NCBI GenBank assembly: GCA_964596065.1
Contig: CAZQSM010000001.1
Span: forward strand, 69,818-133,817
Reading direction: 5' to 3'
Length of the DNA stretch: 64,000 nucleotides
Source: an uncultured Chlorobiaceae bacterium
GTDB taxonomy: Bacteria; Bacteroidota; Ignavibacteria; UBA10030; SZUA-254
Shown here: positions 1-64,000 of the stretch, piece after piece
Position numbering within the stretch: the first letter of the stretch is position 1
Layout of the letters: every line of letters starts with the position of its first letter
Translations under genes and position numbers: made by a program
The notes under the pieces: model-generated
The model's input: only the letters and a program-made list of their open reading frames with translations
What the model was told of the DNA's origin: nothing
Database searches by the model: none

Positions 1-203
1 GCCCGCCTGCCGAGGGAGACGAAGAGGGCGACAAACCCGGTGAGGACGAATCCGACGATGCCGATCATCGCCAGTATCGCCTTGTTCATCCCGTCGATCA
101 TCGGGCCCTCCGCCTGGCCGTAGCAGGTCGGGCAGGCCTGCGAGGTCGCGGCCGCGCCGACGAGGCAGAGCGCGCAGACGATGGCCAGTTTCCTTCCGCT
201 CAT
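1..203 (-). CDS. Partial small secreted/membrane protein with CPTC motif; N-terminus in window, continues past the left edge
   Basis: ATG (revcomp) at 201-203 directly abuts the stop of the 200..415 ORF. The translation begins MSGRKLAIVCALCLVGAAATSQACPTCYGQ, then a hydrophobic helix. It is the last visible gene of the cox operon. It is absent from the ORF track because it is truncated. Confidence 0.35.
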   Translation of the reverse strand, partial: MSGRKLAIVCALCLVGAAATSQACPTCYGQAEGPMIDGMNKAILAMIGIVGFVLTGFVALFVSLGRR

Positions 204-415
204 CGCGTCCGCGGTCCCGCGAGTGTCCGTGTCCGGCGATAGAACCGGACGCCGTAGATGGCCATCCCGATGGCCGCGGAGAGTGAGAGGAGGGCGGACG
301 CGGCGCTGATGAATCCGCCCTCGTCGAGGAACCGGGAGCCGAGCCAGGCCGCGAACCCGACCGCGAGCGCGGCCGAGCAGGAGACGAACAGGATGTGAAA
401 AAATCTAAGGGACAT
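200..415 (-). CDS. Small two-helix membrane protein, hypothetical (cox operon-associated)
   Basis: 71-aa ORF, two hydrophobic segments. It overlaps the coxIV stop by 11 nt and is followed immediately by the next ORF start. Confidence 0.4.
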   Translation of the reverse strand: MSLRFFHILFVSCSAALAVGFAAWLGSRFLDEGGFISAASALLSLSAAIGMAIYGVRFYRRTRTLAGPRTR

Positions 416-713
416 GTTTATAGATGATCGGATCCGAGGCGGCGAAGAGCGGCAACCACATCAGGACCGCGAAAAAGATGGCGGTCAGGATGAGCGACGC
501 GTAGATCACCTTCTTCTCGGATATGAGGTGCATGAAATAGGATGCCACCAGTCCCGCCTTGACCGTGGCGACGACGAGCGCGACGATGATCGCCTCCCGG
601 ACCTCCAGGTGGAGGTAAGAGACGGCCACGGTGACCATCGTGAGGACGAGCAGCGCGGCGAAGACCGCGATGTACGTCCGGACGTGTTTCCTGATGTCGT
701 GAGCGTGATCCAT
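405..713 (-). CDS. ctaF: Cytochrome c oxidase subunit IV (prokaryotic CtaF/CoxD-like)
   Basis: About 102 aa from internal Met MDHAHDIRKHV, three TM helices, conserved FMHL...E region typical of bacterial COX4. It lies 10 nt downstream of coxIII. Confidence 0.65.
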   Translation of the reverse strand: MDHAHDIRKHVRTYIAVFAALLVLTMVTVAVSYLHLEVREAIIVALVVATVKAGLVASYFMHLISEKKVIYASLILTAIFFAVLMWLPLFAASDPIIYKHVP

Positions 714-723
714 GCCGGTTTCC

Positions 724-1314
724 TTAGAGTAAATAGAGGACTGGAAAGAGGAATATCCACACCAGGTCGACAAAATGCCAGTAGAGCCCCGCGACTTCGA
801 CCCGGTTGGTGAACCGCTCGGGGTCGGTTTTCCACATCCTGCTCCCGGGACCCCAGAGATACCCGTTCACGATCATGCCGCCGATCACGTGGAGGCCGTG
901 CAGCCCCGTGAGAGTGAAGTAGATCGCGTAAAATGTCCCGGTCGACGGGTAGAGATGGTGCTCGAACTTGGCCCCGTACTCGATCGCCTTGATGATGAGG
1001 AATCCGACGCCGAGGAGGAAGGTGAGCCCCATGTAGAGCCGGTATTTCGAAAACGATTGCATCTTGAGGGACGCCCACGACATCACCATCGTGATGCTCG
1101 AGCTGATCAGGACCACCGTGTTGAGCGTCGCCAGGGGGACGTTCAGGATCGAACTGCCGTGCGGCCACTCGGGCGCTCCGACCCTCAGGAGGATGTAGGA
1201 AGTGAAGAGCGCCCCGAACAGCATCACCTCGGAGGCGAGGAAGAGCCAGATCCCGAGTTTCGCGTTGTAGAGGCCGGTGTCGGGCCTGGAATCGGACGTA
1301 TAGGGGATATCCAT
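724..1314 (-). CDS. ctaE: Cytochrome c oxidase subunit III
   Basis: C-terminal 196 aa of ORF 724..2553, from Met MDIPYTSDS. Multi-TM, with GLHGLHVIGG and LYWHFVDLVW motifs characteristic of COX3. The upstream part of that ORF is an out-of-frame shadow over coxI. Confidence 0.85.
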   Translation of the reverse strand: MDIPYTSDSRPDTGLYNAKLGIWLFLASEVMLFGALFTSYILLRVGAPEWPHGSSILNVPLATLNTVVLISSSITMVMSWASLKMQSFSKYRLYMGLTFLLGVGFLIIKAIEYGAKFEHHLYPSTGTFYAIYFTLTGLHGLHVIGGMIVNGYLWGPGSRMWKTDPERFTNRVEVAGLYWHFVDLVWIFLFPVLYLL

Positions 1315-1325
1315 TGGCTCCTGCC

Positions 1326-3221
1326 TTACGATGAGTGATTTTGGGGCGTGAAGTCGGTCCCGGCGCCCGGGATGCTGTACTCGTAGGGGCCGCGGTGCAC
1401 CACCGGGACCACCGCGAAATTCCCGTGCGCCACAGGGGGCGTGGGCGCCGCCGACCAGTCGAGCGTCGTCGCGTGCCAGTGGTTCTCGCCGGCGGCCTTG
1501 CCCGAGCGGAGGCTCAGGAAGAGATTGACGATGAAGACGACCTGGAAGAGCGCCATCGCCCAGGCCCCGACCGACATCCACTCGTTCAGGTAGAGCACGT
1601 CGAGCGCGTGCGCGTACTGGGTCCCGCCGTCGTAGAGCCGGCGCGACACGCCCGCGAGGCCCTGGATCAACATCGGGAAAAAGATGATGTTCATGCAGAC
1701 GAACGAACCCCAGAAGTGGATCTTCCCGGCCCGCTCGTTCAGGACCCGGCCGGTCACCTTCGGGAACCAGTAATAGATGCCCGCGAAGAGCGCGAAAATC
1801 GTGCCCGGAGCCACGACGTAGTGGAAATGGCCGATGACGTAGAGCGTGTCGTGGAGCGCGATGTCCGACGAGGTGAGACCGAGTGGGAGGCCGGTGAGGC
1901 CCCCGATTCCGAACATCGGGAGGAACGCGAGCGCGAAGAGCATCGGCGTGTTGAACCGGATCGAACCGCCGTAGAGGCTCATCAGGAGGACCGAAAGGAC
2001 GATCACCGAGGGTATGGAGATGATCATCGTCGTGGTCTGGAAGAAGGTGCTGATGGCCGTTCCCATGCCCGTCAGGAACATGTGGTGGGCCCAGACGATG
2101 AACGACGTGAAGCCGAGGAAGATGACGGCGTAGACGAGCGATTTGTATCCCCAGAGCGGTTTCCGGGTGTTGTTGGCGATGACTTCCGCCACGATGCCCA
2201 TCGCGGGGAGGATCAGGACGTACACCTCCGGGTGGGCGAGGAACCAGAACAGGTGCTGCCAGAGGAGCGGGCTGCCGCCCCCGGTGTGCTGGAGGAGTTC
2301 GCCGCTGACCACGAGGCCTGAGGGCATGAAGAAACTGGTGCCCGCGAGTCTGTCCATCAGCTGCAGGACGCCGGCCGCCTCGAGTGGCGGGAACGCCAGC
2401 AGGAGCAGGAAGGAGGTGACGAACTGGGCCCAGACGAAAAACGGGAGCCGCATGAAGGTGAGTCCCTTCGCGCGCAGCTGGATGATGGTGACGATGAAGT
2501 TCACCGAGCCGAGGAGTGACGACGTGATCAGGAGGACCATGCCGAGGAGCCACACCGTCTGCCCCGTGGTGGCGATGTTCGAGAGGGGGGGATACGACGT
2601 CCAGCCGGAATTGGCAGCGCCTCCCGGGACGAAGAAGCCCGCGAGCATCACCACCCCGCCCCCGAAATAGACCCAGTAGCTCATCATGTTCAGTTTCGGA
2701 AACGCCATGTCGGGCGCTCCGATCTGAAGAGGCATGACGTAATTGCCGAACGCGCCCACGGCGAGGGGAACGACGCCGAGGAAGACCATGATCGTCCCGT
2801 GCATCGCGCCGAGCGAATTATAAAACTCGGGAAGCATGATACCGTCGGGCATCACCGCCTCGTCGGTCGCGAGCCAGTAGACCAGCCAGCCCATCAGCAG
2901 AAACGTCGTCCCGACGACCGCGTGGATCCCCGCCCGGAGGCGGGAGAACCCGAGGATGATCAGCCCGACGGCGCCGAACGGCAGCGCGAACCGGAGGGCC
3001 GGCATCGGCTGCTCGGGGTAGGCGAGCTGCCACCGCATCATCATCATGAGTGTGAAGCCGAACAGGAGGAAGATCAGCGACGTGAGCCCGTACTGGATGC
3101 CGATGACCTTGTGATCGATGGAGAAGACGTATTTCCGGAGGAAACTTCCCTCGTGGTGCCCTGCGCTGCCGTGGCCGCGGGCGGAGTGGTCCGCCGCGGC
3201 CCTCGAGTGGGGATCGCTCAT
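1326..3221 (-). CDS. ctaD: Cytochrome c oxidase subunit I (A-type heme-copper oxidase)
   Basis: 631 aa, 12+ TM. Motifs GGGSPLLWQHLFWFLAHPEVY (CuB His and cross-linked Tyr), WAHHMF (CuB His-His), GHFHYV (heme His). Confidence 0.95.
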   Translation of the reverse strand: MSDPHSRAAADHSARGHGSAGHHEGSFLRKYVFSIDHKVIGIQYGLTSLIFLLFGFTLMMMMRWQLAYPEQPMPALRFALPFGAVGLIILGFSRLRAGIHAVVGTTFLLMGWLVYWLATDEAVMPDGIMLPEFYNSLGAMHGTIMVFLGVVPLAVGAFGNYVMPLQIGAPDMAFPKLNMMSYWVYFGGGVVMLAGFFVPGGAANSGWTSYPPLSNIATTGQTVWLLGMVLLITSSLLGSVNFIVTIIQLRAKGLTFMRLPFFVWAQFVTSFLLLLAFPPLEAAGVLQLMDRLAGTSFFMPSGLVVSGELLQHTGGGSPLLWQHLFWFLAHPEVYVLILPAMGIVAEVIANNTRKPLWGYKSLVYAVIFLGFTSFIVWAHHMFLTGMGTAISTFFQTTTMIISIPSVIVLSVLLMSLYGGSIRFNTPMLFALAFLPMFGIGGLTGLPLGLTSSDIALHDTLYVIGHFHYVVAPGTIFALFAGIYYWFPKVTGRVLNERAGKIHFWGSFVCMNIIFFPMLIQGLAGVSRRLYDGGTQYAHALDVLYLNEWMSVGAWAMALFQVVFIVNLFLSLRSGKAAGENHWHATTLDWSAAPTPPVAHGNFAVVPVVHRGPYEYSIPGAGTDFTPQNHSS

Positions 3222-3270
3222 GATCTGTCCTGGTAAGGTGACGGGATTGGCGTCGTGATATCGGGGAGGA

Positions 3271-3978
3271 TTACTTTCCCTCGAAGCTGAAGTCGGCGCT
3301 CTTCGTCCCGGTCGCGGGGACGGAGACCTTCATCGTCCTGGTGCCGTATTTTTCGTGCCACGCTTCGATTTCGTAATCGCCGGCCGGCAGATCGGGGATC
3401 GTGAATGTGCCCGTCTCGCCGGACACGGCGTAGAAGGGATGGTCCATCACGCCGACGTAGGCGGCCATCCAGTTGTGGACTTCGCACTTGATCTTCACCA
3501 TCACCTCGGGGCTCGAAAACGACTGCGTCATCTTCATCCCCTTTTTCGGCTGGGCGATGTTGAACTGCTTGCTGTTCTTCGGTAGGGCGTGGACGTTGTG
3601 CAGCGTCTCGTCACTGTTCGTAATTTCGATTTTCTGGTCCACCATCACGCCGAACACGTGGGGGGTGTACTGGCAGCCGCTCTGGTCGAATTTCGCCTTT
3701 TCCTTCGGGGCGGGATATTTTTTCTTCGCGAGGCCGCTCTTGACGTAGACGAAGACATTCGCCAGGGTGCCGTTGGGGTTGATCACCACCTGGTCGGAAA
3801 CCACGTCCTTGCCGGCGTGCATTTTTTCGCATTTCTTGTCGGCCGTCATTTTGATTTTCACCGGGGCCGGCTTCGCGCCTTTGAAGGCGACTTTTCCTTC
3901 AATGGATCCGGCGAGGGCGGCGCCGGCGAACAGCGTGAGGGAGAGAATGAGTGCTGACGGGAACGAAACGTTCTTCAT
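3271..3978 (-). CDS. Secreted cupredoxin-like (putative type-1 copper) protein with C-terminal carboxypeptidase-regulatory-like beta-sandwich; occupies the coxII position
   Basis: Signal peptide MKNVSFPSALILSLTLFAGAALA. Candidate copper ligands H(NVH)...C-E-V-H-N-W-M, an amicyanin-like C-x2-H-x2-M pattern. C-terminal GTFTIPDLPAGDYEIEAWHEKYG resembles CarboxypepD_reg. No TM helices and no CuA (C-x-E-x-C-G-x2-H-x2-M) motif. Confidence 0.5.
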   Translation of the reverse strand: MKNVSFPSALILSLTLFAGAALAGSIEGKVAFKGAKPAPVKIKMTADKKCEKMHAGKDVVSDQVVINPNGTLANVFVYVKSGLAKKKYPAPKEKAKFDQSGCQYTPHVFGVMVDQKIEITNSDETLHNVHALPKNSKQFNIAQPKKGMKMTQSFSSPEVMVKIKCEVHNWMAAYVGVMDHPFYAVSGETGTFTIPDLPAGDYEIEAWHEKYGTRTMKVSVPATGTKSADFSFEGK

Positions 3979-4092
3979 GATGGTGGATCTCCTGAAATGA
4001 TGGAAGAAACCTGTTTTACCCAACTTCCGGGGTTGTCGCAACTGGATGACGGAAGCCGATAACGGCAGATCGAACAGCCTTTATAATATCAA

Positions 4093-4108
4093 ATAAAATC
4101 GATTTTAT
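4093..4108. promoter_or_regulatory. Perfect 16-bp palindrome ATAAAATCGATTTTAT in the AT-rich divergent cox/hppA intergenic region
   Basis: Read directly from the sequence. It lies in an AT-rich stretch (about 4075-4125) of an otherwise GC-rich intergenic region between divergently transcribed operons. Confidence 0.4.
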
Positions 4109-4266
4109 CAACCCCGGGGTCACGTCATGGGCGAACGGGGCGGGAATCGGGATCCCGGACGTCCGACTGTTGCCAATTCCACATTTTTTCATTAGATTCC
4201 TCCCTCTTATATATAGCCACTCTGGATCCTTCACCTCTTACCAACATTATTTAACTCGGAGTCTTT

Positions 4267-6414
4267 GTGGAACTCAGTATCACTCTCGGCTGCAGCGTTT
4301 TCGCTCTCCTCTTCGCGCTCTATCTCTCACGATGGGTCCTCCGCCAGGATGACGGCACTCCGGCGATGCGGACGATCTCCGATGCCATCCGGGAGGGCGC
4401 CGAGGCGTTCCTTTCCAGGCAATACCGGACCATCCTGCTCCTCACCGTGCCGGTGGCCGCGGTCATCTACATCCTCTACGCGTTCATCAGGCCGGCGTCG
4501 CCCCACGACGCCGTTCCGGTGTCCGACCTCGCCCTCTACACGGCGGGGTCGTTCATCTTCGGCGCGATCTGCTCGGGCGTCGCTGGGTACGTCGGGATGT
4601 ACGTCTCCATCCGGGCGAACATCAGGACAGCGTCGGCGGCCCGGACCAGCATCAACCGGGGCCTGCGCATCGCGCTGCGCGGAGGCGCTGTCTCGGGGCT
4701 GTTCGTCGTGGCGATGAGCCTCCTCGGCGTGGGGGGACTCTACCTCCTCCTCTCCAGGCTCGGGGTGACCGACCACGACATCCCGCTCCTGATCGTCGGC
4801 TACGGATTCGGCGCCAGCTTCGTCGCGCTCTTCGCCCAGCTCGGCGGGGGCATCTTCACCAAGGCGGCCGACGTCGGGGCCGACCTGGTGGGAAAGGTCG
4901 AAGCGGGTATCCCGGAAGACGATCCGCGCAACCCCGCGGTCATCGCCGACCTGGTGGGCGACAACGTCGGAGACTGCGCCGGGCGCGGTGCCGATCTCTT
5001 CGAGTCGACCGCCGCCGAAAACATCGGGGCGATGATCCTCGGCGCGACGCTCGCGGCGAACGCCCAATCCCAGATGGGGATCACCTTCGCCGGGGGGGTG
5101 GTAGGGGTAATGCTCTTCCCGCTCGTCGCGCGGGCGTTCGGGCTCCTCGCGTCGATCATCGGCGTGATGGTCGTGAAGACGACCGAGGACGGCGACCCGA
5201 TGGAGGCGCTGAACAAGGGTTTCTACCTGACGACCGTCCTCGCGGCGATCGGGTTCGGCGTCGGCTGTTACTGGCTCCTCGACACCCCCCAGGCCCCGCA
5301 GGCCTGGTGGCATTTCTGGCTCTGCGGCCTCGTCGGGCTTGCGACAGCGATGGCATTCGTGTACATTACCCAGTATTACACCGAATACAAGTATCGTCCG
5401 GTGAAAGAGATCGCAGTCGCGTCACAAACGGGGCCGGCCACGAACATCATCGCGGGGTTCGCCGTTGCGCTTGAGTGTACGGCGCTTCCGGTGATGGTCA
5501 TCTCCGCCGCCATCCTCAGTTCCTACCACATCGGGCTTTCGAGCGGCCTGCCGAACGCCGGGCTCTTCGGCACCGCCGTCGCGACGATGGGAATGCTCGG
5601 GACGGCGGCGTACATCCTCGCCATGGACACCTTCGGCCCGATCGCAGACAACGCGGGGGGCATCATCGAGATGAGCCAGCAGCCCGAGGAGATCAGGAAG
5701 AAGACCGACCGGCTCGACGCCGTCGGAAACACCACGAAGGCGCTGACGAAGGGATACGCGATCGGCAGCGCGGCCCTGGCGGCGTTCCTCCTCTTTTCAG
5801 CGTATCTTGACGAGGTCGAACACTACAATCCCGGATTCGACCGCGTCATCAACATCGCCGAGCCGGAAATCTTCGTCGGTGGACTGCTCGGGGCCATGCT
5901 CATCTTCCTCTTCGCGGCGCTCGCCATCAGGGCCGTCGGGAAGGCCGCGTACTACGTCATCAACGAGGTCCGCCGCCAGTTCAGGGAAAACCCCGGCATC
6001 CTCCAGGGCACCGTCAAACCCGACTACCGGCAGGCCGTGGATATCGTGACGGCCGGAGCCCTCAAGGAAATGGTCCTTCCGGGAATCCTCGTCATCGCGA
6101 CCCCGATCGCGGTGGGCGTCATTTTCAAAATGTTCGGACTCGGCGCCCAGGCAGTGGCAGCCATGCTGATGGTCGGCACGATGGCCGGTATCCTGGTGGC
6201 CACGCTGCTCAATAACGGGGGCGGGGCATGGGACAACGCCAAGAAGTTCATCGAGACGGGCGAGTACGGCGGCAAGGGATCGGACACGCACAAGGCCGCC
6301 GTCGTCGGCGACACGGTGGGTGACCCGTTCAAGGACACGGCGGGGCCCTCCCTCCACGTCGTCATCAAGCTGCTCAGCACGATCACGCTCGTGCTCGCGC
6401 CGTTTTTTCTTTAG
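4267..6414 (+). CDS. hppA: Membrane-bound proton-translocating pyrophosphatase, K+-independent type
   Basis: 715 aa, GTG start. Motifs GDNVGDCAGRGADLFES, DAVGNTTKALTKGYAIGSAAL (Lys in GNTTKA marks K+ independence), GDTVGDPFKDTAGPS. Confidence 0.95.
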   Translation: MELSITLGCSVFALLFALYLSRWVLRQDDGTPAMRTISDAIREGAEAFLSRQYRTILLLTVPVAAVIYILYAFIRPASPHDAVPVSDLALYTAGSFIFGAICSGVAGYVGMYVSIRANIRTASAARTSINRGLRIALRGGAVSGLFVVAMSLLGVGGLYLLLSRLGVTDHDIPLLIVGYGFGASFVALFAQLGGGIFTKAADVGADLVGKVEAGIPEDDPRNPAVIADLVGDNVGDCAGRGADLFESTAAENIGAMILGATLAANAQSQMGITFAGGVVGVMLFPLVARAFGLLASIIGVMVVKTTEDGDPMEALNKGFYLTTVLAAIGFGVGCYWLLDTPQAPQAWWHFWLCGLVGLATAMAFVYITQYYTEYKYRPVKEIAVASQTGPATNIIAGFAVALECTALPVMVISAAILSSYHIGLSSGLPNAGLFGTAVATMGMLGTAAYILAMDTFGPIADNAGGIIEMSQQPEEIRKKTDRLDAVGNTTKALTKGYAIGSAALAAFLLFSAYLDEVEHYNPGFDRVINIAEPEIFVGGLLGAMLIFLFAALAIRAVGKAAYYVINEVRRQFRENPGILQGTVKPDYRQAVDIVTAGALKEMVLPGILVIATPIAVGVIFKMFGLGAQAVAAMLMVGTMAGILVATLLNNGGGAWDNAKKFIETGEYGGKGSDTHKAAVVGDTVGDPFKDTAGPSLHVVIKLLSTITLVLAPFFL

Positions 6415-6558
6415 CACCATCGGGGGACGGGACGTCGCGGCCGTCATGGGACCGGGGCCGCGGATGGACCATCGATAAATCAACACCGTCCGGCGGGGAA
6501 GATCATCCCGTCCGTCCGGCCGCCGGTCCCTGATCACCCTCATATACGGTATGTTCTT

Positions 6559-7158
6559 ATGAACCACATCATCACATTCCTCCGTCGGTTCGTCGTCACG
6601 CTGTCGGCGGCCGTCTGTAGTCTCGTCCTCGCGGCCGGGTGCCAGAAACCGGCGCCCCCCGAACCCTCTCCGGTCGAGCGCGGGAAATATCTGACCACGC
6701 TGATGGGCTGCGAGGATTGTCACTCCCCGAAGGTGATGGATCCGAAGCTCGGACCGGTCCCGGATACGACGAAAACGCTCTCGGGCCAGCCGGTCGACGC
6801 CCCGGTCCCCCAATGGACCCCGGCGGACATGATGACCCGGAACAACGTCGCCTCCACCAACATGCATTTCACCGCCTGGGCGGGCCCCTGGGGGGTCAGT
6901 TTCACGGCCAACCTCACGCCGGACAAGGAAACCGGGCTCGGCGAGTGGACGGAGGAATCGTTCATCCAGGCGATCAGGACGGGTAAGCATCAGGGTCAGC
7001 CGAACGGGAGGGAGATCCTTCCGCCGATGCCCTGGCCGATGATCCGGCAGGCTTCCGACGCCGACCTGAAGGCGATCTGGGCGTACCTCCGGTCTATTCC
7101 GGCGGTGAAAAATCAGGTCCCCCTCCCCGTGCCCCCGCCGGAGGCACCCGCGAACTGA
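6559..7158 (+). CDS. Monoheme c-type cytochrome, lipoprotein
   Basis: Signal/lipobox LVLAAGC; single CxxCH (GCEDCHSP); 199 aa. Its stop overlaps the start of the downstream cupredoxin-like gene. Confidence 0.8.
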   Translation: MNHIITFLRRFVVTLSAAVCSLVLAAGCQKPAPPEPSPVERGKYLTTLMGCEDCHSPKVMDPKLGPVPDTTKTLSGQPVDAPVPQWTPADMMTRNNVASTNMHFTAWAGPWGVSFTANLTPDKETGLGEWTEESFIQAIRTGKHQGQPNGREILPPMPWPMIRQASDADLKAIWAYLRSIPAVKNQVPLPVPPPEAPAN

Positions 7159-7952
7159 TGGCCCCGGGCAACTGGGCCTTCCTGGCGCTCCTGGCCGGGT
7201 CCGTGTCACTCGGCGGTTGCGGCAGGGGAGGCGATGCTTCCCCTGCCCCTGGCGCGGTCCCCGCCCGTGAGGCCGCGGCATCCGGTTCACCTTCCGCGGT
7301 CGCCGGAAGCTTCAGCGGCAGGGTGGTATACGACGGCCCGCGCCCGGCACGCCAGAAATTACTCGTGGTGAAGGACGTCGAGGTGTGCGGAAGGATCGAC
7401 CACCGTGACGACCGGCTCGTGGTCGACGACCGTGGCGCCATCCGTTACGCCGTGGTTTCCGTCCGCGGCGTGGTCAAGAAGTCCAGCGCGTCAGCGGAAA
7501 CGGGCGAATATCTCCTCGACCAGCGCGCCTGCGCCTACGAGCCGCACGTGATCATCGTGCCGGTCGGACGGCCTCTGCGGATCCATAACAGCGACGGGAT
7601 CCTCCATAACGTCCATACCTACAGCACGCTCAACAGGCCGTTCAACCTCGCGCAGCCGAAGGGCCTCCGGATCCTCGAGAAGACGTTCGCCTTCCCGGAG
7701 CGGATCGGCGTACGGTGTGACGTGCACGGCTGGATGAGTTCCTGGGTCATCGTGGTGGAGGACGGCTATAACGCCGTGACCGATGAAACAGGCAGGTTCG
7801 ACATCCAGGGCATACCGCCGGGACGCTACACCGCCGTCTGCTGGCAGGAACAGCTCGGTGAACTCTCCGCCGAAATCGTCGTCGAGGGGGACGGCCCCGC
7901 GTTCCACCATTTTACCTACCACGCTCCGCCGGACCCCGCGGGGCTTAACTGA
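7158..7952 (+). CDS. Cupredoxin-like/CarboxypepD_reg-like lipoprotein, paralog of 3271..3978
   Basis: Shares NSDGILHNVH, C-A-Y-E-P-H-V and C-D-V-H-G-W-M patterns with the cox-linked paralog. Lipobox SLGGC. C-terminal TDETGRFDIQGIPPGRYTAV beta-sandwich motif. The tgATGg start overlaps the cytochrome c stop by 1 nt. Confidence 0.5.
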   Translation: MAPGNWAFLALLAGSVSLGGCGRGGDASPAPGAVPAREAAASGSPSAVAGSFSGRVVYDGPRPARQKLLVVKDVEVCGRIDHRDDRLVVDDRGAIRYAVVSVRGVVKKSSASAETGEYLLDQRACAYEPHVIIVPVGRPLRIHNSDGILHNVHTYSTLNRPFNLAQPKGLRILEKTFAFPERIGVRCDVHGWMSSWVIVVEDGYNAVTDETGRFDIQGIPPGRYTAVCWQEQLGELSAEIVVEGDGPAFHHFTYHAPPDPAGLN

Positions 7953-9492
7953 CCCTTTCCCCGGATTCGAGGCCGGCGGCGCGGTGCTGTACGGCTTCGG
8001 CGAGGTCCTCCGCCCTGATCGACGCCGAGCCGGAGAGGTCGGCGATCGTCCTTGCCACTTTCAGCACTCGGTTGTACGCGCGCGCTGAAAGCCCCAGCGC
8101 CGAGACGGCCGACCGCAGCAGTTCCGATCCCTCCCGGTCCGGCCGGCAATACTCCCTGATCGATGTTCCGTCCAGGTCCGCGTTGCAACGCGCCGGCCCC
8201 GCCGCGGCGAGCCGCCGCGTCTGGACCTCCCTCGCGCGGGCCACCCTGGTCCGGATGTCCGCCGAGGACTCGCCCCCGGAGTCGCCCGCCAGGTCCCCGT
8301 ATTTCACCGCGGGCACGTCGACGAGGATGTCGATCCTGTCGAGCAGGGGACCTGAAACCCTGCTCCGGTATCCGCGGACCTGGGAGGGGGTGCAGCGGCA
8401 GGCGCAGGTGGGATCGTCGCGGCGGCCGCAGGGACACGGATTCATCGCGCACACGAGGAGGAACCTGGCGGGGAACTCCACGGAGAGCTTCGCCCGGGAG
8501 ACGATGATGCTACCCGATTCCATCGGCTGGCGAAGGACCTCGAGGACGTTCCTGGCGAACTCCGGCAGTTCGTCGAGGAAAAGGACCCCATTGTGCGCGA
8601 GGGAGATCTCGCCGGGCCTCGGATGCGAACCGCCTCCCACGAGGGCGGTGTTGGAAATGGTATGGTGGGGGGCCCTGAACGGCCTCGTCGTGACAAGGGG
8701 GGTACCGGCCGGAAGCATCCCGGCAACCGAGTGGATTTTCGTCGTCTCCACCGCCTCCTCGAACGACATCCCGGGGAGGATCGACGGCATCCTCCGGGCC
8801 AGCATCGTTTTCCCGGAGCCCGGGGGCCCCACCATCAGGATATTATGTCCCCCGGCTGCCGCGATCTCCAGCCCCCGCCTGGCGTTCCCCTGCCCCCGGA
8901 CGTCGGCGTAGTCGGGCGGGGAGTGGCCGATCGCCGTTTCCCCCGTGGAACCGAAGACCTGTCTGTAGGGCTCCGGGCGCTCTGTGCCCCGGAGGAACGC
9001 CATCGTCTGCGCCAGGTTCGCCATCGGGTAGACGTCGAGACCTCGGACGAGGCCCGCCTCGGCGGCGTTCTCCTCCGGCACGATGACCCCCCGGAGCGAG
9101 CGGTCCCGCGCTTCCAGGGCGACGGGGAGGACTCCCTTGACCTTCCGCAACCGGCCGTCGAGCGCCAGCTCCCCGAGCAGGAGATAATCGGCCGCGCCGC
9201 CCGCCGGCGGATCTCCCACGGCGGTCAGGATGCCCACGGCGATCGGCAGGTCGAGCGCCGAGCCCTCCTTGCGGATCTCCGCCGGGGCCAGGTTGACGGT
9301 GATGCGCCATGTCGGGAACCTGAATCCCGACGTCTTGATCGCCGCGTAGACCCGCTCCCGGCTCTCTCGCACGACGCTGTCCGGGAGGCCGACGACGTTG
9401 AACATGCTGATCGTTGCCGCGATGTGCGTCTCCACCCTGATGATCCTGGCGTGAATGCCCACCGTCGCGCCGCTCAGTACGGTGGAGTACAT
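7945..9492 (-). CDS. comM: Mg-chelatase-like AAA+ ATPase ComM/YifB family
   Basis: Walker A GPPGSGKT, LFLDELPEF, C-terminal Cys-rich CPCGRRDDPTCACRC region. Start taken at Met MYSTVLSG (the ORF-track N-terminal extension is Arg/Gly-rich and unsupported). Confidence 0.85.
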   Translation of the reverse strand: MYSTVLSGATVGIHARIIRVETHIAATISMFNVVGLPDSVVRESRERVYAAIKTSGFRFPTWRITVNLAPAEIRKEGSALDLPIAVGILTAVGDPPAGGAADYLLLGELALDGRLRKVKGVLPVALEARDRSLRGVIVPEENAAEAGLVRGLDVYPMANLAQTMAFLRGTERPEPYRQVFGSTGETAIGHSPPDYADVRGQGNARRGLEIAAAGGHNILMVGPPGSGKTMLARRMPSILPGMSFEEAVETTKIHSVAGMLPAGTPLVTTRPFRAPHHTISNTALVGGGSHPRPGEISLAHNGVLFLDELPEFARNVLEVLRQPMESGSIIVSRAKLSVEFPARFLLVCAMNPCPCGRRDDPTCACRCTPSQVRGYRSRVSGPLLDRIDILVDVPAVKYGDLAGDSGGESSADIRTRVARAREVQTRRLAAAGPARCNADLDGTSIREYCRPDREGSELLRSAVSALGLSARAYNRVLKVARTIADLSGSASIRAEDLAEAVQHRAAGLESGERVS

Positions 9493-9642
9493 GATTTTTC
9501 CCGGGGGATCCACACCCCCAATCTCGGTCAATTTTATTCCCGGGGAAATGGGGAGATCACCCATTCGGGAGTCGCGGCCGGGATCTTTTTTGTGCGGGGG
9601 GGAATTGCTATATTCCCTGAAAATTCAAGACCCCTGACCACC

Positions 9643-12630
9643 ATGATGCGACAGAAGACCGTTTCCGACCGCGGGCTGCTGCTCCTCCCGATCCTGACCG
9701 CACTCCTCGCCGCCGCCCCCGCTTCAATGGCGCAGCGCCTATCCTCCTCCGTCGATCCGTTCATCGGCACAGGGGGACACGGACATACGTTTCCCGGGGC
9801 CACCACGCCGTTCGGCCTCGTGCAATTGAGCCCGGATACGCGGTACGAGGGATGGGACGCCTGCGGGGGTTATCATTACTCCGACACGACGATACTCGGA
9901 TTCAGCCACCTCCACCTGAGCGGGACGGGAATCGCCGATTACGGCGACATCCTGGTGACGCCAACCCTCCGCACGCTCGACTTTGCCCCGATGGCCGACG
10001 GGAAACCGTCGTACAGACACCGGTCGCCGTTCTCGCACGACGATGAAACGGCGTCGCCGGGATACTACAGCGTGCTCCTCGGGGACGGGGGGATCCGTGC
10101 GGAGCTGACTGCCACGCCGCGGTGCGGATTCCACCGGTACACGTTCCCGAAGTCCGATTCCGCCGCGATCATCCTCGACCTCCTGCACGGGCTCGGGCCG
10201 GACCGGGTGGTGGAATCGGCCATCCAGATCACCGGCAACAACGAAGTCACCGGCTACCGGCGGTCGTCGGGTTGGGCGAGCGACCAGCGGGTCTGGTTCG
10301 TCGCCGAATTCTCGAAGCCGTTCACCGGTTTCGGTACGGTGCGCAACGACACGATCCGCGCGGAATCACGCGCCGATACCGGGACGAACCTCCGCGCCTT
10401 CGTCACCTACCGGACGGGGCTTGTGGAGGAAGTCCTCGTCAGGGTCGGCATCTCGACGGTGAGCCTCGATGGCGCGAGGAAAAATCTGGCGGTCGAGATC
10501 CGCGACTGGGACTTCAACAAGGTGAGGGAAACGGCCGAACTCGTCTGGGAACGGGAACTAAGCAGGATCGTGGTGGAGGGAGGCGCGGCAAGGGACAAAA
10601 CGATTTTTTACACAGCGCTCTACCACTCGATGATCGCGCCCAACATCGCCAACGATGTGGACGGGAATTACCGCGGGATGGACATGGCAGTCCATTCCGA
10701 AAAGGGCTTCACGATGTATTCGGTCTTTTCCCTCTGGGACACCTTTCGGGCGCTCCACCCGCTGCTGACGCTGCTCGACCCGGCCCGGACCTCGGACTTC
10801 ATCCGCTCGATGCTTCGTAAATACGAAGAGGGAGGCGTTCTCCCGGTCTGGGAACTCGCCTCGAACGAGACGTGGACGATGATCGGCTACCATTCGGTGC
10901 CGGTCATCGCCGACGCCTATGCCAAGGGGGTCCGCGGATTCGATTCGTCGCTCGCGCTCGCGGCGATGAAACACTCCGCCGGACTCAACCGGTCCGGGCT
11001 CGACCGGTACCGGAACTACGGCTATGTCCCGGGGGACCAGGAGGGGGAGAGCGTTTCGAAGACGCTGGAGTACGCGTACGACGACTGGTGCATCTCCAGG
11101 TTCGCGGGCGCGCTCGGCGATGCCCAGTCGGCGGCCAAATTCGAGGAACGTTCCCAATATTACGTCAACCTCTTCGATCCGGCGACCCGATTCATGCGGC
11201 CTCGGATCAACGGGGGATGGGCCGAACCGTTCGACCCGAGGGCGGTGACGTTCCACTACACGGAAGCCAACCCGTGGCAATACACCTTCTTCGCGCCGCA
11301 CGACATCGGGGGGCTCATCTCCCTCTTCGGCGGCGAGGCGCCGTTCATCGAAAAACTCGATTCGCTCTTCTACGGTTCCTCCGGGACGACGGGCCGGGAC
11401 CAGGCGGACATCACCGGGATGATCGGGCAGTACGCGCAGGGGAACGAGCCGAGCCATCATTTCGCCTACCTCTACTCCCACGCGGGGGCGCCGTGGAAGA
11501 CGCAGAAGATCGTCAGGACGATCATCGATTCGCTCTATACCGACCGGCCCGACGGACTCTGCGGCAACGACGATTGCGGCCAGATGTCCGCATGGTACGT
11601 CTTCAGCGCGCTCGGGTTCTACCCCGTAACGCCCGGGACACCGCTCTACACGACGGGGACACCCGTCTTCCCCCGGGCCAGGATCAATCTCCCGAACCGC
11701 AGGACGTTCGTCGTCGAGGCGCCGGGTGTCTCCTCCGCGAACCGCTACATCCAGTCGGCCGCGATCAACGGACGAAGCATCGGGGGAATGACGCTTCGGC
11801 ACGACGTGATCGCCTCCGGCGGGGAGATCGTGTTCACGATGGGGCCGGGACCGAAGACGGACCTTCCCGGGGCGGGTGTCGTCTACTCCGAATACGAGCC
11901 GAAACGAAAAATCACCCCGGTCCCGTTTTTCACCACCCCGGTGAAGTCGTTCGTCGATTCGCTCACCCTCGGCATCGCCGGGTCCTCGCCCGGCGCGACG
12001 GTCTATTTCACGTCGGACGGCACCATCCCCAACTTTTCATCACCGGAATACAGCGGACCGCTGACGCTCGCGGGGACCACCTCCGTCCACGCGATCGCGG
12101 CGGCACCGGGGCGGTCGACGGGGGGACTGCTCTATGGCGAATTCGTGCGGCACGTGCCGCTCGGATCGGTGACGCTGAACGCCCGGTACAGCCCCCAATA
12201 CACGGGCGGGGGGGACAGCGCGCTCGTCGACGGCCTGAGGGGGGCCGCGGATTTCCGGTTGGGCGCCTGGCAGGGATACGAGGAGGTGGACCTCGACATC
12301 GTGGTCGACCTGGGGAGCGTAAAAACGGTCGACGATGTTTCCCTCGGCGTCCTGCAGGACAACAATTCGTGGATCTTCTTCCCGACCTCCGTCGAAGTTT
12401 CGCTCTCGGAGGAAGGGTTGAATTACGCCGCGCCGGTGATCGTCAGGAACGACATTTCACCGCGCGAACCGGAGGCCCGGGTGAAGGATTTCAACGTCCA
12501 CGTCGGCCCCGCGCGGGCCAGGTTCGTGAGGATCGTCGCGCGCAACATCGGCCGGTGTCCGGAATGGCACAAGGGCGCCGGCGGCAAGGCGTGGCTGTTC
12601 GCGGATGAAATCGTCGTAAGGACGCGTTGA
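9643..12630 (+). CDS. GH92 alpha-mannosidase (likely alpha-1,2) with C-terminal discoidin/F5-8-like domain
   Basis: Signal peptide MMRQKTVSDRGLLLLPILTALLAAAPASMA. GH92 signature DPFIGTGGHGHTFPGATTPFGLVQLSPDT. About 995 aa. The ORF-track entry 8593..12630 has a spurious 5' extension overlapping comM antisense. Confidence 0.85.
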   Translation: MMRQKTVSDRGLLLLPILTALLAAAPASMAQRLSSSVDPFIGTGGHGHTFPGATTPFGLVQLSPDTRYEGWDACGGYHYSDTTILGFSHLHLSGTGIADYGDILVTPTLRTLDFAPMADGKPSYRHRSPFSHDDETASPGYYSVLLGDGGIRAELTATPRCGFHRYTFPKSDSAAIILDLLHGLGPDRVVESAIQITGNNEVTGYRRSSGWASDQRVWFVAEFSKPFTGFGTVRNDTIRAESRADTGTNLRAFVTYRTGLVEEVLVRVGISTVSLDGARKNLAVEIRDWDFNKVRETAELVWERELSRIVVEGGAARDKTIFYTALYHSMIAPNIANDVDGNYRGMDMAVHSEKGFTMYSVFSLWDTFRALHPLLTLLDPARTSDFIRSMLRKYEEGGVLPVWELASNETWTMIGYHSVPVIADAYAKGVRGFDSSLALAAMKHSAGLNRSGLDRYRNYGYVPGDQEGESVSKTLEYAYDDWCISRFAGALGDAQSAAKFEERSQYYVNLFDPATRFMRPRINGGWAEPFDPRAVTFHYTEANPWQYTFFAPHDIGGLISLFGGEAPFIEKLDSLFYGSSGTTGRDQADITGMIGQYAQGNEPSHHFAYLYSHAGAPWKTQKIVRTIIDSLYTDRPDGLCGNDDCGQMSAWYVFSALGFYPVTPGTPLYTTGTPVFPRARINLPNRRTFVVEAPGVSSANRYIQSAAINGRSIGGMTLRHDVIASGGEIVFTMGPGPKTDLPGAGVVYSEYEPKRKITPVPFFTTPVKSFVDSLTLGIAGSSPGATVYFTSDGTIPNFSSPEYSGPLTLAGTTSVHAIAAAPGRSTGGLLYGEFVRHVPLGSVTLNARYSPQYTGGGDSALVDGLRGAADFRLGAWQGYEEVDLDIVVDLGSVKTVDDVSLGVLQDNNSWIFFPTSVEVSLSEEGLNYAAPVIVRNDISPREPEARVKDFNVHVGPARARFVRIVARNIGRCPEWHKGAGGKAWLFADEIVVRTR

Positions 12631-15600
12631 ACCGCAGGTCGTTCATCAGGAACGCCGGCGGGGCCGCCATCGCCGGCCTCGGGGCGTCCCTTCTCGCCTC
12701 CGACGCCGCGGCCGCCCGGGCGTTGTTCCGGGGAGACGCTCCCGCCCGGGTGGCGGTGTTGTTCGATCCGGGATTTCCGGGGGAGGAGGATTTCGGCCTG
12801 ACGAGGGAACAGCTGGCGGCCGGCCTTTCACGGTTCTCCGCGGTGTTTCTCTCCGCCGCGGAGCTCGAGGCGGGGCTGCCCGGCGGCGGTTACGCGCTCC
12901 TCGTCAATCCCTACGGTTCGGCGTTCCCCGTCGGCTCATGGAGGGCGATCCGGAGCTTCCTGTCCCGGGGCGGGAGTCTCCTGAATCTCGGAGGTGTGCC
13001 GTTCGCTGTCCCGGTCAGGAGGGAGGGCGCCGCCTGGGTCCGCGAAGTCCGGCAGACCGCCTACCACAAACAGCTTGGGATCACGGCGTCGTTCGTCGTC
13101 CCGGTCGGGCCGGGCACGACGATCCGGGAAGTCGGCGCCGGGAGGGAGGGTCAGGGCGTGGCGGAACTGATACACCCCATCCGCGTGCACGAATGCAATT
13201 ACCGTTTCACCTCCACGCGCGACTTTCCGCTCGAGGATGGAAGTTCCGGACAGCGCGACGCGACGATCACCGCGCTCGCCGGCGTCTTCACGGCAGCGGG
13301 CGACATGGTCGCCGTTCCCGTCGCGCTCGTCGAGCGGCGGCTGGGAGAATTCGCCGGTGGAAGGTGGGTCCTGGCGGCCTTCGGGGGAACGCTGATGGTC
13401 GGGGCGATCGACCGGCTGGCCCTGACAGCGATCGCGCCTTCCCGGACCGCCTCCATTCTTCCCTCGTTCGCCACCTACTACCCTGGAGAAACCCCCGCCC
13501 TCAGGGTCAGCGTCGTGGACGATCGCGAACCCGGTGCCCCGGACCCGGAGGGCGAATGGACGGTGACGATCACCGGCGACGGGGGCCGCTTCCGGTTCCG
13601 TACGCTGCTTGCCGGCGCCGATCTGAGGCGGGCCCTCACCTCCGTCTGGGTCATGCCGCGGGGCGAAGCGGGCCGGATGAAGCCCGGCTTCTACACGGTC
13701 GAGGGACGATTCACCCCCCGGCCGGACGGCGGCCGCCCGGCGGAAGAGCTCTCCTGCGTGAACGGTTTCTGGATCCATGACCCGGCCCTCTTGTCCGCCG
13801 GCGATCCCCTGACGGTCCGGGGTTCCCAGTTCTACCGGGACGGCAAACCCTACCCGGTCACCGGCACGAGTTACATGAGCGACGGCGTCCAGCGGAAATT
13901 CCTCTTCGAGCCGAATCCCCACCTCTGGGACAGGGATTTCCGGGAGATGAAGGCGGCGGGGATCAACATGGTCCGGACGGGGATCTGGACTGGATGGAAG
14001 AACGTGATGCTGGACGTCGGGAACGTGGCCGAATTCCCGCTGCGGGCGCTCGACGCGTTCATGCTCACGGCGAGGCACCACGACCTCCCCGTGATCTTCA
14101 CGTTTTTCGCCTTCCTGCCCGAGGCGTGGGGCGGCGTAAACCCATATCTCGACCCGCGCTCGGTCGAGGCGCAGCAGCGGTTCGTCTCCGCGATCTCGTC
14201 ACGTTACAGGAACGACCCGGGGGTGATCTGGGACCTGATCAATGAACCGTCGTTTTCCTCCCCCGACCATCTCTGGCTCTGCCGCCCGAACTACGACCGC
14301 CACGAAAGCGCCGCGTGGAGGGAATGGCTCCGCGGCCGGGCGTCCGGCGGCGGAACGGACGCAACCGGGCCGGCGGGGAACAATCGTGAACGGCACCGGC
14401 TGCTCGACGGGGAGGAGCCGGAGCTCCCGCCGATCGGGGATTTCCGCGACACGAACATCATCGGAGAACGAAAACCCCTCCGCGTCGGCGACTACCGGCT
14501 CTTCGCGCAGGAGATGTTCCGTCGATGGACACTCGCGATAGCCTCGGTCCTGAAGCCGGTGGCCGGAAGGAACCAGCTGCTGACCGTCGGTCAGGACGAA
14601 GGTGGGACATATGAACGCCCTGGCCCGCATTTCTTCGCCCCCGGCATAGACTTCACGTCGATGCACAACTGGTGGTTCAACGACGACCTCCTCTGGGACA
14701 GCGTCATCACCACGGTCGACGGGAAACCGAACCTGATCGGCGAGACGGGCGTGATGGTCTACGAGAAGGCGGACGGGAGCCCCCGGCGAAGCGAGGAGGA
14801 CGCGCGTGACCTGCTCGAGCGGAAACTGGCCGTGACGTTTGCCGCCGGCGGGGCCGGGTTCATCAACTGGCTCTGGAACAGCAATCCCTACATGGATTCG
14901 GAAAACGAGGCGGGGATCGGCCTGAAGCGCGCCGACGGCAGCCTGAAGCCGGAATTCGACGTGGTCAGGCAATACGCCCGGTTCTTCTCCGCGCACTCCT
15001 CGTGGCTGGAGGATCCCGCTCCCGCGGACGCGGTGATGGTGATCCCCCATTCCAACATGTTCTCGACGTCGAATTTCGCCACTGAGGCGACGAGGAACTG
15101 CGTCCGGGCGATGGAATACCACTGCCGGATCGGGCTGCGCGCCGTTTCGGAATACACGGTCGGGATACTGGCGGTCCCACCCCGGCTCATCCTCTTCCCG
15201 TCCCCCTCCGTGATCGACCGGGACGCCTGGGAGACGCTCCTGACGCTCGTCCGCGGGGGGTCGACGCTCCTCGTCACCGGCCCGATCGACTACGACCCCT
15301 ACCTGATGCCGGTCGCGAGGAGCGCCGCCCTGGGGATCGCGGGATCCACGACCGGCGTGGGAGCCGGGGAACATCTCCGGATCGGGGAGCGCGAATACCG
15401 GCTCGGCTTCAGGGGGGAGAAGATGCAGCGGATCGAAAAATTCGTTCCTTCCGGGGTTGGCGCTGCCGCCCCTTTCGTCGTACCGGCGGGGAAAGGCCGG
15501 GTGATCTGGTCCCCGCTGCCCGTCGAGGTTTCCGATTCTCTCGAGGCGACGGCCGCGCTGTACCTGTTCGCCGCGGACCGGGCGGGTCTTCCATCCGACC

Positions 15601-15839
15601 TCGACGGCGTCACCGACGACCCGTCGGTCCTGGTCCGGAGCGTCAGGTACAGTGACGCGCTGATGCTCGCGTTCATTTCGGAGGCGGCGGCTCCGAGGAC
15701 GATCGCCGGGAACCTGCGGGGGAGCGGTGCGGGGTTTTCGATCACGGTCCCGGCCGGACGCACCGTGATGAACCTGTATCGCCGCCGCGAGGGGACCCTC
15801 ATCGCCGCCCTCAACCCGTCGCTCGCCGACGCCTACTAA
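12627..15839 (+). CDS. TAT-exported clan GH-A (TIM-barrel) glycoside hydrolase, GH5/GH42-like; candidate beta-mannosidase/beta-glycosidase
   Basis: TTG start overlapping the GH92 stop. Twin-arginine motif NRRSFIRNAG. Acid/base-like WDLINEPS and nucleophile-like NLIGETGV. DFREMKAAGINMVRTGIW barrel signature. Specificity is not determinable by eye. Confidence 0.55.
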   Translation: MNRRSFIRNAGGAAIAGLGASLLASDAAAARALFRGDAPARVAVLFDPGFPGEEDFGLTREQLAAGLSRFSAVFLSAAELEAGLPGGGYALLVNPYGSAFPVGSWRAIRSFLSRGGSLLNLGGVPFAVPVRREGAAWVREVRQTAYHKQLGITASFVVPVGPGTTIREVGAGREGQGVAELIHPIRVHECNYRFTSTRDFPLEDGSSGQRDATITALAGVFTAAGDMVAVPVALVERRLGEFAGGRWVLAAFGGTLMVGAIDRLALTAIAPSRTASILPSFATYYPGETPALRVSVVDDREPGAPDPEGEWTVTITGDGGRFRFRTLLAGADLRRALTSVWVMPRGEAGRMKPGFYTVEGRFTPRPDGGRPAEELSCVNGFWIHDPALLSAGDPLTVRGSQFYRDGKPYPVTGTSYMSDGVQRKFLFEPNPHLWDRDFREMKAAGINMVRTGIWTGWKNVMLDVGNVAEFPLRALDAFMLTARHHDLPVIFTFFAFLPEAWGGVNPYLDPRSVEAQQRFVSAISSRYRNDPGVIWDLINEPSFSSPDHLWLCRPNYDRHESAAWREWLRGRASGGGTDATGPAGNNRERHRLLDGEEPELPPIGDFRDTNIIGERKPLRVGDYRLFAQEMFRRWTLAIASVLKPVAGRNQLLTVGQDEGGTYERPGPHFFAPGIDFTSMHNWWFNDDLLWDSVITTVDGKPNLIGETGVMVYEKADGSPRRSEEDARDLLERKLAVTFAAGGAGFINWLWNSNPYMDSENEAGIGLKRADGSLKPEFDVVRQYARFFSAHSSWLEDPAPADAVMVIPHSNMFSTSNFATEATRNCVRAMEYHCRIGLRAVSEYTVGILAVPPRLILFPSPSVIDRDAWETLLTLVRGGSTLLVTGPIDYDPYLMPVARSAALGIAGSTTGVGAGEHLRIGEREYRLGFRGEKMQRIEKFVPSGVGAAAPFVVPAGKGRVIWSPLPVEVSDSLEATAALYLFAADRAGLPSDLDGVTDDPSVLVRSVRYSDALMLAFISEAAAPRTIAGNLRGSGAGFSITVPAGRTVMNLYRRREGTLIAALNPSLADAY

Positions 15840-15847
15840 AAGGAGAA

Positions 15848-16840
15848 GTGATGAAACGAAGAACCTTCATCGGAGCTGCCGCGCTCCTCGGTTTGCCTGC
15901 CCGTTCCCTCGCCGGCAGGATGCTGGATCCGGGCGCCCGGACCCCGCGCGATCAGGGGGAGGGCGATGCCGGCGTCGTCGTCTCGACCTGGAATTTCGCG
16001 GGAGCTAGCGAAGCGGCCGGCGAAAGCCTCGACCGGGGAGCCAGCCCGCTCGACGCGGTCGAAGCGGGAATCAGGGTCGCCGAGGCGGACCCCTCGAATA
16101 CGAGCGTCGGCATCGGCGGCTATCCCGACCGTGACGGACACCTGACGCTCGACGCGTCGATCATGGAGGGGAACGGACGCTGCGGCGCGGTCGTCTTCAT
16201 GGAGGGGATCGACCACCCGATCTCGGTCGCCCGGCTTGTGATGGAACAATCGCCCCACGTCCTCCTCGCGGGCGACGGCGCCGCGCGGTTCGCGATGGAG
16301 CACGGGTTCGAGTCCAGGAAGAAACTCACCCCCGGCGCGAAACAGGCGTATCAGGATTGGCTGAAGGCTTCCGGTTACCGGCCGGCGCCGATAGGCCCGG
16401 AGAACCACGACACGATCGGCATGCTGGCGCTGAAAGGGGGGAAACTGGCGGGAGGTTGTTCGACGAGCGGGGCCGCCTGGAAGATGCACGGCAGGGTCGG
16501 CGACTCGCCCATCATCGGCGCCGGCCTGTTCGTCGATGACGCCGTCGGCGCCGCCACCTCGACGGGGTTGGGCGAAACGGTGATCCGGATCGCCGGCAGC
16601 GCTCTCGTGGTGGAGCTGATGCGGCAGGGACGGAGTCCGCGGGAAGCCTGCAGGGGTGCGGTGGAGCGGTTATACGAGAAACATCCGGAACTTCGGGCGG
16701 ACACCGGGTTTCTCGCTGCGTTCCTCGCACTGCGGAAAGACGGCGAAGTCGGGGCTTATGGCTTCGGCCCGGGATTCGAGTATGCCCTGTTCAGGCGGGG
16801 GGTGAAAACCGTGGTGAAATCAGAATACCTCAAGGTGTAA
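15848..16840 (+). CDS. TAT-exported N4-(beta-N-acetylglucosaminyl)-L-asparaginase / isoaspartyl peptidase family (Ntn hydrolase)
   Basis: TAT motif KRRTFIGAAALL. Conserved HDTIGMLAL (nucleophile Thr) and GAGLFVDD motifs of glycosylasparaginases. Confidence 0.8.
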   Translation: MMKRRTFIGAAALLGLPARSLAGRMLDPGARTPRDQGEGDAGVVVSTWNFAGASEAAGESLDRGASPLDAVEAGIRVAEADPSNTSVGIGGYPDRDGHLTLDASIMEGNGRCGAVVFMEGIDHPISVARLVMEQSPHVLLAGDGAARFAMEHGFESRKKLTPGAKQAYQDWLKASGYRPAPIGPENHDTIGMLALKGGKLAGGCSTSGAAWKMHGRVGDSPIIGAGLFVDDAVGAATSTGLGETVIRIAGSALVVELMRQGRSPREACRGAVERLYEKHPELRADTGFLAAFLALRKDGEVGAYGFGPGFEYALFRRGVKTVVKSEYLKV

Positions 16841-16926
16841 ACCCCGTACGTGGCATCTTGGCGTCGCAATTCGTATATTATCGCCGATTTTTTATCCCAT
16901 TCTGCCACCACCAGGACCCCGGCGCC

Positions 16927-19083
16927 ATGATCCCGATCCCCAGGTACCTCTCCCTGCCCGCATCGTCGCGATTGGGCCTTCTCCTCACAATCGTCCTGCT
17001 CCTCCTTCCCGGCCTCGGTGAGGCGCAGGGCCTGAAATATCCGGCGACGCTCAAATCCGGTCACGTCGACGAGTACTTCGGGACCACCGTCCCGGATCCT
17101 TACCGTTGGCTCGAGGACGACACGTCGGCCGCGACCGCCGCCTGGGTGAAGGCGCAGAATGAAGTCACGTTCGGATATCTCTCGAAGATTCCGTTCCGGC
17201 AGAAGATCAGGGACCGGCTGACCGCCATCTGGAACTACCCCAGGTACGGTTCGCCCTTCCGCGAAGGTGGGGCGTACTACTACTATAAAAACGACGGCCT
17301 CCAGAACCAGAGCGTGCTCTACCGGCAGGCGCACCCCGACTCGGCGGGTGAAGTCTTCATCGACCCCAACACCTTTTCCGAGGACGGCACCGTTTCACTC
17401 GGCAGCCTTGCGTTCTCCCGGGACGGGTCGAAGCTCGCCTACGGCATCTCCAGGAGCGGTTCCGACTGGGTGGACATCGTGGTGATGGACGCGGCAACGA
17501 AAACCGTCTCCGACACGCTCCGCTGGGTGAAGTTTTCAGGGATCTCCTGGTACGGCGACGGGTTCTTCTACAGCCGGTACGATGCCCCCGCGGACACCGC
17601 GAAAAAACTTTCCACCAAGAACGAATACCACAAAGTCTACTTCCACCGGGCCGGCACTCCCCAGGCGGCCGACGAACTCGTCTACGAGGATCCGACGCTC
17701 TCAGAGTATCTCTTCGGCGTCAGGGTGACCGAGGACCAGCGATTTGCCCTGCTCTCGGCCTCGAGGGGGAGTTCGCGGGGAAACGCGCTCTACTACAAGC
17801 GGCTCGGCGTGCCGGACGCCCCCTTTTCCCCCATCCTCGCCACCGTGGACGACCGGATCTGGGCGGTCGAGCACGTCGACGGCAAACTGATCCTTTTCAC
17901 GAACCGGAACGCGCCGAACGGAAAACTGATCCTGTTCGATCCCGACAAACCCGCCGAGGCCGATTGGAAGACGATCGTCCCGGAAAAAACGGAGGTCCTT
18001 TCGGGCGTCACATCGTCCGGAGGAAAGCTGTTCCTCACCTACATCAGGGACGTGAGCCACAAGGTGTTCGTGCACGACTTCAACGGCGTACCCGAACGGG
18101 AAATCGTCCTGCCGGTGCTCGGGACGGTGGGCGGATTCGGCGGGAAAAGCGACGACCGGGAACTCTTCTTCACGGTGACGTCATTCACGTCCCCGTCCAC
18201 GATCTACCGGTACGACGTCGCCTCCGGGGACTACCAGGTGTACCGGAAGACCGAGATCGACTTCGATCCCGACGCGTACGTCACCAAACAGGTCTTCTAC
18301 GCGAGCAAGGACGGGACCCGCATCCCGATGTTCATCACCCACCGGAAGGGGATGAAGCTCGACGGTACGAACCCGACGCTGCTCTACGGATACGGCGGGT
18401 TCAACGTCAACCAGATGCCGTCGTTCAGCGTGACGAGGCTGGCGTTCCTCGAGCAGGGAGGGGTCTTCGCCCTGGCGAACCTGCGGGGGGGCGGGGAGTA
18501 CGGAGAGAAATGGCACGAAGCGGGGATGAACCTGAACAAACAGAACGTCTTCGACGATTTCATCGCCGCGGCCGAGTACCTGATTGCGGAGCAATACACG
18601 TCGCCGGCGAAGCTCGCGATCCAGGGCGGGTCGAACGGCGGGCTCCTTGTCGGCGCCGTGGCGAACCAGCGCCCCGAACTTTTCAGGGTCGCCCTGCCCG
18701 CGGTCGGCGTGATGGACATGCTCCGGTTCCACAAGTTCACGATCGGGTGGGCGTGGGTCGCCGATTACGGATCGAGCGACGACTCTGTGCAGTTCAGGAA
18801 CCTCCTGTCGTATTCGCCGCTCCACACGATCCCGGCCGGCGGCGTATATCCCGCGACGCTCGTGACCACCGCCGACCACGACGACAGGGTTGTGCCCGCG
18901 CATTCTTTTAAGTATATTTCAGCCCTGCAGGACCGGTATCACGGTCCGAATCCCGTTCTCATCCGGATCGAAACGAAGGCGGGGCACGGGGGCGGCAAAC
19001 CCACATCCAAAATCATAGAGGAATACGCCGACATCTACGCCTTCACGTTTTTCAACATGGGCGTGACCCCGGTGTATCCGTGA
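16927..19083 (+). CDS. Prolyl oligopeptidase (S9A), secreted
   Basis: Signal MIPIPRYLSLPASSRLGLLLTIVLLLLPGLGEAQG. N-terminal beta-propeller plus C-terminal alpha/beta-hydrolase with GGSNGGLL (Ser nucleophile), the DHDDRV Asp and the GHGGG His. Confidence 0.85.
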   Translation: MIPIPRYLSLPASSRLGLLLTIVLLLLPGLGEAQGLKYPATLKSGHVDEYFGTTVPDPYRWLEDDTSAATAAWVKAQNEVTFGYLSKIPFRQKIRDRLTAIWNYPRYGSPFREGGAYYYYKNDGLQNQSVLYRQAHPDSAGEVFIDPNTFSEDGTVSLGSLAFSRDGSKLAYGISRSGSDWVDIVVMDAATKTVSDTLRWVKFSGISWYGDGFFYSRYDAPADTAKKLSTKNEYHKVYFHRAGTPQAADELVYEDPTLSEYLFGVRVTEDQRFALLSASRGSSRGNALYYKRLGVPDAPFSPILATVDDRIWAVEHVDGKLILFTNRNAPNGKLILFDPDKPAEADWKTIVPEKTEVLSGVTSSGGKLFLTYIRDVSHKVFVHDFNGVPEREIVLPVLGTVGGFGGKSDDRELFFTVTSFTSPSTIYRYDVASGDYQVYRKTEIDFDPDAYVTKQVFYASKDGTRIPMFITHRKGMKLDGTNPTLLYGYGGFNVNQMPSFSVTRLAFLEQGGVFALANLRGGGEYGEKWHEAGMNLNKQNVFDDFIAAAEYLIAEQYTSPAKLAIQGGSNGGLLVGAVANQRPELFRVALPAVGVMDMLRFHKFTIGWAWVADYGSSDDSVQFRNLLSYSPLHTIPAGGVYPATLVTTADHDDRVVPAHSFKYISALQDRYHGPNPVLIRIETKAGHGGGKPTSKIIEEYADIYAFTFFNMGVTPVYP

Positions 19084-19127
19084 CGATCCGTTCCAGACGC
19101 CATCATCTCCATCGCAGACGAGTGATC

Positions 19128-20801
19128 ATGAAAACCATCATATGCATCGGGTTGCTGATCGCGGCCCTTGTCCCGGGGTGCGCGACGAAAACCCCCGTCC
19201 CGGTCGTTCCGGAGTCCACGCTCGACCGTTACCTCTCCCAGTACGCGCCGTATGAAATGTCGTTCGACGCCTCAGCCTTCCCGGAGAAAGAGAAGCAGTT
19301 GTTGAGGAAACTGATCGAGGCCGCCCGGTACCTCGACACTGCCTACTGGATGCAGACATCGATTTACGGCCTCGGGCTGAGGGACAGCCTCGCGGCCCTG
19401 CCCGCGGATCCGCTCAGGACCAAACTCCTGACGCTCCTCAACCGGAACGCGGGGCCCTTCGACCTGCTCCGGCACGATTCAAGCTTCATCGGCACCGAAC
19501 ACCACTCCCCGGGACAGGAAATCTACCCGAAGGGGATGACCGCCGCGTCGTTCGACGCGTGGTACCTCACGCTCTCCGAAACCGAAGCGCAGGCGGCGAT
19601 GTCGCCCTATTCGGTCATCAGGGAGGCGGGCGGGGGAACGTACAAGTCCGTCCCGTACCACGTCGAGTACGCCCGATGGGTCGGGCCGATGGCGCGCCTC
19701 CTCAACGAGGCGGCGGACCTGTCCGACAGCGAGTCGTTCGCCAGGTTCCTCCGGTTGAAGGCGAAGGCGCTCCAGGACGACCGCTACTTCGACGCCGACA
19801 CAGCGTGGATCGAGCTGAGCGGCAACCGCTTCGACATCGTCTTCGGGCCGTTCGAGGTCTATTCGGACGGCATCAAGGGGGTGAAGGCCAAGTATGAGGC
19901 CAACATCGAGGTCGTCGACCAGGAGGAATCGCGGCGCCTCGATCTTTACAAGAAACACCTCAACGCGATGGAGCAGAACCTTCCCGTGCCGGCGGAGTAC
20001 AAGTCGAAAATCGAAGGCCTCACGGCGCAGTTCGTGATCGTCACCGACGTGATCCGCGCGGGCGAATCGGCCGCCGGGTACCAGGCCGTCGCCGCGAACC
20101 TTCCCAACGATCCCGAGGTCCACCAGAAGAAGGGGTCGAAGAAAACATTCTGGAAGAACATGTTCCGCGCCCGGTTCAATACGATCATCAGGCCGGTCAG
20201 CAACCGCCTCGTCCATCCCGAGCAGCTGCAGTACCTCTCCGACGAGGGGTTCTTCCAATTCGTCCTGATGCACGAAATCAGCCACGCGCTCGGACCCCGC
20301 ACCGTCAAGGTCGGGCCGAACGCGGGGATGCCGGTCAACAACGCCATCGGCCCGGAATATAACGCCCTCGAAGAGGCGAAGGCCGACATCGTCGGTCTCC
20401 ATTCGCTGATCTACCTGATGGACAGGAAGATCATCGACCGGAAGCGGGAGAAGGAGTACTTCGTCTCCTACCTCGGATCGCTCTTCAGGTCTGTGCGGTT
20501 CGGGCTGGGGGAGGCGCACGGAAAGGCGGCGGCCATCTCCCTCAACTACCTCGTCGCCAACGGCGGGATCATCTATGAGGCGTCGACCAAACGCTGGAGC
20601 ATCGATTTTCCCAATTTCCGCCAGGGCGTGGCGAAGCTCACCGCCGAACTGATCAGGCTCGAAGGCGACGGCGATCCGGTCAGGGTGAGGGAGTTCTTCG
20701 CGCGGTGGATCACGATGACCGATCCCTTGAGGGTGAGCCTCGCGGCGGTCGGGGACATCGCGATCGACGTCCTGCCGAAGTACTCGATCCGCTGGGAATG
20801 A
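19128..20801 (+). CDS. Secreted lipoprotein zinc metallopeptidase, DPP3/M49-like (HExxH...EEAKAD)
   Basis: Lipobox LVPGC. LMHEISHALGP then EEAKAD about 30 aa downstream, reminiscent of the M49 HExxGH/EExRAE arrangement. Family assignment is tentative. Confidence 0.5.
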   Translation: MKTIICIGLLIAALVPGCATKTPVPVVPESTLDRYLSQYAPYEMSFDASAFPEKEKQLLRKLIEAARYLDTAYWMQTSIYGLGLRDSLAALPADPLRTKLLTLLNRNAGPFDLLRHDSSFIGTEHHSPGQEIYPKGMTAASFDAWYLTLSETEAQAAMSPYSVIREAGGGTYKSVPYHVEYARWVGPMARLLNEAADLSDSESFARFLRLKAKALQDDRYFDADTAWIELSGNRFDIVFGPFEVYSDGIKGVKAKYEANIEVVDQEESRRLDLYKKHLNAMEQNLPVPAEYKSKIEGLTAQFVIVTDVIRAGESAAGYQAVAANLPNDPEVHQKKGSKKTFWKNMFRARFNTIIRPVSNRLVHPEQLQYLSDEGFFQFVLMHEISHALGPRTVKVGPNAGMPVNNAIGPEYNALEEAKADIVGLHSLIYLMDRKIIDRKREKEYFVSYLGSLFRSVRFGLGEAHGKAAAISLNYLVANGGIIYEASTKRWSIDFPNFRQGVAKLTAELIRLEGDGDPVRVREFFARWITMTDPLRVSLAAVGDIAIDVLPKYSIRWE

Positions 20802-20826
20802 CGACATTCAAGACAAGGAGCAACCA

Positions 20827-21978
20827 TTGAACATCGGAGTACCGAAGGAAATCGCGCCCGGCGAGACGAGGGTGGCGCTCACCCCGGCGGCCGTCAAAAT
20901 GATGGTCCGTGACGGACACCAGGTCCTCGTCCAGGCCGGGGCAGGCTCGTCGGCGCTGATTCCCGACGCGGAATACACGCAGGCCGGGGCGAGGGTCGTG
21001 CGTAATGCCGAGGAGACATACGGCGGGGCGGAAATGATCGTCAAGGTGCGTAGTCCGCGGCAGCAGGACGGAATCGACGAGGCGGGGCTGGTCCCGAAGG
21101 AGGGGGTCTACGTCGGGTTCCTTTCACCGCTCGGCGCGAAGGAGACGGTGAAGCGGTTTCTCGAGCGGAAGATCACGAGCTTCTCCATGGAATACGTCCC
21201 GCGCATCACCAGGGCGCAGTCGATGGACGCGCTCAGTTCGATGGCAACCATCGCGGGCTACAAATCTGTCCTGATGGCCGCCGACAGGCTGCACAAGATC
21301 TTCCCCCTGATGATGACCGCCGCGGGGACCATTTCTCCCGCGACGGTGCTGGTCCTCGGCGCGGGGGTGGCCGGCCTCCAGGCGATCGCGACCGCGAAGC
21401 GCCTCGGGGCCAGGGTCGAGGCCTTCGATCCGCGCCCGGCAGTGATGGAACAGGTGAAAAGCCTCGGCGCAACGTTCGTGGAGATGGAGATGCCTGCCGA
21501 CGCGGAAACCGCGGGCGGGTACGCGAAGGAGCTGTCCCCGGAGTTCATCAAAAAAGAGATGGAAGCGATCGGCTCGAGGCTCCCGAAGGCCGATGTCGTG
21601 ATCACCACGGCCCAGGTGTTCGGGAAACAGGCCCCGCTCCTGGTCACCGAGGCGATGGTCAGGATGCTCAAGCCTGGTTCCGTCATCGTCGACCTCGCCG
21701 CCGAGCAGGGGGGCAACTGCGAGCTCACCCAGGCGGGAAAGGACGTCGAACACCACGGCGTCACGATCATCGGGGCGGTGAACGTCCCGGCGATGATCCC
21801 GGTCGATTCCAGCCAGATGTACGCGAAAAACCTCCTGAACCTCTTCCAGTATCTCTACAAGAAGGGAACCGACGGCCCGGACTTCTCCGACGACATCCCG
21901 AAGGGATGCTGCATCACCCGGGGCGGAGAGATCGTCAACGAGTCATTCAAGGCCGCGTACGCGGCCGGAGGGCGCTGA
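20827..21978 (+). CDS. pntAA: NAD(P) transhydrogenase subunit alpha part 1
   Basis: MNIGVPKEIAPGETRVALTP...; Rossmann motif VLVLGAGVAGLQAIATAKRLGA. Confidence 0.9.
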   Translation: MNIGVPKEIAPGETRVALTPAAVKMMVRDGHQVLVQAGAGSSALIPDAEYTQAGARVVRNAEETYGGAEMIVKVRSPRQQDGIDEAGLVPKEGVYVGFLSPLGAKETVKRFLERKITSFSMEYVPRITRAQSMDALSSMATIAGYKSVLMAADRLHKIFPLMMTAAGTISPATVLVLGAGVAGLQAIATAKRLGARVEAFDPRPAVMEQVKSLGATFVEMEMPADAETAGGYAKELSPEFIKKEMEAIGSRLPKADVVITTAQVFGKQAPLLVTEAMVRMLKPGSVIVDLAAEQGGNCELTQAGKDVEHHGVTIIGAVNVPAMIPVDSSQMYAKNLLNLFQYLYKKGTDGPDFSDDIPKGCCITRGGEIVNESFKAAYAAGGR

Positions 21979-21979
21979 T

Positions 21980-22273
21980 ATGAGCGAAACATTGATGGTG
22001 TCCATTACGATCTTCACGCTCGCCACCTTCATCGGCATCGAGGTGATCTCCAAGGTGCCGCCGCTGCTCCACACGCCTCTGATGTCGGGGTCCAACGCCA
22101 TCTCGGGCATCACGGTGGTCGGCTCGCTCATCGCGGCCGGCGAAGGGCACGGGGAACTGAGCGTCGTCCTCGGGATGATCGCGGTCATCTGCGCGACGAT
22201 CAACGTCGTCGGCGGCTTCCTTGTCACCGACAGGATGCTGAAGATGTTCAAACGGGAACCAAAGGAAAAGTAA
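21980..22273 (+). CDS. pntAB: NAD(P) transhydrogenase subunit alpha part 2 (membrane)
   Basis: 97 aa, three TM segments, immediately between pntAA and pntB. Confidence 0.85.
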   Translation: MSETLMVSITIFTLATFIGIEVISKVPPLLHTPLMSGSNAISGITVVGSLIAAGEGHGELSVVLGMIAVICATINVVGGFLVTDRMLKMFKREPKEK

Positions 22274-22279
22274 ACCACC

Positions 22280-23674
22280 ATGGACATTTTCACATCGTTC
22301 GCCTATCTCGTCGCGGCAGTCTTTTTCATCATCGGGCTGAAACTCCTCAGTTCCCCGCGCACGGCGAGGACGGGAAATTTCACCGGGGCGCTGGGGATGC
22401 TCATCGCCATCGTCGTCACCCTGCTCGACCGGTCGATCCTGGATTACACGTTCATCATCACGGGCCTGGTGGCCGGGAGCGCCATCGGCGCGATCCTGGC
22501 GTACAAGGTCGAAATGACCGCGATGCCCCAGATGGTCGGCCTCCTGAACGGGTTCGGCGGAGCGGCGTCGACGCTCGTCGCCTACGCCGAATACCTCAGG
22601 ATGATGTCGGAGAGCTCCCCGCTGCAACCGGCCGGCACGCCGGACGTATGGGTGACGCTCTCCCTGAGCGTCCTGATCGGGACCATCACCTTCACGGGGA
22701 GCATGGTCGCCTTCGTCAAGCTCCAGGGACTGATGAAGAGCGCCCCCGTCCTCTACCGGATGCAGAAACAAACGAACGCGCTGATGCTGCTGGCGATGAT
22801 CGCGTGCATCGTCGCCTTCGTCGCCGACCCGTTCCAGGCGTGGCCGCTGCTGGCCATCCTGGTGATCTCGGCGGTCCTGGGGATCACGAGCGTGATCCCG
22901 ATCGGCGGCGCCGACATGCCGGTGGTCATCTCGCTGCTGAACTCCTACAGCGGCCTCGCCGCCGCGATGACCGGGTTCGTCATCAACAACAGCGTGCTGA
23001 TCGTCAGCGGGACGCTCGTCGGGACGTCCGGGATCATCCTCACGCAGATCATGTGCAAGGCGATGAACCGCTCGATCCTGAATGTCCTCTTCGCCGGCGT
23101 CGGCGCGGACTACTCCGGCGGCGCCACCGAAACCGTCGAGCGGACCGTGGTCCGGTACACGCCCGACGACGCGGCCTTCATCCTCGAAAACGCCCAGTCG
23201 ATCGTCATCGTCCCCGGATATGGCCTCGCCGTTGCGCAGGCCCAGCACGTCCTGCAGGAAATCGCCAACATCCTGACGACATCCGGCCGGAGCGTCCGGT
23301 ACGCGATCCACCCCGTGGCCGGCAGGATGCCCGGGCACATGAACGTGCTCCTGGCGGAGGCGAACGTCCCGTACGACCACCTCTTCGAAATGGACCAGAT
23401 CAACGACGACTTCCAGACCACCGACGTCGCGCTCGTCGTCGGGGCCAACGACGTCGTCAACCCGGCCGCGCGCTCAAAGAAGGAGAGCCCCCTCTACGGC
23501 ATGCCGATCCTGAATGTCGACCAGGCCGCGACCGTCATGGTGCTCAAGCGGAGCCTCAATCCCGGTTTCGCGGGGGAGGACAACGACCTCTTCTACGACA
23601 AGAAAACGATGATGGTGTTCGGGGACGCGAAGGGGACGCTCACGAAACTTCTCCAGATCCTCAAGCAGTCGTAA
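22280..23674 (+). CDS. pntB: NAD(P) transhydrogenase subunit beta
   Basis: 464 aa, N-terminal multi-TM domain plus C-terminal NADP(H)-binding domain (GYGLAVAQAQH). Confidence 0.9.
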   Translation: MDIFTSFAYLVAAVFFIIGLKLLSSPRTARTGNFTGALGMLIAIVVTLLDRSILDYTFIITGLVAGSAIGAILAYKVEMTAMPQMVGLLNGFGGAASTLVAYAEYLRMMSESSPLQPAGTPDVWVTLSLSVLIGTITFTGSMVAFVKLQGLMKSAPVLYRMQKQTNALMLLAMIACIVAFVADPFQAWPLLAILVISAVLGITSVIPIGGADMPVVISLLNSYSGLAAAMTGFVINNSVLIVSGTLVGTSGIILTQIMCKAMNRSILNVLFAGVGADYSGGATETVERTVVRYTPDDAAFILENAQSIVIVPGYGLAVAQAQHVLQEIANILTTSGRSVRYAIHPVAGRMPGHMNVLLAEANVPYDHLFEMDQINDDFQTTDVALVVGANDVVNPAARSKKESPLYGMPILNVDQAATVMVLKRSLNPGFAGEDNDLFYDKKTMMVFGDAKGTLTKLLQILKQS

Positions 23675-23721
23675 TCCGGCGCCGGGCCCGCCGCTCCGGA
23701 GTTCCCGCCGAGGCCCGCCCG

Positions 23722-23746
23722 GCGCGGCCCGGTACGGCCGTTTTTT
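23722..23746 (+). terminator. Rho-independent terminator after pntB
   Basis: GC hairpin (cggcccggtacggccg) followed by TTTTTT at 23741-23746. Confidence 0.55.
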
Positions 23747-23782
23747 GATTACCCCCCGAAATTCCGTATTATCATCCCCACG

Positions 23783-25915
23783 ATGCCGAAAAAAATACAC
23801 ACGACCGACCAGCTCATCGATCGCATCCGCGGCCTCGCGCGGAACCTCTGGTGGTCCTGGAACCCCCGCGCCCAGCTCATCTTCGAGGAACTCTCGCCGC
23901 TCACCTGGGAGGAGACCAGGCACAATCCCGTGGCGGTGCTCTCACAGGTCTCGGAGATGGAACTCCGGGCGTACCTGAACGACAGGGACTTTCGCGGGAT
24001 GGTGGTCCCGGTGCTCGAGGATTTCGACCGCTATATGGCCCGGAAGCCGTCGATTTCGCTCCCCCGCCGGTCCGGATCCTCCAGGCGCGGCGGTCCCGTC
24101 GCCTACTTCTGCGCCGAATTCGGACTGCACGAATGCCTCACATTTTATTCAGGAGGCCTCGGCATCCTCGCGGGGGACCATGTGAAATCGGCGAGCGACC
24201 TCGGGCTTCCGCTCGTCGCCATCGGGCTGTTCTACCGCCGCGGCTATTTCGAGCAGAAGATCGACGACGCCGGCCGGCAGGTCGAGGAATACCCGACCAT
24301 CGACCCCGCCCTGATCCCCGTGCACTCGGTCAGGGACGCCTCCGGAAAACCCGTCGTCAGGAGCGTCACCATCGGCACGGAGGAGGTGTTTTTCGAAACA
24401 TGGCGGGTGGACGTCGGGAAGTCCGTCGTCTACCTCCTCGACACCGATGTCCCGGAGAATTCGGAGCAGGCGAGGGGACTGACGTCGCTCGCCTACGGCG
24501 GCGACACGAACATGCGGATCCGCCAGGAGATCGTCCTCGGGATCGGAGGCGTACGGCTCCTGCGCGCCCTCGGAATCACGCCCGCGGTGTTCCACATGAA
24601 CGAGGGCCACGCGGCGTTCCTCACCCTGGAACTGCTGCGCGAGGAGATGGAGCGCACCGGCGACATCGCCGTGTCCGAGGCCTCCGTCCGCTCGCGCTGC
24701 CTCTTCACGACGCACACACCCGTGCCCGCGGGACACGACCGGTTCCCCAGGGACCTGATGGAAAGCACGCTGAAATCGCAGTGCGACGCGATCGGGATCG
24801 ACACCGACCGGCTGATGTCGTACGGGACCGCCGGGCCCGACGCCACCGGCCACGAATTCACGATGACCGTGCTGGGCCTGAAATTCTCCCGCGCGGCCAA
24901 CGGCGTCAGCAAGAAACACGGGGAGATATCGGCGATCATGTGGAAAGACCTCTTCCCGCGCTCGACCGCGAAGAACCCCCCGATCGGCCATATCACGAAC
25001 GGCATCCACATCCCGAGCTGGACGTCGCGCCGATCGTGGGAATTCTGGGAACGTCGGAACTCGCACAAGTGGAAGGACGAGGTCAGCCACCCCCGGTTCT
25101 GGGAGCATATCACCGACCCGAAGGTCGTCACCGACGAGGAACTCTGGTCGCTCCGGTACACGCTCCGCCGCGACCTGATCGAATTCGTCCGACGGCGGAC
25201 CCAGCAGCACAGGGTCGTCGGCGGCCCGACGGGGAAGGAGGCGCTCTACAACCTCCTCTCGTACGACACGTTGACCGTCGGCTTCGCGAGGCGGTTCGCC
25301 CCGTACAAGCGGGCGCCGCTCCTCTTCTCGGACATCGGCAGGGCCGTCGAGCTGTTCAACAACCCGGCGAGGCCCATCCAGCTGATCTACGCCGGGAAGG
25401 CGCATCCGCGGGACGGGGGAGGGAAGGACTTCATCCGCCAGATCACCGATTTATGCGCCCATCCGACCTTCCACGGCAAGATCGTCTTCCTTGAAGATTA
25501 CGACATCAACGTCGCGCGGTACCTCGTCTCGGGATGCGACATCTGGCTCAACACGCCCCGCCGCCCCCTCGAAGCAAGCGGCACCAGCGGACAGAAAATC
25601 GCCATCAACGGCGGACTCCACCTGAGCATCCTCGACGGGTGGTGGATCGAGGGATACAACCGCAGGAACGGCTGGGCCATCGGCGGGATCGACCCGATCC
25701 CCCGATCGAACGAGGAAGCCGACGCGGCGGACGCGGCGTCGCTCTACGACCTGCTGGGGAACGAGGTGATACCCCGCTTCTATTCCAGGGACACCACCGG
25801 GATCCCGAGAAAATGGATTGCGATGGTACGGAATTCGATGAGGACGCTGATCCCCGTCTTCAACACGCACAGGATGGTCACCGATTACGCCAGGAAATAT
25901 TATTTCCCGGGGTAA
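23783..25915 (+). CDS. glgP: Alpha-glucan phosphorylase (GT35, short bacterial/archaeal type)
   Basis: 710 aa. PLP-site region LEASGTSGQKIAINGG (compare EASGTSGMK). YFCAEFGLHECL N-terminal signature of alpha-glucan family phosphorylases. Confidence 0.85.
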   Translation: MPKKIHTTDQLIDRIRGLARNLWWSWNPRAQLIFEELSPLTWEETRHNPVAVLSQVSEMELRAYLNDRDFRGMVVPVLEDFDRYMARKPSISLPRRSGSSRRGGPVAYFCAEFGLHECLTFYSGGLGILAGDHVKSASDLGLPLVAIGLFYRRGYFEQKIDDAGRQVEEYPTIDPALIPVHSVRDASGKPVVRSVTIGTEEVFFETWRVDVGKSVVYLLDTDVPENSEQARGLTSLAYGGDTNMRIRQEIVLGIGGVRLLRALGITPAVFHMNEGHAAFLTLELLREEMERTGDIAVSEASVRSRCLFTTHTPVPAGHDRFPRDLMESTLKSQCDAIGIDTDRLMSYGTAGPDATGHEFTMTVLGLKFSRAANGVSKKHGEISAIMWKDLFPRSTAKNPPIGHITNGIHIPSWTSRRSWEFWERRNSHKWKDEVSHPRFWEHITDPKVVTDEELWSLRYTLRRDLIEFVRRRTQQHRVVGGPTGKEALYNLLSYDTLTVGFARRFAPYKRAPLLFSDIGRAVELFNNPARPIQLIYAGKAHPRDGGGKDFIRQITDLCAHPTFHGKIVFLEDYDINVARYLVSGCDIWLNTPRRPLEASGTSGQKIAINGGLHLSILDGWWIEGYNRRNGWAIGGIDPIPRSNEEADAADAASLYDLLGNEVIPRFYSRDTTGIPRKWIAMVRNSMRTLIPVFNTHRMVTDYARKYYFPG

Positions 25916-25926
25916 CCGGGGTCGGC

Positions 25927-27837
25927 ATGGACTCACTCCGCCATCTGAAGCTTCTCCACGAGGCGTTGTCACACCCCCAGGATCAGGTCCGGACCCGGAG
26001 GTACGCGATACCGGGGCGATGGTTTCCCACCGGCCACCGGGCCTCCCCGGCATCCCGTGATCCGTTCGCACTGTACGCGTCGGTAACCGGCGCGGTCCTC
26101 AATGCCGATCCCGTTCCGCTCTGCGGCTCCGGCCAAACGGGGGGAGGGTGGTGCAGGGAAGCGGTCGTGTACAATATGCTGGTCAGGCTCACCTGTGCCT
26201 ACGACCACGACGGCGACGGCGTCCTCGGCCTGCCAGTCAACGGCGACGGTTGGAGGGAGACCGGTTCCTTCCTGAAGGCGATCGCCATCCTTCCCTACAT
26301 CCGGTCCCTCGGCGCGAACACGATCCATCTCCTCCCGGTGCAGCAGATCGGAATGGACGGCAGGAGGGGGACGCTGGGATCTCCGTACGCCGTGCGGGAT
26401 CCCCTCGCGATCGACCCGTCGCTCGGGGAACCGAACACCGGCGTCCCGGCCATGACAGAGTTCGCCGCCTTCCTGGAAGCCGCACGGCATTCGGGCTTTC
26501 GCGTTATCGTCGAAATACCGTTAAGAACTCTCAGTAAAGACGCTGCCTGGGTTGAAGATAACCCGGAATGGTTCTATTGGATTCGATCCGACCGAAAATT
26601 CGCCCCGCCCAGGTTTGACCGTGAGGAGATAGCGGCTGCGACGCGGAAGATCGAGGCCGGGGACCGCGAGGGGTTGCCCCCCCCGTCAGCGGAATACCGG
26701 GGGATCTTCACGGCTCCGCCGCAGAGGGGTGCGGTGCGCCTGGATGGGGTCCGGTGGAGCGGCACTTTGCCGGACGGTCAAGGGGTCGTCGTCCCGGGCG
26801 CCTTCGCCGACTGGCCGCCCGACGACCACCAGCCGGTCTGGGACGACGTCACCTACCTGAAATTGTATCAGGACCCCCGGTTCAACTACCCGGCCTATAA
26901 CACTGTGAGGATGTATGATTCAAGCCTTCTCCATGGAGATTCAGCAACAGCAACATTGTGGGAAAAACTGGGATCCGTCGTAGCGGCGTACGCGGGGATG
27001 ACGGGGGTCGACGGGATCATGATCGACATGGCCCACGCGCTCCCGGAACCACTCGTACGCAGGCTCGTCGCCGGGGCGAGGGATATCAATCCCGGATTTT
27101 CCTTCTGGGCGGAGGATTTTTCGAGGACTCCCGGCCAGGTCAGTGTCGGATTCGACGCGGTCCTGGGGGGACAGTGGGCCTGCCAGCACAATCCGGTCGA
27201 TTTTGCCTCGATGCTCGATTGGATCTCCGGGACACCCCAACTGCTCCCGCACCTCGCGACACCGGAGACGCACAACACCCCCAGGGCCGCCGGCAGGAAG
27301 TGGGGCGCACGCTACTCCCGATATGCCTGGACGATCAGTTGTTTCATCCCCGGCATCCCTTTCATCCATTCAGGTTTTGAGTTATACGAAATCCGGCCGG
27401 TCAATACAGGACTTGGCTTTACCCCCCGGGAGCTCGCCTCGTTTCCAACTGAAGAACTTCCTCTTTTCAGTCCTCACGCTCTCTCCTGGAGTCAGGCAGA
27501 TGCGACGGTCGAGTGGGTGGCCCGTCCGCTCGGTATCAGGGCCCGATTCAACGATTGCATCCTCCCGGTCGTTGGGGCGGAATGCCGCATCGTCGACCCG
27601 GGCGACCGGCGCGTCCTCGCGTTCATCCGGTCGAACCGAAACTCGGGCCATTCCCTCCTGATTGTGGGCAACAGCGACCTGGAGCATCGTGTCGATTTCA
27701 CCCTCCGGGGGGTCACTCCCCGGGGCGGGTCGTGGACCGACCTGCTCTCGGGAGAATCGATCGGGGGTTTCCCCGGCGGCGTCAACGGGGGCCTCGATCC
27801 CGGCCAGGTCTTCGTCTTCGAACTGACGGGGTCCTGA
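25927..27837 (+). CDS. GH13 alpha-amylase-family enzyme
   Basis: GSFLKAIAILPYIRSLGANTIHLLPV, GSPYAVRDPLAIDPSLG, and catalytic region GVDGIMIDMAHALP. Start at Met MDSLRHL, 9 nt after glgP; the ORF-track 5' extension overlaps glgP. Confidence 0.7.
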   Translation: MDSLRHLKLLHEALSHPQDQVRTRRYAIPGRWFPTGHRASPASRDPFALYASVTGAVLNADPVPLCGSGQTGGGWCREAVVYNMLVRLTCAYDHDGDGVLGLPVNGDGWRETGSFLKAIAILPYIRSLGANTIHLLPVQQIGMDGRRGTLGSPYAVRDPLAIDPSLGEPNTGVPAMTEFAAFLEAARHSGFRVIVEIPLRTLSKDAAWVEDNPEWFYWIRSDRKFAPPRFDREEIAAATRKIEAGDREGLPPPSAEYRGIFTAPPQRGAVRLDGVRWSGTLPDGQGVVVPGAFADWPPDDHQPVWDDVTYLKLYQDPRFNYPAYNTVRMYDSSLLHGDSATATLWEKLGSVVAAYAGMTGVDGIMIDMAHALPEPLVRRLVAGARDINPGFSFWAEDFSRTPGQVSVGFDAVLGGQWACQHNPVDFASMLDWISGTPQLLPHLATPETHNTPRAAGRKWGARYSRYAWTISCFIPGIPFIHSGFELYEIRPVNTGLGFTPRELASFPTEELPLFSPHALSWSQADATVEWVARPLGIRARFNDCILPVVGAECRIVDPGDRRVLAFIRSNRNSGHSLLIVGNSDLEHRVDFTLRGVTPRGGSWTDLLSGESIGGFPGGVNGGLDPGQVFVFELTGS

Positions 27838-27848
27838 CAGGAGGGCGC

Positions 27849-28592
27849 ATGTGCGGACGGTTCACCATCACGACGGACAGGGTCGAATTCATCCTGAAGA
27901 AGTTCCACGCCATCCCTGCCACCGGTTTCAACGGGATCACGCCGCGGTACAACGCCTCCCCGGGGCAGCTTGTCCCCGCCATCGTCGCGAAGGAGGACGG
28001 GGTCCGATACCTCACCGACGTCCTCTGGGGCTTCGTCCCCCCCTGGGGGGAGGAGAAGGGGGAGGCGGGATACCAGATCAACATCCGCGACGATACGATC
28101 GCGCGCAACAAGTTCTTCCGGTCGCGCCTCCTCTCGGGCCGCTGCGTCCTCCTGGCGGACGGATTCTACGAGTGGCGGAAGCCGCCCGGCTTCGAGCACC
28201 TCCCACGCGGGAAGAGGCTCCCGAAGGGGGTACGGAAAGTTCCGCACAGGATCGTCCTCTCGGACCGCAAACCATTCGCCCTCGCCGGACTCTGGCGCAC
28301 TGTCGACATCAATGCAAAGCACGTCCTGACCGCGGGGATCATTACCACGTCCCCCAACGCCCTGGTCGCGCCGATCCATGACCGGATGCCGGTGATCCTC
28401 GACGACCGCGATCTTTCGCTCTGGCTCGACCCCCGCTCCGACGACTTCGACGCGCTCCACAGCCTGCTCGACCCATATCCCGCCGGGGAGATGGAGGCCT
28501 ATGCGGTTTCCGACGCGGTGAACAACAGCCGGAACGACGTCATCGCCTGTATCGCCCCGGCGGATGATCCGCCGGCTCCGCGGAAGCGTTGA
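27849..28592 (+). CDS. yedK: SOS-response-associated peptidase (SRAP / YedK / HMCES family), abasic-site sensor
   Basis: Begins MCGRFTI (catalytic Cys2 after Met1), about 247 aa, conserved SRAP core. True start 12 nt after the GH13 stop. The 3' end overlaps the convergent PolB gene by about 53 nt. Confidence 0.85.
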   Translation: MCGRFTITTDRVEFILKKFHAIPATGFNGITPRYNASPGQLVPAIVAKEDGVRYLTDVLWGFVPPWGEEKGEAGYQINIRDDTIARNKFFRSRLLSGRCVLLADGFYEWRKPPGFEHLPRGKRLPKGVRKVPHRIVLSDRKPFALAGLWRTVDINAKHVLTAGIITTSPNALVAPIHDRMPVILDDRDLSLWLDPRSDDFDALHSLLDPYPAGEMEAYAVSDAVNNSRNDVIACIAPADDPPAPRKR

Positions 28593-30912
28593 CCGCCGCG
28601 TCAGGCCACGCCACCACCGACTCCGGGGCGGCGACCCTCTCCGGCCGGCCGCCGCGACCGACCGTCGAACGCCTCCCGCCGGACCGGCGCCCATTCACCC
28701 CGTAGATCTCCGCGAGCTTCGCCCGGTCGTATCCGAACGGCGAAAGGAGGGTCTCCACCGCTTTCAATAAAAACTCGGTGTATTTTTCGATGTCGTACCC
28801 GTCCCAGTGCTGGTACGTGAGCAGGCTCTTGGCCTTCTGGGGATCGCGCCTGCCGCTCTGGTCCACGATGATGTAATCGATGACTTCGCCCGCCTTTACC
28901 GTCACGCCGAACGCCGCGAGTTCCCGCACCACCATCGCGCTCAGGTTGTTGGTGACATATTCGTCCGCCTCCTTCTGGACCCGACGGCGGAGCACGAGCT
29001 GTTTCGGGTCGGCGCGGCCTGCGCGCAGTTCGTTCAGGTAGAAACCAGCCTCGCGGATCAGTTCGGGGGCCCTGGCGGCGATCTCCCGGACGTCCTTCAT
29101 CTCCGACATCAGTTCCAGCAGCCGCGCCTGCATCGTCTTGACGAACCAGGGGGTGTCCTTGCGGCGCACCTCGATTCCCCTGGTCTTCATCTCGCCGTGG
29201 GCGTACCACCCCGCGTACTTTCCGGACGTGGGGATGCCGGGGTCGGTCTTCGATGAAGGGAAGAGGAGCCAGGTGTACATCCCCTCGAACGAGACGGTGA
29301 CGCCGACTTCGTCCCTGATCTCCTGGCAGAGCCTGAGGTACTCCTCCCGGGTCGCCCCCGGCTTTTTGAGCCAGAGGCAGTCGATGATGGCGTGCACCAG
29401 GTGAAAGCCGCCGGCCTCGGCGATTTCCTTCGCCCGCAGGAGCGCCTCGCGCGAATACGCGTTCACCGACTCGTGCGCCTCGATCCTCCCGAAGCGCGCG
29501 TTCTTGTACCCGAGGTAGCCGAAGCAGGTCACGAGCATCCACTTGAGCGCGTTCTGCCTCCGGTCATACTTCCGGTACTCGGCGAGGGTGGGGGCGTTCT
29601 TCCTGCGCATCTTGTAATACGCCCGCTTCTCGAGGACCGGTTTGAGCGTCGCCGGAACGATCCCTTTCCGCCGCTCGCAGATCGTGTATCCCAGCTCCGG
29701 CACCTTCCGGTTGTCGCAGCAGGGGCAGTTGATCGTCTCCGGGCTGATGTTGTGCAGTTCCATCAGGCTCGGGTACATGCTGGCGAAATCCAGCTCGGCG
29801 ACCTCCTCGTGGTATCCCATCTCGGGCATGAAGACCAGACCGCCCCGGTCGCTCAGCAACAGCTCGTCGGCGCTCTTGAAATCCTCGCCCTCCTTCTTTT
29901 CGGCGGGGATCAGGATGTTGTTCCGGTACGCGTAGCTCATCTGCATGCTGGCGAGCCCCGTGCCGATGGCCGCCCGGGACTGCTTCTGCATCGGGAGCTG
30001 GGTGAGGCGCGCCAGTTCGATCACCCCCTCGATGTCCGATTCCCCCATGATGAAGCTGTTCTCCGAGTCCATATGCCAGCGGCCGGCCAGCATGAAGGCG
30101 GCGTCGCGGTGGATGATCTGGCCGTAGGTCCAGTAGCTGCGCTCCTTCGTGGTGAAGTACTCCCGCGACCGGTCCCGGTTCAGCAGGAGCGGCACGCGGT
30201 GGCGCAGCGAAGCGTTCTGGATGGTGGGGAGGAGGGTGGCGTCGCCCCACGCCGTCAGGATGATGTCGGGGTCGTACTCGTGCAGGTGCCAGTTGAACGA
30301 CTCCAGGATCGACACGGCGTCTTCCCCCTCGAGCGCGTGGGTCGCGCCGTCGTAGTGCAGTTCGAGGTTCAGCGTCCGGAAGAACTTCGACGGGACGTCT
30401 GCCCCGCCGTTGGTGATCCGCAGGATCCTGAGGTCGGGGAGGGCGTAGTCCCGGGCGTCGAAGCTGTCGCGAACCCCGATGCGCTTCAGCGTCCCCGCGC
30501 CGTCGACGGTGAATTCGCAGCGCGCCAGGGGGAAGACCTGCCGGTCGTAGAGGTACATCTGCGCCACGGGGATGTTGCTGTTGTAGAACGCGAAATGGGG
30601 GAAGAACTTCTGCAGCGCCGAGACGCAGCGGTTGAACTGCAGGGGGTCCCGGACCGTGACCTCCTCCACCTGCCACGCCTGGCCGCTGAAGAGCTCCGTC
30701 TTCACCGCCGTCCCGAGCGTGACCGGCAGGCCGCGCACGAGCGCCGGGAGCCGGAGCGCGTCGCGCCGGTCGAGGCGGAGGTAGAACGAGGGGGCGAAGG
30801 GGTCGACATAACTGCGCGCGGCGCCGTTATCGTCGAGGAGCCAGACGGTCATCCCGCCTGCGACCGGATAGGCGTCGAAGAACCAGCCGTCAATCGTGGC
30901 CACCGGCGTCAC
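28540..30912 (-). CDS. Archaeal-type family-B DNA polymerase homolog with degenerate exonuclease and polymerase motifs (predicted catalytically inactive or impaired)
   Basis: 790 aa. Motif A LDFASMYPSLM intact. KxY region TRGIEVRRKDTPWFVKTMQARLLE strongly conserved. Exo I reads LRILRITNG (Asp/Glu replaced by Arg/Thr). Exo II reads DPDIILTAWGDATLLP (Asp to Leu). Motif B reads KWMLVTCFGYLGY (the NSxYG residues are altered). Motif C reads HAIIDCL instead of YxDTDS. Confidence 0.8.
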   Translation of the reverse strand: MTPVATIDGWFFDAYPVAGGMTVWLLDDNGAARSYVDPFAPSFYLRLDRRDALRLPALVRGLPVTLGTAVKTELFSGQAWQVEEVTVRDPLQFNRCVSALQKFFPHFAFYNSNIPVAQMYLYDRQVFPLARCEFTVDGAGTLKRIGVRDSFDARDYALPDLRILRITNGGADVPSKFFRTLNLELHYDGATHALEGEDAVSILESFNWHLHEYDPDIILTAWGDATLLPTIQNASLRHRVPLLLNRDRSREYFTTKERSYWTYGQIIHRDAAFMLAGRWHMDSENSFIMGESDIEGVIELARLTQLPMQKQSRAAIGTGLASMQMSYAYRNNILIPAEKKEGEDFKSADELLLSDRGGLVFMPEMGYHEEVAELDFASMYPSLMELHNISPETINCPCCDNRKVPELGYTICERRKGIVPATLKPVLEKRAYYKMRRKNAPTLAEYRKYDRRQNALKWMLVTCFGYLGYKNARFGRIEAHESVNAYSREALLRAKEIAEAGGFHLVHAIIDCLWLKKPGATREEYLRLCQEIRDEVGVTVSFEGMYTWLLFPSSKTDPGIPTSGKYAGWYAHGEMKTRGIEVRRKDTPWFVKTMQARLLELMSEMKDVREIAARAPELIREAGFYLNELRAGRADPKQLVLRRRVQKEADEYVTNNLSAMVVRELAAFGVTVKAGEVIDYIIVDQSGRRDPQKAKSLLTYQHWDGYDIEKYTEFLLKAVETLLSPFGYDRAKLAEIYGVNGRRSGGRRSTVGRGGRPERVAAPESVVAWPDAAVNASAEPADHPPGRYRR

Positions 30913-31174
30913 CGGGCGCTTCGACCGTCCGCACGTACTGCGCGGTCTCGAGGTATTTGATCTTCTTGTACTGCTCGAGCAGCATGCTCATGAAGATCGA
31001 TTCGAGCGGGAGTTCGCTCGCGATGAAGGCCCCGGCGGCCAGGTGGAGTTTCGGCGCGCGCCACATCTCGTCAAAGAGCTCCTGGTCTTCCTTCCGGAGG
31101 GCCCGCCGGAACTTGCTCCAGGCCTCCCTGTTCCGGTCGATGAGCAGCGTGAAGGTGTCGTTGTTGCGTCCCAT
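30890..31174 (-). CDS. Small hypothetical protein (94 aa) between the ImuA-like gene and the PolB homolog
   Basis: Balanced, helical-looking composition (REAWSKFRRALRKEDQELFDEMWR...). Overlaps the PolB start by 23 nt and the ImuA-like ORF 3' end by about 104 nt. An alternative start at Met37 (about 31066) would remove the upstream overlap. Confidence 0.4.
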   Translation of the reverse strand: MGRNNDTFTLLIDRNREAWSKFRRALRKEDQELFDEMWRAPKLHLAAGAFIASELPLESIFMSMLLEQYKKIKYLETAQYVRTVEAPGDAGGHD

Positions 31175-31880
31175 GAGGGGTGCTCCGTTGCTGGTTCGGT
31201 GTCTGGTGCAGGTCCCGGTGCAGGTCCTGGTCGAGGTAAAAGTCCGCGCCGTCGTGCCCCAGCAGCAGCGCCTCGTCCGCGCCGCGCCGCACCAGGCCGA
31301 AGAGGTCCGGTTTTCCCGGCGGGGCCGCCCGGCCCACGTCCACGTCGGCGATCAGCACGTGCGCGCCCCCGCGCGCGAGCGCCGCGAAGGTCCGCATCAC
31401 GCGGCCGAGGCTCTCCCGGCACTCGGAAGGCCTGACCTGCTCGTCGTAGTAGGTGTCGAGGAGGCCGGTCACGACGACCAGCGGGCAGGGGACGCGGGCC
31501 AGGAAACGGGGGAGCTTCGACGTGACGGCCTCCTCCGTCTGGAACGCCGTGAACGACCGGGTGACGTGGATCCGGGCCAGGGTTTCCTTCGGGGGGAGCC
31601 CGAGGAACGACGACAGCCGGGAAATGATATAGCTGTTGAAGCGCATCGATCCGTCGATGACGGCGACGGGGCGTTTCGAGGCGCAGGCGAACAGGAGGGC
31701 GGCCGTATAGACCGACGAGTGGCCGTGGAGCAGGTGGACCGCCCCCGGAAACCCCAGGAACCGGCCCGCGGCCGGGCCGAGGCCGGCAAGGGGCGTAAAA
31801 CGGGAGGATTCCGTCTGTCCGAAATATACCGGCGAATGCATCGGGAGGAGTGTGATTTGTTCTCCCGGATGATACGACAT
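31071..31880 (-). CDS. ImuA/SulA-like inactive RecA-fold protein
   Basis: The pattern SRFTPLAGLGPAAGRFLGFPGAVHLLHGHSSVYTAALLFACAS matches the ImuA-style degenerate P-loop region (no GKT/S). PLVVVTGLLDTYYDE is a Walker-B-like strand. The C-terminal about 50 aa are low-complexity. The true start may be Met14 (see promoter feature). Confidence 0.45.
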   Translation of the reverse strand: MSYHPGEQITLLPMHSPVYFGQTESSRFTPLAGLGPAAGRFLGFPGAVHLLHGHSSVYTAALLFACASKRPVAVIDGSMRFNSYIISRLSSFLGLPPKETLARIHVTRSFTAFQTEEAVTSKLPRFLARVPCPLVVVTGLLDTYYDEQVRPSECRESLGRVMRTFAALARGGAHVLIADVDVGRAAPPGKPDLFGLVRRGADEALLLGHDGADFYLDQDLHRDLHQTPNQQRSTPHGTQQRHLHAAHRPEQGGLEQVPAGPPEGRPGAL

Positions 31881-31897
31881 ATTTGTCGCATTGTCAA
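31869..31897 (-). promoter_or_regulatory. Sigma70-like promoter TTGACA-17-TATCAT overlapping the annotated ImuA-like start
   Basis: In gene orientation: TTGACA (revcomp of 31892-31897), a 17-nt spacer, then TATCAT (revcomp of 31869-31874). The -10 lies inside the first annotated codons, which suggests a leaderless start or a downstream start at Met14. Confidence 0.4.
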
Positions 31898-31928
31898 TAG
31901 ACGTACGATAAATTTGTCGTCGACAAAA
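31881..31928. promoter_or_regulatory. Candidate operator: ATTTGTCG repeats, including a 7-1-7 palindrome TTTGTCG-T-CGACAAA (31913..31927)
   Basis: ATTTGTCG occurs at 31881-31888 (in the promoter spacer, abutting the start codon) and at 31912-31919, 31 bp apart. The second copy forms a perfect inverted repeat with CGACAAA at 31921-31927. The surrounding region is AT-rich. Confidence 0.5.
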
Positions 31929-32067
31929 TGAGCGTAATTCGGGAAAAACGTGCCGTCGTGGGCGAAATGGAGCGGGAAGGGACGGTTCGGTGTGATGCGC
32001 GTCAACCGACGTAACGAAGCGAGCAGTTATTTTAATTTATTGAAAAAAAGATACACGACACCTTTGT

Positions 32068-32448
32068 ATGGGTACCCAGCAGTTACTCCTCATCATCGTC
32101 GGGATCATCATCACGGCCATCGGCATCGCCGTGGGTATCCAGCTGTTCGGCGCCTCGAGCACGTCGTCCAACAGGGACGCGCTGATCAACGACATCAACA
32201 ACCTCGCCGCCAACGCGAAGCAATACAGGACCAAGCTGCGGTCGATGGGCGGCGGGGGGGGGAGTTACGTCGGATATACCGTGCCGCCGAAGCTGGTGAG
32301 CAATGACGACGGGACGTTCAGCGCCGTGGTACAGGCGGCGAGCGTCGTGATCACCGGGACCTCCGCGCTCGGGTTCGGGACCGTGTCGGCCACCATCGAC
32401 ACCGCGGGAGCCGCGGGGAACTGGACCTACACGGGTCAGTTCCAGTAG
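32068..32448 (+). CDS. Small secreted/membrane-anchored protein with pilin-like hydrophobic N-terminus and Gly/Ser/Thr-rich body
   Basis: N-terminus MGTQQLLLIIVGIIITAIGIAVGIQLFGASSTSS lacks the canonical G-F-T-L-I-E prepilin motif. Preceded by an AT-rich promoter-like stretch (ttattttaatttattgaaaaaaagatacac). 126 aa. Confidence 0.4.
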   Translation: MGTQQLLLIIVGIIITAIGIAVGIQLFGASSTSSNRDALINDINNLAANAKQYRTKLRSMGGGGGSYVGYTVPPKLVSNDDGTFSAVVQAASVVITGTSALGFGTVSATIDTAGAAGNWTYTGQFQ

Positions 32449-32518
32449 CAGGTCCGCCGCGTCACCGGACCGGCCGCCGTTCCCTTGCCATCGACGGCCC
32501 GGTTTCGTACCTTGTGCG

Positions 32519-33379
32519 ATGCCCGGGGATGACATTCAGACGCACCTGCTTCACGCCCGCCTCCTCCGTCCGTTCTCCGGGCCGATCCTGCTGCTGCTCC
32601 TCCTCCTCCTCCTGGTCCCGCAACCGTTCCGTCTCGGCGCGCAGGTCCTCCAGACCGACATCATCTCCGCCTACCGCGATTCTGATTCCTCGGCCTTCAA
32701 CGCGCTGCTCCAGTTCAACCTGTCGCTGGAACAGCAGCTGAACACCGTCGTCAACCTCGGCGCCGGCGCCGACCTCCGGTGGCACGCAGGGGACGACGCG
32801 ATCATCCTCGGTTCGAAGGCGAAGCGGACGTACGCCGGCGACCTGCGCGTGACGAATTCCGGCTACGCCCATCTCCGGTACCGGCGCGACCGCGCCGCCC
32901 GGACGGGCGCGGACCTCTTCACGCAGTACCAGTGGGACGGGCCCCGCGGTATGAGGAGCCGCACCCTCCTCGGCGCGAACCTGCGGCACGGCGTTCTGAG
33001 GGATTCGACGCGATCGCTCGACGTCGCGGCGGGTGTGATGTACGAACTGGAGCGTTGGGGGTATGACGGGGTCGCGGAGCGCGACCGGCCGGCCGACCAG
33101 TCGGCGGTGAGCGTCCGCCAGCCCAGGATCAACACGTATGTCAGGTACCAGTCGGGGCTGACGGCGGGCGTCAGCCTCCTCGTGATGAACTACGTCCAAA
33201 CCCGGGTCGACGGCAGGTTCGACGAGCCGCGGATCGCGTCGTCGGCCCGGCTGATCGTCGACGTCACGGAGTCGGTCTCGCTCACCATCGCGTACAATTC
33301 GATCTACGATTTCGCCCCGGTGGTCCCCATCCGGCGCTTCTATTTCGACATCGCCAACGGCGTCGCGGTGCGGCTCTAG
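32519..33379 (+). CDS. Putative outer-membrane beta-barrel protein
   Basis: Leu-rich signal peptide (ILLLLLLLLLVPQPFRLGAQ). Alternating amphipathic beta-strand pattern, aromatic C-terminal region. Confidence 0.45.
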   Translation: MPGDDIQTHLLHARLLRPFSGPILLLLLLLLLVPQPFRLGAQVLQTDIISAYRDSDSSAFNALLQFNLSLEQQLNTVVNLGAGADLRWHAGDDAIILGSKAKRTYAGDLRVTNSGYAHLRYRRDRAARTGADLFTQYQWDGPRGMRSRTLLGANLRHGVLRDSTRSLDVAAGVMYELERWGYDGVAERDRPADQSAVSVRQPRINTYVRYQSGLTAGVSLLVMNYVQTRVDGRFDEPRIASSARLIVDVTESVSLTIAYNSIYDFAPVVPIRRFYFDIANGVAVRL

Positions 33380-33406
33380 AGCCCGACACCCGGGACAGCC
33401 GTGCGG

Positions 33407-34501
33407 TCATTGTGCCGCCGCGGCGTCCAGGGCCTCGCAGAGGCGTTTCACCCCCTCACGGAACATCACCGGGTCCCCGCCGAGGCCGATCCTGAACCGG
33501 TCGCTCATCCCGAAAAACCTCCCCGGCGTGATCAGCGTCTGCCGATCCCTGAGCAGATCGTCGCAGAGCCGGTCGACTCCGCCCGCCGCCAATTTCGGGA
33601 ACAACACCGTCCCGATGCCCGGATCGTAGCATTCGACGTCCGGTCGCGCCAGCAGGGTGGAGCGGGCGGTCGCGCGGTTTTCGTCAACGAGCGCCCGGGC
33701 TCGCGCCCGGATCCGTCGGAGGTTGGCGAACGCGACCACGCTCAGGCGCTCCGAGACGTGGGGAGGGATGCTCTCGAAGAGGTCCCGCAATCGCCAGATC
33801 GACGCCGCCAGTTCCGGGGAGGCCAGGACCCAGCCGCATCGGAGACCGCTCAGGCCGTACACCTTGGTGAGGCTGTTCGTCACGATGACGTTCCTCCCGA
33901 CGTGGGCCGCGCTCCGGTTCTCCCGGTCGAACGCCGATTCGAGGTACGCCTCGTCGACGAGCAGCCAGGCGGCACGCCGGTCGCATTCCGCCGCGATCGT
34001 CGCGATGACGCGGTCGTCCACCGGCGCGCTCGTGGGATTGTGCAGGTTCGTCAGCGCCACCAGGCGCGTCTTCGGACCGATGCGCCGGCAGACATCGTCC
34101 GGGTCGACGGCGAAATCGCGTTCGGGGCGCCGGGGAAATCGGCGGAGGATCCCCCCCAGGTACGCTGCCGTGGAGCTGATCAGCTCATAGCCCGGCTCCT
34201 CGAGGAGGATTTCGTCCCCCGGCCGCAGCACGGCGGCCATCGCCAGGTGGTTCGCCTGCGACGTCCCGAGCGCTGCCACGACGCGGGAGGAGGGGACTCC
34301 GGTATGACGGGCGATGGCTTCCTGGAGCGGACCGTAGCCATAGAAACTCTCACCCGTGATTTCCAATTCCTCGAGGCGAACGGGGAGGTCGCGAAGGGGA
34401 TAGTTCGCCACTCCGCTGGCTCCGATGTTGTACCGGGCGTGGATGTGGGTTTTCGCCCAGTGCATGTACTCTGACCGCATTGTTTGTCCGACGGTGGTCA
34501 T
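33407..34501 (-). CDS. PLP-dependent aminotransferase, class I/II fold
   Basis: 364 aa from Met MTTVGQTM. Contains SLTKVYGLSGLRCGW (PLP-Lys region) and the NLHNPT motif. The ORF-track entry 33407..35572 extends spuriously across the permease gene in another frame. Confidence 0.75.
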   Translation of the reverse strand: MTTVGQTMRSEYMHWAKTHIHARYNIGASGVANYPLRDLPVRLEELEITGESFYGYGPLQEAIARHTGVPSSRVVAALGTSQANHLAMAAVLRPGDEILLEEPGYELISSTAAYLGGILRRFPRRPERDFAVDPDDVCRRIGPKTRLVALTNLHNPTSAPVDDRVIATIAAECDRRAAWLLVDEAYLESAFDRENRSAAHVGRNVIVTNSLTKVYGLSGLRCGWVLASPELAASIWRLRDLFESIPPHVSERLSVVAFANLRRIRARARALVDENRATARSTLLARPDVECYDPGIGTVLFPKLAAGGVDRLCDDLLRDRQTLITPGRFFGMSDRFRIGLGGDPVMFREGVKRLCEALDAAAAQ

Positions 34502-34521
34502 GGTCCGGTATGGAATGGTGA

Positions 34522-35850
34522 TCAGGGGGGATGTCGTCCGGAGGCGGCGCGGCGCCAGTAGTAGTAGACCGGGACCCCGGCAGCGAGGATCCCGAGGCCC
34601 GCGAGCGTATTGAGGGGGTAGGCATACGCCGTCGTGACGACGATCGCGCAGCAGACGGCGATGAACCCGACGGTCGTGTAGGGATGGCCCGGTACGCGGA
34701 AGCCGCAGGGTAGCCCGGCGTCGCGCTTCCGGAAGACGAAAAGGCAGGCCGCCGAGAGGCCGAAGAAGATGAAATCGTCCGAGACGACGTAACTGAGGAT
34801 CTGTTCGTACGTACCCGACAGCGAGATCGCGATCGCCACGAACCCCTGGAGCAGGATGGCCGTCACCGGGACGCGGGTCTTCGGGTGGAGCGCCCCGACA
34901 TTCCTGAAGAAGAGGCCGTCTTCCGCCATCGCGTAATAGACCCGCGGCGAGGTCAGGATCCCCTGGCTCAGGAACCCGAGCGTCGATATGGCGATACCGA
35001 GCGCGATGACCGTGGCGCCGGTTTCCCCCAGGACGATCCTCATCACCGTGGAGGCCGGGGCCGGCGAGGCGGCAAGGCCGTCGGCGCCGAGCACGATGAG
35101 CGACACGACATTGACCGCGAGATAGAGCACGATGACTCCCGTGACGCCCAGGATCAGGCCCCGCGGGAGGTTTTTCTCCGGGGAGCGGATCTCGCCGGCG
35201 ATGAAACAGGCCGTCTGCCACCCCCCGAACGCGAACATGACGGGGACCATGGCTGCCCCGAACGAGGTCAGGAGGTCGAACGGGTCGGCCTCCCCAGTTC
35301 CGGCGACGGCGGCGAACCGGTTTTCGGGCGCCATCGCGAACCCCGAAACGACCAGGATGACGATCGCCCCGATCTTCAGGACCATCAGGGAACTCTGGAG
35401 CGTCCCCCCCATCCGAACCCCGAGGCAGTTGATGCCCGTCAGTATCGCGAGCGCCGCCGCCGCCAGGAACCATTCCCGTACCGGCATCCCGGTAAGTTCG
35501 ATCGTGTAGCGCGCGAACGTCATCGCCACCGCGGCGAGTCCCCCCGACGTGGAAACGAGGAAGAGCCCCCACCCGAAGAGAAAACCGAGGAGGGGATGGA
35601 ACGCCTCGCGGATATAGGCGTATTGACCGCCGACCGCGGGGCGCCTGGCGGCGAGTTCCGCGTAGATGAAGGCCCCGGTGAGCGCGATCGCCCCGCCGAA
35701 CGTCCAGGCGCCGAGGATCAGCCAGGGGGTGTCGACGATCCGGGCGACGACGTGGGGGTTCATGAAGATACCCGAGCCGATGATGCCGCCCATGACGAGC
35801 ATCGTGGCGTCGAACAGACCCAACCTGCGGGCGAAGCGTGGCTTTTCCAT
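34522..35850 (-). CDS. Amino acid permease (APC superfamily)
   Basis: About 442 aa, 12 TM, from Met MEKPRFARRLGLFDATMLVMGGIIGSGIF (GSGIF APC signature). The upstream in-frame extension is unsupported. Confidence 0.85.
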   Translation of the reverse strand: MEKPRFARRLGLFDATMLVMGGIIGSGIFMNPHVVARIVDTPWLILGAWTFGGAIALTGAFIYAELAARRPAVGGQYAYIREAFHPLLGFLFGWGLFLVSTSGGLAAVAMTFARYTIELTGMPVREWFLAAAALAILTGINCLGVRMGGTLQSSLMVLKIGAIVILVVSGFAMAPENRFAAVAGTGEADPFDLLTSFGAAMVPVMFAFGGWQTACFIAGEIRSPEKNLPRGLILGVTGVIVLYLAVNVVSLIVLGADGLAASPAPASTVMRIVLGETGATVIALGIAISTLGFLSQGILTSPRVYYAMAEDGLFFRNVGALHPKTRVPVTAILLQGFVAIAISLSGTYEQILSYVVSDDFIFFGLSAACLFVFRKRDAGLPCGFRVPGHPYTTVGFIAVCCAIVVTTAYAYPLNTLAGLGILAAGVPVYYYWRRAASGRHPP

Positions 35851-35922
35851 CCGTGGCGTGGAATATAAAGTTATTTTGTATCTTCCACCACTTTCACGTC
35901 GGTGCATCAACCAGGCAGGCCT

Positions 35923-37293
35923 ATGCAAACTCCCGGAATCCGGGATCTCATCCCGATCATCATCCTGACCGCCGCAATGTTGACCCCCGCGGGCGCCGCA
36001 CGACCATGGCAGGGTGGAGGCCAGGCGCTCGCCGATTCGGTCAGGGCGGAGTTCCTCCACTCATGGAACGCCTACAAACGGTACGCCTGGGGACACGACG
36101 CGCTGAAACCGTTGAGCAGGACGCCTCACGACTGGTACGGGGTCTCGCTCTGCATGACTCCCGTCGACGCGTTCGACACGATGGTGCTGATGGGCCTGAA
36201 AGAGGAGGCGAACGAGGCCAAACAGCTTATCTTCGACAGCCTGACGTTCGACCGCGACCTCGAGGTCCAGAGTTTCGAAATCACCATCCGGTTGCTTGGG
36301 GGACTCCTCTCGGCCTACCAGCTCGACGGCGACGCCAGGTTTCTCGGGCTCGCCGACGACCTCGGCGCCCGGCTGCTCCCGGTCTTCTCGTCAGCCACAG
36401 GGATGCCGTACCGGTACATCAACCTCCGCACCGGGGCGATCCGGGATTCGATCAACAACCCGGCGGAAATCGGGACCGCCCTGCTGGAGTTCGGGACGCT
36501 CGCGAAGCTGACGGGGAAGCGGGCATACTACGACAGGCCGAAACAGGCGCTCCGGTCGCTCTACGCCGCGCGATCGCCGATCGGTCTCGTGGGGACCTGG
36601 ATCAACGTCGAAACGGGGGAGTGGACCAACACCGGCGCGCACATCGGCGGGGCGATCGATTCCTATTACGAATACCTCCTCAAGGCGTGGCTCCTCTTCG
36701 GCGACCGGGAATGCCTCGACATGTGGCAGACGCACATCGCCGCGATCAACACCCATCTCGCCGACACGACGGCCGGCGGCCTCTGGTACGGCAGGGCGGA
36801 GATGGCCACCGGCAACAGGACCGCCACGCGCTTCGGCGCGCTCGAATCGTTCTTCCCGGCCGTGCTCTGTCTCGCCGGCGACACCGTCCGGGCCGCCCGG
36901 CTCCAGGAATCGGTCTACCGGATGTGGAACCTCCACGGAATCGAACCGGAGCAGATCGATTACGTGACGATGAACGTCACGTCTCCCGGGTACCCGCTGA
37001 GGCCCGAGATCGTCGAATCGGCCTACTACCTCTACCGGACGACCGGAAACCAGCGCCACCGCGCCATGGGGGAGAAGATCCTTGCCGACCTGAAAAAGTA
37101 TTGCAGGACCGAAGCCGGATACGCCCACCTCACCGACGTGACGACGAAGGAAAAGGGGGACGCGATGGAGAGCTTCTTCTTCGCCGAAACACTGAAATAC
37201 CTTTACCTCCTCTTCGCGCCGCCTGAAACGCTCGACTTTGGCACAACCATTTTCATGACCGAGGCGCATCCAGTACGAAAAACGTGGGATTGA
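35923..37293 (+). CDS. GH47 class-I alpha-1,2-mannosidase, secreted
   Basis: SFEITIRLLGGLLSAY, GAIDSYYEYLLKAW and ESFFFAETLKYLYLLF are classic GH47 signatures. Signal peptide from MQTPGIRDLIPIIILTAAMLTPAGAA. Confidence 0.8.
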   Translation: MQTPGIRDLIPIIILTAAMLTPAGAARPWQGGGQALADSVRAEFLHSWNAYKRYAWGHDALKPLSRTPHDWYGVSLCMTPVDAFDTMVLMGLKEEANEAKQLIFDSLTFDRDLEVQSFEITIRLLGGLLSAYQLDGDARFLGLADDLGARLLPVFSSATGMPYRYINLRTGAIRDSINNPAEIGTALLEFGTLAKLTGKRAYYDRPKQALRSLYAARSPIGLVGTWINVETGEWTNTGAHIGGAIDSYYEYLLKAWLLFGDRECLDMWQTHIAAINTHLADTTAGGLWYGRAEMATGNRTATRFGALESFFPAVLCLAGDTVRAARLQESVYRMWNLHGIEPEQIDYVTMNVTSPGYPLRPEIVESAYYLYRTTGNQRHRAMGEKILADLKKYCRTEAGYAHLTDVTTKEKGDAMESFFFAETLKYLYLLFAPPETLDFGTTIFMTEAHPVRKTWD

Positions 37294-37385
37294 TCCAGGA
37301 AGGCTCCCAAACTCCTTGCATAATCGGCGGGAAATGCATATATTTTGGCTGTAATTTCAACGAAGAACGCCGGATAGCGGGATGG

Positions 37386-37456
37386 AGCCCGTAGCTCAGG
37401 GGTAGAGCATCTGCCTTTTAAGCAGATGGCCGTTGGTTCAATTCCAACCGGGCTCA
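37386..37456 (+). tRNA. tRNA-Lys (anticodon TTT)
   Basis: Acceptor GAGCCCG/CGGGCTC. Anticodon stem TCTGC/GCAGA with loop CTTTTAA. T-arm GTTGG-TTCAATT-CCAAC. Discriminator A. Ends are +/-2 nt. Confidence 0.8.
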
Positions 37457-37464
37457 CGGATTTT

Positions 37465-37551
37465 GCGCGAGTGGTGAAACTGGCAGACACACCATCTTGA
37501 GGGGGTGGCGCCCGAAAGGGCATGCGAGTTCAAGTCTCGCCTCGCGCACCA
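37465..37551 (+). tRNA. tRNA-Leu (anticodon GAG), CCA encoded
   Basis: Acceptor GCGCGAG/CTCGCGC. Leu-type D-arm GTGGTGAAACTGGCAGAC. Anticodon stem CCATC/GGTGG with loop TTGAGGG. Long variable arm. T-arm GCGAG-TTCAAGT-CTCGC. Followed by T-run. Confidence 0.8.
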
Positions 37552-37564
37552 TTTTCAGCGTTTC

Positions 37565-37593
37565 TTGACTTTTTCAAGAGAGAGACGTATCTT
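37565..37593 (+). promoter_or_regulatory. Sigma70-like promoter TTGACT-17-TATCTT upstream of 37611 gene
   Basis: Read from the sequence: TTGACT 37565-37570, 17-nt spacer, TATCTT 37588-37593. Confidence 0.4.
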
Positions 37594-37610
37594 CCGGCCG
37601 GTACGGATAT

Positions 37611-38021
37611 ATGAGCATTCGACACATCATGCACCTGATCCTGGCGACTTTGCTGGTCGTTTCCGCGGGCATCGCGGACGTGATCCGGCAGGGGACGCTC
37701 CAGGCGACCAGCGACGGCGTCGCTGTCACCATCCGCTGGGTGTCCGACGATGAAAACGCGGTGGCCCTGTTCGAGATCGAGAGGCGCGGAGGCACCGACG
37801 GAGAATTCGCCCCCATCGGACACCTGGATCCGAAAGGCCCTTCCGTCTACGAATTCGTCGATAACTCCGCCTTCATGAAGGCCGGCTCGCTCTACCAGTA
37901 CCGAATCAGGATCTCCTTCAGCGACGGCCGGGCGCCGTACTACACCAACCCGCTGACGATCTCCCATACCGTCTCCGGCGTCAGGCGCACCTGGGGCAGC
38001 ATCAAGGCGATGTTCCGATAA
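37611..38021 (+). CDS. Small secreted hypothetical protein
   Basis: Signal peptide MSIRHIMHLILATLLVVSAGIA, 136 aa, no recognisable catalytic motif. Confidence 0.4.
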   Translation: MSIRHIMHLILATLLVVSAGIADVIRQGTLQATSDGVAVTIRWVSDDENAVALFEIERRGGTDGEFAPIGHLDPKGPSVYEFVDNSAFMKAGSLYQYRIRISFSDGRAPYYTNPLTISHTVSGVRRTWGSIKAMFR

Positions 38022-38098
38022 TCATCCGGCGTTCAGGCGGCGAAACCATTGGAGAGCGGGCGTTTTCGGTTCGCTCTTTTTTTTTATAGGCGGCACCG

Positions 38099-38683
38099 GT
38101 GAGTAAACCCATCATCCTGGCATCGGCCTCCCCGCGTCGCCGCCACCTCCTCCGCCAGATCGGCATGGCCTTCACGGTGGACGGGAGCAATGTCACCGAA
38201 GACGTCGACGACGGGACATCGCCGCAGGAGATCGTGGAGGAGCTTGCGTACCGCAAGGCGCTCGATGTGTCGCGGCGGCACCCGTCCGCCTACGTGATCG
38301 GGGCGGACACGATCGTCGTCCTCGACGGCGCTGTGCTCGGGAAACCGGCCGATCCCCCCGACGCGCTCAGGATGCTGCGGCTGCTCAGCGGCCGCACGCA
38401 CCAGGTCTATACAGGGTTCTGCGTCATCGAGACTCCGGGCGGCCGGTCGTTCCGCGATCACGTCGTGACGGATGTGACGTTCCGGAGATTGTCGGAGGTG
38501 GAGATCGCGGAGTACGTCCTCGGCGGCTCGCCGATGGACAAGGCCGGCGCCTACGGCATCCAGGACGATCGCGGGGCGATCTTCATCGAGCGGATCGACG
38601 GGTGCTTTTATAACGTGGTCGGGTTTCCGCTCGCCAGGTTCCACCAGCGGTTTTCGGAATTCAGGAAGAGCTCACATGGATAA
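38099..38683 (+). CDS. maf: Maf-like nucleoside triphosphate pyrophosphatase
   Basis: N-terminal [13 protein letters not shown] signature. About 194 aa. Confidence 0.85.
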
Positions 38684-39083
38684 AAAGATACGCGTGCTGA
38701 TCGCCAAAGTCGGGCTCGACGGCCACGACAGGGGAGCCAAGGTGATCGCGGCGGCGCTGCGCGACGCCGGAATGGAAGTGATCTACACGGGGCTGCGAAA
38801 AACCCCGGAGATGGTGGTCGAGGCCGCCCTCCAGGAGGACGTCGACGCGATCGGCGTCAGCCTCCTGAGCGGGGCGCATATGACCATCTTCCCCCGCATC
38901 CTGAAGCTGATGGTGGAGAAGGGGCTCAAGGACGTGCTCCTCTTCGGCGGGGGCATCATTCCCGAACCGGACATCGTCGCGCTGAAGAAGGCGGGCGTCG
39001 GCGCGCTCTTTACCCCGGGCGCCTCCACGCTCGACATCGCCGCCTATCTGAAGGACTGGGCCGGGCAACACCCTCGTAACTGA
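38676..39083 (+). CDS. Cobalamin (B12)-binding domain protein (methylmalonyl-CoA mutase small-subunit-like)
   Basis: [35 protein letters not shown] contains the DxHxxG B12-binding motif (DGHDRG). 135 aa. Confidence 0.75.
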
Positions 39084-39098
39084 CGCCCTACCGCGCCC

Positions 39099-41486
39099 TC
39101 AGCCGCCCCCCGTATCGAGCCAGATCGTCGGCTCGGGGGTGGACGCATCCTCGTCCCCTTCCTCCGACACGTCACCCCCCGAGGGTTCGACCTTTTTCGT
39201 GAGGACCAGGATGCCCCGGGGACTGAACCCGAACAGGTCCTCGGGCGAAAAGATCATCCTGAAATCGGCCGGGGTGAAAAAGGGCTCGAACTTCCTCGAT
39301 AATTCTTCGAGCCGTTTCAGGTAGAAGGGAATGTTTTCATCTGGGGCCACCGGATCCCACTCGGACGAGAGCCGGCAATTGGCGAAATTCTGCCCTGAGG
39401 GGTCGTTTCCCGTAATGTAGAACGCGACCTTCTCACCTTTCCTCCACTCCCCCAGGACCCTCAACGCCGCCTCGTAGGGGGCCGATTTGTTCCGTTTTTC
39501 CTTCTTCACCGCCTCCTGATATTCTTCCGGCCCGTCCCTGAGAGTCTCCGTCCTCGAAAAGTCCTCGACCTGGAGCTTGTTCGAGGAGATGTCCCTGTGG
39601 AGATCCACGTATTCTCGATGGAGCCCTTCGATGTCCCCACGCAATATCGCTTCGATGCAATTCCTGACATACTTCCTCCCGAACCTCTCGATGCTGCGGG
39701 AGGTGAGGGATGACCCCTTCAACGTGATTTTTCCGTCGTACCCTTCGAGGGCGTAATTTTTCGGTTTGTAGCTGAGCATCTTCCGGTAGCGGCCATTCAG
39801 GGCGAGCGAAATCCCCTCCGGGAGCGTGGATGCGATGCTTTTGACGAACCTGGACTCCTGCTCTTCCGTCCGGATGTTCGGCGGGGGGACGAAAAAGACA
39901 CCGTCGGTGTCGACCTCAACGACGGCGCCTTGTTTATCGACAATCGTCCGGATCAGTCCCCGGAGGAGTTCCTGGCCGCTTTTCGTGACCCGGTCGGCCG
40001 CGATGGTGTCGTTGAACAGGCCCCGGCCGTAACCGAGATATCCATAAAAAGAATTGATCAGAATCTTGAAAGAGGATTGAATGGCGTCGAGTTTGCCCTT
40101 CTCTGACAGGTCTTTGGCGGCCTTCATCTCCTTTTTCGCCTGAAGCCTCATCGTCGTCAATTCCCGGAGCAGCCCAGAAAATATACCGAGGGATTCGCTG
40201 TGGGGAGCGATCCCCTCGGTGAGCATCAGGGAGGGATAGAGCGATTCGACGTCGATGTCCAGGACGGGGCCGACGACACCGGTGAGGAACACGTCCGTGT
40301 ACCCGCCGGATGTCGGCCTGGTCGGCTCGGGTGACGGGACCGAGACGCGACGGCGGATGTATTCCCTGAGGAGGATCGACTCGATCTTCGTGGCGGAACC
40401 GTTGCGCGCGGCCGTCCCGTAGTTGAACGGGGTGAGCCTGGTGAGGTAAAAATGCGGTGGGGAGAGGAAGTCGCTCAGCTGCCGCGTCTCGTCGACGTCG
40501 TCGAGTGCGTACTCGGCGAGGAGGTCGGGTTCGTGGTCCCAGTGCCACGATATTCGATCGGGGTTGATGTACACGCGGTTTTCCCTCGCAAAACCAAAGT
40601 GTTGCGCCGCCTGCTTCAGGCCGTAACTCTCGAGTTTGCGCTTCGAATGGTCGTAGTTCTGGAGGAGTAGCCAGGTATCGATAATGTGCCGTCCGGGGAT
40701 GTCCAGGACCTGCACCTCCTGCGCCCGGTCTGTGCGCATCTGCCGCCCGTCGGTCGCCCTCATCCTGATCCCTTCACGGCCGAACTGCGGGTCCACCCCG
40801 TGAAGAGTGCAACGTCGCAGGATGTAGGGGAGGTCGAAGTTGTAGATGTTATGCCCCTCGATCACGTCGAAGTCCTTCTCCCGGATGACCGCGAAAAGCC
40901 TCCGGAGCATGTCGGGCTCGGAATGGGCGCGGCCGTCGAGGACCTCCCGGTATCCGCGGTTGTCCGAGAGGGCGATCAGGATGATCCGGTCCTCCGGCCT
41001 GGCGGGGTTGCTGAAACTCCGCGCCTGGGAGGAATATGTCTCGATGTCGAGCTGGAGGCGGTGAAGGTCGTCGAATTCCATCCCGCCGAAGAGCGTCATT
41101 CCGCTCTGAAGGAGGTACTGCGACACCGGATCGGTGCGCAGGAGGAGGGAGGGTACGTCCTGGAAGGAGCCGGCGCCGGCCTTGAGGCGGTCGTTGTGCC
41201 TCTCGATGACATGCCGCACGGCGTCCCACATCTCTGACCAGCGCTGGAAGGCCGCGAGAAAACGGTAGTAGTGGCCTCCGTCGAGCGTTTTCAGCCAGTG
41301 CTTTTTCCGGAAACCCTCGAGAAGCGTGGAGTCGGAGAGGTGGAAAAAGGGGAAGAATTCCTCGTCCCTCGCGACAACGCCGTCGGACGTCCGCTTGTAG
41401 AGGCGCATCCGGTCGTCCGCCACCGGATGCACCGCCAGGAGACCCGGTTCCGGATTATGCCCGTAGAGCAGCGATTGGTCGCTCAT
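39099..41486 (-). CDS. polB: Family-B DNA polymerase (Pol II-like) with intact 3'-5' exonuclease and polymerase motifs
   Basis: Exo I LQLDIETYS. Exo II GHNIYNFDLPYI. Exo III YALDDVDET. Motif A LDIDVESLYPSLM. Motif B KILINSFYGYLGY. Motif C VVEVDTDGVFF. KxY motif YKPKNYAL. 795 aa. Confidence 0.9.
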   Translation of the reverse strand: MSDQSLLYGHNPEPGLLAVHPVADDRMRLYKRTSDGVVARDEEFFPFFHLSDSTLLEGFRKKHWLKTLDGGHYYRFLAAFQRWSEMWDAVRHVIERHNDRLKAGAGSFQDVPSLLLRTDPVSQYLLQSGMTLFGGMEFDDLHRLQLDIETYSSQARSFSNPARPEDRIILIALSDNRGYREVLDGRAHSEPDMLRRLFAVIREKDFDVIEGHNIYNFDLPYILRRCTLHGVDPQFGREGIRMRATDGRQMRTDRAQEVQVLDIPGRHIIDTWLLLQNYDHSKRKLESYGLKQAAQHFGFARENRVYINPDRISWHWDHEPDLLAEYALDDVDETRQLSDFLSPPHFYLTRLTPFNYGTAARNGSATKIESILLREYIRRRVSVPSPEPTRPTSGGYTDVFLTGVVGPVLDIDVESLYPSLMLTEGIAPHSESLGIFSGLLRELTTMRLQAKKEMKAAKDLSEKGKLDAIQSSFKILINSFYGYLGYGRGLFNDTIAADRVTKSGQELLRGLIRTIVDKQGAVVEVDTDGVFFVPPPNIRTEEQESRFVKSIASTLPEGISLALNGRYRKMLSYKPKNYALEGYDGKITLKGSSLTSRSIERFGRKYVRNCIEAILRGDIEGLHREYVDLHRDISSNKLQVEDFSRTETLRDGPEEYQEAVKKEKRNKSAPYEAALRVLGEWRKGEKVAFYITGNDPSGQNFANCRLSSEWDPVAPDENIPFYLKRLEELSRKFEPFFTPADFRMIFSPEDLFGFSPRGILVLTKKVEPSGGDVSEEGDEDASTPEPTIWLDTGGG

Positions 41487-41513
41487 GCGTATCCGGCGCC
41501 GCGTTCAACCCGG

Positions 41514-42266
41514 TCATTTCTTCTCCATGAAGGGTTTGATCAGGTCGATCGGCACCGGGAACAGGATCGTGGAGTTCTTGTCGGCCGCGACCTCCGTCAG
41601 CGTCTGCAGGAACCTGAGCTGGAGCGCGATCGGGTTCTGGGCGATGACCGACGCCGCCTCGCCGAGTTTCTGGCTCGCCTGGAGTTCTCCTTCCGCGTGC
41701 ACCACCTTCGCCCGCCGTTCCCGCTCGGCCTCCGCCTGGCGCGCCATCGCCCGCTGCATCTCGGGCGGAAGGTCGATCTGCTTCACCTCGACGTTCGAGA
41801 CCTTGATGCCCCAGGGCTCGGTGTGCTCGTCGATGATGACCTGGAGCTGCTGGTTGATCTTGTCGCGCTGGGCGAGCAGGTCGTCGAGCTCCGACTGGCC
41901 GAGGATGCTCCTGAGGGTCGTCTGGGAGAGCTGCGACGTGGCGTACAGGTAGTTTTCGACGTCGACGATCGCCTTCGCCGCGTCGACGACCCTGAAGTAG
42001 ACGACGGCGTTGACCTTGATCGAAACGTTGTCCTTGGTGATGACGTCCTGCGGCGGGATGTCGAGCACGACGGTCCTGAGGCTCACCTTGACGATTTTGT
42101 CGATGAGGGGGATGAGGAGAATGAGTCCCGGGCCTTTTTCGCCGATCAACCGGCCCAGGCGGAAGACTACCCCGCGTTCGTATTCCCTGAGGATCCGGAT
42201 CGCGTTCGACAGGATGAGCAGCCCGAAGACCAGGATGACGATGAATAGCACGGACATTTGCTGCAT
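41514..42266 (-). CDS. SPFH/Band-7 (stomatin-like) membrane protein
   Basis: N-terminal TM ([20 protein letters not shown]), then an SPFH domain, then a coiled-coil Ala/Glu-rich region ([17 protein letters not shown]). Start taken at the internal Met; the upstream extension is Arg/Gly-rich. Confidence 0.85.
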
Positions 42267-42280
42267 GGGACCTCCGATGG

Positions 42281-43567
42281 TTAAGTATTCGACTTTTTCC
42301 GGACGATGAGGCGAAGGTTTTCGACGTTCTCGACGATGATCCGTTCCCCGCCGCGGATCTCCCCCCCGGAGCTCGCGGCGGACCAGATTTCGCCGTGCAC
42401 CCGGACCTGCCCCGCCGGGTTGAGATCGCCGATGGCGCTCCCTTCCTCGCCCAGGAGCCCCTGGGAACCGGTGGTGGGCTTCCGACCCTGGGCCTTCAGC
42501 CCCATACCGACCAGGAAGAGAAAGAACAGCGTGGTGGCCACGACCGACGCGACGATGACCTCCCACGAGAGCGAGACGACATCGAGCAGCGAACCGGTTT
42601 CGAAGAGCATCACCGACCCCACCGTGAGCGACACCACGCCGCCGATCGCCAGCAGCCCGTGGCTCACGATCTTGATCTCGAGCAGGAAGAGCACCACGCT
42701 GAAGAGGATCAGTCCCACCCCGGCGTAGTTCAACGGCAGCGTGTGGAGGGCATAGAAGGCGATGATGAGCGAAATGACGCCGACGATGCCGGGAAAGATG
42801 GCCCCGGGGTTGTAGAGCTCGAACATCAGGCCGTAGATGCCGAGCATCATGAAGATGTAGGCGATGTTCGGGTCGCTGATGATGTCGAGGAAGTTCTGCT
42901 GAAACGATTTCGCGATGCTGACGATCTCCGCGCCGCCGGTCCGGAGGGTGTCACGGCGTTCGCCGACGGTGACTGCGCGCCCGTCGATCTCCCGGACCAG
43001 CGACGGGACGTCGGCGGCGACGACATCGATCACCCGCTGCTTCAACGCCTCGGCCTCGGTGATCGAGACGCTCCTGCGGACCGACTCCTCCGCCCACCCG
43101 ACGTTCCGCTTCCGCTGTTCGCTGATCGACCGGATGAAGGCCGCGGCGTCGTTGGTCGCCTTCTCCGACATCACCGAATCCATCTGCTCCCCGATCAGGA
43201 CCGGGTGCGCCGCGCCGATGTTCGTGCCGGGCGCCATCGCGGCAACGTGTCCTGCCAGGGTGATGAACACCCCCGCTGACGCCGCCTGGGCCCCGGATGG
43301 GGAGACGTAGACGATCACCGGGAGGGGGGCCCCGAGGATATCCGAGACGATGCTCCGCGTCGACTTGAGGAGGCCGCCGGGCGTATTGAGGCGGATGACC
43401 AGGGCGGCGGCTCCGGCGTCGCGGGCGTCGGAGATCGAGCGGCGGATGTAGTCCGCCGACGAGGGGTTGATGGCCGATTCCACGGTGATCACGTGGATCC
43501 GCCCGCCCGCCGTCGGGGTACCGACTCCGGCGGTGGCCAGGAGGAGGAGGGCAAACAGCGTTTTCAT
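42281..43567 (-). CDS. nfeD: NfeD-family membrane-bound serine protease (stomatin operon partner)
   Basis: Signal [14 protein letters not shown]. ClpP-like domain ([18 protein letters not shown]), multi-TM middle, C-terminal OB-fold domain. The ORF-track 5' extension overlaps a tRNA gene and is rejected. Confidence 0.85.
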
Positions 43568-43624
43568 CGGGCCTCGTCGACCGATTGTGGGGAAGGGAAC
43601 CGTCCGGAGCCGGTTCCCGCGTCG

Positions 43625-43714
43625 TGGCGGAAAGGGAGAGATTCGAACTCTCGGTACCCTTTCAGGTACACACGCTTTCCAGGCGTGCCAGTTAAACCGC
43701 TCCTGCACCTTTCC
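43625..43714 (-). tRNA. tRNA-Ser (anticodon GGA), CCA encoded
   Basis: Revcomp reads GGAAAGG...CACGC-CTGGAAA-GCGTG (anticodon GGA)...variable arm GTACC-TGAAAG-GGTAC...CGAGAG-TTCGAAT-CTCTC...CCTTTCC-G-CCA. Confidence 0.8.
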
Positions 43715-43807
43715 GGGGATGTTCGATCAGCCCCGGGTGGGGTGGAGCCGATGGAGAACGGGGAAATATACTTGATATCCGCCGCATTTCAAAAATCACC
43801 CGGGGAC

Positions 43808-43842
43808 AAAAAAAACGCCCAGGTCGGGGGCGTGCCTGGGCG
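43808..43842 (-). terminator. Intrinsic terminator oriented for the minus strand (hairpin CGCCCAGG...CCTGGGCG followed by U8), with no annotated gene ending here
   Basis: Plus-strand A8 (43808-43815) then an inverted repeat 43816-43842. On the minus strand this reads hairpin then TTTTTTTT. Confidence 0.5.
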
Positions 43843-44077
43843 TCGTTGTAACCTGCCCGCGTCTATAGGGATAGCGCACGGACAGATATTGGGCTTACGA
43901 TTGTGAAGCGTTCGCAGTGTACCGAAACGACGACTCACTGTCAAGGAACGAAATATTAAAATTCTTTAATAATATTTTTTATAATGGTCTAATGAATTTG
44001 AGGATGTCTCTAAGAAATTTATTTTATTAAGGTTGTCAGACCCTCAACCATCCCGGACAACCAGACGAGGCAGCCAT

Positions 44078-45166
44078 ATGCGCACACCATCGATACTCAC
44101 CTTCGCCATCGTCCTCCTCGCCTTCCCGGGGGAGTGGCCATCTCCCGCGGTCGCACAGTCGGCCGTCGGTACCTACTCGATCGTGGCGAGGGACCCTGTC
44201 ACTGGCGATTTCGGGGTGGCCGTCCAATCCAAATTCATGGCCGTCGGGGCGGTGGTCCCCTGGGCGAAAGCCGACGTCGGCGCGATCGCGACGCAGGCGC
44301 TGGCGAACACGTCGTTCGGTCCGGAAGGACTCCGGATGCTTGCCTTCGGCTGGACCGCCCAGGAGGTCCTCGACTCGCTGATCGCGGCCGATCCTGGCAG
44401 GGAGGATCGCCAGGTCGGCATCGTCGATCCGCAGGGCAACTCCCTCGCCTACACCGGCACGAGGTGCCAGGCGTACGCCGGTCACCGGCTGGGTCCGGGA
44501 TACGCCGTCCAGGGAAACATCCTGGCGGGGCCCGCGGTCATTGACGGGATGGGGCTCGCGTACGAACGCACGCAGGGAGACCTGGCCGACAGGCTCCTGG
44601 CCGCGCTCGCCGCGGCGGAGAAGGCGGGCGGCGACAGCCGCGGCAGGCAATCGGCCGCACTGCTGATCGTCCGGGAAGGGGGAGGGTATGGGGGCCTGAA
44701 CGACCGGATGGTCGACCTCCGCGTCGATGACCACCCCGACCCGGTCGGGGAACTCACCCGGCTCTATGCCCTCTGGAACGGCACATTTCTCCTGGAGATG
44801 CGGATGGCCTCCGTCGCCCGCTTCAAGGTGAACAAGCAGTTCGCAGCCGCCGCGGAGGAGACCCGACGCGTGGTCGACGCGTTGAACGCGCAACTGCGCG
44901 ACCGTCCCGACGATCCCGAAGTGCTCAACCGCGTGGCGTGGATCCTCTCGACCAACGGTATCGCAAAGGAACGCGCGCTCGAGCTGGCCAAACGGGCTGC
45001 CACGCTCTCCCCGGGGGATCTGCGCATCATGGACACTCTCGCGGAATGCCATTTCCAGCTCGGTCAGGTTGACCGGGCGATCGCGATCGAATCCGAGCTC
45101 GTGGCGAAGGAACCCGCCAACGCGCACTACTGGAATCAGCTCCGGAAATTCAAGGGAACAAGATGA
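44078..45166 (+). CDS. DUF1028-family (Ntn-hydrolase-like) secreted protein with C-terminal TPR-like extension
   Basis: TYSIVARDPVTGDFGVAVQSKFMAVGAVVPWAKADVGAIATQA and RGRQSAALLIV are characteristic DUF1028 blocks. Signal peptide from MRTPSILTFAIVLLAFPGEW. Confidence 0.6.
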   Translation: MRTPSILTFAIVLLAFPGEWPSPAVAQSAVGTYSIVARDPVTGDFGVAVQSKFMAVGAVVPWAKADVGAIATQALANTSFGPEGLRMLAFGWTAQEVLDSLIAADPGREDRQVGIVDPQGNSLAYTGTRCQAYAGHRLGPGYAVQGNILAGPAVIDGMGLAYERTQGDLADRLLAALAAAEKAGGDSRGRQSAALLIVREGGGYGGLNDRMVDLRVDDHPDPVGELTRLYALWNGTFLLEMRMASVARFKVNKQFAAAAEETRRVVDALNAQLRDRPDDPEVLNRVAWILSTNGIAKERALELAKRAATLSPGDLRIMDTLAECHFQLGQVDRAIAIESELVAKEPANAHYWNQLRKFKGTR

Positions 45167-45305
45167 GGTGTGGAGGGTCCGGGGAGATTCCGGACCCCGG
45201 GGAGAACGGGGCCGCGACCGCGGACCTCCCTCGTCCGTGAATATATGCGTTGCATTTATCGGCAGAGTTCACTACCTTCTCTCTGTCAATTCGGCTCTGT
45301 TTCCC

Positions 45306-45395
45306 GGAGAGGTGGGTGAGTGGCTGAAACCAACGGTTTGCTAAACCGTCGTACGGGGTAAACCTGTACCGAGAGTTCAAATCTCTCCCTCTCCG
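45306..45395 (+). tRNA. tRNA-Ser (anticodon GCT)
   Basis: Acceptor GGAGAGG/CCTCTCC. Anticodon stem ACGGT/ACCGT with loop TTGCTAA. Long variable arm GTAC...GTAC. T-arm GAGAG-TTCAAAT-CTCTC. Discriminator G. No encoded CCA. Confidence 0.8.
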
Positions 45396-45433
45396 CTGCA
45401 AGGCACGTCCTTCACAGATCTCGCGAGCATCTT

Positions 45434-45456
45434 CCCCTGAAGGGGATTTTTATTTT
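45434..45456 (+). terminator. Rho-independent terminator after tRNA-Ser(GCT)
   Basis: Hairpin CCCCTGAAGGGG followed by ATTTTTATTTT. Confidence 0.6.
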
Positions 45457-45466
45457 ACTCCCAGGT

Positions 45467-46918
45467 ATGACGGCTCAGTCCCATCCCCGCGTCCGCTTCG
45501 CCCCGAGCCCCACCGGGTTCCTCCACGTGGGGGGTCTCCGGACCGCGCTGTACAACTACTTATTCGCCAAAAAAGAGGCCGGCACATTCATCCTTCGCAT
45601 CGAGGATACCGACCGGTCGCGATACGTCGAAGGCGCGGTGGACAACCTCATCGAGACGCTGAAATGGTCGGGACTCGATTACGACGAAGGCCCGGGGAAG
45701 GAAGGGGCCTGCGGCCCGTACACCCAGTCCGAACGGCTCGCGATCTACCGCGAACACGTCGAAGAACTGATCGCGAAACGACACGCCTACCATTGCTTCT
45801 GCGCTCCCGGGCGTCTCGACGAGATGCGCAAACAGCAGGAGAAGATGAAAATCGCCCCGAAGTACGACCGGCACTGCCTCAGGCTCGCGCCCGGGGACGC
45901 GGCCCGGCGTATCGCTGACGGCGTACCGGCCGTCGTCCGGATGAAGGTGCCTGAAAGCTCGAGCATCAGGATCGACGACATGATCAGGGGACGGGTGGAA
46001 TTCCAGAGCGACCGCGTGGACGACCAGGTCCTGTTGAAATCGGACGGCTACCCGACGTACCACCTTGCCAACGTCGTCGACGACCGGCTGATGGGGATCA
46101 CCCACGTGATCAGGGGGGAGGAGTGGCTCTCCAGCACCCCGAAACACGTTCTGCTCTACGGCTATTTCGGCTGGGACGCGCCGCAGTTCGCGCACCTTCC
46201 GCTCCTGCTCAACCCCGACCGGTCCAAACTGAGCAAGCGCCAGGGCGACGTGGCCGTCGAGGACTACCGCGCGGCCGGCTACCTCCCGGAGGCCCTCCTG
46301 AATTTCGTCGCGCTCCTGGGCTGGAACCCGGGCGACGACCGGGAGATTTTCAGTCTCGCGGAGCTCGTCCCGGAATTTTCGATGGCCCGCGTGGGGAAAT
46401 CGGGCGCCATCTTCAATGTCGAAAAGCTGCAGTGGATCAACCAGCAGCACCTGCGCCGGCTCGATCCGTCGGCGATCGCGGAGAAGGTCAAACCGGTCCT
46501 CCGGAACGCGGGAATCGAATGGGGCGACGGGGCCTACCTCGAACGCGTCATCACGATGATGCGCGACCGGCTCAACTCCTTCAGCGATTTCAACTCCTTC
46601 GCGCGCTATTTTTTCGCCGACCCCGACACCTACGACGAGGCCGCCAGGAAGAAAAACTGGTCCGGCCAGTCGGGCGCCCACCTCACGGCGCTGATCGGGA
46701 GGCTGGAAGCCGACGGAGACTTCACGGAAGCCGGCCTCGAGACGTCGCTCAAGTCGGTCGCCGGCGGGTTCGGGGTGGGGGCGGGGAAGATCATCCACGC
46801 CGTGAGGCTCGCCCTGAGCGGGATGGCCATCGGGCCCGGCCTGTACGAATTGATGATGATCCTGGGGAAGGAAACCGTGCTCCGGCGCCTCCGGAGGGCT
46901 GTGGATTCCCTCGGATGA
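45467..46918 (+). CDS. gltX: Glutamyl-tRNA synthetase
   Basis: The HIGH-type motif reads PSPTGFLHVGG. The KMSKS-type motif reads KLSKR. 483 aa. Confidence 0.9.
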   Translation: MTAQSHPRVRFAPSPTGFLHVGGLRTALYNYLFAKKEAGTFILRIEDTDRSRYVEGAVDNLIETLKWSGLDYDEGPGKEGACGPYTQSERLAIYREHVEELIAKRHAYHCFCAPGRLDEMRKQQEKMKIAPKYDRHCLRLAPGDAARRIADGVPAVVRMKVPESSSIRIDDMIRGRVEFQSDRVDDQVLLKSDGYPTYHLANVVDDRLMGITHVIRGEEWLSSTPKHVLLYGYFGWDAPQFAHLPLLLNPDRSKLSKRQGDVAVEDYRAAGYLPEALLNFVALLGWNPGDDREIFSLAELVPEFSMARVGKSGAIFNVEKLQWINQQHLRRLDPSAIAEKVKPVLRNAGIEWGDGAYLERVITMMRDRLNSFSDFNSFARYFFADPDTYDEAARKKNWSGQSGAHLTALIGRLEADGDFTEAGLETSLKSVAGGFGVGAGKIIHAVRLALSGMAIGPGLYELMMILGKETVLRRLRRAVDSLG

Positions 46919-46976
46919 GCGCCCGGCGCATGGTTTGCCTTTCGTCGGGCAATCGGATATATTTTCAGGTTCCGCC

Positions 46977-47345
46977 ATGCTGAAACCGGACGTCATCAGG
47001 ATCCGCAACGCCGTCTTCTACGCCTATCACGGCGTCGCGAGCGACGAGCAGAACCTCGGCGGAAAATTTGAAATCGACGTGGAACTCAGCGCCGACCTGT
47101 CGTCCGCACTCGAGAACGACGACCTGAAACGGACGGTGGACTACGAAAAGGTCTACGGCCTGGTCCATTCGGTCGTCACCTCGAAAAAATATTTCCTGCT
47201 CGAGGCGCTCGCCAACACGATTGCCAAGGGCATCATGCGTTCCTGGCCCGTCGTCGATTCCGTCGTGGTGCGGGTCCGGAAACCCCATCCGCCGGTGAAA
47301 GGGGTGGTGGACTACGTGGAAGTCGAAATATCAGAACATCGCTGA
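46977..47345 (+). CDS. folB: Dihydroneopterin aldolase
   Basis: IRNAVFYAYHGVASDEQNLGGKFEIDVEL is a typical FolB N-terminus. Start at Met MLKPDVIRI. Confidence 0.8.
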   Translation: MLKPDVIRIRNAVFYAYHGVASDEQNLGGKFEIDVELSADLSSALENDDLKRTVDYEKVYGLVHSVVTSKKYFLLEALANTIAKGIMRSWPVVDSVVVRVRKPHPPVKGVVDYVEVEISEHR

Positions 47346-47348
47346 GGC

Positions 47349-47870
47349 ATGATGCACCGCGTGCACCTGGGTCTGGGGTCGAATGTCGGTTCACGGTGGG
47401 AACAGTTGTCCGCCGCCGTCGCCGCCGTCGGGCAGATCGCCCGGATCTGCGCGGTGTCCCCCGTCTATGAGACGGAGCCCGTCGGCATGGAGGGAGCGGA
47501 CGATTTCCTGAACATGACGATGGAGATCGAAACCGTCGACGACCCGCCGCTGCTGATGGTGAAACTGAGGAAGATCGAGAAGGCCATGGGAAGAAAACCG
47601 TCGACGCACCATGGACCGCGGACCATCGACATCGACATCCTCCTTTACCGGGGGATGGCCTACGACGACGCCATCGTCCGCGTCCCGCATCCGCGAATGC
47701 ACCTTCGCCGCTTCGTCCTCGGGCCGCTCAACGACATCGCCCCGACGGCCCTCCATCCCACGATGGAGAAAACCGTCGGCTGGCTGTTCCGGAACTGCCG
47801 CGACACGCACCGTGTCACCCACGCCGGTTCGCTCCCCGAATCCGCATACGCGATCCCGGCTGACAGATGA
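47349..47870 (+). CDS. folK: 2-amino-4-hydroxy-6-hydroxymethyldihydropteridine pyrophosphokinase (HPPK)
   Basis: VHLGLGSNVG...PVYETEPVG...RTIDIDILLY HPPK signature. Confidence 0.85.
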   Translation: MMHRVHLGLGSNVGSRWEQLSAAVAAVGQIARICAVSPVYETEPVGMEGADDFLNMTMEIETVDDPPLLMVKLRKIEKAMGRKPSTHHGPRTIDIDILLYRGMAYDDAIVRVPHPRMHLRRFVLGPLNDIAPTALHPTMEKTVGWLFRNCRDTHRVTHAGSLPESAYAIPADR

Positions 47871-48541
47871 CGAACCGACTGGAGGAGCTGATCGGGGGGT
47901 CGAACATCCGGCACATCGCCATCGAGGGGGTGATCGGATCGGGCAAGACGTCGCTGGCGAAAAAACTCGGGGAACTGCTTCCCGCGAAGCTCGTCCTCGA
48001 GCGGTTCGAGGAAAACCCTTTCCTGGAAAAATTCTACGACGACCCCGACCACCACGCGTTCCAGACGCAGATGTTCTTCCTGCTGAGCCGCTACAAGCAG
48101 CAGCAGGAGCTCCTCCAGGCGGACCTCTTCCACCGGTACCTGATCACCGATTACATCTTCGAGAAGGACAAGATTTTCGCGTACCTCAACCTCGGCGACG
48201 ACGAGCTGAAACTCTACGAGACGCTGCTCGCGTCCATCGAACGGATGGTTCCCACTCCGGACCTGGTGGTCTACATCCAGGCGAGCGTGGAACGGCTTAT
48301 GGCGAACATCAGGGGCCGGGGGAGGCCCGTGGAAAAAAACCTCTCGGAGGAATACATCCGCGACCTCAACGAGGCGTACAATTACTTCTTCTTCCGGTAC
48401 AAGGCGGCCCCGCTCCTGATCGTGAACGCCACGCACATCGATTTCGTGAACACCGACAGCCATTACGAAGACCTCCTGATGGAAATCTTCAGGGAAAACC
48501 GCGCCCCGGTGGAATATTACAACCCGCCCGTCACCCGCTGA
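47867..48541 (+). CDS. Deoxynucleoside kinase family protein
   Basis: P-loop IAIEGVIGSGKTSLAKKL. ERF...NPFLEKFY and the RY LITDY motifs of the dNK/dCK family. Confidence 0.75.
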   Translation: MTNRLEELIGGSNIRHIAIEGVIGSGKTSLAKKLGELLPAKLVLERFEENPFLEKFYDDPDHHAFQTQMFFLLSRYKQQQELLQADLFHRYLITDYIFEKDKIFAYLNLGDDELKLYETLLASIERMVPTPDLVVYIQASVERLMANIRGRGRPVEKNLSEEYIRDLNEAYNYFFFRYKAAPLLIVNATHIDFVNTDSHYEDLLMEIFRENRAPVEYYNPPVTR

Positions 48542-48555
48542 AGGAAGGGAATGCG

Positions 48556-48747
48556 ATGCTACGGTTCCTCACGTACGCGATCCTCGCTTACATCGTCTGG
48601 AAACTCATCAAGCTGTTCGCCGCCGGGAGGGAGAGGGGGACTCACCGCCAGGACCAGCCGGTGGACTTTCCGCGCGACCAGGCATACAAGAACATCGAAG
48701 ACGCCGATTTTGAGGATATCACGGGCGACAAGGACAAACCTTCCTGA
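48556..48747 (+). CDS. Small single-TM membrane protein (63 aa), not a separate entry in the ORF track
   Basis: MLRFLTYAILAYIVWKLIKLFAAGRER..., preceded by a strong SD-like aaggaaggga 6-8 nt upstream. It is the tail of the longer track ORF 47611..48747. Confidence 0.4.
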   Translation: MLRFLTYAILAYIVWKLIKLFAAGRERGTHRQDQPVDFPRDQAYKNIEDADFEDITGDKDKPS

Positions 48748-48789
48748 ACCGGGGGGGGGCCGCGCGTTTCCCGCCCGGCGCCCGCCCGC

Positions 48790-49908
48790 GTGAATACCTC
48801 GAACCGGTGCGCGGCGATCGCCCTGCGCTCGCTGGGGCTGCTCCTCGCGCCGCGCCGCGTCCCGCCGATCCCGGAATCGCCCCGCGGCATCCTGGTGGTC
48901 CGCCAGCATGACCAGCTGGGGGATATGCTCTGCGTCCTTCCGACACTCCGCACGCTGCGCGAACGCTATCCCGGCGCCGAGATCACACTCGTGGCGAGCC
49001 CCGTCAATCACGACCCGATGGCCGGCCATCCCTGGTTGGGCAGCCTCCTCCTGTACGACAAGCGGGCCGGCCTGCTCGGACGTGAGGGGGGGGTGCGGGG
49101 TTTCCTGCGGCGACTCCGGAGCCGGCGCTACGACATCGCGATCGTCCCGTCCACCGTCTCGATCTCGCTGACGAGCGGCGTCATCGCCTGGCTCTCGCGC
49201 GCGCCGGTGCGCATCGGTCCGGGCCGGCTGGAACACCGTGAAAACCCGGGGAAATTCCTCTTCACCCATCCCGTCGACCTCGACTGGTCGGGGTCGCCCG
49301 CGAGGCACCAGGCGCTCCGAAACGCCGACATCCTCGCGCCCCTGGGACTCGAGTGCGCCGCCGGCCCCTCGCCCCTCGCCGTTTCGCCCGCCGAGGACGC
49401 GCGCGCGGCCGCGCTCCTGGCGCCGCTGCGTTCCGGCCACCCCCGGCTCTTCGGCATCCATCCCGGCGCGGCGAAAGCCGGAAACCGCTGGCCCGCCGAG
49501 CGTTTCGCCGACCTCGCGAAACGGCTCCACGCCGGATACGGGAACGCCCTCGTGGTGACCGTGGGCCCGCGGGACGAGGAGGTCGCCGGAAGACTACTTC
49601 CCCTGCTCGAGGTGCCCCACCTCGTCATCAGGAACGAGCCCATCAGGAGCGTGGCCGCGGTGATCAACCGGCTCGACTTCTTCGTTTCGAACGACACGGG
49701 GCCCCTCCACATCGCCGGGGCGCTCGCCCCGCCGGTCCTCGGGCTCTTCGGACCGACCGATCCGAAACAGTGGGCCCCGCTCGGGAGGAAGAACCACCAC
49801 ATCGCCTCGAAGGACGGGACGATCGGTTCACTCACCACGGACGAAGTCTTCCGGATGTGCGCGGTGATCATCTCCCTGGGCGGTCGGGAACCGGGCCGTA
49901 CCGATTGA
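48790..49908 (+). CDS. Glycosyltransferase family 9 (ADP-heptose:LPS heptosyltransferase-like)
   Basis: ILVVRQHDQLGDMLCVLPTL N-terminal GT9 signature. C-terminal FVSNDTGPLHIAGAL motif. Confidence 0.75.
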   Translation: MNTSNRCAAIALRSLGLLLAPRRVPPIPESPRGILVVRQHDQLGDMLCVLPTLRTLRERYPGAEITLVASPVNHDPMAGHPWLGSLLLYDKRAGLLGREGGVRGFLRRLRSRRYDIAIVPSTVSISLTSGVIAWLSRAPVRIGPGRLEHRENPGKFLFTHPVDLDWSGSPARHQALRNADILAPLGLECAAGPSPLAVSPAEDARAAALLAPLRSGHPRLFGIHPGAAKAGNRWPAERFADLAKRLHAGYGNALVVTVGPRDEEVAGRLLPLLEVPHLVIRNEPIRSVAAVINRLDFFVSNDTGPLHIAGALAPPVLGLFGPTDPKQWAPLGRKNHHIASKDGTIGSLTTDEVFRMCAVIISLGGREPGRTD

Positions 49909-49938
49909 TTTTGCCGTGCGTCTTCTGTATCTTTCGGT

Positions 49939-50904
49939 ATGAATCCAGTGATGCCGGCGGCGCCATCAGTCCCAACCGACGTCCCGATCGACCTTGAAGG
50001 CGCGATCAGGGAACTGAAAAAAGAACTGAACGCGGTCATTCTGGCCCATTACTACCAGGAACCGGAAATCCAGGACCTCGCGGATCTGGTCGGCGACAGC
50101 CTCGAACTTTCCCGGAAGGCGGCCGGGACCGACGCCGACACCATCGTGTTCGCTGGCGTCCATTTCATGGCGGAGACGGCGAAAATCCTGAGCCCCTCGA
50201 AGCGCGTCCTGCTCCCCGACCTGGACGCGGGCTGTTCGCTTGCGGAAGGCTGTCCGGCACCCGAATTCGAGGCGTTCCGCAGGCGATACCCCGGCCACGT
50301 CGCGATCACGTACATCAACTGCAGCGCCGAGGTCAAGGCGCTGAGCGACATCATCTGCACCTCGAGCAACGCCGAAAAAATCATCCGGCAGATTCCGCCC
50401 GGGCGGGGGATCATCTTCGCGCCCGACCGCAACCTCGGCGCATACCTCGTCCGGAAGACGGGGCGGGAGATGATCCTCTGGCAGGGGACCTGCATCGTCC
50501 ACGAGACCTTCAGCGAAAAGAAATTAATCGGCCTGCGCCTCGACCATCCCGCGGCGAAGCTCATCGCCCACCCGGAATGCGAGGCGGTCGTCCTCGACCA
50601 GGCCGACTTCATCGGATCGACGAGCGCCCTCTTGCGCCACGTCCAGGAGAGCCGCGACCGGGAATTCATCGTCGCCACCGAGGCGGGGATCATCCACCAG
50701 ATGGAGAAGTCGTGCCCGGGGAAGCGGTTCATCCCGGCGCCCCCCGAGGAAAGCTGCGAATGCAACCACTGTCCCTACATGAAACTGAACACCCCCGCGA
50801 AGCTCTACCGTTGCATGCTCGACCGTTCGCCCGAAATCCTCCTCGAACCGGAATTGATCGCCAGGGCCGCGAAACCGATCAGGCGGATGCTCGACATGAG
50901 CTGA
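49939..50904 (+). CDS. nadA: Quinolinate synthase
   Basis: [18 protein letters not shown]. Three Cys ligands in the NadA pattern ([25 protein letters not shown]). Confidence 0.9.
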
Positions 50905-50949
50905 CCGCCGCCGTTCGTCACCCCATCACACTGACCATATCGACAATCG

Positions 50950-53687
50950 ATGCAGACGGATACGTTCAAGACCAGATCCACCATCACCATCGGCGGCGTT
51001 GCGTTTGACTGCTTCGCGCTGAAGAAACTGTCCCGGCAGGACGCCGTGCGACGGCTCCCGGTCTCGCTCGGGATCCTGCTCGAGAACCTCCTCAGGCACG
51101 AGGGCTCCCCCGGCGTCACCCGGGAGATGATCGACGCGCTCGTCGGGTGGGACCCCGCCGCCCCCGCGTCGATGGAGATCGCCTTCATGCCGGCGCGGGT
51201 GCTGCTCCAGGACTTCACCGGTGTTCCGTGCGCCGTCGACCTGGCGGTGATGCGGGACGCGATGGTGCGGATGGGGGAGGACCCGCAGAAAATCAACCCG
51301 TTACAGCCGGTCGACCTCGTCATCGACCACTCGGTTCAGGTCGACCGGTTCGGCACCCCGGGCGCGTTTCAATACAATGCGGAGAAGGAATTCGAACGTA
51401 ACGGCGAACGGTACAGGTTCCTCCGGTGGAGCCAGCAGTCCCTCAGGAATTTCCGCGTCGTGCCGCCCGAGACGGGCATCGTCCACCAGGTCAACCTGGA
51501 GTACCTCGCACGCGTGGTGGCCACCGGGGAACGGGACGGGCGGCGGACCATCTATCCCGACACCGTGTTCGGCACCGATTCGCATACCACGATGATCAAC
51601 GGGCTCGGCGTGCTCGGGTGGGGGGTCGGGGGAATCGAGGCCGAGGCAGCGATGCTCGGGCAGCCGAGCTCGATGCTGATCCCGAACGTTGTGGGGTTCC
51701 GTCTCCACGGCTCGCTCCGGCCCGCCACCACCGCGACCGACCTCGTCCTCCGGGTGACCGAGATCCTCCGGAACAAGGGCGTGGTCGGAAAATTCGTGGA
51801 ATTTTTCGGACCGGGGCTCGGTTCGCTCACACTCGCCGACCGGGCCACGATCGCCAACATGGCACCGGAATATGGCGCCACGATGGGATATTTCCCGGTG
51901 GACGCACAGACGCTCGCCTATCTCCGGTTCACAGGACGCGACGCGGCCACGGTTGAAGCCGTCGAAACCTACTACCGGGCGCAGGGGCTCTTCCATGACG
52001 CCGATGCCCCCGACAGGCGGTACTCGGAAGAGATCGATCTCGACCTCGGGACGGTCACCGCGTGCCTCGCCGGACCGAAACGCCCCCAGGACCGCGTCGA
52101 GCTGACCCGGTCGAAAACCTCCTTCCGGACCTCGCTGGTCCGGATGCTCGATGAAACGCCGGGTGGGCCGGCGAGGGGGGGGGCCGACGGCTGGATCGCC
52201 GGCTCCGACTCACCCCGGCCGGAGTTCCTCAGGGAGGTCCGCGTATCGGACAATGGCAAGGGTTACTCCATCTCACACGGGTCGGTCGTCATCGCGGCGA
52301 TCACCAGCTGCACCAACACGTCGAATCCGTCGGTGATGGTCGCCGCGGGACTCCTCGCGAAGAAAGCGGTGGACAGGGGCCTCACCTCCAAACCATGGGT
52401 GAAGACGAGCCTGGCGCCGGGATCGAAGGTGGTCACCGAGTACCTCCGGGCGTCCGGCCTCGACGCGCCGCTCGATGCGCTCGGGTTCAACCTGGTCGGG
52501 TATGGGTGCACCACCTGCATCGGCAACAGCGGACCGCTTCCCGAACCGATCGCCAGGGCGGTACAGGAAAACGACCTGGTCGCGGTCTCGGTCCTCTCCG
52601 GCAACAGGAATTTCGAGGGCCGGATCAACCAGCACGTGCGTGCGAACTACCTCGCATCGCCGCCGCTGGTCGTCGCCTACGCCCTCGCGGGGACAATGGA
52701 CATCGACCTGCTCAACGACCCGATCGGCGCCGGGAAGGAGGGGTCGCCGGTCTTCCTCCGGGACATCTGGCCGACGCCCGACGAGATCGCGGCCACCATC
52801 AACGCCTCGCTGAAGTCGGAAATGTTCACCGGCACCTACCGGGGGGTCTTCGAGGGGGATGACGCCTGGAAGGCGATCGCCGTTCCGCCGGGCGAGCGGT
52901 TCTCGTGGGACGAGCGGTCGACCTACATCAGGCCGGCGCCATTCTTCGACGGAATGTCGCGGGAACCCGGACGGCTCTCCGACATCCCCGGAATGCGCGT
53001 GCTCGCGCTCCTGGGAGACTCGGTGACCACGGACCATATCTCACCGGCCGGATCGATCCAGGCCTCCGGGCCGGCGGGGAAGTACCTCATCGCCAACGGC
53101 GTCGACCCGGTCGACTTCAACTCGTACGGCTCCCGCCGCGGCAACCACGAAGTGATGATGCGGGGCACGTTCGCGAACATCCGGCTCCGGAACCTGCTCG
53201 CTCCCGGGACGGAGGGCGGGGTCACCATCCATCCCGACGCCCCCGCCCCTGTCAGCATCTTCGACGCGGCGGCGCTCTATCGGGTAACCGGGACGCCCCT
53301 CCTGGTGATCGCCGGCAGGGAATACGGCTCCGGTTCCTCCCGCGACTGGGCGGCCAAGGGGCCGAGGCTCCTCGGCGTCCGGGTGGTGCTCGCCGAAAGC
53401 TATGAGCGGATCCACCGGAGCAACCTGATCGGGATGGGCGTCCTGCCGCTCCAGTTCCGGGAGGGGGAGAACAGGACCACGCTCGGACTCACAGGGTTTG
53501 AAACGTACGATGTCAGGGGGATTTCCGACACGATCGCGCCGGGGACGATGCTCACCGTGGGCGTCCGGGGCCCGGACGGCACGGAACGATCATTCGAGGC
53601 CGTCTGCAGGCTCGACACCCCGATGGAAGTCGAGTACTACCGTCATGACGGCATCCTTCAGTATGTCCTTCGGGGGTTCCTGTCGAA

Positions 53688-53691
<4 letters not shown>
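50950..53691 (+). CDS. acnA: Aconitate hydratase A
   Basis: 913 aa. [13 protein letters not shown] and [12 protein letters not shown] Fe-S cluster Cys motifs. C-terminal swivel domain SRDWAAKGP. Confidence 0.95.
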
Positions 53692-55643
<1,952 letters not shown>

Positions 55644-55646
55644 TCC

Positions 55647-56054
55647 GTGCACGCGCGCCATGCCATTCCAGGAGCGATCGCCACCATCGTCCTCACCCTC
55701 ACCATCAGCCACTGCACACCGATGAACTACAAGAGCATTCCGGCCGCGGAGGCCGCGGCCATGATGAGCGCCGACACGTCCGTCATTCTCCTCGACGTCC
55801 GCACGCCGGAGGAATACGCCGGTGAGCTCGGCCATCTCAGGGGTTCGATTCTCATTCCCGTCCAGGAGCTCGCGGAACGCGTGGGCGAGCTCGACCCCCA
55901 CAGAGGGAAGGAGATCCTGGTCTACTGCCGCACCGGCAGGCGAAGCCTCACGGCGGCTGATATCCTTCAGAAAAACGGCCACACCGCCATCAACGTCGAA
56001 GGGGGGATGGTGGAGTGGAACGCCCTCAAACTCCCCGGTGTTGAACATCGTTAA
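55647..56054 (+). CDS. Rhodanese-domain sulfurtransferase, lipoprotein
   Basis: Active-site loop VYCRTGRRS (Cys-Arg-x-Gly-x-Arg). Lipobox TISHC. Confidence 0.7.
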   Translation: MHARHAIPGAIATIVLTLTISHCTPMNYKSIPAAEAAAMMSADTSVILLDVRTPEEYAGELGHLRGSILIPVQELAERVGELDPHRGKEILVYCRTGRRSLTAADILQKNGHTAINVEGGMVEWNALKLPGVEHR

Positions 56055-56163
56055 TGACCGGTCACGAGGGATCCACGACGATCCCTCACCGCGTCGAACC
56101 TTGGAAGTCTCAACGAGAAGTGGTATATTTCGTTCATATCATGCTGGTTAGGGCCTTTTTCTG

Positions 56164-57012
56164 ATGAATACCTTTAAAACCGTCGTCCTGATGAGCTCGA
56201 TGATGGTGCTCCTCCTCATCGTCGGCGCGTCGCTCGGGGGCGAACAGGGAATGATCATCGCGTTCGTCATCTCTCTCGCGATGAATTTTGGATCGTACTG
56301 GTTCTCGGACAAAATTGTCCTCCGCCTCTACCGGGCGACGCCCGCGACGGAATCATCCCATCCCGGCTATTACGCGGCGGTGGCGCGCCTCGCGTCACAG
56401 GCTGGCCTCCCGATGCCGGCGGTGTACGTCCTCCCCTCCGAGGCGATGAACGCATTCGCCACCGGCAGGGACCCTGAGCACGCGGCCGTGGCGGTCACCG
56501 AGGGCCTCCTCCGGACCCTCCAGCCGGACGAACTCGAGGGGGTGATCGCGCACGAACTCGCGCACGTCGAGAACCGCGACATCCTGACCGGCACCATCGC
56601 GGCCACGCTCGTCGGGACCATCACCTTCATCGCACGGATGGCGGGCTGGGCGGCGATCTTCGGCGGCGGGCGCGACAGGCGCGACTCGAACGGGTTCGCC
56701 GATCTCGCGATGCTGATCATCGCCCCCCTCGCCGCGGTGCTCATCCAGATGGCCATCTCCCGATCGAGGGAGTTCGCCGCCGACGCGGGCGCGGCCCGGA
56801 TCACCGGGAGGCCGCTCTCGCTGGCGAACGCCCTCAGGAAACTCGCCCAGGCCTCCGAACGGCGGGTCGCCTTGCCGGCGAATCCGTCGACGGCCCATTT
56901 GTTCATCGTCAACCCGCTCCGGGGAGGAGGAATCATGAAGCTTTTCTCGACCCATCCCCCGATGGAAGAACGGATCGAACGGCTCGACCTCATCGCCCGC
57001 GGCGGGGCCTGA
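56164..57012 (+). CDS. htpX: Protease HtpX (M48)
   Basis: [10 protein letters not shown] zinc motif. Four TM helices. 282 aa. Confidence 0.85.
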
Positions 57013-57013
57013 C

Positions 57014-57694
57014 GTGCGCCGCGCACCGCATCGGCACGCGGCGGTGTGGACCCTCCGGAGGATTTTCCTCCTCCTCGTCGTTTTCGGGGGCGCCGCGGCG
57101 GCGTCGGGATGCGGCTCCGGCCGGCAGGCCGCCGCTCCGGGGGATGGTCCGCCTCCGAATCTCACCGTCCTGAGGAGCGTGGTCGCCGACCTCGGGAGGT
57201 CGGTGGTCGATTCAGCGCTGCGCGCGACGGGGGATACCGTCAACCTCGACGTCGATTCTTCCGAGGCCTCCTGGATCGCCAGGGCGGAACTCGCCTCGGC
57301 CCTGGGGGCGGCCGGCATTCGCGTGGCGGTCGGGGCCCCGCCGACCGGTTCCCCGCGCGCGCGGTGGACCGTCAGGGGCCTGACGCTCGGGGTGGAGTAC
57401 AGGAACATCAGGAAGGACGGCCTGTTTTCAGAAGCCGTCGTCGACAGGATCGTCACGGCGACGTTTACGTCCGAGATCATCTCCGGGGGGAGCGTCGTCT
57501 TCGCGGGGACGACCACCGGGAGTGCGACCGATACCGTCGGGGAGAACCGCATCCCCGGGCTGGAGTCCGGTTCCGCGCAATTCACGCGGGGAGACGTTCC
57601 CGACCTCCGGTCCCTCGACCGCTTCATCGAACCGTTCGTCATCATCGGCGCGACCGGCGCCGCGATCCTCTTATTTTTTCAGGTGAGAAGTTGA
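57014..57694 (+). CDS. Hypothetical lipoprotein
   Basis: Lipobox AAASGC. 226 aa. Immediately upstream of bamD. No recognised motif. Confidence 0.4.
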   Translation: MRRAPHRHAAVWTLRRIFLLLVVFGGAAAASGCGSGRQAAAPGDGPPPNLTVLRSVVADLGRSVVDSALRATGDTVNLDVDSSEASWIARAELASALGAAGIRVAVGAPPTGSPRARWTVRGLTLGVEYRNIRKDGLFSEAVVDRIVTATFTSEIISGGSVVFAGTTTGSATDTVGENRIPGLESGSAQFTRGDVPDLRSLDRFIEPFVIIGATGAAILLFFQVRS

Positions 57695-58524
57695 ACCGAC
57701 AAACAGTGAAGTCCTTCCGCGCTCCGGGAACGGCCGCGGCCCTTGCGCTGGCGTGCTGCGTCGCCGGCTGGGCGTACGGATGCGGATCGTCCGGGGAGAC
57801 CGTGAATCTGGGGGCCGAGGAGCGGTTCGCCGCCGGAATGCGGCTCTTCGGGGAGGGGGACTACCTCGAGGCCATCGCCGAATTCGAGATCGTCAAGTTG
57901 CAGTTCCCGGGGAGCGCGGTGGCGGACGACGCCCAGTTCCACCTGGGGGAATCGCATTTCAACCGGGGCGAATATCTCCTCGCCATCGAGGATTTCCGCA
58001 CGCTGAAACGCAACATGGGCTCGAGCCCCCTCGTTCCGGCCGCGCAGTACAGGATCGGGCTCTGTTACTACATGCTCGCTCCCCGGTCCGAGCTCGACCA
58101 GACGTACACGAGGCAGTCGATCGATGAGTTCCAGGCGTTCGTCGAATATTACCCGCTCGACGAGCGGCGCTCCGACGCGGAGGAGAAGATCCGGGAGCTC
58201 AACGGCCGCCTCGCGAAGAAGATCTTCGAATCGGCCGAGCAGTACGTCAAGCTCGGGTATCACCGTTCCGCCGGGGTCTATTTCGATTTCGTGGTCCAAC
58301 AATACCACGACTCACCGTACGCCGAACCTGCCGCCCTTGGAAAAATCCAGACCCTCATCGACCGGAAACGATTCGACGAGGCGGGGGAGGAGATCGACCG
58401 GTTCGCCGAACGGTATCCGGACAGCCCGCTGAGGGCCCAGGCCGAGGGGCTCCGCTCCCGTCTCCCGGCGGGAGGCGGCAGCAGAAACAACCCGGCGCCG
58501 CCGGGCGGACCGGGAATCCAATGA
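57691..58524 (+). CDS. bamD: Outer membrane protein assembly factor BamD (TPR lipoprotein)
   Basis: TTG start overlapping the previous stop. Lipobox AGWAYGC. TPR repeats (AIAEFEIVKLQFPGS, LLAIEDFRTL). A 57046..58524 track ORF carries the same frame with a spurious extension. Confidence 0.7.
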   Translation: MNRQTVKSFRAPGTAAALALACCVAGWAYGCGSSGETVNLGAEERFAAGMRLFGEGDYLEAIAEFEIVKLQFPGSAVADDAQFHLGESHFNRGEYLLAIEDFRTLKRNMGSSPLVPAAQYRIGLCYYMLAPRSELDQTYTRQSIDEFQAFVEYYPLDERRSDAEEKIRELNGRLAKKIFESAEQYVKLGYHRSAGVYFDFVVQQYHDSPYAEPAALGKIQTLIDRKRFDEAGEEIDRFAERYPDSPLRAQAEGLRSRLPAGGGSRNNPAPPGGPGIQ

Positions 58525-58537
58525 GAGGGAGCCATCG

Positions 58538-59020
58538 ATGAAAAAAGGTAAACGCCTGGTCAGGGATTCGCATGTGGAGATGACGCAGCTGGTCCTCCCG
58601 AACGACACAAACTACCTCGGGAACCTCCTGGGGGGCAGGCTCATGGAATGGATGGACATCGCCGCGGCGATATCCGCCCAGCGACATTCGAACAGGGTCT
58701 GCGTGACGGCGGCGGTCGACAACCTGGTGTTCCACCAGCCGATCCGGCTCGGCGAGGTCGTCACGCTCAGGGCGGCCGTCAACCGGGTCTTCGGCACGTC
58801 GATGGAGGTGGGAGTGACCGTTACGGCGGAAAACCAGCTCACCGGCATCAGGAAGACGGCCAACACCGCGTACCTCACGTTCGTGGCGATCTCGGGGGGC
58901 GGGTCCCCCGAGAAGGCGCCTCCGATCCACCCGTCGACCGCCGATGAACGGCGTCGTTACAGACAGGCGCTGCTCCGCCGGAATTCCCGGCTGCAGCAAC
59001 GCCGCGCTCCCGGTCGATGA
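58538..59020 (+). CDS. Acyl-CoA thioesterase (hotdog fold)
   Basis: EMTQLVLPNDTNYLGNLLGGRLMEWMD is a typical YciA/BFIT-type N-terminal motif. Confidence 0.75.
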   Translation: MKKGKRLVRDSHVEMTQLVLPNDTNYLGNLLGGRLMEWMDIAAAISAQRHSNRVCVTAAVDNLVFHQPIRLGEVVTLRAAVNRVFGTSMEVGVTVTAENQLTGIRKTANTAYLTFVAISGGGSPEKAPPIHPSTADERRRYRQALLRRNSRLQQRRAPGR

Positions 59021-61287
59021 CGATCCCGGGAGCCACCACGCCGGGAGACCTCGCCGGCCTCCGCGCGACGGCAGGGATTCTGATCCTGTGCTCTCTCATT
59101 GCCGCCGGCGCGGCTCAGCCGGCCCGCGCCCAGTCCCCCGGGCTGGGGTTCGACCTCCGCACCCTCATCCACCTCGACCACGAGGCGTCGGTGCAGGTCA
59201 GGGGTGATTTCAGCGGGGACGGCGTCCCCGACATCGTCATCGCGGGACCGGGCCACATCACGCTTCTCGAGCAGAAAACCGGCTCGCACGACTGGAAGAT
59301 CATCAGGGGGGATGCCCCGCCGGAAGCGCCGCTGATGGCGGCCTCGGGCCGCCTCGACTCCGACTCTCGCGACGACCTCGTCCTCCTGTACGGGCCGCGA
59401 CCCACGACGCTCCGCATCCTCCTGACCGGGGCATCGAACCTCCCCGTCGGCTCATCCACGATCGAACTCACCGACGAGATCCGGCAGGTCACCATCGCGG
59501 ACATCAACGGCGACCGGCACTCCGATCTGTTGCTGTACGGGAAGAAAACGCCCGGGATCGTGGTATACACCGGCGACGGGAAGGGCCGGTTCACCAGCCG
59601 AGCGAACCTGTTCCCCGACATATCGGTCAGCGCGGCGGTTGTCTCGCAGCTCGACGGCAACGACCAGAACGACATCGCGCTGGTGGACTGGATCGGCAAC
59701 AGCGTCCGGATCTTTCCGGGCTTCGGCAATCTCTACTTCGGCGATCCGCACGTGTTGGCGTTCGATCAGGAGCCGACAGGGCTGGCCGTCGGTGACCTGA
59801 ACGGCGACAGGCTCCGCGACCTCGTCGTGGGTTTCGGCGAAAATCCGGGCTTCGCCGTTTACGCCGGGGACGGAACCGGTTTTTTTTCGGAATCCGACCG
59901 TGACTCCCTGGGCGGCCGACCGGAACGCATACGGATTGGCGACATCGATGGAGACACGAGAAATGACCTGCTGATGTTCATCCCCGGCACCGGATCGATT
60001 GTCGTACACTACCAGGACGCCTCGGGCCACTTCAGCCTCCGGCAGGAATACGCGACCGGGCCCGGGGCGTCGGACGTGACGTTCTTCCAGGATACGAGGA
60101 GGAAATACCTGAATGCGTCGATCCTCTCGCCGGCGGAGGGGGTCGTCAGGATCCTCCACAACCGTTCGGCTGTCGCGTCGCCGGGCGAGGGATTGACGTA
60201 CGCGTGCGGCAACGACCCATCCGACGTCGAGGTGGCGGACCTGAACGACGACGGGTGGGATGACGTCGTGGTGACGCACGGATCGGAACCGGTCCTCAAC
60301 GTCTTTTTCAACAACGGGGCGGGAATCCTGAAAGGACAGCGGAGTTATCATCTCCCGGTCCCGGCATCGGGGCTGATCACGCTCCCCGCCGGCGGGGTCA
60401 CGAACCATTTTCTCGCGCCCGGCGTCGACCGCCGGTCGATCTCCTACCTGGCGTTCGACGGCGCCGACCACCCCATGCCCGCCATCATGGTCCGCACGGA
60501 GGGGGAGATGGAACCGATCGACGGGCGGCGGGGACACCACGATTCGGTATTGCGGATCTACGCCCTCCGGCTGGCGGACGAGTTCCGCAGGGCGGCGCTG
60601 CTGGCCTTCGACCTCGCCGACCGGATCCGGTACGAGGAGATCGAGATCCGCCTCGAACTGCCGTCCCGCATTCTCGCGTCGACACCGCACGATTTCGACG
60701 GCGACGGACTGATGGACCTGGCACTGCTTTCCGTCCCGGACACGGTGTCCGGTTGGACACTGTCAGTCTACCTCCAGGGAACCGGCGGTTTCAGGTTTCT
60801 CCGTTCCATCCCGGTCCCGATGACCGATCCCCGCCCGTCCGGCGCCACGATGTGGGTCGACGACCTGAACGGGGACGGCTCCGAGGACCTGATCCTGAAC
60901 CTTCCGCCCCCCGGGGAGTCATTGATCGTCATCCTCGCGCGGGGGGACAGCGCGTTCGGCGAAGCCTCGACCATTCAGCGTGACGTGCGCCTACGGACCA
61001 GGAAGGCGCTGACCGTCACCGATTTCGATGGCGACGGCACCCCGGACCTGGTCTTCTCCAATCAGCGGACGGGGACCGTGCAGTTCCTCCCGGGCGACGG
61101 CGACGGCGGGTTCAGCGGCCGCGTGAACCTCACCGGCGCGAGGGGAGTCGGCAGTTTTGCCATCGCCGACCTCGATCACGACAGGGAGAAGGAACTGATC
61201 CTGACCAACACGGTCGATGGCGTCCTCAGCGTGAACTCCTTCCACCACCCGATGATCCAGCCGAGGAGGACCGGACGGCGTGAATAG
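59017..61287 (+). CDS. Secreted FG-GAP/VCBS-repeat beta-propeller protein
   Basis: Repeated DxNGDGxxDL motifs (DFSGDGVPDIV, DINGDRHSDLLL, DLNGDRLRDLVV, DFDGDGTPDLVF). Signal peptide. Confidence 0.75.
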   Translation: MTIPGATTPGDLAGLRATAGILILCSLIAAGAAQPARAQSPGLGFDLRTLIHLDHEASVQVRGDFSGDGVPDIVIAGPGHITLLEQKTGSHDWKIIRGDAPPEAPLMAASGRLDSDSRDDLVLLYGPRPTTLRILLTGASNLPVGSSTIELTDEIRQVTIADINGDRHSDLLLYGKKTPGIVVYTGDGKGRFTSRANLFPDISVSAAVVSQLDGNDQNDIALVDWIGNSVRIFPGFGNLYFGDPHVLAFDQEPTGLAVGDLNGDRLRDLVVGFGENPGFAVYAGDGTGFFSESDRDSLGGRPERIRIGDIDGDTRNDLLMFIPGTGSIVVHYQDASGHFSLRQEYATGPGASDVTFFQDTRRKYLNASILSPAEGVVRILHNRSAVASPGEGLTYACGNDPSDVEVADLNDDGWDDVVVTHGSEPVLNVFFNNGAGILKGQRSYHLPVPASGLITLPAGGVTNHFLAPGVDRRSISYLAFDGADHPMPAIMVRTEGEMEPIDGRRGHHDSVLRIYALRLADEFRRAALLAFDLADRIRYEEIEIRLELPSRILASTPHDFDGDGLMDLALLSVPDTVSGWTLSVYLQGTGGFRFLRSIPVPMTDPRPSGATMWVDDLNGDGSEDLILNLPPPGESLIVILARGDSAFGEASTIQRDVRLRTRKALTVTDFDGDGTPDLVFSNQRTGTVQFLPGDGDGGFSGRVNLTGARGVGSFAIADLDHDREKELILTNTVDGVLSVNSFHHPMIQPRRTGRRE

Positions 61288-62944
61288 GACAAGCAGTCGT
61301 GACGCAGGATCCTGTTCCATCCGCCGCCGGGGATCGTCCGTCGCCGTGATCGCGCTCATCGCGTCGATGCTTTCCCCCGGCGTCGCGGCGGGGGCGGAAC
61401 ACGGGCCCCGGTCGGAAGCCCTGCGGGCGCCCTCCGACAAATGCGGTCTGGCGTACAGGCTCGCCGAACGGGCGATGGCCGGCAGGGAGGAGCTTCCCGC
61501 GATCATGGTCGAGTCTGCCGCGAGGCTGGCCGCCCAGAAGGAGCGGATCATCGGCGCCTTCCGGCTCACATACGACACCGCCGGTGCCGACGCCCCCGCG
61601 ATGCTCGACCGGGACGGGGAGCGTATCCCCGGATCGCACGAGGAATTCGTCGACTCCGCGGGAGCGATACTGAATGATGTGTACGCCTATCAGACCGGCG
61701 TTCTCGGCTACCTGGACCCGATCCAGCCCGGGCAGGGGCCATACCTCGTCAACATTTTCCAGAATTCGTACTACGGCGAGACGGTGCCGGGGGCCAGGAT
61801 CGGCTTCTCGACCCCGGCGAGGTATCTCACGCACATGAACATCGACAATGATTTCCGGTCGTTTTACAGCAGCGGGATGAATGGCCTCCGGGTCACCGTC
61901 GCCCACGAATTCTTCCACGCGATCCAGTTCGGCTCCTACGGCTACTGGAGCAGCGACCTCTATTTCATGGAATTGACCTCGACGTGGATGGAGGACGTGG
62001 TCTATGACGGCGTCAACGACTATTACCAGTATCTCAGGGGCCCCGGCAGTCCCGGGGGATACGCGGCGAGAGGACATTTCGCGAAGCCCGATTTCTCCCT
62101 TGTGAGGACCGACGGGCTCACCGAATACAGCCGGGCGATTCTCGGGAAATTCATCGAAAAACAATATTCACCCGGGGTGATCCGGCGGGCATGGGAACTT
62201 GTCCCCACTCGGATCGCGGTCGACGCCCTCGACGCGGCCCTCGCCGAGGCAGGATCCTCGTTCCGGGAGGCATTCCTCCAGTGGTGCGTCTGGAACGCGG
62301 ATACGGGTCCCGACGCCGACACCGTCGCCCACTATCCGGAAGGGAGGGAGTACCCGCGCGTCCTCTCGAACGCCGTGGTGGACTATATGTCCCCGGGACG
62401 TTCGATCTCCGGCACGATCGGAACGACCTCGTCGACCTATTATCCGGTCACGGTCCGGGGAGCCGGCATGTCGGTGATCGTTGCCAACCTCCGGACGGCC
62501 GGCGCCCCCTCCACGGTGTCGTTCCGGTACGACATGGCCGATGCCGGGGACGCGTCGTTCAAGCGGTTGTCGAACGGGCTCTACGTGAGGCTGGACGTCC
62601 CCGACCCATCGAACTGGTCCACGATCGAAACCGCCCCGGCGCTCGTCGCTGGCGTCACCGCCGCGCCCAATCCCTTCGTCGATGGAGAGTCGCGCGCACT
62701 CGATTTTTACATCCCCGGGACCGCCCGGCCGGCCTCGGTGATCCTGACGGTGCTCGGCGTCGGGATGGAACGGGTATTCCACGGTCCGCTCGGGGTCCGC
62801 GACGACCTCTCCAGCGCGTTCGTCCAGGTCGCCGAATGGCGCCCCGCCGACGCGTTCAGCCGACCCCTCGCCAGCGGCGTCTACGTCTACGTGCTCACGG
62901 TGGACGGCGCCGACCACACCGGTAAATTTTCGGTCATCCGGTAG
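61280..62944 (+). CDS. Secreted HExxH zinc metallopeptidase with T9SS-type C-terminal sorting domain
   Basis: VAHEFFHAIQFG. The C-terminal about 90 aa read PNPFVDGESRALDFYIPG...ASGVYVYVLTVDGADHTGKFSVIR, matching the Por secretion tail pattern (NPF...SGVYFY...K). Confidence 0.6.
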   Translation: MNRTSSRDAGSCSIRRRGSSVAVIALIASMLSPGVAAGAEHGPRSEALRAPSDKCGLAYRLAERAMAGREELPAIMVESAARLAAQKERIIGAFRLTYDTAGADAPAMLDRDGERIPGSHEEFVDSAGAILNDVYAYQTGVLGYLDPIQPGQGPYLVNIFQNSYYGETVPGARIGFSTPARYLTHMNIDNDFRSFYSSGMNGLRVTVAHEFFHAIQFGSYGYWSSDLYFMELTSTWMEDVVYDGVNDYYQYLRGPGSPGGYAARGHFAKPDFSLVRTDGLTEYSRAILGKFIEKQYSPGVIRRAWELVPTRIAVDALDAALAEAGSSFREAFLQWCVWNADTGPDADTVAHYPEGREYPRVLSNAVVDYMSPGRSISGTIGTTSSTYYPVTVRGAGMSVIVANLRTAGAPSTVSFRYDMADAGDASFKRLSNGLYVRLDVPDPSNWSTIETAPALVAGVTAAPNPFVDGESRALDFYIPGTARPASVILTVLGVGMERVFHGPLGVRDDLSSAFVQVAEWRPADAFSRPLASGVYVYVLTVDGADHTGKFSVIR

Positions 62945-62952
62945 GCCCCGGG

Positions 62953-63603
62953 ATGCCGACGATCAACATCACCGCCGACCGGGTCCGGAAGGATTTCAAC
63001 AGGAGGCCGATATTCACCGGCGTCACCTTTTCCCTCCGGGAAGGGGACACGCTGGCGGTCTCGGGCCGCAACGGCTCCGGTAAATCGACCCTGCTCAAGA
63101 TCATCGCGTCGCTGCTTTCCCCGACGTCCGGTTCGGTCACGCTGACGGCTGACGGCCTCGAGATCCCGGACAGGATGAAGTTCACGCGCATCGGCATGGT
63201 CGCGCCGTATCTCCACGTCTACGAGGAGTTCTCGGCGCTCGAAAACCTCCAGATCATCGACCGGATACGGGGCGGGACGCGCACCACCGGCGACTATGAA
63301 CGGCTGCTCGGCATGGTGTCCCTGGGACAACGGAAGCACGACCACGTCAGGACGTTCTCGTCCGGGATGAAACAGCGGCTGAAATACGCCCTCGCGTGGA
63401 TGCACCGGCCGGCGCTGCTCCTGCTCGACGAACCGCGGACCAACCTCGACGCGGAGGGGATCGCGATGATGCGGGACCTCTTCGAGGAACAGCGGGCCAC
63501 CGGCATCACCATCATCGCCACCAACGAACAGGACGACGTGGACCTGTGCGCCTCGAACATCTCGATCGGGACCGGGCCCGGGGGAAGGGGAGGGACGGCG
63601 TGA
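62953..63603 (+). CDS. ccmA: ABC transporter ATP-binding protein, CcmA-like (heme exporter)
   Basis: Walker A GRNGSGKST. Signature FSSGMKQRL. Walker B LLLLDEP. 216 aa. Confidence 0.75.
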   Translation: MPTINITADRVRKDFNRRPIFTGVTFSLREGDTLAVSGRNGSGKSTLLKIIASLLSPTSGSVTLTADGLEIPDRMKFTRIGMVAPYLHVYEEFSALENLQIIDRIRGGTRTTGDYERLLGMVSLGQRKHDHVRTFSSGMKQRLKYALAWMHRPALLLLDEPRTNLDAEGIAMMRDLFEEQRATGITIIATNEQDDVDLCASNISIGTGPGGRGGTA

Positions 63604-64000
63604 AGGCGGGGGGCTTCATCGGCATCACGGCGGCGGTGTTCCGGAAGGACACGGCCTCGGAGCTCAGGACGCGGTACGCGCTCAACGCGCTCTTCCTCTT
63701 CACGGTGACGACGCTCTCCATCATCCTTTTCTCTTTCCAGTCGGCGAAGGTCCCGACGCAGGTCCACGCCGGGCTCCTCTGGGTCCTCATTTTCTTCGCG
63801 GCGATGTCGGGCCTCTCGCGGACGTTCATCACCGAGGAGGACCGAGGGACGATCCTGCTCCTGAAGCTTTCGACGATTTCCACCCCGGTGTTCTACGGCA
63901 AGCTCCTGTTCAACGTACTGCTGCTGCTCGCGCTGACCGCGGTCCTGACCGTCCTCTACGCACTCGTGGTCCCCGGGTTCGCCGTGGCGGGCGTCTGGAC
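63600..64000 (+). CDS. ccmB: Heme exporter protein B (CcmB-like ABC permease), 3'-truncated by window
   Basis: GTG start overlapping the ccmA stop. Multi-TM. FRKDTASELRTRYALNALFLF resembles the CcmB N-terminus. Confidence 0.65.
   Translation, partial: MKAGGFIGITAAVFRKDTASELRTRYALNALFLFTVTTLSIILFSFQSAKVPTQVHAGLLWVLIFFAAMSGLSRTFITEEDRGTILLLKLSTISTPVFYGKLLFNVLLLLALTAVLTVLYALVVPGFAVAGVW

Follow-up and report, generated by a model that had tools for sequence, protein, structure and literature searches.

The window analysed here, a 64-kb stretch of genomic DNA, begins with the minus-strand genes of a heme-copper oxidase. The first gene of the operon (3271..3978) encodes a cupredoxin-like protein of 235 aa with a signal peptide, hereafter CUP. 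It is followed by coxI (1326..3221; 631 aa; Pfam COX1, E 2e-131), coxIII (724..1314; 196 aa, five-helix type; Pfam COX3, E 9e-21; NCBIfam CtaE/CyoC-like), and coxIV (405..713; 102 aa; Pfam COX4_pro, E 1e-12; TIGR02229 caa3_sub_IV, above cutoff). CoxI is an A-family catalytic subunit, with the motifs HPEVY (aa 330-334), HHMF (379-382), and GHFHYV (464-469) and the D-channel Asp in APDMAFP; it matches aa3 oxidases in the PDB at E 1e-111 and scores 565 bits against TIGR02891, under the cutoff of 671. Two small genes come next. One (200..415) encodes a two-TM protein of 71 aa, which matches no family in Pfam or NCBIfam and has an orthologue at the same position in the related loci L001, L003, and L005. 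The other, the CPxC ORF (1..203), encodes a small membrane protein with a CPTCYG motif, and its ATG at 203 overlaps the stop of the preceding ORF (ATGA). The gene order described in the first-pass annotation is therefore real, as the ORFs and Pfam matches on this strand confirm.

The CPxC ORF stays open through window position 1, with 67 codons visible versus 87-100 aa in relatives. In syntenic relatives, the full operon reads CUP-coxI-coxIII-coxIV-71-aa ORF-CPxC ORF-coxII-ctaA-ctaB-ABC transporter-SCO1-DUF420. The segment in the window is the promoter-proximal part of this long, otherwise ordinary heme-A oxidase operon, cut at the window start. On its upstream side, a lower-GC gap of 288 bp separates CUP from a divergent H+-PPase gene, in agreement with the divergent region noted earlier. 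This gap contains a sigma-70-like promoter candidate (4083..4111, minus strand; TTGATA-17 nt-TATTAT with TG upstream) about 105 nt 5' of the CUP ATG, which is itself preceded by an AGGAG ribosome-binding site. The candidate gives at most a hint of a promoter: two such sites were observed versus 1.2 +/- 1.2 in shuffled sequence, in a scan that omits Bacteroidota-type promoters.

No CuA motif or COX2 domain is present anywhere in the 64-kb window, and the operon had initially been read as lacking coxII, with the cupredoxin occupying its position. Neither part of this reading is supported. Subunit II appears to be missing because the window edge cuts the operon inside the CPxC ORF. In L005, the closest syntenic relative, gene order is conserved on either side of the locus (H+-PPase 91%, cytochrome c 79%, CoxI 88%, and CoxIII 90% identical) and the gene right after the CPxC ORF encodes a CoxII of 450 aa. 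This protein aligns with R. sphaeroides subunit II at E 1.4e-14 over both TM helices; its DVIH aligns to a CuA His and its CAQLCGLGHYRM to CSELCGISHAYM. As judged from this alignment, it is a genuine subunit II: both TM helices are present and the CuA loop is complete. All three of L001, L003, and L005 have full-length CPxC orthologues (87-100 aa) followed at once by coxII, and the order of the oxidase clade is coxI-coxIII-coxIV-two small ORFs-coxII, the window stopping inside the second small ORF. Among 70 loci with coxIII-coxIV and sufficient downstream sequence, coxII lies within 1.5 kb in 60, with a CxxC[FYW]G ORF between coxIV and coxII in 48 of these; in most of the remaining 10, it is upstream of coxI. 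Relatives point to the presence of coxII in the source genome, with a predicted start some 60 nt outside the window, past position 1.

An oxidase that truly lacks subunit II, with the soluble cupredoxin substituting as the electron-entry component, is accordingly very improbable. Such an enzyme would fit the lack of CuA and COX2 in the window and the placement of CUP as the first gene of the operon. It conflicts with the position of the window edge inside an ORF of the operon and with the finding that coxII sits two small genes after coxIV in every syntenic relative with adequate sequence. CUP itself, with its cleavable signal peptide and only one Cys in the loop, has neither TM helices nor CuA. 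In other phyla, it is encoded directly 5' of a normal coxII, and hence does not replace subunit II. Since coxII belongs to the operon of this clade, with a complete CuA site in relatives, and since CUP precedes normal coxII elsewhere, the unconventional, CuA-less electron entry raised as an alternative is not indicated.

The CUP protein combines two domains behind a Sec signal peptide (aa 1-23; 3910..3978, minus strand). As read from sequence, the peptide is predicted to be cleaved between ALA and GS and has no lipobox Cys; the small-x-small pattern followed by Gly at this site is kept across the family alignment, and the N-terminal helix of the AF2 model (6-17) has low pLDDT. Invariant columns, profile alignment, and Foldseek place a cupredoxin domain at aa ~95-178 (3445..3696, minus strand). 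Its ligand candidates are H127 (3598-3600, minus strand) and the loop C165-E-V-H168-N-W-M171 (3466-3486, minus strand). The proposed His...Cys-x2-His-x2-Met motif is thus real, and none of H127, C165, H168, and M171 varies among 30 family members. All four positions are kept even in a paralogue that is only ~30% identical; a six-frame scan of the 64 kb for C..H..M in ORFs of 80 aa or longer finds it in just these two.

Strands of a CarboxypepD_reg-like (transthyretin-like) beta-sandwich follow at aa 182-231 (3286..3435, minus strand), as defined by DSSP and by Pfam PF13620 (E 1.4e-7). The PF13620 match covers HMM positions 30-80 of 82 and is borderline, with 32.2 bits versus a cutoff of 32.3; the N-terminal strand at aa 23-33 probably completes the domain. 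Pfam cupredoxin models gave no match to CUP at E <= 0.1, so that of the two families suggested for this gene only the CarboxypepD_reg-like one is recovered by HMM search. Structure prediction, in contrast, gave a confident model (pLDDT 91, pTM 0.85) that matches cupredoxin folds. Foldseek places the NirK cupredoxin domain first, together with 5fc9, amicyanin, pseudoazurin, and plastocyanin (E 6e-6 to 5e-4), and in a profile comparison with the blue-copper protein 5fc9 (E 0.0034) the H, C, and H align with its ligands. These results and the conservation support the first-pass description of a type-1 cupredoxin with a signal peptide joined to a CarboxypepD_reg-like sandwich. CUP would accordingly be a Sec-exported periplasmic type-1 (blue) cupredoxin packed with this sandwich, with copper binding predicted from the model and the conserved ligand set.

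A second such protein is encoded in the window. A monohaem cytochrome c lipoprotein (6559..7158, plus strand; lipobox LAAGC, haem motif CEDCH; Pfam Cytochrom_C) resembles cytochrome c subunits of membrane dehydrogenases (8hdd_B, E 2.5e-25). It forms an operon with the CUP paralogue of 264 aa (7158..7952, plus strand), which has a lipobox, LGGC, and keeps LHNVH and CDVHGWM. The start of the paralogue overlaps the cytochrome c stop (TGATG), which suggests that the two may be translationally coupled, and the gene pair is conserved in L005.

The CUP family is widespread, with 7484 matches, all of ~235 aa; we found no published description of it. In the GTDB loci examined, CUP stands at the head of cox or cta clusters in at least 10 phyla. 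Wherever enough downstream sequence is visible, it lies on the same strand before coxI, coxII, or ctaA-ctaB, and it leads the cox/cta block wherever cytochrome c genes do not precede it. Of 65 loci, 25 have a multihaem cytochrome c gene whose end lies fewer than 700 nt 5' of CUP, and in 23 of these a full Rieske/cytochrome b module is upstream as well. In about 10 further loci, a dihaem cytochrome c gene is directly 5' of CUP. The protein is thereby encoded between cytochrome c and cox genes in 35 of the 65. It is not obligatory, given that among 19 loci found independently, via CoxIII alone, CUP is present in 11 and missing from eight.

CUP is also found covalently joined to oxidase subunits. 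There are fusions of CUP to the N-terminus of CoxII (P0132 and P0273-P0284, with P0276 on 16 contigs), to its C-terminus via an acidic linker (P0156, P0271, P0272), and to the C-terminus of CoxIV (P0197), as well as TM-anchored forms with Pro-rich linkers (P0134, P0137, P0142, P0151, P0183). Both T1 and CuA ligands are retained in those fusions that were examined at sequence level. All CoxII proteins in CUP clusters lack a CxxCH haem c domain and therefore need an external donor.

Taking these observations together, we think it reasonably probable that the operon is merely cut by the window, with coxII beyond the edge, and that CUP is a dedicated electron donor to CuA. A dedicated shuttle with subunit II encoded elsewhere had been one of the options offered at the outset, and the CoxII and CoxIV fusions and the position between cytochrome c and cox genes strengthen it. 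We infer the direction and partners of electron transfer through CUP as follows. The T1 copper of CUP would receive one electron from reduced c-type cytochromes, and CUP would then dock on subunit II and reduce CuA; from there, the electron would proceed to heme a and then to heme a3-CuB. In many relatives, the donor to CUP would be the multihaem subunit of the Rieske/cytochrome b complex. As no Rieske/cytochrome b module precedes CUP in the window or in the closest relatives, the donor in the source genome is a guess, possibly the neighbouring lipoprotein cytochrome c encoded with the CUP paralogue. CUP would thereby do what the fused cytochrome c domain does in caa3 oxidases, or what AcoP, auracyanin, sulfocyanin, or plastocyanin does in other systems.

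The most serious competitor, a distinctly less probable one, is that CUP is a copper chaperone, assembly factor, or protective factor for CuA or CuB, such as an AcoP-like ‘chaperone’ or a substitute for PCuAC or Cox11. In about 30 of 80 GTDB loci, CUP is directly 5' of the biogenesis genes ctaA-ctaB(-SCO1) rather than of structural genes, and in the clusters inspected SCO1 and DUF420 were present, but neither Cox11/CtaG nor PCuAC was; these two facts make a role in copper delivery or protection a real alternative. A Cys/His/Met site can also handle Cu(I), and for AcoP a role in preserving the metal centres of the oxidase has been suggested (PMC10804444). However, the HNVH ... C-x2-H-x2-M ligands, loop, and fold match amicyanin-type electron-transfer sites, CUP has no PCuAC or Sco Pfam match, and its location between cytochrome c and cox genes points away from a chaperone. 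A protein permanently fused to CoxII or CoxIV, with the two copper sites both kept, is likewise easier to reconcile with an electron-entry domain than with a chaperone that acts transiently. It is unlikely that CUP carries electrons for some other partner (copper nitrite reductase, N2O reductase, metal oxidation) and is simply co-regulated with the oxidase. While cupredoxins such as pseudoazurin and amicyanin work with partners other than oxidases, NirK supplies the top Foldseek match, and the cytochrome c and CUP-paralogue module of the window is unlinked to cox genes, the covalent fusions are specifically with oxidase subunits II and IV. Furthermore, every GTDB locus inspected links CUP to cox/cta genes, and none showed a nir or nos gene beside it. 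Finally, we give hardly any credence to a copper-free, unrelated secreted beta-sandwich protein whose motif and location are coincidental. Pfam does return only CarboxypepD_reg-type models, at threshold, and NCBI labels CUP relatives ‘carboxypeptidase regulatory-like domain-containing protein’. Against this, the confident model matches cupredoxins, the ligand positions are invariant even in the distant paralogue, and conserved synteny and fusions speak against coincidence. The combination put forward earlier as overturning the cupredoxin proposal, a canonical coxII elsewhere and no cupredoxin fold in this protein, is borne out for coxII but not for the fold.

An electron-donating CUP would have several counterparts among known systems. 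AcoP is a periplasmic mononuclear cupredoxin with His/Cys/His/Met ligands that is encoded in an oxidase (rus) operon, interacts with the aa3 oxidase, takes electrons from a cytochrome c, and has been suggested to donate electrons to the oxidase and/or to protect it (PMC10804444). CUP shares with AcoP the oxidase-operon setting, the mononuclear cupredoxin type, and the ligand set. The two differ in that AcoP, from acidophiles, is a green copper protein with one domain and a TM anchor, whereas CUP has a cleavable signal peptide, the additional CarboxypepD_reg-like sandwich, a ligand loop of amicyanin length, and neutrophilic hosts (Bacteroidota/Ignavibacteria, Acidobacteriota, Gemmatimonadota, Planctomycetota, Omnitrophota). 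The AcoP gene lies just upstream of coxB in the rus operon. No AcoP chain was retrieved in the PDB profile search with CUP at E <= 1.

In caa3 oxidases (Thermus, Bacillus, Rhodothermus; PDB 2yev), the cytochrome c domain of subunit II is an electron-entry module that can be free, tethered, or fused. CUP likewise occurs free, TM-anchored, or fused to either terminus of CoxII, but its redox centre would be type-1 copper in a cupredoxin fold instead of haem c, and it is additionally found fused to CoxIV (P0197). Its fold resembles amicyanin, pseudoazurin, and plastocyanin (Foldseek E 3e-5 to 5e-4, target TM ~0.6-0.7), and its HNVH ... C-x2-H-x2-M pattern is that of amicyanin, where the ligand sequence is MPHNVH ... 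CTPHPFM. In contrast to classical cupredoxins, with which it is 15-20% identical and whose Pfam models miss it, CUP has ~70 additional N-terminal and 55 additional C-terminal residues that make up the second beta-sandwich, as well as a conserved Cys50/Cys102 pair. Auracyanin (Chloroflexus), sulfocyanin SoxE (Sulfolobus), and halocyanin (Natronomonas) are blue copper proteins believed to connect a quinol-oxidising complex with a heme-copper oxidase, standing in for soluble cytochrome c. CUP resembles them in that, in 23-25 of 65 loci, it is encoded between Rieske/cytochrome b-multihaem c and cox genes, although they belong to other lineages, are anchored differently, lack the second domain, and have no shown sequence relationship to CUP. 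PCuAC and Sco1 are also cox-linked periplasmic beta-sandwich proteins, binding copper via His/Met or Cys/His; CUP lacks their H(M)x10Mx21HxM and CxxxC motifs, does not match PF04314 or PF02630, and is accompanied by a separate SCO1 gene in the operon of relatives.

Two features of CoxI are also of note. The K-channel lysine position (R. sphaeroides K362, bovine K319) is occupied by Val408 (codon 1998..2000, minus strand), as placed by the alignment of IPSVIVL with IPTGVKIF of an aa3-600 oxidase; of 87 related CoxI sequences, 60 have I, V, or L there. In addition, an insertion between helices I and II (aa ~72-131; 2829..3008, minus strand), at which the PDB alignment is split (71/132), is ~40 residues longer than in relatives, with a DHK-to-HG spacing of 105 versus 62-68 in most. 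Hydropathy analysis resolves it into two hydrophobic segments, 74-95 and 97-117, with SRLRAGIH between them.

The genes between positions 1 and 4041 form a single, tightly packed string on the minus strand. The string opens with the gene for CUP, a cupredoxin-like protein of 235 amino acids (3271..3978, minus strand), whose ATG is preceded by an AGGAG ribosome-binding site. It continues on the same strand with coxI (1326..3221; 631 aa; Pfam COX1, E 2e-131), coxIII (724..1314), coxIV (405..713), a 71-aa two-helix ORF (200..415), and a small ORF with the motif CPTCYG (1-203; hereafter the CPxC ORF), the ATG of which at position 203 overlaps the preceding stop codon (ATGA). Between CUP and the H+-pyrophosphatase gene (4267..6414), which is divergently oriented, lie 288 bp of lower GC with a sigma-70-like site (4111..4083), a match that is not significant alone (two sites found versus 1.2 expected). 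The ORFs and Pfam matches agree with the gene order proposed in the first-pass annotation, as well as with its placement of CUP at the head of the string, next to a divergent intergenic region.

Neither a CuA pattern nor a COX2 domain is found anywhere in the 64-kb window, and the same annotation had concluded that this operon has no subunit II. This is an artefact of the window edge, given that the CPxC ORF is unfinished there and that coxII lies downstream in relatives. The ORF remains open through position 1 after 67 codons; its homologues in relatives encode 87-100 aa. In the closest relative found (locus L005, GCA_031379665.1), which shares the window’s gene order to the left and right of the intergenic region, the CPxC ORF is followed directly by a gene for a 450-aa protein, and then by ctaA, ctaB, an ABC transporter pair, SCO1, and DUF420. 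Identity between the two loci is 91% for the H+-pyrophosphatase, 79% for a cytochrome c, 54% for a CUP paralogue, 81% for CUP, 88% for CoxI, 90% for CoxIII, and 77% for CoxIV. The 450-aa protein matches Rhodobacter sphaeroides subunit II at E 1.4e-14 across both transmembrane helices and the cupredoxin domain; its DVIH aligns on the CuA histidine and its CAQLCGLGHYRM on CSELCGISHAYM of the R. sphaeroides protein. Judged by this alignment, it is a genuine subunit II. The gene order of L005 recurs in L001 and L003, where CUP is 64% and 66% identical, respectively, to the window’s protein.

A wider count supports the same arrangement. Among the 70 loci with coxIII-coxIV and at least 1.2 kb of downstream sequence, coxII occurs within 1.5 kb downstream in 60, and a CxxC[FYW]G ORF separates coxIV from coxII in 48 of these 60; most of the other ten carry coxII upstream of coxI. 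An exact look-up of the CUP protein and an exact 35-mer search of metagenome contigs gave no match to the window’s own contig, and a CoxIII-based metagenome scan came no closer than 80% identity. From synteny, it is almost certain that coxII is present in the genome some 60 nt beyond position 1. The CuA-bearing subunit II that accompanies coxI in L001, L003, and L005 is simply not visible before the window ends. Likewise, the heme A genes on which the ‘aa3’ label would rest, ctaA and ctaB, follow coxII in relatives and lie beyond the edge of the window. The operon is ordinary, and the claim of a heme-copper oxidase working without subunit II falls and should not be propagated. The 71-aa two-helix ORF and the CP(S/T)C(F/Y)G ORF represent two small conserved membrane ORFs between coxIV and coxII. 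Neither has a family match; their products could be extra subunits, or else assembly factors that handle copper or thiols. In L005 (17378-19212), L001, and L003 alike, a conserved ABC transporter pair (ABC_tran and ABC2_membrane) separates ctaB from SCO1 and could handle heme or copper.

The catalytic subunit was compared to the A-family (A1) heme-copper oxygen reductases. All six histidine ligands, the cross-link tyrosine, and the helix-VI glutamate are present in CoxI (H140, HPEVY 330-334, HH 379-380, GHFHYV 464-469), which has PDB matches at E 1e-111. A NOR-type enzyme is ruled out by the cross-link tyrosine of HPEVY together with the full set of CuB histidines; the window’s oxidase clade is not covered in the paper on NOR diversity. 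The aspartate of the D-channel entrance is retained (residue 171, in APDMAFP 169-175). At the position of the K-channel lysine in helix VIII, the window has Val408 (codon 1998-2000), and 60 of 87 related CoxI sequences (loci L001-L166) have I, V, or L. Loss of the lysine co-occurs with the gene order coxI-coxIII-coxIV-...-coxII and with a CAQLCG loop in CoxII, in which Gln replaces the Mg-ligand Glu. The coxII-first oxidases of the same data set keep the lysine, and CAELCG in most cases. As Degli Esposti et al. mention K-channel loss in several family-A lineages (PMC8239418), its loss in the window’s clade is probably not new.

Two insertions were observed in the oxidase subunits of this subclade. 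In the window’s subclade only, CoxI has about 40 additional residues between helices I and II (window 2829-3008, aa 72-131), such that the spacing from DHK to HG is 105 compared to 62-68 elsewhere. The insertion comprises two hydrophobic segments (74-95, 97-117) on either side of a basic SRLRAGIH, possibly an additional transmembrane hairpin. The CoxII of the subclade, as seen in L005 (14036-15388; about 450 aa), contains an insertion of about 185 aa between the CuA histidine and the Cys loop, in which a unit of about 48 aa occurs in three tandem copies (pairwise z = 5-11 versus shuffles). CoxII is 260-330 aa long in other members of the clade.

The first 23 residues of CUP form a typical Sec signal peptide that lacks a lipobox and is predicted to be cleaved at ALA|GS. 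When 30 family members are aligned, including the 30%-identical paralogue encoded in the window, residues H127, N128, H130, C165, H168, W170, M171, and C102 are invariant. Among them is the ligand set of a type-1 copper site (one His further upstream, with Cys, His, and Met in a C-terminal loop), confirming that the His...Cys-x2-His-x2-Met motif noticed in the first-pass annotation is real. The pattern LHNVH ... C-E-V-H-N-W-M corresponds to the amicyanin type of ligand arrangement. The AlphaFold2 model built on the 30-member alignment (pLDDT 91, pTM 0.85) has the Greek-key beta-sandwich of cupredoxins. When it was compared to the PDB with Foldseek, 66 matches were obtained at E <= 0.001, with cupredoxins ranked first. 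The top matches were the cupredoxin domain of NirK, 5fc9 (a cupredoxin from Nitrosopumilus), amicyanin, pseudoazurin, plastocyanin, and Bacillus anthracis Cupredoxin_1 (E 6e-6 to 5e-4); among the top 50 matches listed, most are amicyanin, pseudoazurin, plastocyanin, 5fc9, and Cupredoxin_1. At the sequence level, a profile of the family also matches 5fc9 (E 0.0034), with its His, Cys, and His aligned to the ligands of that protein.

CUP escapes the curated cupredoxin HMMs: PF13473 and PF00127, proposed earlier as a check, gave no match to the window’s CUP at E <= 0.1. In a tandem relative (P0126), PF13473 is matched at E 1.8e-4 but fails to reach the cutoff. Divergence has taken the family out of the range of these models. 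Based on its predicted structure and ligands, CUP would be assigned to the type-1 cupredoxins, though their HMMs miss it, and it would be expected to bind copper. Neither Pfam nor NCBIfam assigns it a cupredoxin domain or a named family, and because the curated models miss CUP, public annotation of its relatives is generic; some family members are labelled “plastocyanin” by JGI. A second metal site formed by C50, H53, C102, and H107 was considered and rejected, as H53 and H107 are not conserved; for this reason, a disulfide between C50 and C102 is more likely.

The CarboxypepD_reg-like domain described in the first-pass annotation is borderline. The C-terminal 50 residues match PF13620 over HMM positions 30-80 of 82 only, scoring 32.2 bits against a cutoff of 32.3, and relatives of CUP are recorded with this family. 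The strand missing from the start of the match is probably supplied by the N-terminal strand of CUP (residues 23-33), in which case the cupredoxin would be inserted into a CarboxypepD_reg-like sandwich.

Although CUP had been described as occupying the coxII position, it differs from subunit II (CoxB/CtaC) in two respects. In place of a transmembrane hairpin, its N-terminus has a single hydrophobic segment with an AxA|G cleavage site behind it, there is no match to COX2_TM, and its ligand loop contains a single Cys (CEVHNWM) rather than the binuclear CuA motif H...C-x-E/Q-x-C-x3-H-x2-M. The genomic neighbourhoods of its relatives are informative in this regard. A scan of GTDB retrieved 586 relatives (best match 63% identical), and the best 80 of these 586 loci were analyzed for context. 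They originate from Ignavibacteria/Bacteroidota, Omnitrophota, Planctomycetota, Acidobacteriota (including Thermoanaerobaculia and Terriglobia), Gemmatimonadota, Calditrichia, Zixibacteria, Bdellovibrionota, and others. Where their downstream sequence suffices, CUP leads one of three co-oriented gene strings: coxI-coxIII-coxIV-x-x-coxII-ctaA-ctaB, as in the window (string A); coxII-coxI-... (string B); or ctaA-ctaB(-SCO1) with cox genes nearby or elsewhere (string C). Loci of the second type, where CUP precedes coxII, are direct evidence that it does not stand in for subunit II. No heme c motif is present in any of the CoxII proteins of CUP loci; these oxidases hence need an external donor.

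The family is large: at E <= 1e-5, a search of 90%-identity clusters gives 7484 matches, almost all of them close to 235 aa long, and there are about 3100 clusters at 50% identity (E <= 1e-30). CUP was present in 11 of the 19 loci that were retrieved via CoxIII alone and had enough upstream sequence. It is therefore a frequent rather than an obligatory companion of the oxidase. No description of the family was found in the literature, the coverage of which was incomplete, so that this is absence of evidence. The oxidase in the respiratory paper on Melioribacter roseus is a different one, of the A2-type cc(o/b)o3, and the Myxococcus curA cupredoxin proved to be unrelated to CUP.

The profile search with CUP also recovered longer proteins, including anchored forms and fusions. 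Some have an N-terminal transmembrane anchor and a Pro-rich linker. In others, CUP is joined to the N-terminus of CoxII (cluster P0132), follows CoxII after an acidic linker (P0156), or follows CoxIV after a Pro/Ala-rich linker (P0197). These first examples were each singleton clusters, and a second search was run with P0156. It yielded two further CoxII::CUP clusters (P0271, P0272) and at least 12 diverged CUP::CoxII clusters (P0273-P0284), among them P0276 from Omnitrophica, which occurs on 16 contigs. With more than 12 diverged fused clusters and one of them on 16 contigs, gene-calling artefacts can be rejected. In the fusion sequences that were read, the ligands of both the type-1 site and CuA are kept.

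The P0276 fusion is part of a respiratory super-operon on an Omnitrophica metagenome contig (L167, 884-15264). This locus starts with genes for a Rieske protein, cytochrome b (N- and C-terminal parts), a 951-aa eight-heme cytochrome c, and a free CUP, and continues with CUP::CoxII, CoxI, CtaA, CtaB, CoxIII, ..., SCO1, and DUF420. A four-gene module of Rieske, cytochrome b, and multiheme proteins is found directly upstream of CUP in 23-25 of the 65 GTDB loci for which 3 kb or more of the upstream region is available. About ten further loci (Gemmatimonadota, Omnitrophota, Planctomycetota) have a diheme cytochrome c-EB_dh gene in this place. Taken together, the super-operons put CUP where c-type cytochromes meet the oxidase, and the anchored and fused forms show that it has repeatedly become attached to the periplasmic face of that enzyme.

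On balance, we consider that CUP probably serves as an electron carrier to the oxidase, and one alternative of the first-pass annotation, a dedicated electron shuttle alongside a separately encoded subunit II, thus holds up. Its donor would be a quinol-oxidising complex or a lipoprotein cytochrome c; electrons would pass from the type-1 copper to CuA of subunit II, and from there to heme a and the heme a3-CuB site. The main rival, that CUP is a copper chaperone or protective factor, appears unlikely. It draws on the third gene arrangement, where CUP lies beside ctaA, ctaB, and SCO1, and on the absence of Cox11 and PCuAC from the clusters examined; CUP itself has no match to the PCuAC/Sco families (PF04314, PF02630) at E <= 0.1. 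Within the window, no Rieske/cytochrome b module precedes CUP, and the nearest candidate donors for a carrier are a lipoprotein monoheme cytochrome c (6559-7158, plus strand) and the lipoprotein CUP paralogue, with all four type-1 ligands kept (7158-7952, plus strand). Their genes overlap by TGATG, and the pair is kept in L005. The two may act upstream of CUP as a redox pair of cytochrome c and cupredoxin, anchored in the membrane.

The functionally closest system is AcoP of Acidithiobacillus ferrooxidans, which, like CUP, is encoded in a cox operon. An N-terminal transmembrane anchor, as expected of an AcoP-like protein, occurs in variants elsewhere in the CUP family; the window’s protein has a cleavable signal peptide. 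No AcoP chain was among the PDB profile matches at E <= 1, though the searched copy may lack AcoP. AcoP is a cupredoxin with His/Cys/His/Met ligands that binds an aa3 oxidase and accepts electrons from cytochrome c, and whether its role is that of carrier or chaperone is still debated (PMC10804444). Further functional analogues include auracyanin, sulfocyanin, halocyanin, and plastocyanin, and the series of free, anchored, and fused forms mirrors that of cytochrome c and caa3 subunit II. CUP is a known kind of protein in a new variant: a probable blue-copper oxidase partner that is widespread, poorly annotated, and naturally fused to oxidase subunits. A broader proposition, to which we give even chances, is that this two-domain type-1 copper class (about 3100 clusters, at least ten phyla) replaces soluble cytochrome c as the dedicated carrier from Rieske/cytochrome b-multiheme complexes to heme-A oxidases. 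In Omnitrophota, among other lineages, it would have been incorporated into the enzyme to give a ‘T1Cu-CuA’ subunit II, and with it a copper analogue of caa3 oxidases; in the window’s clade it would serve an A-family oxidase from which the K-channel lysine has also been lost.

Thousands of genes labelled ‘carboxypeptidase regulatory-like domain protein’ or ‘hypothetical’ probably encode blue-copper partners of aa3-type oxidases. Their operon position and fusions to subunits II and IV provide a testable proposal for the electron route to CuA in Ignavibacteria/Bacteroidota, Acidobacteriota, Gemmatimonadota, Planctomycetota, and Omnitrophota, mostly uncultured groups that abound in soils and sediments. 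If the carrier proposal is true, it would be copper availability, and not the biogenesis of heme c, that controls their aerobic respiration.

Elsewhere in the window, genes for the proton-translocating transhydrogenase PntA and PntB (20827-23674, plus strand) accompany that for the H+-pyrophosphatase (4267-6414). Two family-B DNA polymerase genes (28540-30912 and 39099-41486, both minus strand) lie within 11 kb of each other, and are adjoined by a gene for an SRAP (SOS-response peptidase) protein (27513-28592). The remainder consists of housekeeping genes, including those for a GH5-type (cellulase-family) glycoside hydrolase, asparaginase, prolyl oligopeptidase, glucan phosphorylase, a class I Glu/Gln-type tRNA synthetase, NadA, aconitase, and Acs.

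Follow-up and report, generated by a model that had tools for sequence, protein, structure and literature searches.

A probable PolB2 mutasome operon with conserved candidate operators adjoins a SRAP gene in an uncultured Ignavibacteria genome

Gene content and operon conservation

The window, i.e., the whole 64-kb stretch of DNA analysed here from an uncultured Ignavibacteria (Bacteroidota) genome, carries three adjacent minus-strand genes and a fourth that converges on them. All four open reading frames named in the original prediction are present:

31071..31841, minus strand: iRadA, 256 aa, inactivated RadA/Rad51 fold (profile search, model, Foldseek)
30890..31174, minus strand: PPB2, 94 aa (Pfam assignment of homologues, N-terminus conservation, model)
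28540..30912, minus strand: PolB2, 790 aa, family-B DNA polymerase with inactivated exonuclease domain and 'IID' motif C
27849..28592, plus strand: SRAP/YedK/HMCES-type abasic-site protein, 247 aa, intact active site

The ORF list places iRadA, PPB2, and PolB2 in the order of the PolB2 mutasome operon, with overlaps of 104 nt between iRadA and PPB2 and of 23 nt between PPB2 and PolB2. Sixty-two of the 68 related loci with enough upstream DNA to be informative (from a full neighbourhood set of 80 loci) have iRadA and PPB2 upstream of PolB2, adjacent, on the same strand, and in the same order. The order is kept even at 33-36% PolB identity, where PPB2 starts with MGRT, and iRadA is also detected in the distant loci L083 and L085.

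iRadA and PPB2

The start codon of iRadA is most likely ATG 31841 and not the upstream ATG 31880 assumed originally, because the latter falls within a conserved operator and -10 sequence (ATGTCGTATCAT) and a database protein that is 100% identical to iRadA (P0001) has 256 aa. The protein lacks the RadA N-terminal domain, its core begins near residue 10, and its final ~45 residues form a disordered tail that is an other-frame reading of the PPB2 gene start. The motif GxxxxGK[TS] is absent from iRadA, which has HGHSSVYT at the Walker A position and a substituted Asp at the Walker B position (VVVTGLL). The original prediction of an ImuA/SulA-like protein with a ruined P-loop was right about the P-loop and the RecA-type fold, but the ImuA/SulA identity is rejected. 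Searches of Pfam and NCBIfam gave no ImuA, RecA or SulA family match; RadA and Rad51 come closest both in structure and in sequence. The best 50 Foldseek matches of the AF2 model (pLDDT 84) against the PDB were all RadA, Rad51 or Dmc1 (E~1e-9), and a profile search of the PDB recovered archaeal RadA at 2e-4 and matched only RadA, Rad51, and RadB, apart from a single unrelated chain without significance (E 6.3). In addition, one iRadA homologue clears the Pfam Rad51 threshold. The 256-aa protein is an inactivated RadA/Rad51 homologue that has lost its ATPase motifs.

The PPB2 gene is preceded by GGAG 8 nt upstream of its ATG. Its product begins with MGRNNDTFT, which is nearly invariant among homologues (M1, G2, R3, N4, and N5 each at least 90% conserved; more distant homologues read MGRT). 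In the AF2 model it consists of helices only, the C-terminal one being long. The hallmark of the PPB2 family is a ~90-aa alpha-helical protein with an N-terminal 'MGRT' arm including Arg3 (PMC11791011). PF26485 (DUF8156) is carried by 182 homologues, and the N-terminus of the 94-aa product matches the PPB2 arm motif.

PolB2 motifs and inferred activity

PolB2 matches Pfam DNA_pol_B at 5e-37 and is of archaeal type, as originally predicted. Its best NCBIfam models are those of archaeal-type 'type B DNA-directed DNA polymerase' (1e-115), with a score of 388 bits that lies below the cut-offs of both (516 and 692). Identity with Pol II of the E. coli type (PolB group G1 of bacteria), which has one subunit, an active DEDDy exonuclease, and a beta-clamp motif at its C-terminus, was rejected, as the respective NCBIfam models reach 28-68 bits against cut-offs of at least 570, and PolB2 has lost the exonuclease residues and has no clamp motif.

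Proofreading is lost in PolB2, judging from its exonuclease residues. No DNA_pol_B_exo1 Pfam match was obtained at E<=1; by inspection, the DxE of Exo I is replaced by RILRITN and the Asp of Exo II by an invariant L227, and alignment with KOD polymerase shows F273 in place of the Exo III Tyr, with D282 kept. The same alignment places I509-I510-D511 of motif C opposite D540-T541-D542, i.e., the first motif C Asp is gone (I509 for D540), and V461 opposite N491 in an altered motif B. Not all catalytic residues are thus retained. Both metal-binding Asp are kept (D375 and D511, equivalent to KOD D404 and D542), as is K457, and D375, Y380, K457, and D511 are invariant among 20 homologues of 52-87% identity.

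It had been proposed that the locus resembles an ImuA-ImuB-DnaE2 cassette, with the family-B protein as a catalytically dead scaffold that takes the ImuB slot and recruits another polymerase. The Ile in place of the first Asp of DTD, the altered motif B, and an exonuclease domain undetectable by Pfam would fit such a scaffold, and inactivation was also predicted in earlier comparative papers (PMC4104785). However, we regard this as very unlikely. The metal-binding Asp pair and residues of motif A, motif B, and KxY are invariant, which is unexpected for a pure scaffold; the RecA-fold partner is RadA-type and not ImuA; and neither DnaE2 nor a Y-family or other polymerase that could act as catalytic partner was found in the operon or its conserved neighbourhood (ORF list, related loci, and, by Pfam domains, the syntenic relative). 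Moreover, the 'IID' motif C recurs in Sulfolobus Dpo2, for which experiments show robust polymerase activity as well as mismatch and translesion extension (PMC8764526). Of the catalytic degeneracy originally claimed, the losses of the exonuclease and of the motif C Asp hold, but a dead polymerase is unlikely: PolB2 is probably not an ImuB-like scaffold and probably keeps its polymerase chemistry. Given the altered motif B and the lost first motif C Asp, this activity is proposed solely from the likeness to Sulfolobus Dpo2.

A conserved D(K/R) loop of PolB2 is predicted to contact the PPB2 arm (PMC11791011). A candidate for this loop here reads NRDR (N245 and R246 invariant and D247 at least 90% conserved in the homologue alignment, followed by R248), and its agreement with the arm-contacting 253-DK-254 of S. 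islandicus is by position only. A regex scan of the last 70 residues revealed no beta-clamp-binding motif at the C-terminus of PolB2 or iRadA. Some PolB2 homologues do carry clamp-type motifs (QLPLL, QLTMF or QIPLF); in iRadA or PolB2 such a C-terminal sliding-clamp-binding motif is optional, and only some members have it (PMC11791011).

The adjoining SRAP gene

The SRAP gene was correctly predicted to converge on the 3' end of PolB2, and the two 3' ends overlap by 53 nt. The Pfam match covers the full domain (1.1e-56). The protein begins with MCGRF, shares NxRxDT, GFYEW, and IHxRMP with HMCES in an alignment, and has an intact active site (Cys2, the Asn in NIRDDT, the Glu in GFYEW, and the His in IHDRMP). 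Association of SRAP with the cassette, also part of the original prediction, recurs in 17 of the 80 related loci, where a SRAP gene lies at most 6 kb from the operon. In the window, SRAP starts 11 nt past the preceding gene and appears co-transcribed with this upstream glycan-metabolism gene, and no CGACA-type operator is present at SRAP. Co-regulation of SRAP with the operon is therefore not supported.

Promoter and candidate operators

The intergenic region upstream of iRadA (31881..32067) is AT-rich as had been noted, with 45% GC compared to 64% for the window. The following elements lie upstream of iRadA:

31906..31919, minus strand: operator O1, CGACAAATTTATCG, one mismatch to CGACA-N4-TGTCG, just upstream of the -35 box
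31892..31897, minus strand: -35 hexamer TTGACA, conserved when the upstream regions of related loci are aligned
31875..31888, minus strand: operator O2, CGACAAATATGTCG, perfect CGACA-N4-TGTCG-type palindrome that sits in the promoter spacer, directly next to the -10 box
31869..31874, minus strand: -10 hexamer TATCAT, 17-nt spacer to the -35 box

The hexamers form a sigma-70-like promoter (11 of 12 matches), and no second such site was found in 27600..32300. Related loci have O1 at an equivalent position, with 31-32 bp between it and O2. A palindromic repeat at the promoter had been pointed out before; palindromes are indeed present, but the one noted (TTTGTCGaCGACAAA, 31913..31927) is confined to this window, and the conserved elements are the two 14-bp sites O1 and O2. 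Within 300 nt upstream of iRadA the operator motif reaches 2.5 sites/kb versus 0.083/kb elsewhere (~30-fold), and in related loci it is shared with adjacent S24-repressor genes. Such a repressor gene lies near the operon in 20 of the 80 loci, and the CI-type ones among these repressors have HTH_3/Phage_CI_repr and Peptidase_S24 domains. All loci with a CI-type HTH/S24 repressor (16/16) have CGACA-W4-TGTCG next to either the operon or the repressor gene, and it was found upstream in 0/4 loci with canonical LexA. The consistent co-occurrence with CI-type repressors suggests that the operon is under SOS-type control via the predicted operators. No S24 repressor is encoded in the 64-kb window.

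Discussion

We conclude that the locus is very probably a bacterial PolB2 mutasome operon (iRadA-PPB2-PolB2) with a separately transcribed SRAP gene adjoining it. The direct observations are which genes are present and in what order, their folds and the state of their motifs, and the conservation of the operon and of its operators and their placement. The idea of a mutasome-type damage-tolerance cassette was right in spirit, as the operon combines an ATPase-dead member of the RecA superfamily and a small protein with a family-B polymerase of archaeal type that has lost proofreading; SRAP is recurrently linked to it. The combination is, however, not undescribed. The iRadA-PPB2-PolB2 operon and its lexA link were described by Makarova et al. 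in 2014 (PMC4104785), and Timinskas, Timinskas & Venclovas modelled its products as a heteropentameric mutasome in 2025, also reporting the fixed bacterial gene order and nearby enrichment of lexA and SRAP (PMC11791011). The cassette is thus a real but ordinary copy of an already known operon and no new system, and its discovery value is small, as the operon, the predicted complex, the archaeal origin, and the lexA/SRAP association are all in print.

Likeness to the described operon extends to the same three families in the sole order reported for bacteria (PMC11791011), the exonuclease-dead PolB with IID motif C, the ATPase-dead RadA core without N-terminal domain, the ~90-aa helical PPB2 with MGR(T/N) arm, and the recurrence of SRAP and S24-repressor genes nearby. 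The window differs in having no recognisable clamp-binding motif in iRadA or PolB2 and no repressor gene adjacent to the operon. The archaeal PolB2 Dpo2 (Sulfolobus islandicus/S. solfataricus) shares the IID motif C, the loss of proofreading, and the operon partners, whereas the bacterial protein (~790 aa) falls below the NCBIfam cut-offs of the best archaeal-type models, and regulation in archaea is via Orc1/Cdc6-type factors instead of S24 repressors.

The following model draws on the literature and on analogy for complex formation, polymerase activity, damage induction, and repressor identity. In the undamaged cell, a self-cleaving S24-family repressor, most likely a CI-type HTH + Peptidase_S24 'non-canonical LexA' encoded outside the window, would occupy the two CGACA-W4-TGTCG operators, which lie three helical turns apart, bracket the -35 box, and overlie the spacer and -10 box of the near-consensus promoter. 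DNA damage would activate RecA and thereby repressor self-cleavage, opening the promoter. The three overlapping genes, probably translationally coupled, would yield PolB2, iRadA, and PPB2, whose predicted assembly is a 1:1:3 heteropentamer (single copies of PolB2 and iRadA and three of PPB2), with the N-terminal arm (MGRN...) of one PPB2 inserted between PolB2 and iRadA near the DNA. PolB2, without proofreading but presumably polymerase-competent, would extend primer termini opposite lesions or mismatches, thus completing translesion synthesis and causing damage-induced mutations. At stalled forks, SRAP would act independently by linking Cys2 covalently to abasic sites of single-stranded DNA.

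The ImuA-ImuB-DnaE2 mutasome is likewise an SOS-type inducible three-gene mutagenesis cassette with an inactive RecA-superfamily protein, with induction inferred for the window; unlike it, the operon has no ImuB (Y-family) or DnaE2 (C-family), its RecA-fold protein is RadA-derived, and PolB2 itself is the presumed catalytic subunit. Architectural analogy of the PolB2 mutasome to Pol V (UmuD'2C-RecA, E. coli) and yeast Pol zeta has been proposed: the shared plan is a polymerase bound to a recombinase-family protein via an oligomerisation-like motif, a small subunit whose N-terminal arm is inserted, and an extender role of the damage-inducible complex (PMC11791011). Pol V differs in its protein families (Y-family UmuC, UmuD') and in having an active RecA where iRadA is inactive.

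Slightly less probable than a dead scaffold, and improbable in itself, is a complex outside translesion synthesis, serving replication restart, origin-independent initiation or replication regulation. Makarova et al. raised this for archaeal PolB2 operons from their ORC-like neighbours (PMC4104785), and RadA-like proteins are capable of roles in recombination-dependent replication. However, the bacterial neighbours are DNA-damage genes (S24 repressors and SRAP) and not replication initiators, iRadA lacks both ATPase motifs and the N-terminal domain, and Sulfolobus genetics link PolB2 to targeted mutagenesis (PMC11791011). Least probable is that the operon is phage, prophage, mobile or defence-element cargo with phage-derived immunity elements: the phage-CI-type HTH of the associated repressor, the dual operators around the promoter, which recall phage immunity regions, and distant PolB2 operons on three IMG/VR contigs are outweighed by the lack of a close relative in 2.9 million viral contigs (best 36% identity, contigs from isolate genomes), a sole PADLOC match without meaning for defence (a PolB segment of an intein/HEase model), a GC content matching that of the surroundings, flanking housekeeping genes whose synteny extends to a relative of 87% identity, and the established role of CI-type S24 repressors as Bacteroidetes SOS regulators (PMC8565304).

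The residual value of the locus, read as a PolB2 mutasome operon, is its clean, well-conserved promoter/operator layout and a candidate regulator class in the lineage of this genome for damage-induction tests; the recurrent SRAP juxtaposition may guide work on coordination of abasic-site protection with extender-type translesion synthesis. In the literature searched, we found neither the CGACA-W4-TGTCG operator nor its association with CI-type repressors in place of canonical LexA. Our confidence is evenly balanced on whether this motif at the promoter is an undescribed SOS box of a CI-type HTH/S24 repressor in Ignavibacteria-lineage Bacteroidota, with the mutasome operon as core target of the regulon. 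If so, the PolB2 operon would perhaps be the main error-prone polymerase target of a CI-type S24 regulon, and the concept of non-canonical LexA would extend to the Ignavibacteria lineage with a third binding motif. The Bacteroidetes non-canonical LexA described by Sanchez-Osuna in 2021 binds GGA-N5-TCC and CTAA-N5-TTAG, in contrast to CGACA-W4-TGTCG here; Ignavibacteria are absent from the main text of that paper (PMC8565304), and the repressor of our genome lies outside the window. The described and the predicted regulator have in common the domain architecture, found here in the repressors near related operons, and a fixed-spacer dyad operator through which an error-prone polymerase operon would be controlled here.

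Identity of the operon

The locus is a typical member of the already described PolB2 system. All four genes of the original prediction were found as open reading frames (ORFs) where it had placed them:

31071..31880, minus strand: first operon ORF as listed (iRadA), 269 aa
30890..31174, minus strand: PPB2 ORF, 94 aa
28540..30912, minus strand: PolB2 ORF, 790 aa, Pfam DNA_pol_B (5e-37)
27849..28592, plus strand: SRAP ORF (abasic-site protein), 247 aa, N-terminus MCGRF, Pfam SRAP (1.1e-56)

Makarova, Krupovic and Koonin (2014) described a predicted operon that combines PolB2 with an inactivated RadA-family protein and the ~90-aa arCOG07300 protein; it occurs in archaea and several bacteria and at times with lexA (PMC4104785). 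Timinskas, Timinskas and Venclovas (2025) coined the partner names iRadA and PPB2, found iRadA-PPB2-PolB2 as the only gene order of bacterial PolB2 operons, modelled the PolB2:iRadA:PPB2 complex as 1:1:3, and noted enrichment of lexA, SRAP and DUF72 genes around PolB2 operons (PMC11791011). The group is termed G2/PolB2 in a 2026 survey of bacterial B-family polymerases (PMC12926913). The three minus-strand genes of the window encode exactly these operon components. The original prediction of a mutasome-type cassette was right in kind, but the cassette cannot be called undescribed because its components are already contained in the 2014 and 2025 studies (PMC4104785, PMC11791011).

The polymerase

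The best NCBIfam models for PolB2 were two archaeal-type 'type B DNA-directed DNA polymerase' models (1e-115, under their cut-offs), while bacterial Pol II models scored only 28-68 bits. Motif positions were mapped by HMMER alignment to KOD polymerase. Motif A reads LDFASMYPS (D375 and Y380 correspond to KOD D404 and Y409), motif B reads KWMLVTCFGYLGY (K457 corresponds to KOD K487, and KOD N491 is replaced by V461), and motif C reads HAIIDC (I509 and D511 correspond to KOD D540 and D542). According to this alignment, the loss is limited to the first Asp of DTD, and both metal-binding aspartates are kept. D375, Y380, K457 and D511 are invariant among 20 PolB2 homologues of 52-87% identity.

The polymerase had been regarded as a dead scaffold comparable to ImuB, which is probably wrong. 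Its catalytic residues are retained and invariant, and the operon encodes no other polymerase. Most PolB2 proteins lack the first Asp of DxD, as in Sulfolobus islandicus (401-IID-403) (PMC11791011), and the S. islandicus enzyme Dpo2, with the same IID motif, is active. Feng et al. (2022) characterized Dpo2 as a robust polymerase without proofreading that efficiently extends mismatched and lesion-opposed termini (PMC8764526). Pfam detected no exonuclease domain in PolB2, and visual inspection showed substitutions of both the Exo I DxE and the Exo II Asp. NRDR (245-248) matches the D(K/R) loop motif by position only, and the C-termini of the window proteins contain no recognizable clamp-binding motif. 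A replication-restart or regulatory role lacks support in the bacterial context.

The partner proteins iRadA and PPB2

Neither the iRadA nor the PPB2 product had a match in Pfam or NCBIfam scans. The 63 database homologues of iRadA all derive from Bacteroidota or Ignavibacteria metagenome-assembled genomes (MAGs). A profile of 28 of these homologues matched RadA, Rad51 and RadB in the PDB (best match archaeal RadA, 2e-4); the sole other match was one unrelated chain with a non-significant E-value of 6.3. The AlphaFold2 model of iRadA (mean pLDDT 84, core >95) likewise retrieved only RadA, Rad51 or Dmc1 structures among the best 50 Foldseek matches in the PDB. The RecA-fold protein that had been taken as ImuA-like thus belongs, by both profile and Foldseek matches, to the RadA/Rad51 family. 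HGHSSVYT occupies its Walker A position and VVVTGLL its Walker B position, and the N-terminal helix-hairpin-helix domain is missing.

The most likely translation start of iRadA is ATG 31841, as ATG 31880 falls within a conserved promoter/operator block. The downstream start also fits a 256-aa database protein, and in L002, which is the closest of the relatives with upstream sequence, a GTG occupies this position. Translation of ATGTCGTATCAT as 'MSYH' accounts for such an N-terminus in some gene calls.

iRadA and PPB2 share 104 nt (window 31071..31174), the 3' end of the former overlapping the 5' end of the latter in a different frame. Homologues of iRadA (L002, L003, L018 and others) read through the conserved MGRNNDT codons in either of two alternative frames, giving tails of the type '...HGTQQRHLH...' or '...WDATTTPS...'. 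The iRadA tail therefore appears conserved only because the same DNA encodes PPB2, and it is disordered in the AlphaFold2 prediction (pLDDT <50 at residues 213-242).

For PPB2, 182 homologues are annotated as Pfam PF26485 (DUF8156), a name taken from precomputed annotations. Its N-terminus, MGRNNDTFT, is nearly invariant among homologues; a conserved 'MGRT' arm of PPB2 was identified previously (PMC11791011). The predicted structure is all-helical with a long helix at the end.

Conservation of the neighbourhood

An alignment-based scan with one genome per GTDB species confirmed at least 560 relatives, of which the best 80 were kept; the window proteins then served as queries against six-frame ORFs of these 80 loci. 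All 80 are labelled as MAGs of the Ignavibacteria/Bacteroidota group or, in a few cases, as unclassified bacteria. The predicted recurrent linkage of the polymerase to a RecA-fold partner and to SRAP was borne out, with the partner being of RadA type: within these best 80, PolB2 is preceded on its own strand by iRadA and PPB2 in 62 of the 68 loci that have ≥1.3 kb of upstream sequence, and SRAP lies at most 6 kb away in 17 loci. SRAP is convergent downstream, as in the window, in L001, L002, L005, L009, L013 and also L081, and otherwise divergent just upstream of iRadA. Even at 33-36% PolB identity (L083, L084, L085), a PPB2 gene with an MGRT start directly precedes PolB2, and iRadA was also detected in L083 and L085.

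In five loci (L014, L015, L055, L069, L071), iRadA and PPB2 were not found in the ~0.9-6 kb upstream (depending on the locus), profile HMMs included; these may represent solo PolB2 genes or split operons. Dual CGACA-W4-TGTCG operators lie directly upstream of PolB2 in L014 and L015.

A phage or defence-island origin of the operon is disfavoured by conserved chromosomal synteny. Flanking housekeeping genes are common to the window and a relative of 87% identity, and GC content at the locus shows no anomaly against its surroundings, which together argue against a mobile island. The phage reading was rejected after a scan of viral contigs, which revealed no close relatives, and the defence-system reading after a PADLOC scan, in which the polymerase domain gave the only match, a spurious one with an intein/HEase model.

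Promoter, operators and candidate repressor

The intergenic region 31881..32067 has a GC content of 45%, as compared to 64% for the window. The only sigma-70-like promoter in 27600..32300 is TTGACA (31897-31892), 17 nt and TATCAT (31874-31869), with 11/12 matches. Aligned upstream regions share a conserved block of CGACAnnTTTATCG, ~11 nt, TTGACA, 3 nt and (C/A)GACAAAnnTGTCGTATCAT. This promoter is accompanied by two candidate CGACA-W4-TGTCG operators:

31875-31888: O2, CGACAAATATGTCG, fills the promoter spacer and abuts the -10 box
31906-31919: O1, CGACAAATTTATCG, just upstream of the -35 box

Their centres are 31 bp apart, and a spacing of 31-32 bp recurs in related loci. Allowing at most one mismatch, operator density is 2.5/kb in the 300 nt upstream of iRadA and 0.083/kb elsewhere (854 kb of locus DNA). 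O1 and O2 are the only CGACA-type sites with an A/T spacer in the 64-kb window. The palindromic repeat at 31913-31927 (TTTGTCGaCGACAAA) noted in the original prediction is present, but it is window-specific and was rejected as the functional element, being absent from L002.

Twenty of the best 80 of at least 560 relatives carry an S24-peptidase repressor gene. The encoded proteins fall into two classes: a CI-type helix-turn-helix (HTH; HTH_19, Phage_CI_repr, HTH_3) with Peptidase_S24 in 16 loci versus canonical LexA (LexA_DNA_bind with Peptidase_S24) in 4 loci. CGACA-W4-TGTCG occurs in 16/16 CI-type loci, either ahead of iRadA, immediately before the repressor gene, or at both sites, whereas it was found upstream of the operon in none of the four canonical-LexA loci (L018, L025, L040, L068). 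Three of these four (L025, L040, L068) have another repeat, of the ATAGTA...TACTAT (TAGTA/TACTA) type, in their lexA promoters. Operator type hence appears to track repressor type among related loci.

In Bacteroidetes, CI-type HTH/S24 proteins have been validated experimentally as 'non-canonical LexA' SOS repressors, with other motifs (PMC8565304). Published LexA motifs of Bacteroidetes and Balneolaeota are unlike CGACA-W4-TGTCG, and we found no LexA motif described for Ignavibacteria in the literature. Searches with E. coli LexA and two locus-derived repressors revealed no S24 repressor within the window. Based on the 16/16 motif association and the Bacteroidetes SOS precedent, we infer that the window operon would be repressed by a CI-type HTH/S24 protein encoded outside the window. 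This putative association of operator and CI-type repressor would be the sole, modest addition to published work.

In L036, L049, L056, L057 and L062, a distance of 1.3-2.4 kb separates the upstream operator pair from iRadA, which suggests the insertion of one or more extra genes at the operon head. Divergent from the window operon is a 126-aa ORF (32068..32448, plus strand) with a hydrophobic N-terminal segment followed by a Gly/Thr/Ser-rich part, whose product may be a small protein that is secreted or anchored in the membrane; the ORF has no conserved counterpart adjoining the operon in the relative L081.

SRAP and adjacent genes

Alignment with HMCES and YedK indicates that the window SRAP is probably functional, because Cys2 and the Asn, Glu and His positions are retained. 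SRAP is recurrently linked to the operon by position, as reported before (PMC11791011). The window gene starts 11 nt past the preceding gene, behind GGAGGG, and lacks an operator of the CGACA type, so that its co-regulation with the operon is unlikely.

PolB2 and SRAP converge with a 3' overlap of 53 nt (window 28540..28592), as in the close relatives L002 and L081. No terminator-like site was found between them, so that convergent transcription could interfere. Directly upstream of SRAP on the same strand are alpha-glucan phosphorylase-like and amylase-like genes (23783..27837, plus strand). The second of these stops 11 nt short of the start of SRAP, so that in this lineage SRAP may share a transcript with genes of glycan metabolism. 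In L081, a Phosphorylase-family gene is found on the matching side, and an unannotated gene of 377 aa lies between it and SRAP.

Follow-up and report, generated by a model that had tools for sequence, protein, structure and literature searches.

The open reading frame at 28540-30912 of the window (the whole 64-kb stretch of DNA analyzed here) encodes a B-family DNA polymerase with several altered catalytic motifs, which raises the question of whether its product is an active polymerase or a dead scaffold. The sequence-only reading chose the latter; our analyses support that reading as to the dead exonuclease and the kinship with archaeal PolB paralogs, but not as to the scaffold role. With a probability of about 0.8, we consider the protein to be the catalytic component of a PolB2 (G2) mutasome of bacteria, encoded within an iRadA-PPB2-PolB2 operon of an Ignavibacteria/Bacteroidota-like genome, where it would act as a translesion extender.

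28540..30912, minus strand: polB2, 790 aa, a B-family polymerase assigned to the bacterial G2/PolB2 group (ORF, Pfam, NCBIfam, tblastn, AlphaFold2 with Foldseek)

The ORF was confirmed as a real family-B DNA polymerase. Its product matched PF00136 in Pfam (E 5e-37) and the KOD, 9N and Pfu PolB proteins in phmmer (E about 1e-48), and the AlphaFold2 model of the monomer (pLDDT 82.9, pTM 0.80) retrieved Thermococcus PolB structures as its top Foldseek matches (TM about 0.66, E 6e-41). Among the NCBIfam models, NF004416 and NF004418 reached 388 bits (1e-115), whereas the canonical archaeal PolB models reached at most 168 bits (2.6e-49). NF004418 is the haloarchaeal PolB2 model, which gives 1468 bits on Halobacterium PolB2; the query scores under the curated cut-offs of both models, as expected of the bacterial branch. 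In tblastn, haloarchaeal plasmid PolB2 was 30-36% identical to the query (E 1e-94). These comparisons place the protein in G2, the bacterial branch of archaeal PolB2, a group nested within archaeal B2 (PMC7544198). The suggested kinship with the 'inactivated' archaeal PolB paralogs thus stands as homology to archaeal PolB2, while the accompanying parallel with Pol epsilon is not supported, as the metal-binding Asps are invariant. The finding is real but ordinary and of low novelty, because the protein belongs to the published PolB2 (G2) group and lies in the usual three-gene operon of that group.

Residue conservation was measured in 120 homologs, 53-90% identical to the query PolB2 (MAFFT, faster settings). 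In the MAFFT alignment with KOD, residues 241-298 of KOD were padded with X, and that stretch is unreliable. Two remnants of the exonuclease domain were located.

30406..30492, minus strand: Exo I strand-region remnant, residues 141-169, with DxE in no alignment register (three registers, column statistics)
30220..30273, minus strand: Exo II remnant DPDIILTAWGDATLLPTI, residues 214-231, with KOD catalytic D215 replaced by L227 (profile-to-KOD and MAFFT alignments, column statistics)

The position of Exo I differs among alignments: R165/T167 in the sequence-only reading, T167/G169 in MAFFT with Pol II, KOD and archaeal PolB2, and G146/R148 in the profile-to-KOD alignment. Three alignments disagree on the registers of Exo I and Exo III; nevertheless, the candidate Exo I columns are all variable and non-acidic in the 120 homologs, which bears out the claimed loss of both carboxylates. 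The loss of the catalytic Asp of Exo II was likewise corroborated, with PDIILTAWGDATLLP pairing with PDVLITYNGDNFDFA such that N210 corresponds to W222 and D215 to L227. For Exo III, phmmer and MAFFT paired D315 of KOD with D282, an invariant residue that lacks a Tyr at the fourth position before it. Spacing relative to the Pol II GRxxxD strand instead suggests that the Exo III segment, roughly 50 residues or more, has been deleted. A scan of the PolB2 sequence turned up NxxxFD at no position, DxE nowhere ahead of Exo II and DxD nowhere within the polymerase domain, so the motif lesions survive the search for intact DxE, NxxxFD and DTD elsewhere in the protein. By these motifs, the exonuclease of PolB2 is dead.

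The polymerase domain presents a different picture.

29767..29796, minus strand: motif A ELDFASMYPS, residues 373-382, with metal-ligand D375 and steric-gate Y380 (KOD alignment, column statistics)
29506..29562, minus strand: motif B RRQNALKWMLVTCFGYLGY, residues 451-469, with K457 retained and VTCF at the NSYY positions (phmmer, MAFFT, column statistics)
29368..29400, minus strand: motif C LVHAIIDCLWL, residues 505-515, with the PolB2 signature HxxxD (phmmer, profile and MAFFT alignments)
29143..29226, minus strand: KxY equivalent G564-K565-Y566 and conserved region V (KTRGIEVRRKDTPWF), residues 563-590 (phmmer, MAFFT, column statistics)

Motif A, LDFASMYPS, pairs with LDFRSLYPS of KOD in phmmer and MAFFT, and the Asp and Tyr reported as retained are indeed present (D375 in 120/120 homologs, Y380 in 119/120). 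Motif B is altered as described, with KOD N491/S492/Y493/Y494 corresponding to V461/T462/C463/F464 and K457 found in 120/120 homologs. The lack of the Asn and Tyr that contact the nucleotide in KOD is an observation that counts against an active polymerase. Motif C had been called degenerate, which is correct for its first Asp, now Ile; VHAIIDC pairs with IYSDTDG of KOD in such a way that the second Asp, which had gone unmentioned, is kept (D511 = KOD D542). Both H507 and D511 occur in 120/120 homologs, and haloarchaeal PolB2 reads H-G-I-V-D at this position (MAFFT). HxxxD is the published motif C signature of PolB2 (PMC8764526, PMC11791011), and PMC8764526 states that in solved B-family structures the metal is coordinated only by the second Asp of DTD. 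In addition, R430 and K434, the counterparts of the triphosphate-binding R460 and K464 of KOD, are invariant in a 45-sequence alignment. The segment previously labeled as the KxY primer grip, TRGIEVRRKD, is instead conserved region V and pairs with TRGLEIVRRD of KOD; the true KxY is G564-K565-Y566, opposite KKY. Invariant columns make up 36% of the palm and fingers, 17% of the exonuclease remnant and 7% of the N-terminal domain; thus, the palm and fingers are the most constrained domain of PolB2.

The gene order iRadA-PPB2-PolB2 runs from 31841 to 28540 on the minus strand, with polB2 last, and a convergent SRAP gene adjoins it.

31071..31841, minus strand: iRadA, RadA/Rad51-like without a P-loop (family profile, identity to locus L001)
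30890..31174, minus strand: PPB2 ('partner of PolB2', Pfam DUF8156), 94 aa, putatively helical, beginning MGRN (alignment to the L001 ORF, PPB2 profile)
27849..28592, plus strand: SRAP, abasic-site-shielding peptidase family, beginning MCGRF (PF02586, 3.5e-56)

Neither ORF upstream of polB2 gave a Pfam or NCBIfam match at E <= 10, the Pfam blank being explained by a Pfam set without DUF8156, and their identities were assigned through homologous loci and profile searches. Both partners lie upstream of polB2 in 59 of the 61 related GTDB loci, and the same order is found on a haloarchaeal (Halobaculum) plasmid. PPB2, which shares its last 23 nt with the beginning of polB2, is about 85-90% identical (by eye) to the L001 ORF bearing PF26485. 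Its N-terminus reads MGRNNDTFT, and all 64 homologs begin (M/V)GR(T/N) (58 MGRT, 5 MGRN, 1 VGRT), in line with the MGRT N-terminal arm described in PMC11791011. The iRadA gene likely starts at ATG 31841, because the first ATG of its ORF, 31880, falls within the promoter; its last 104 nt overlap PPB2 in a different frame. The iRadA family profile matched P. furiosus RadA in the PDB (5.6e-9), with top matches that were all RadA, Rad51 or DMC1, and Walker A (GxxxxGK[ST]) was present in none of 27 iRadA homologs, in keeping with the definition of iRadA as a RadA/Rad51 core devoid of the N-terminal domain and the ATPase P-loop. The query iRadA is 78% identical to the L001 copy, which lies at 5044-5799; the gene called there at 4866-5729 follows the wrong frame. 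On the Halobaculum plasmid, the bacterial PPB2 profile matched the 101-aa gene upstream of PolB2 (7.5e-23) and the iRadA profile matched the 250-aa operon partner (4e-11); by these profile matches, the partner genes of the archaeal and bacterial operons are homologous. The PF02586 match starts at residue 113 of the long SRAP ORF, and the 3' ends of SRAP and polB2 overlap by 53 nt, a convergent arrangement also seen in L001, L007, L008, L010 and L012. SRAP and lexA are reported as enriched neighbors of polB2 (PMC11791011).

A loop in PolB2 may connect the polymerase with these partners.

29839..29898, minus strand: flexible loop, residues 339-358, with invariant F345-K-x-A348 and PolB2-specific D355-R356, predicted dock for iRadA and the PPB2 N-terminal arm (invariant columns, low pLDDT)

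Residues 340-360 have low pLDDT in the monomer model. We infer that F345-K-x-A348 resembles the FxxA oligomerization motif of Rad51/RadA; the roles of the loop in docking iRadA and PPB2 follow PMC11791011 and PMC7544198. The D(K/R) motif before motif A is D355-R356 in 120/120 homologs and lies 154 residues upstream of the motif C Ile pair, compared with 148 in S. islandicus (PMC11791011). No beta-clamp motif was found in the PolB2 tail (...PESVVAWPDAAV...RYRR) or the iRadA tail of the query locus, while many homologs end in QIPLF, ELPLF or QLSLF, which counts against the mutasome reading; a C-terminal clamp-binding motif in PolB2 or iRadA is present only in a fraction of systems and is not strictly defining.

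Upstream of iRadA, three regulatory elements were predicted.

31869..31897, minus strand: promoter-like site TTGACA-17 nt-TATCAT, 11/12 consensus matches (hexamer scan)
31874..31889, no strand assigned: 16-bp palindrome GCGACAAATATGTCGT between the -35 and -10 hexamers, candidate SOS/LexA operator (sequence, related loci)
31905..31925, no strand assigned: second, imperfect operator copy ACGACAAATTTATCGT, overlapping a TGTCG-A-CGACA palindrome (sequence)

The promoter-like site is the sole one within 27400-32200. About 30 related loci carry the palindrome ahead of iRadA, and it is also found upstream of lexA-like and Y-family polymerase genes; it is probably an SOS operator. In sister genomes, it precedes a super-operon of a Y-family polymerase, a DUF72-like gene, iRadA, PPB2 and PolB2. 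The second copy lies 31 bp upstream of the first, and related loci repeat this pairing at a spacing of 31-32 bp. Three GACA-N4-TGTC sites were found against 0.9 expected; the one at 56308 was treated as chance because it falls inside the coding sequence of an htpX-like gene and its flanks differ. Motif scans of the 64-kb window detected neither lexA (S24 'G[DNE]SM'), whose absence counts against the reading below, nor a Y-family polymerase (DxDxFFASV).

These observations are consistent with the following mechanism. The operon would be repressed at its sigma-70-type promoter by a dimeric repressor bound to the paired ACGACA-N4-TGTCGT palindromes, which we infer to be LexA, and, by analogy with archaeal Dpo2, induced upon DNA damage. 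PolB2 would then synthesize DNA, as the activity of Dpo2 suggests, with its metals coordinated by D375 of motif A and D511 of motif C; H507 may substitute for the missing first Asp of motif C, and 3'-5' proofreading would be lacking, as in Dpo2. Given such an active core without proofreading, PolB2 would therefore serve in translesion synthesis, chiefly by extending primer ends that are mismatched or paired with a lesion. It probably forms a 1:1:3 complex with iRadA and PPB2, following published AlphaFold models, in which iRadA is predicted to dock on the F345-K-x-A348 loop and one PPB2 N-terminal arm (MGRN...) to insert near D355-R356 and the DNA. Family membership, catalytic-residue invariance, loss of the exonuclease, and conservation of the operon, promoter and palindrome come from the present data, while polymerase activity, absence of exonuclease, extender behavior and damage induction come from experiments on Dpo2. 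The polymerase activity of bacterial PolB2 is extrapolated from enzymes that are about 30% identical.

Other explanations were weighed against the extender. There is next to no chance that the ORF is a decaying pseudogene or a chance frame in GC-rich DNA: the window is 64% GC and contains many spurious long ORFs, but polB2 has a GC3 of 0.91 with typical coding asymmetry, more than 5000 homologs at E <= 1e-10 and at least 592 relatives in GTDB species-representative genomes, and the conservation of this intact, strongly constrained gene already refutes such a view. We also find it very unlikely that PolB2 is catalytically dead and serves as a primer-template DNA binder, a scaffold or processivity factor like the Pol epsilon C-terminal module. 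The dead exonuclease, the lost first Asp of DTD and the changed Asn, Ser and Tyr positions of motif B fit that role; the family was formerly annotated as inactivated (Rogozin 2008, as cited in PMC7544198), and the literature searched reports no assay or other biochemistry on a bacterial member. However, the metal-ligand Asps D375 and D511 and the triphosphate-binding R430, K434 and K457 are invariant, the catalytic domain is the most constrained, and archaeal orthologs sharing HxxxD are robust polymerases (PMC8764526). The claim that catalysis was lost in favor of a scaffold or processivity role is therefore not supported, and a bacterial PolB2 that is non-catalytic in contrast to the archaeal enzyme is just as hard to credit.

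It is improbable, too, that an active PolB2 has a main job other than translesion extension, such as SRAP-coupled gap-filling at abasic sites or piPolB-like primer-independent synthesis. An SRAP gene does adjoin the operon here, as it does, in one or other of two arrangements, in about 9 of 61 related loci, and piPolB likewise lacks the first motif C Asp (PMC7544198); yet the best sequence matches are to PolB2 rather than piPolB, no integrase or other mobile-element sign was seen among the genes examined beside the operon, and the layout in related genomes, where this palindrome heads a Y-family 'inserter' polymerase gene with the operon fused after it, fits an extender.

The extender reading can be set beside known systems. 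The bacterial G2/PolB2 mutasome was described computationally from 2014 to 2026 (Makarova 2014, PMC4104785; Kazlauskas 2020, PMC7544198; Timinskas 2025, PMC11791011; PMC12926913), including models of the complex and the SRAP/lexA neighborhood (PMC11791011). The present locus shares the HxxxD motif C, dead exonuclease, D(K/R) motif, FxxA-like loop, SRAP neighbor and iRadA-PPB2-PolB2 order, the sole order reported for the group in bacteria; it differs in a PPB2 arm of MGRN rather than MGRT (a minority variant, 5/64), in having no detectable beta-clamp motif in PolB2 or iRadA, and in having no lexA within 64 kb. Sulfolobus Dpo2, with 'IID' in motif C, equals the replicase Dpo1 in nucleotide incorporation, has no exonuclease and is a robust translesion "extender" (PMC8764526); it is needed for damage-induced mutagenesis (PMC7390963). 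The Dpo2 of S. islandicus and S. solfataricus resembles our PolB2 in 'IID' within HxxxD, the absence of exonuclease motifs and the same two partner genes, with haloarchaeal PolB2 (30-36% identical) compared in its place. Dpo2 is shorter, its exonuclease domain is more decayed, it uses PCNA rather than the beta-clamp, and it is regulated via Orc1/Cdc6-type factors, in contrast to the LexA-like candidate operator here; moreover, Dpo2 is the one of the two that has been characterized by experiment.

Eukaryotic Pol zeta (Rev3-Rev7-Pol31-Pol32) works in a similar way, as a multi-subunit B-family enzyme that carries synthesis beyond lesions and whose exonuclease is inactivated, but it belongs to another clade, has unrelated accessory subunits and retains DTD in full. 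E. coli Pol V (UmuD'2C-RecA) and Pol II are SOS-controlled translesion polymerases. Although it belongs to the Y family, Pol V resembles the complex proposed here in binding a RecA-family protein via an oligomerization-like motif and in possessing a small subunit that carries an N-terminal arm. The other B-family extender of bacteria, Pol II, consists of one subunit and has DxE, FD, YxxxD and DTD intact, a set that is not intact in PolB2 by direct alignment. The inactivated C-terminal module of Pol epsilon shares the B-family fold and degenerate motifs but is truly non-catalytic, unlike PolB2 with its invariant D375 and D511.

The locus matters mainly as a correction: the by-eye reasoning "DTD broken, enzyme dead" repeats an error once made for archaeal PolB2, for which biochemistry of 2020-2022 reversed the 'inactive' view. 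It does not establish a new category. As a clean, complete example of the bacterial PolB2 mutasome, in which the promoter is strong and the operator clear, it could serve for a first biochemical test of bacterial PolB2 and for defining the SOS box of a poorly studied lineage. There is an even chance that paired ACGACA-N4-TGTCGT is an undescribed SOS (LexA) box of this Ignavibacteria-like lineage, governing the PolB2 mutasome here and the inserter-extender super-operon in sister genomes. It is unlike the published Bacteroidetes motifs GGA-N5-TCC and CTAA-N5-TTAG and the Balneolaeota motif, and has the 5-N4-5 layout of the Gram-positive box CGAAC-N4-GTTCG.

The polymerase homologue of the window, PolB2, is encoded together with two partners, iRadA (RadA/Rad51-like, without a P-loop) and PPB2 (partner of PolB2, Pfam DUF8156), and the operon lies between a promoter-like site and a convergent SRAP gene:

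31897-31869, minus strand: promoter-like site TTGACA-17-TATCAT, 11 of 12 positions matching
31071-31880, minus strand: iRadA ORF, likely start ATG at 31841 (MHSPVYF...)
30890-31174, minus strand: PPB2 gene, 94 aa, product beginning MGRNNDTFT
28540-30912, minus strand: polB2, a single ORF filling the span exactly, 790 aa, GTG start
27849-28592, converging on polB2: SRAP gene, product beginning MCGRF (PF02586, 3.5e-56)

The GC3 of polB2 (0.91) is usual for true genes in this 64% GC window, and its product is a family-B DNA polymerase, matching PF00136 at 5e-37 in a Pfam search and, with phmmer, the archaeal enzymes KOD, 9N, Tgo and Pfu (about 1e-48). An AlphaFold2 model built from 45 homologues (mean pLDDT 82.9, pTM 0.80) superposed on Thermococcus PolB structures with a TM of about 0.66 (E 6e-41), well above what chance would give. 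The best NCBIfam models were NF004416 and NF004418 (388 bits, 1e-115), with the canonical archaeal PolB and Pol II models reaching at most 168 bits; NF004418, the model for haloarchaeal PolB2, gives 1468 bits with the Halobacterium pNRC200 gene. Against plasmids, tblastn with the window protein matched 134 records at 30-36% identity (E about 1e-94), those listed being from haloarchaea and bearing the annotation 'type B DNA-directed DNA polymerase'. D355-R356 represents the D(K/R) motif specific to the group; it is invariant in the column statistics and precedes the Ile pair of motif C by 154 residues, compared with 148 in S. islandicus (PMC11791011). Shortly before it, in a low-confidence loop of the model, F345-K-x-A348 is likewise invariant; PolB2 has been predicted to bind iRadA through a mimic of the FxxA-type Rad51/RadA oligomerisation motif (PMC11791011), and we infer that this segment is such a mimic. 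The C-terminal 49 residues (742-790; window 28540-28685) are predicted to be disordered (pLDDT <50) and are poorly conserved, and the last 53 nt of polB2 overlap the 3' end of the SRAP gene. The ending ...RYRR is common to close relatives, and these have ELFP at the position of the beta-clamp motif (for example QIPLF or ELPLF) of more distant homologues. The window copy lacks this motif, which occurs in many homologues.

Neither of the two ORFs directly upstream of polB2 on the same strand had a Pfam match. The window PPB2 is about 85-90% identical (by eye, in an alignment) to an ORF carrying DUF8156 in L001, a related locus on an 85%-identical contig, and all 64 PPB2 homologues extracted start with (M/V)GR(T/N), which fits the 'MGRT' arm of PPB2. 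A profile of 27 iRadA homologues, none of which contains a Walker A motif, matched P. furiosus RadA at 5.6e-9 and then RadA, Rad51 and DMC1 only. The first ATG of the iRadA ORF (31880) sits between the -35 and -10 hexamers, and the ATG at 31841 is more likely to be the true start. The iRadA frame enters the PPB2 gene for 104 nt in the -1 frame (window 31071-31174), and about 20 distant loci show an overlap of precisely 104 or 107 nt; it may be a by-product of the conservation of the PPB2 N-terminus, or be tied to iRadA-PPB2 fusions, which have been described in published work. The public gene call upstream of PPB2 in L001 (4866-5729) uses an incorrect frame; the actual iRadA homologue is 5044-5799, and annotations of the operon in GC-rich MAGs may often miss iRadA.

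The order iRadA-PPB2-PolB2 is the sole one reported for bacteria (PMC11791011). At least 592 PolB2 relatives were detected in a scan of GTDB species-representative genomes; the best 80 of these were mostly from Ignavibacteria and Bacteroidota MAGs, with a few from Kryptoniota, Nitrospirae, Chloroflexi, Thermodesulfobacteriota, Deltaproteobacteria and Terriglobia. Among the 61 loci with sufficient upstream DNA, both partner genes were present in 59, a lexA-like gene was found within 5 kb in 20, and a SRAP gene, a published enriched neighbour of polB2, in nine. A Halobaculum plasmid has the identical three-gene layout, and its partners, labelled 'hypothetical', were matched by the bacterial PPB2 (7.5e-23) and iRadA (4e-11) profiles. 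Divergent from the operon, window 32068-33379 holds a 126-aa ORF that resembles a pilin by eye, with a hydrophobic N-terminus and no Pfam match, and a DUF481 ORF (PF04338, 5e-8), with no evident link to the polymerase system.

The promoter-like site is the only sigma-70-like one within 27400-32200, and the palindrome GCGACAAATATGTCGT lies between its hexamers. This element is 16 bp long, (A/G)CGACA-N4-TGTCGT, with an imperfect copy 31 bp upstream (paired sites within 31869-31925). About 30 of 57 loci have it ahead of iRadA, mostly as two copies 31-32 bp apart, and in some of them iRadA is just about 30% identical to that of the window; in loci lacking it there, it tends to occur further upstream. 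The palindrome also stands ahead of lexA-like genes kilobases away from the operon (L014, L020, L028), and of the 38 exact matches in the 786 kb of loci, 25 precede iRadA or a lexA-like gene. We infer that the palindrome is probably the SOS operator of this lineage; it differs from both the Bacteroidetes and the Balneolaeota SOS motifs (PMC8565304, PMC7739468). A search of the 64-kb window found no lexA gene. In four related loci, the palindrome is followed by a Y-family polymerase gene (IMS domains at 1e-43 to 1e-46 in L054 and L064), a DUF72-like gene and then iRadA-PPB2-PolB2, the extended upstream segments being:

L037, 2026-4839
L054, 1718-4485
L061, 1483-4624
L064, 1140-4712

With the Y-family polymerase and PolB2 behind one palindrome, the layout is one of 'inserter plus extender'; neither the Y-family polymerase gene nor the DUF72-like gene is present in the window.

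The sequence-only reading had taken PolB2 for a catalytically dead scaffold or processivity factor. Its motifs were checked in four alignments, the first being HMMER alignments to KOD; the check also drew on a family profile against PDB sequences, a MAFFT set (window PolB2, KOD, E. coli Pol II, RB69 gp43 and two haloarchaeal PolB2) and column statistics for 120 homologues (53-90% identical to the window protein). Nearly all of the motif lesions described were confirmed. Motif A (LDFASMYPS vs LDFRSLYPS in KOD) retains D375 and Y380, motif B is indeed altered (KOD N491, S492, Y493 and Y494 are V461, T462, C463 and F464) with K457 kept, and the catalytic Asp of Exo II (KOD D215) is replaced by L227. 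In motif C (V-H-A-I-I-D-C vs I-Y-S-D-T-D-G in KOD) the first Asp is gone, but the second is retained as D511 (KOD D542). The LRITN register of Exo I (R165/T167) is one of three, the others being T167/G169 (MAFFT) and G146/R148 (profile alignment), but every candidate column is non-acidic and variable among the 120 homologues. Exo III is either deleted or cut down to D282, the alignments being in disagreement; Kazlauskas et al. reported it missing in the PolB2/G2 group (PMC7544198). The supposed KxY primer grip, TRGIEVRRKD, is conserved region V, and G564-K565-Y566 corresponds to KxY. Scanning PolB2 with regular expressions gave no DxE before Exo II, no NxxxFD in the whole protein and no DxD in its polymerase domain; thus, intact DxE, NxxxFD and DTD motifs elsewhere in the protein are excluded. 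Within the exonuclease remnant (window ~30026-30468), D149, D224, D282, E291, D293 and E295 are invariant or nearly so, and these acidic residues might contact the Arg-rich PPB2 arm.

The inferred loss of catalysis did not hold. Judged by alignment, none of the residues performing B-family catalysis is missing, and they are invariant: D375, K457, H507 and D511 in 120/120 homologues, Y380 in 119/120, and R430 and K434 (aligned with KOD finger residues R460 and K464) throughout the 45-sequence alignment. Of the main domains, palm and fingers are the most constrained (36% invariant columns), compared with 17% in the exonuclease remnant, 15% in the thumb and 7% in the N-terminal domain; the 331-360 loop reaches 47%. 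An inactive scaffold would accord with the altered motif B, and an assay of any bacterial PolB2 member was not found in the literature searched; however, a scaffold without chemistry would not keep its active site best, and the catalytically dead reading is therefore disfavoured. PolB2 carries HxxxD instead of YxDTD, and in solved B-family structures the metal is bound only by the second Asp (PMC8764526). Sulfolobus Dpo2, with motif C letters identical to those of the window protein (401-IID-403), is an active polymerase that incorporates nucleotides on par with the replicase Dpo1, lacks exonuclease activity and excels in extension from mismatched or lesion-paired termini (PMC8764526), and damage-induced mutagenesis needs it (PMC7390963). 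Published work on Dpo2 thus decides the analogy with archaeal PolB2 in favour of an active enzyme, and we regard the inactive scaffold as very improbable.

The most likely explanation, to which we give a probability of roughly 80% as a whole, is that the operon encodes a PolB2 mutasome. Its product would be a damage-induced, proofreading-deficient B-family translesion polymerase, elongating difficult primer termini as part of a PolB2-iRadA-PPB2(3) complex. Our own data show family membership, residue retention, the operon, and the promoter and candidate operator; polymerase activity and extender behaviour are carried over from archaeal experiments, and the complex architecture from published AlphaFold models. 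Some other catalytic role for PolB2 is unlikely. Every feature flagged by the sequence-only reading has been published as characteristic of the B2/G2 group (PMC4104785, PMC7544198, PMC8764526, PMC11791011, PMC12926913), so its finding is of a known kind and its view of the function is out of date. What is new is minor: the operator palindrome and, in relatives, a Y-family polymerase gene within the operon.

In an Ignavibacteriales genome (L002), a second, unusual B-family polymerase gene (199-2556; 785 aa, PF03104 2e-12, PF00136 7e-9) lies 2.4 kb upstream of the PolB2 operon. A regular-expression scan found no DTD in its product, which may represent an uncharacterised bacterial group resembling the N-terminal half of Pol epsilon.
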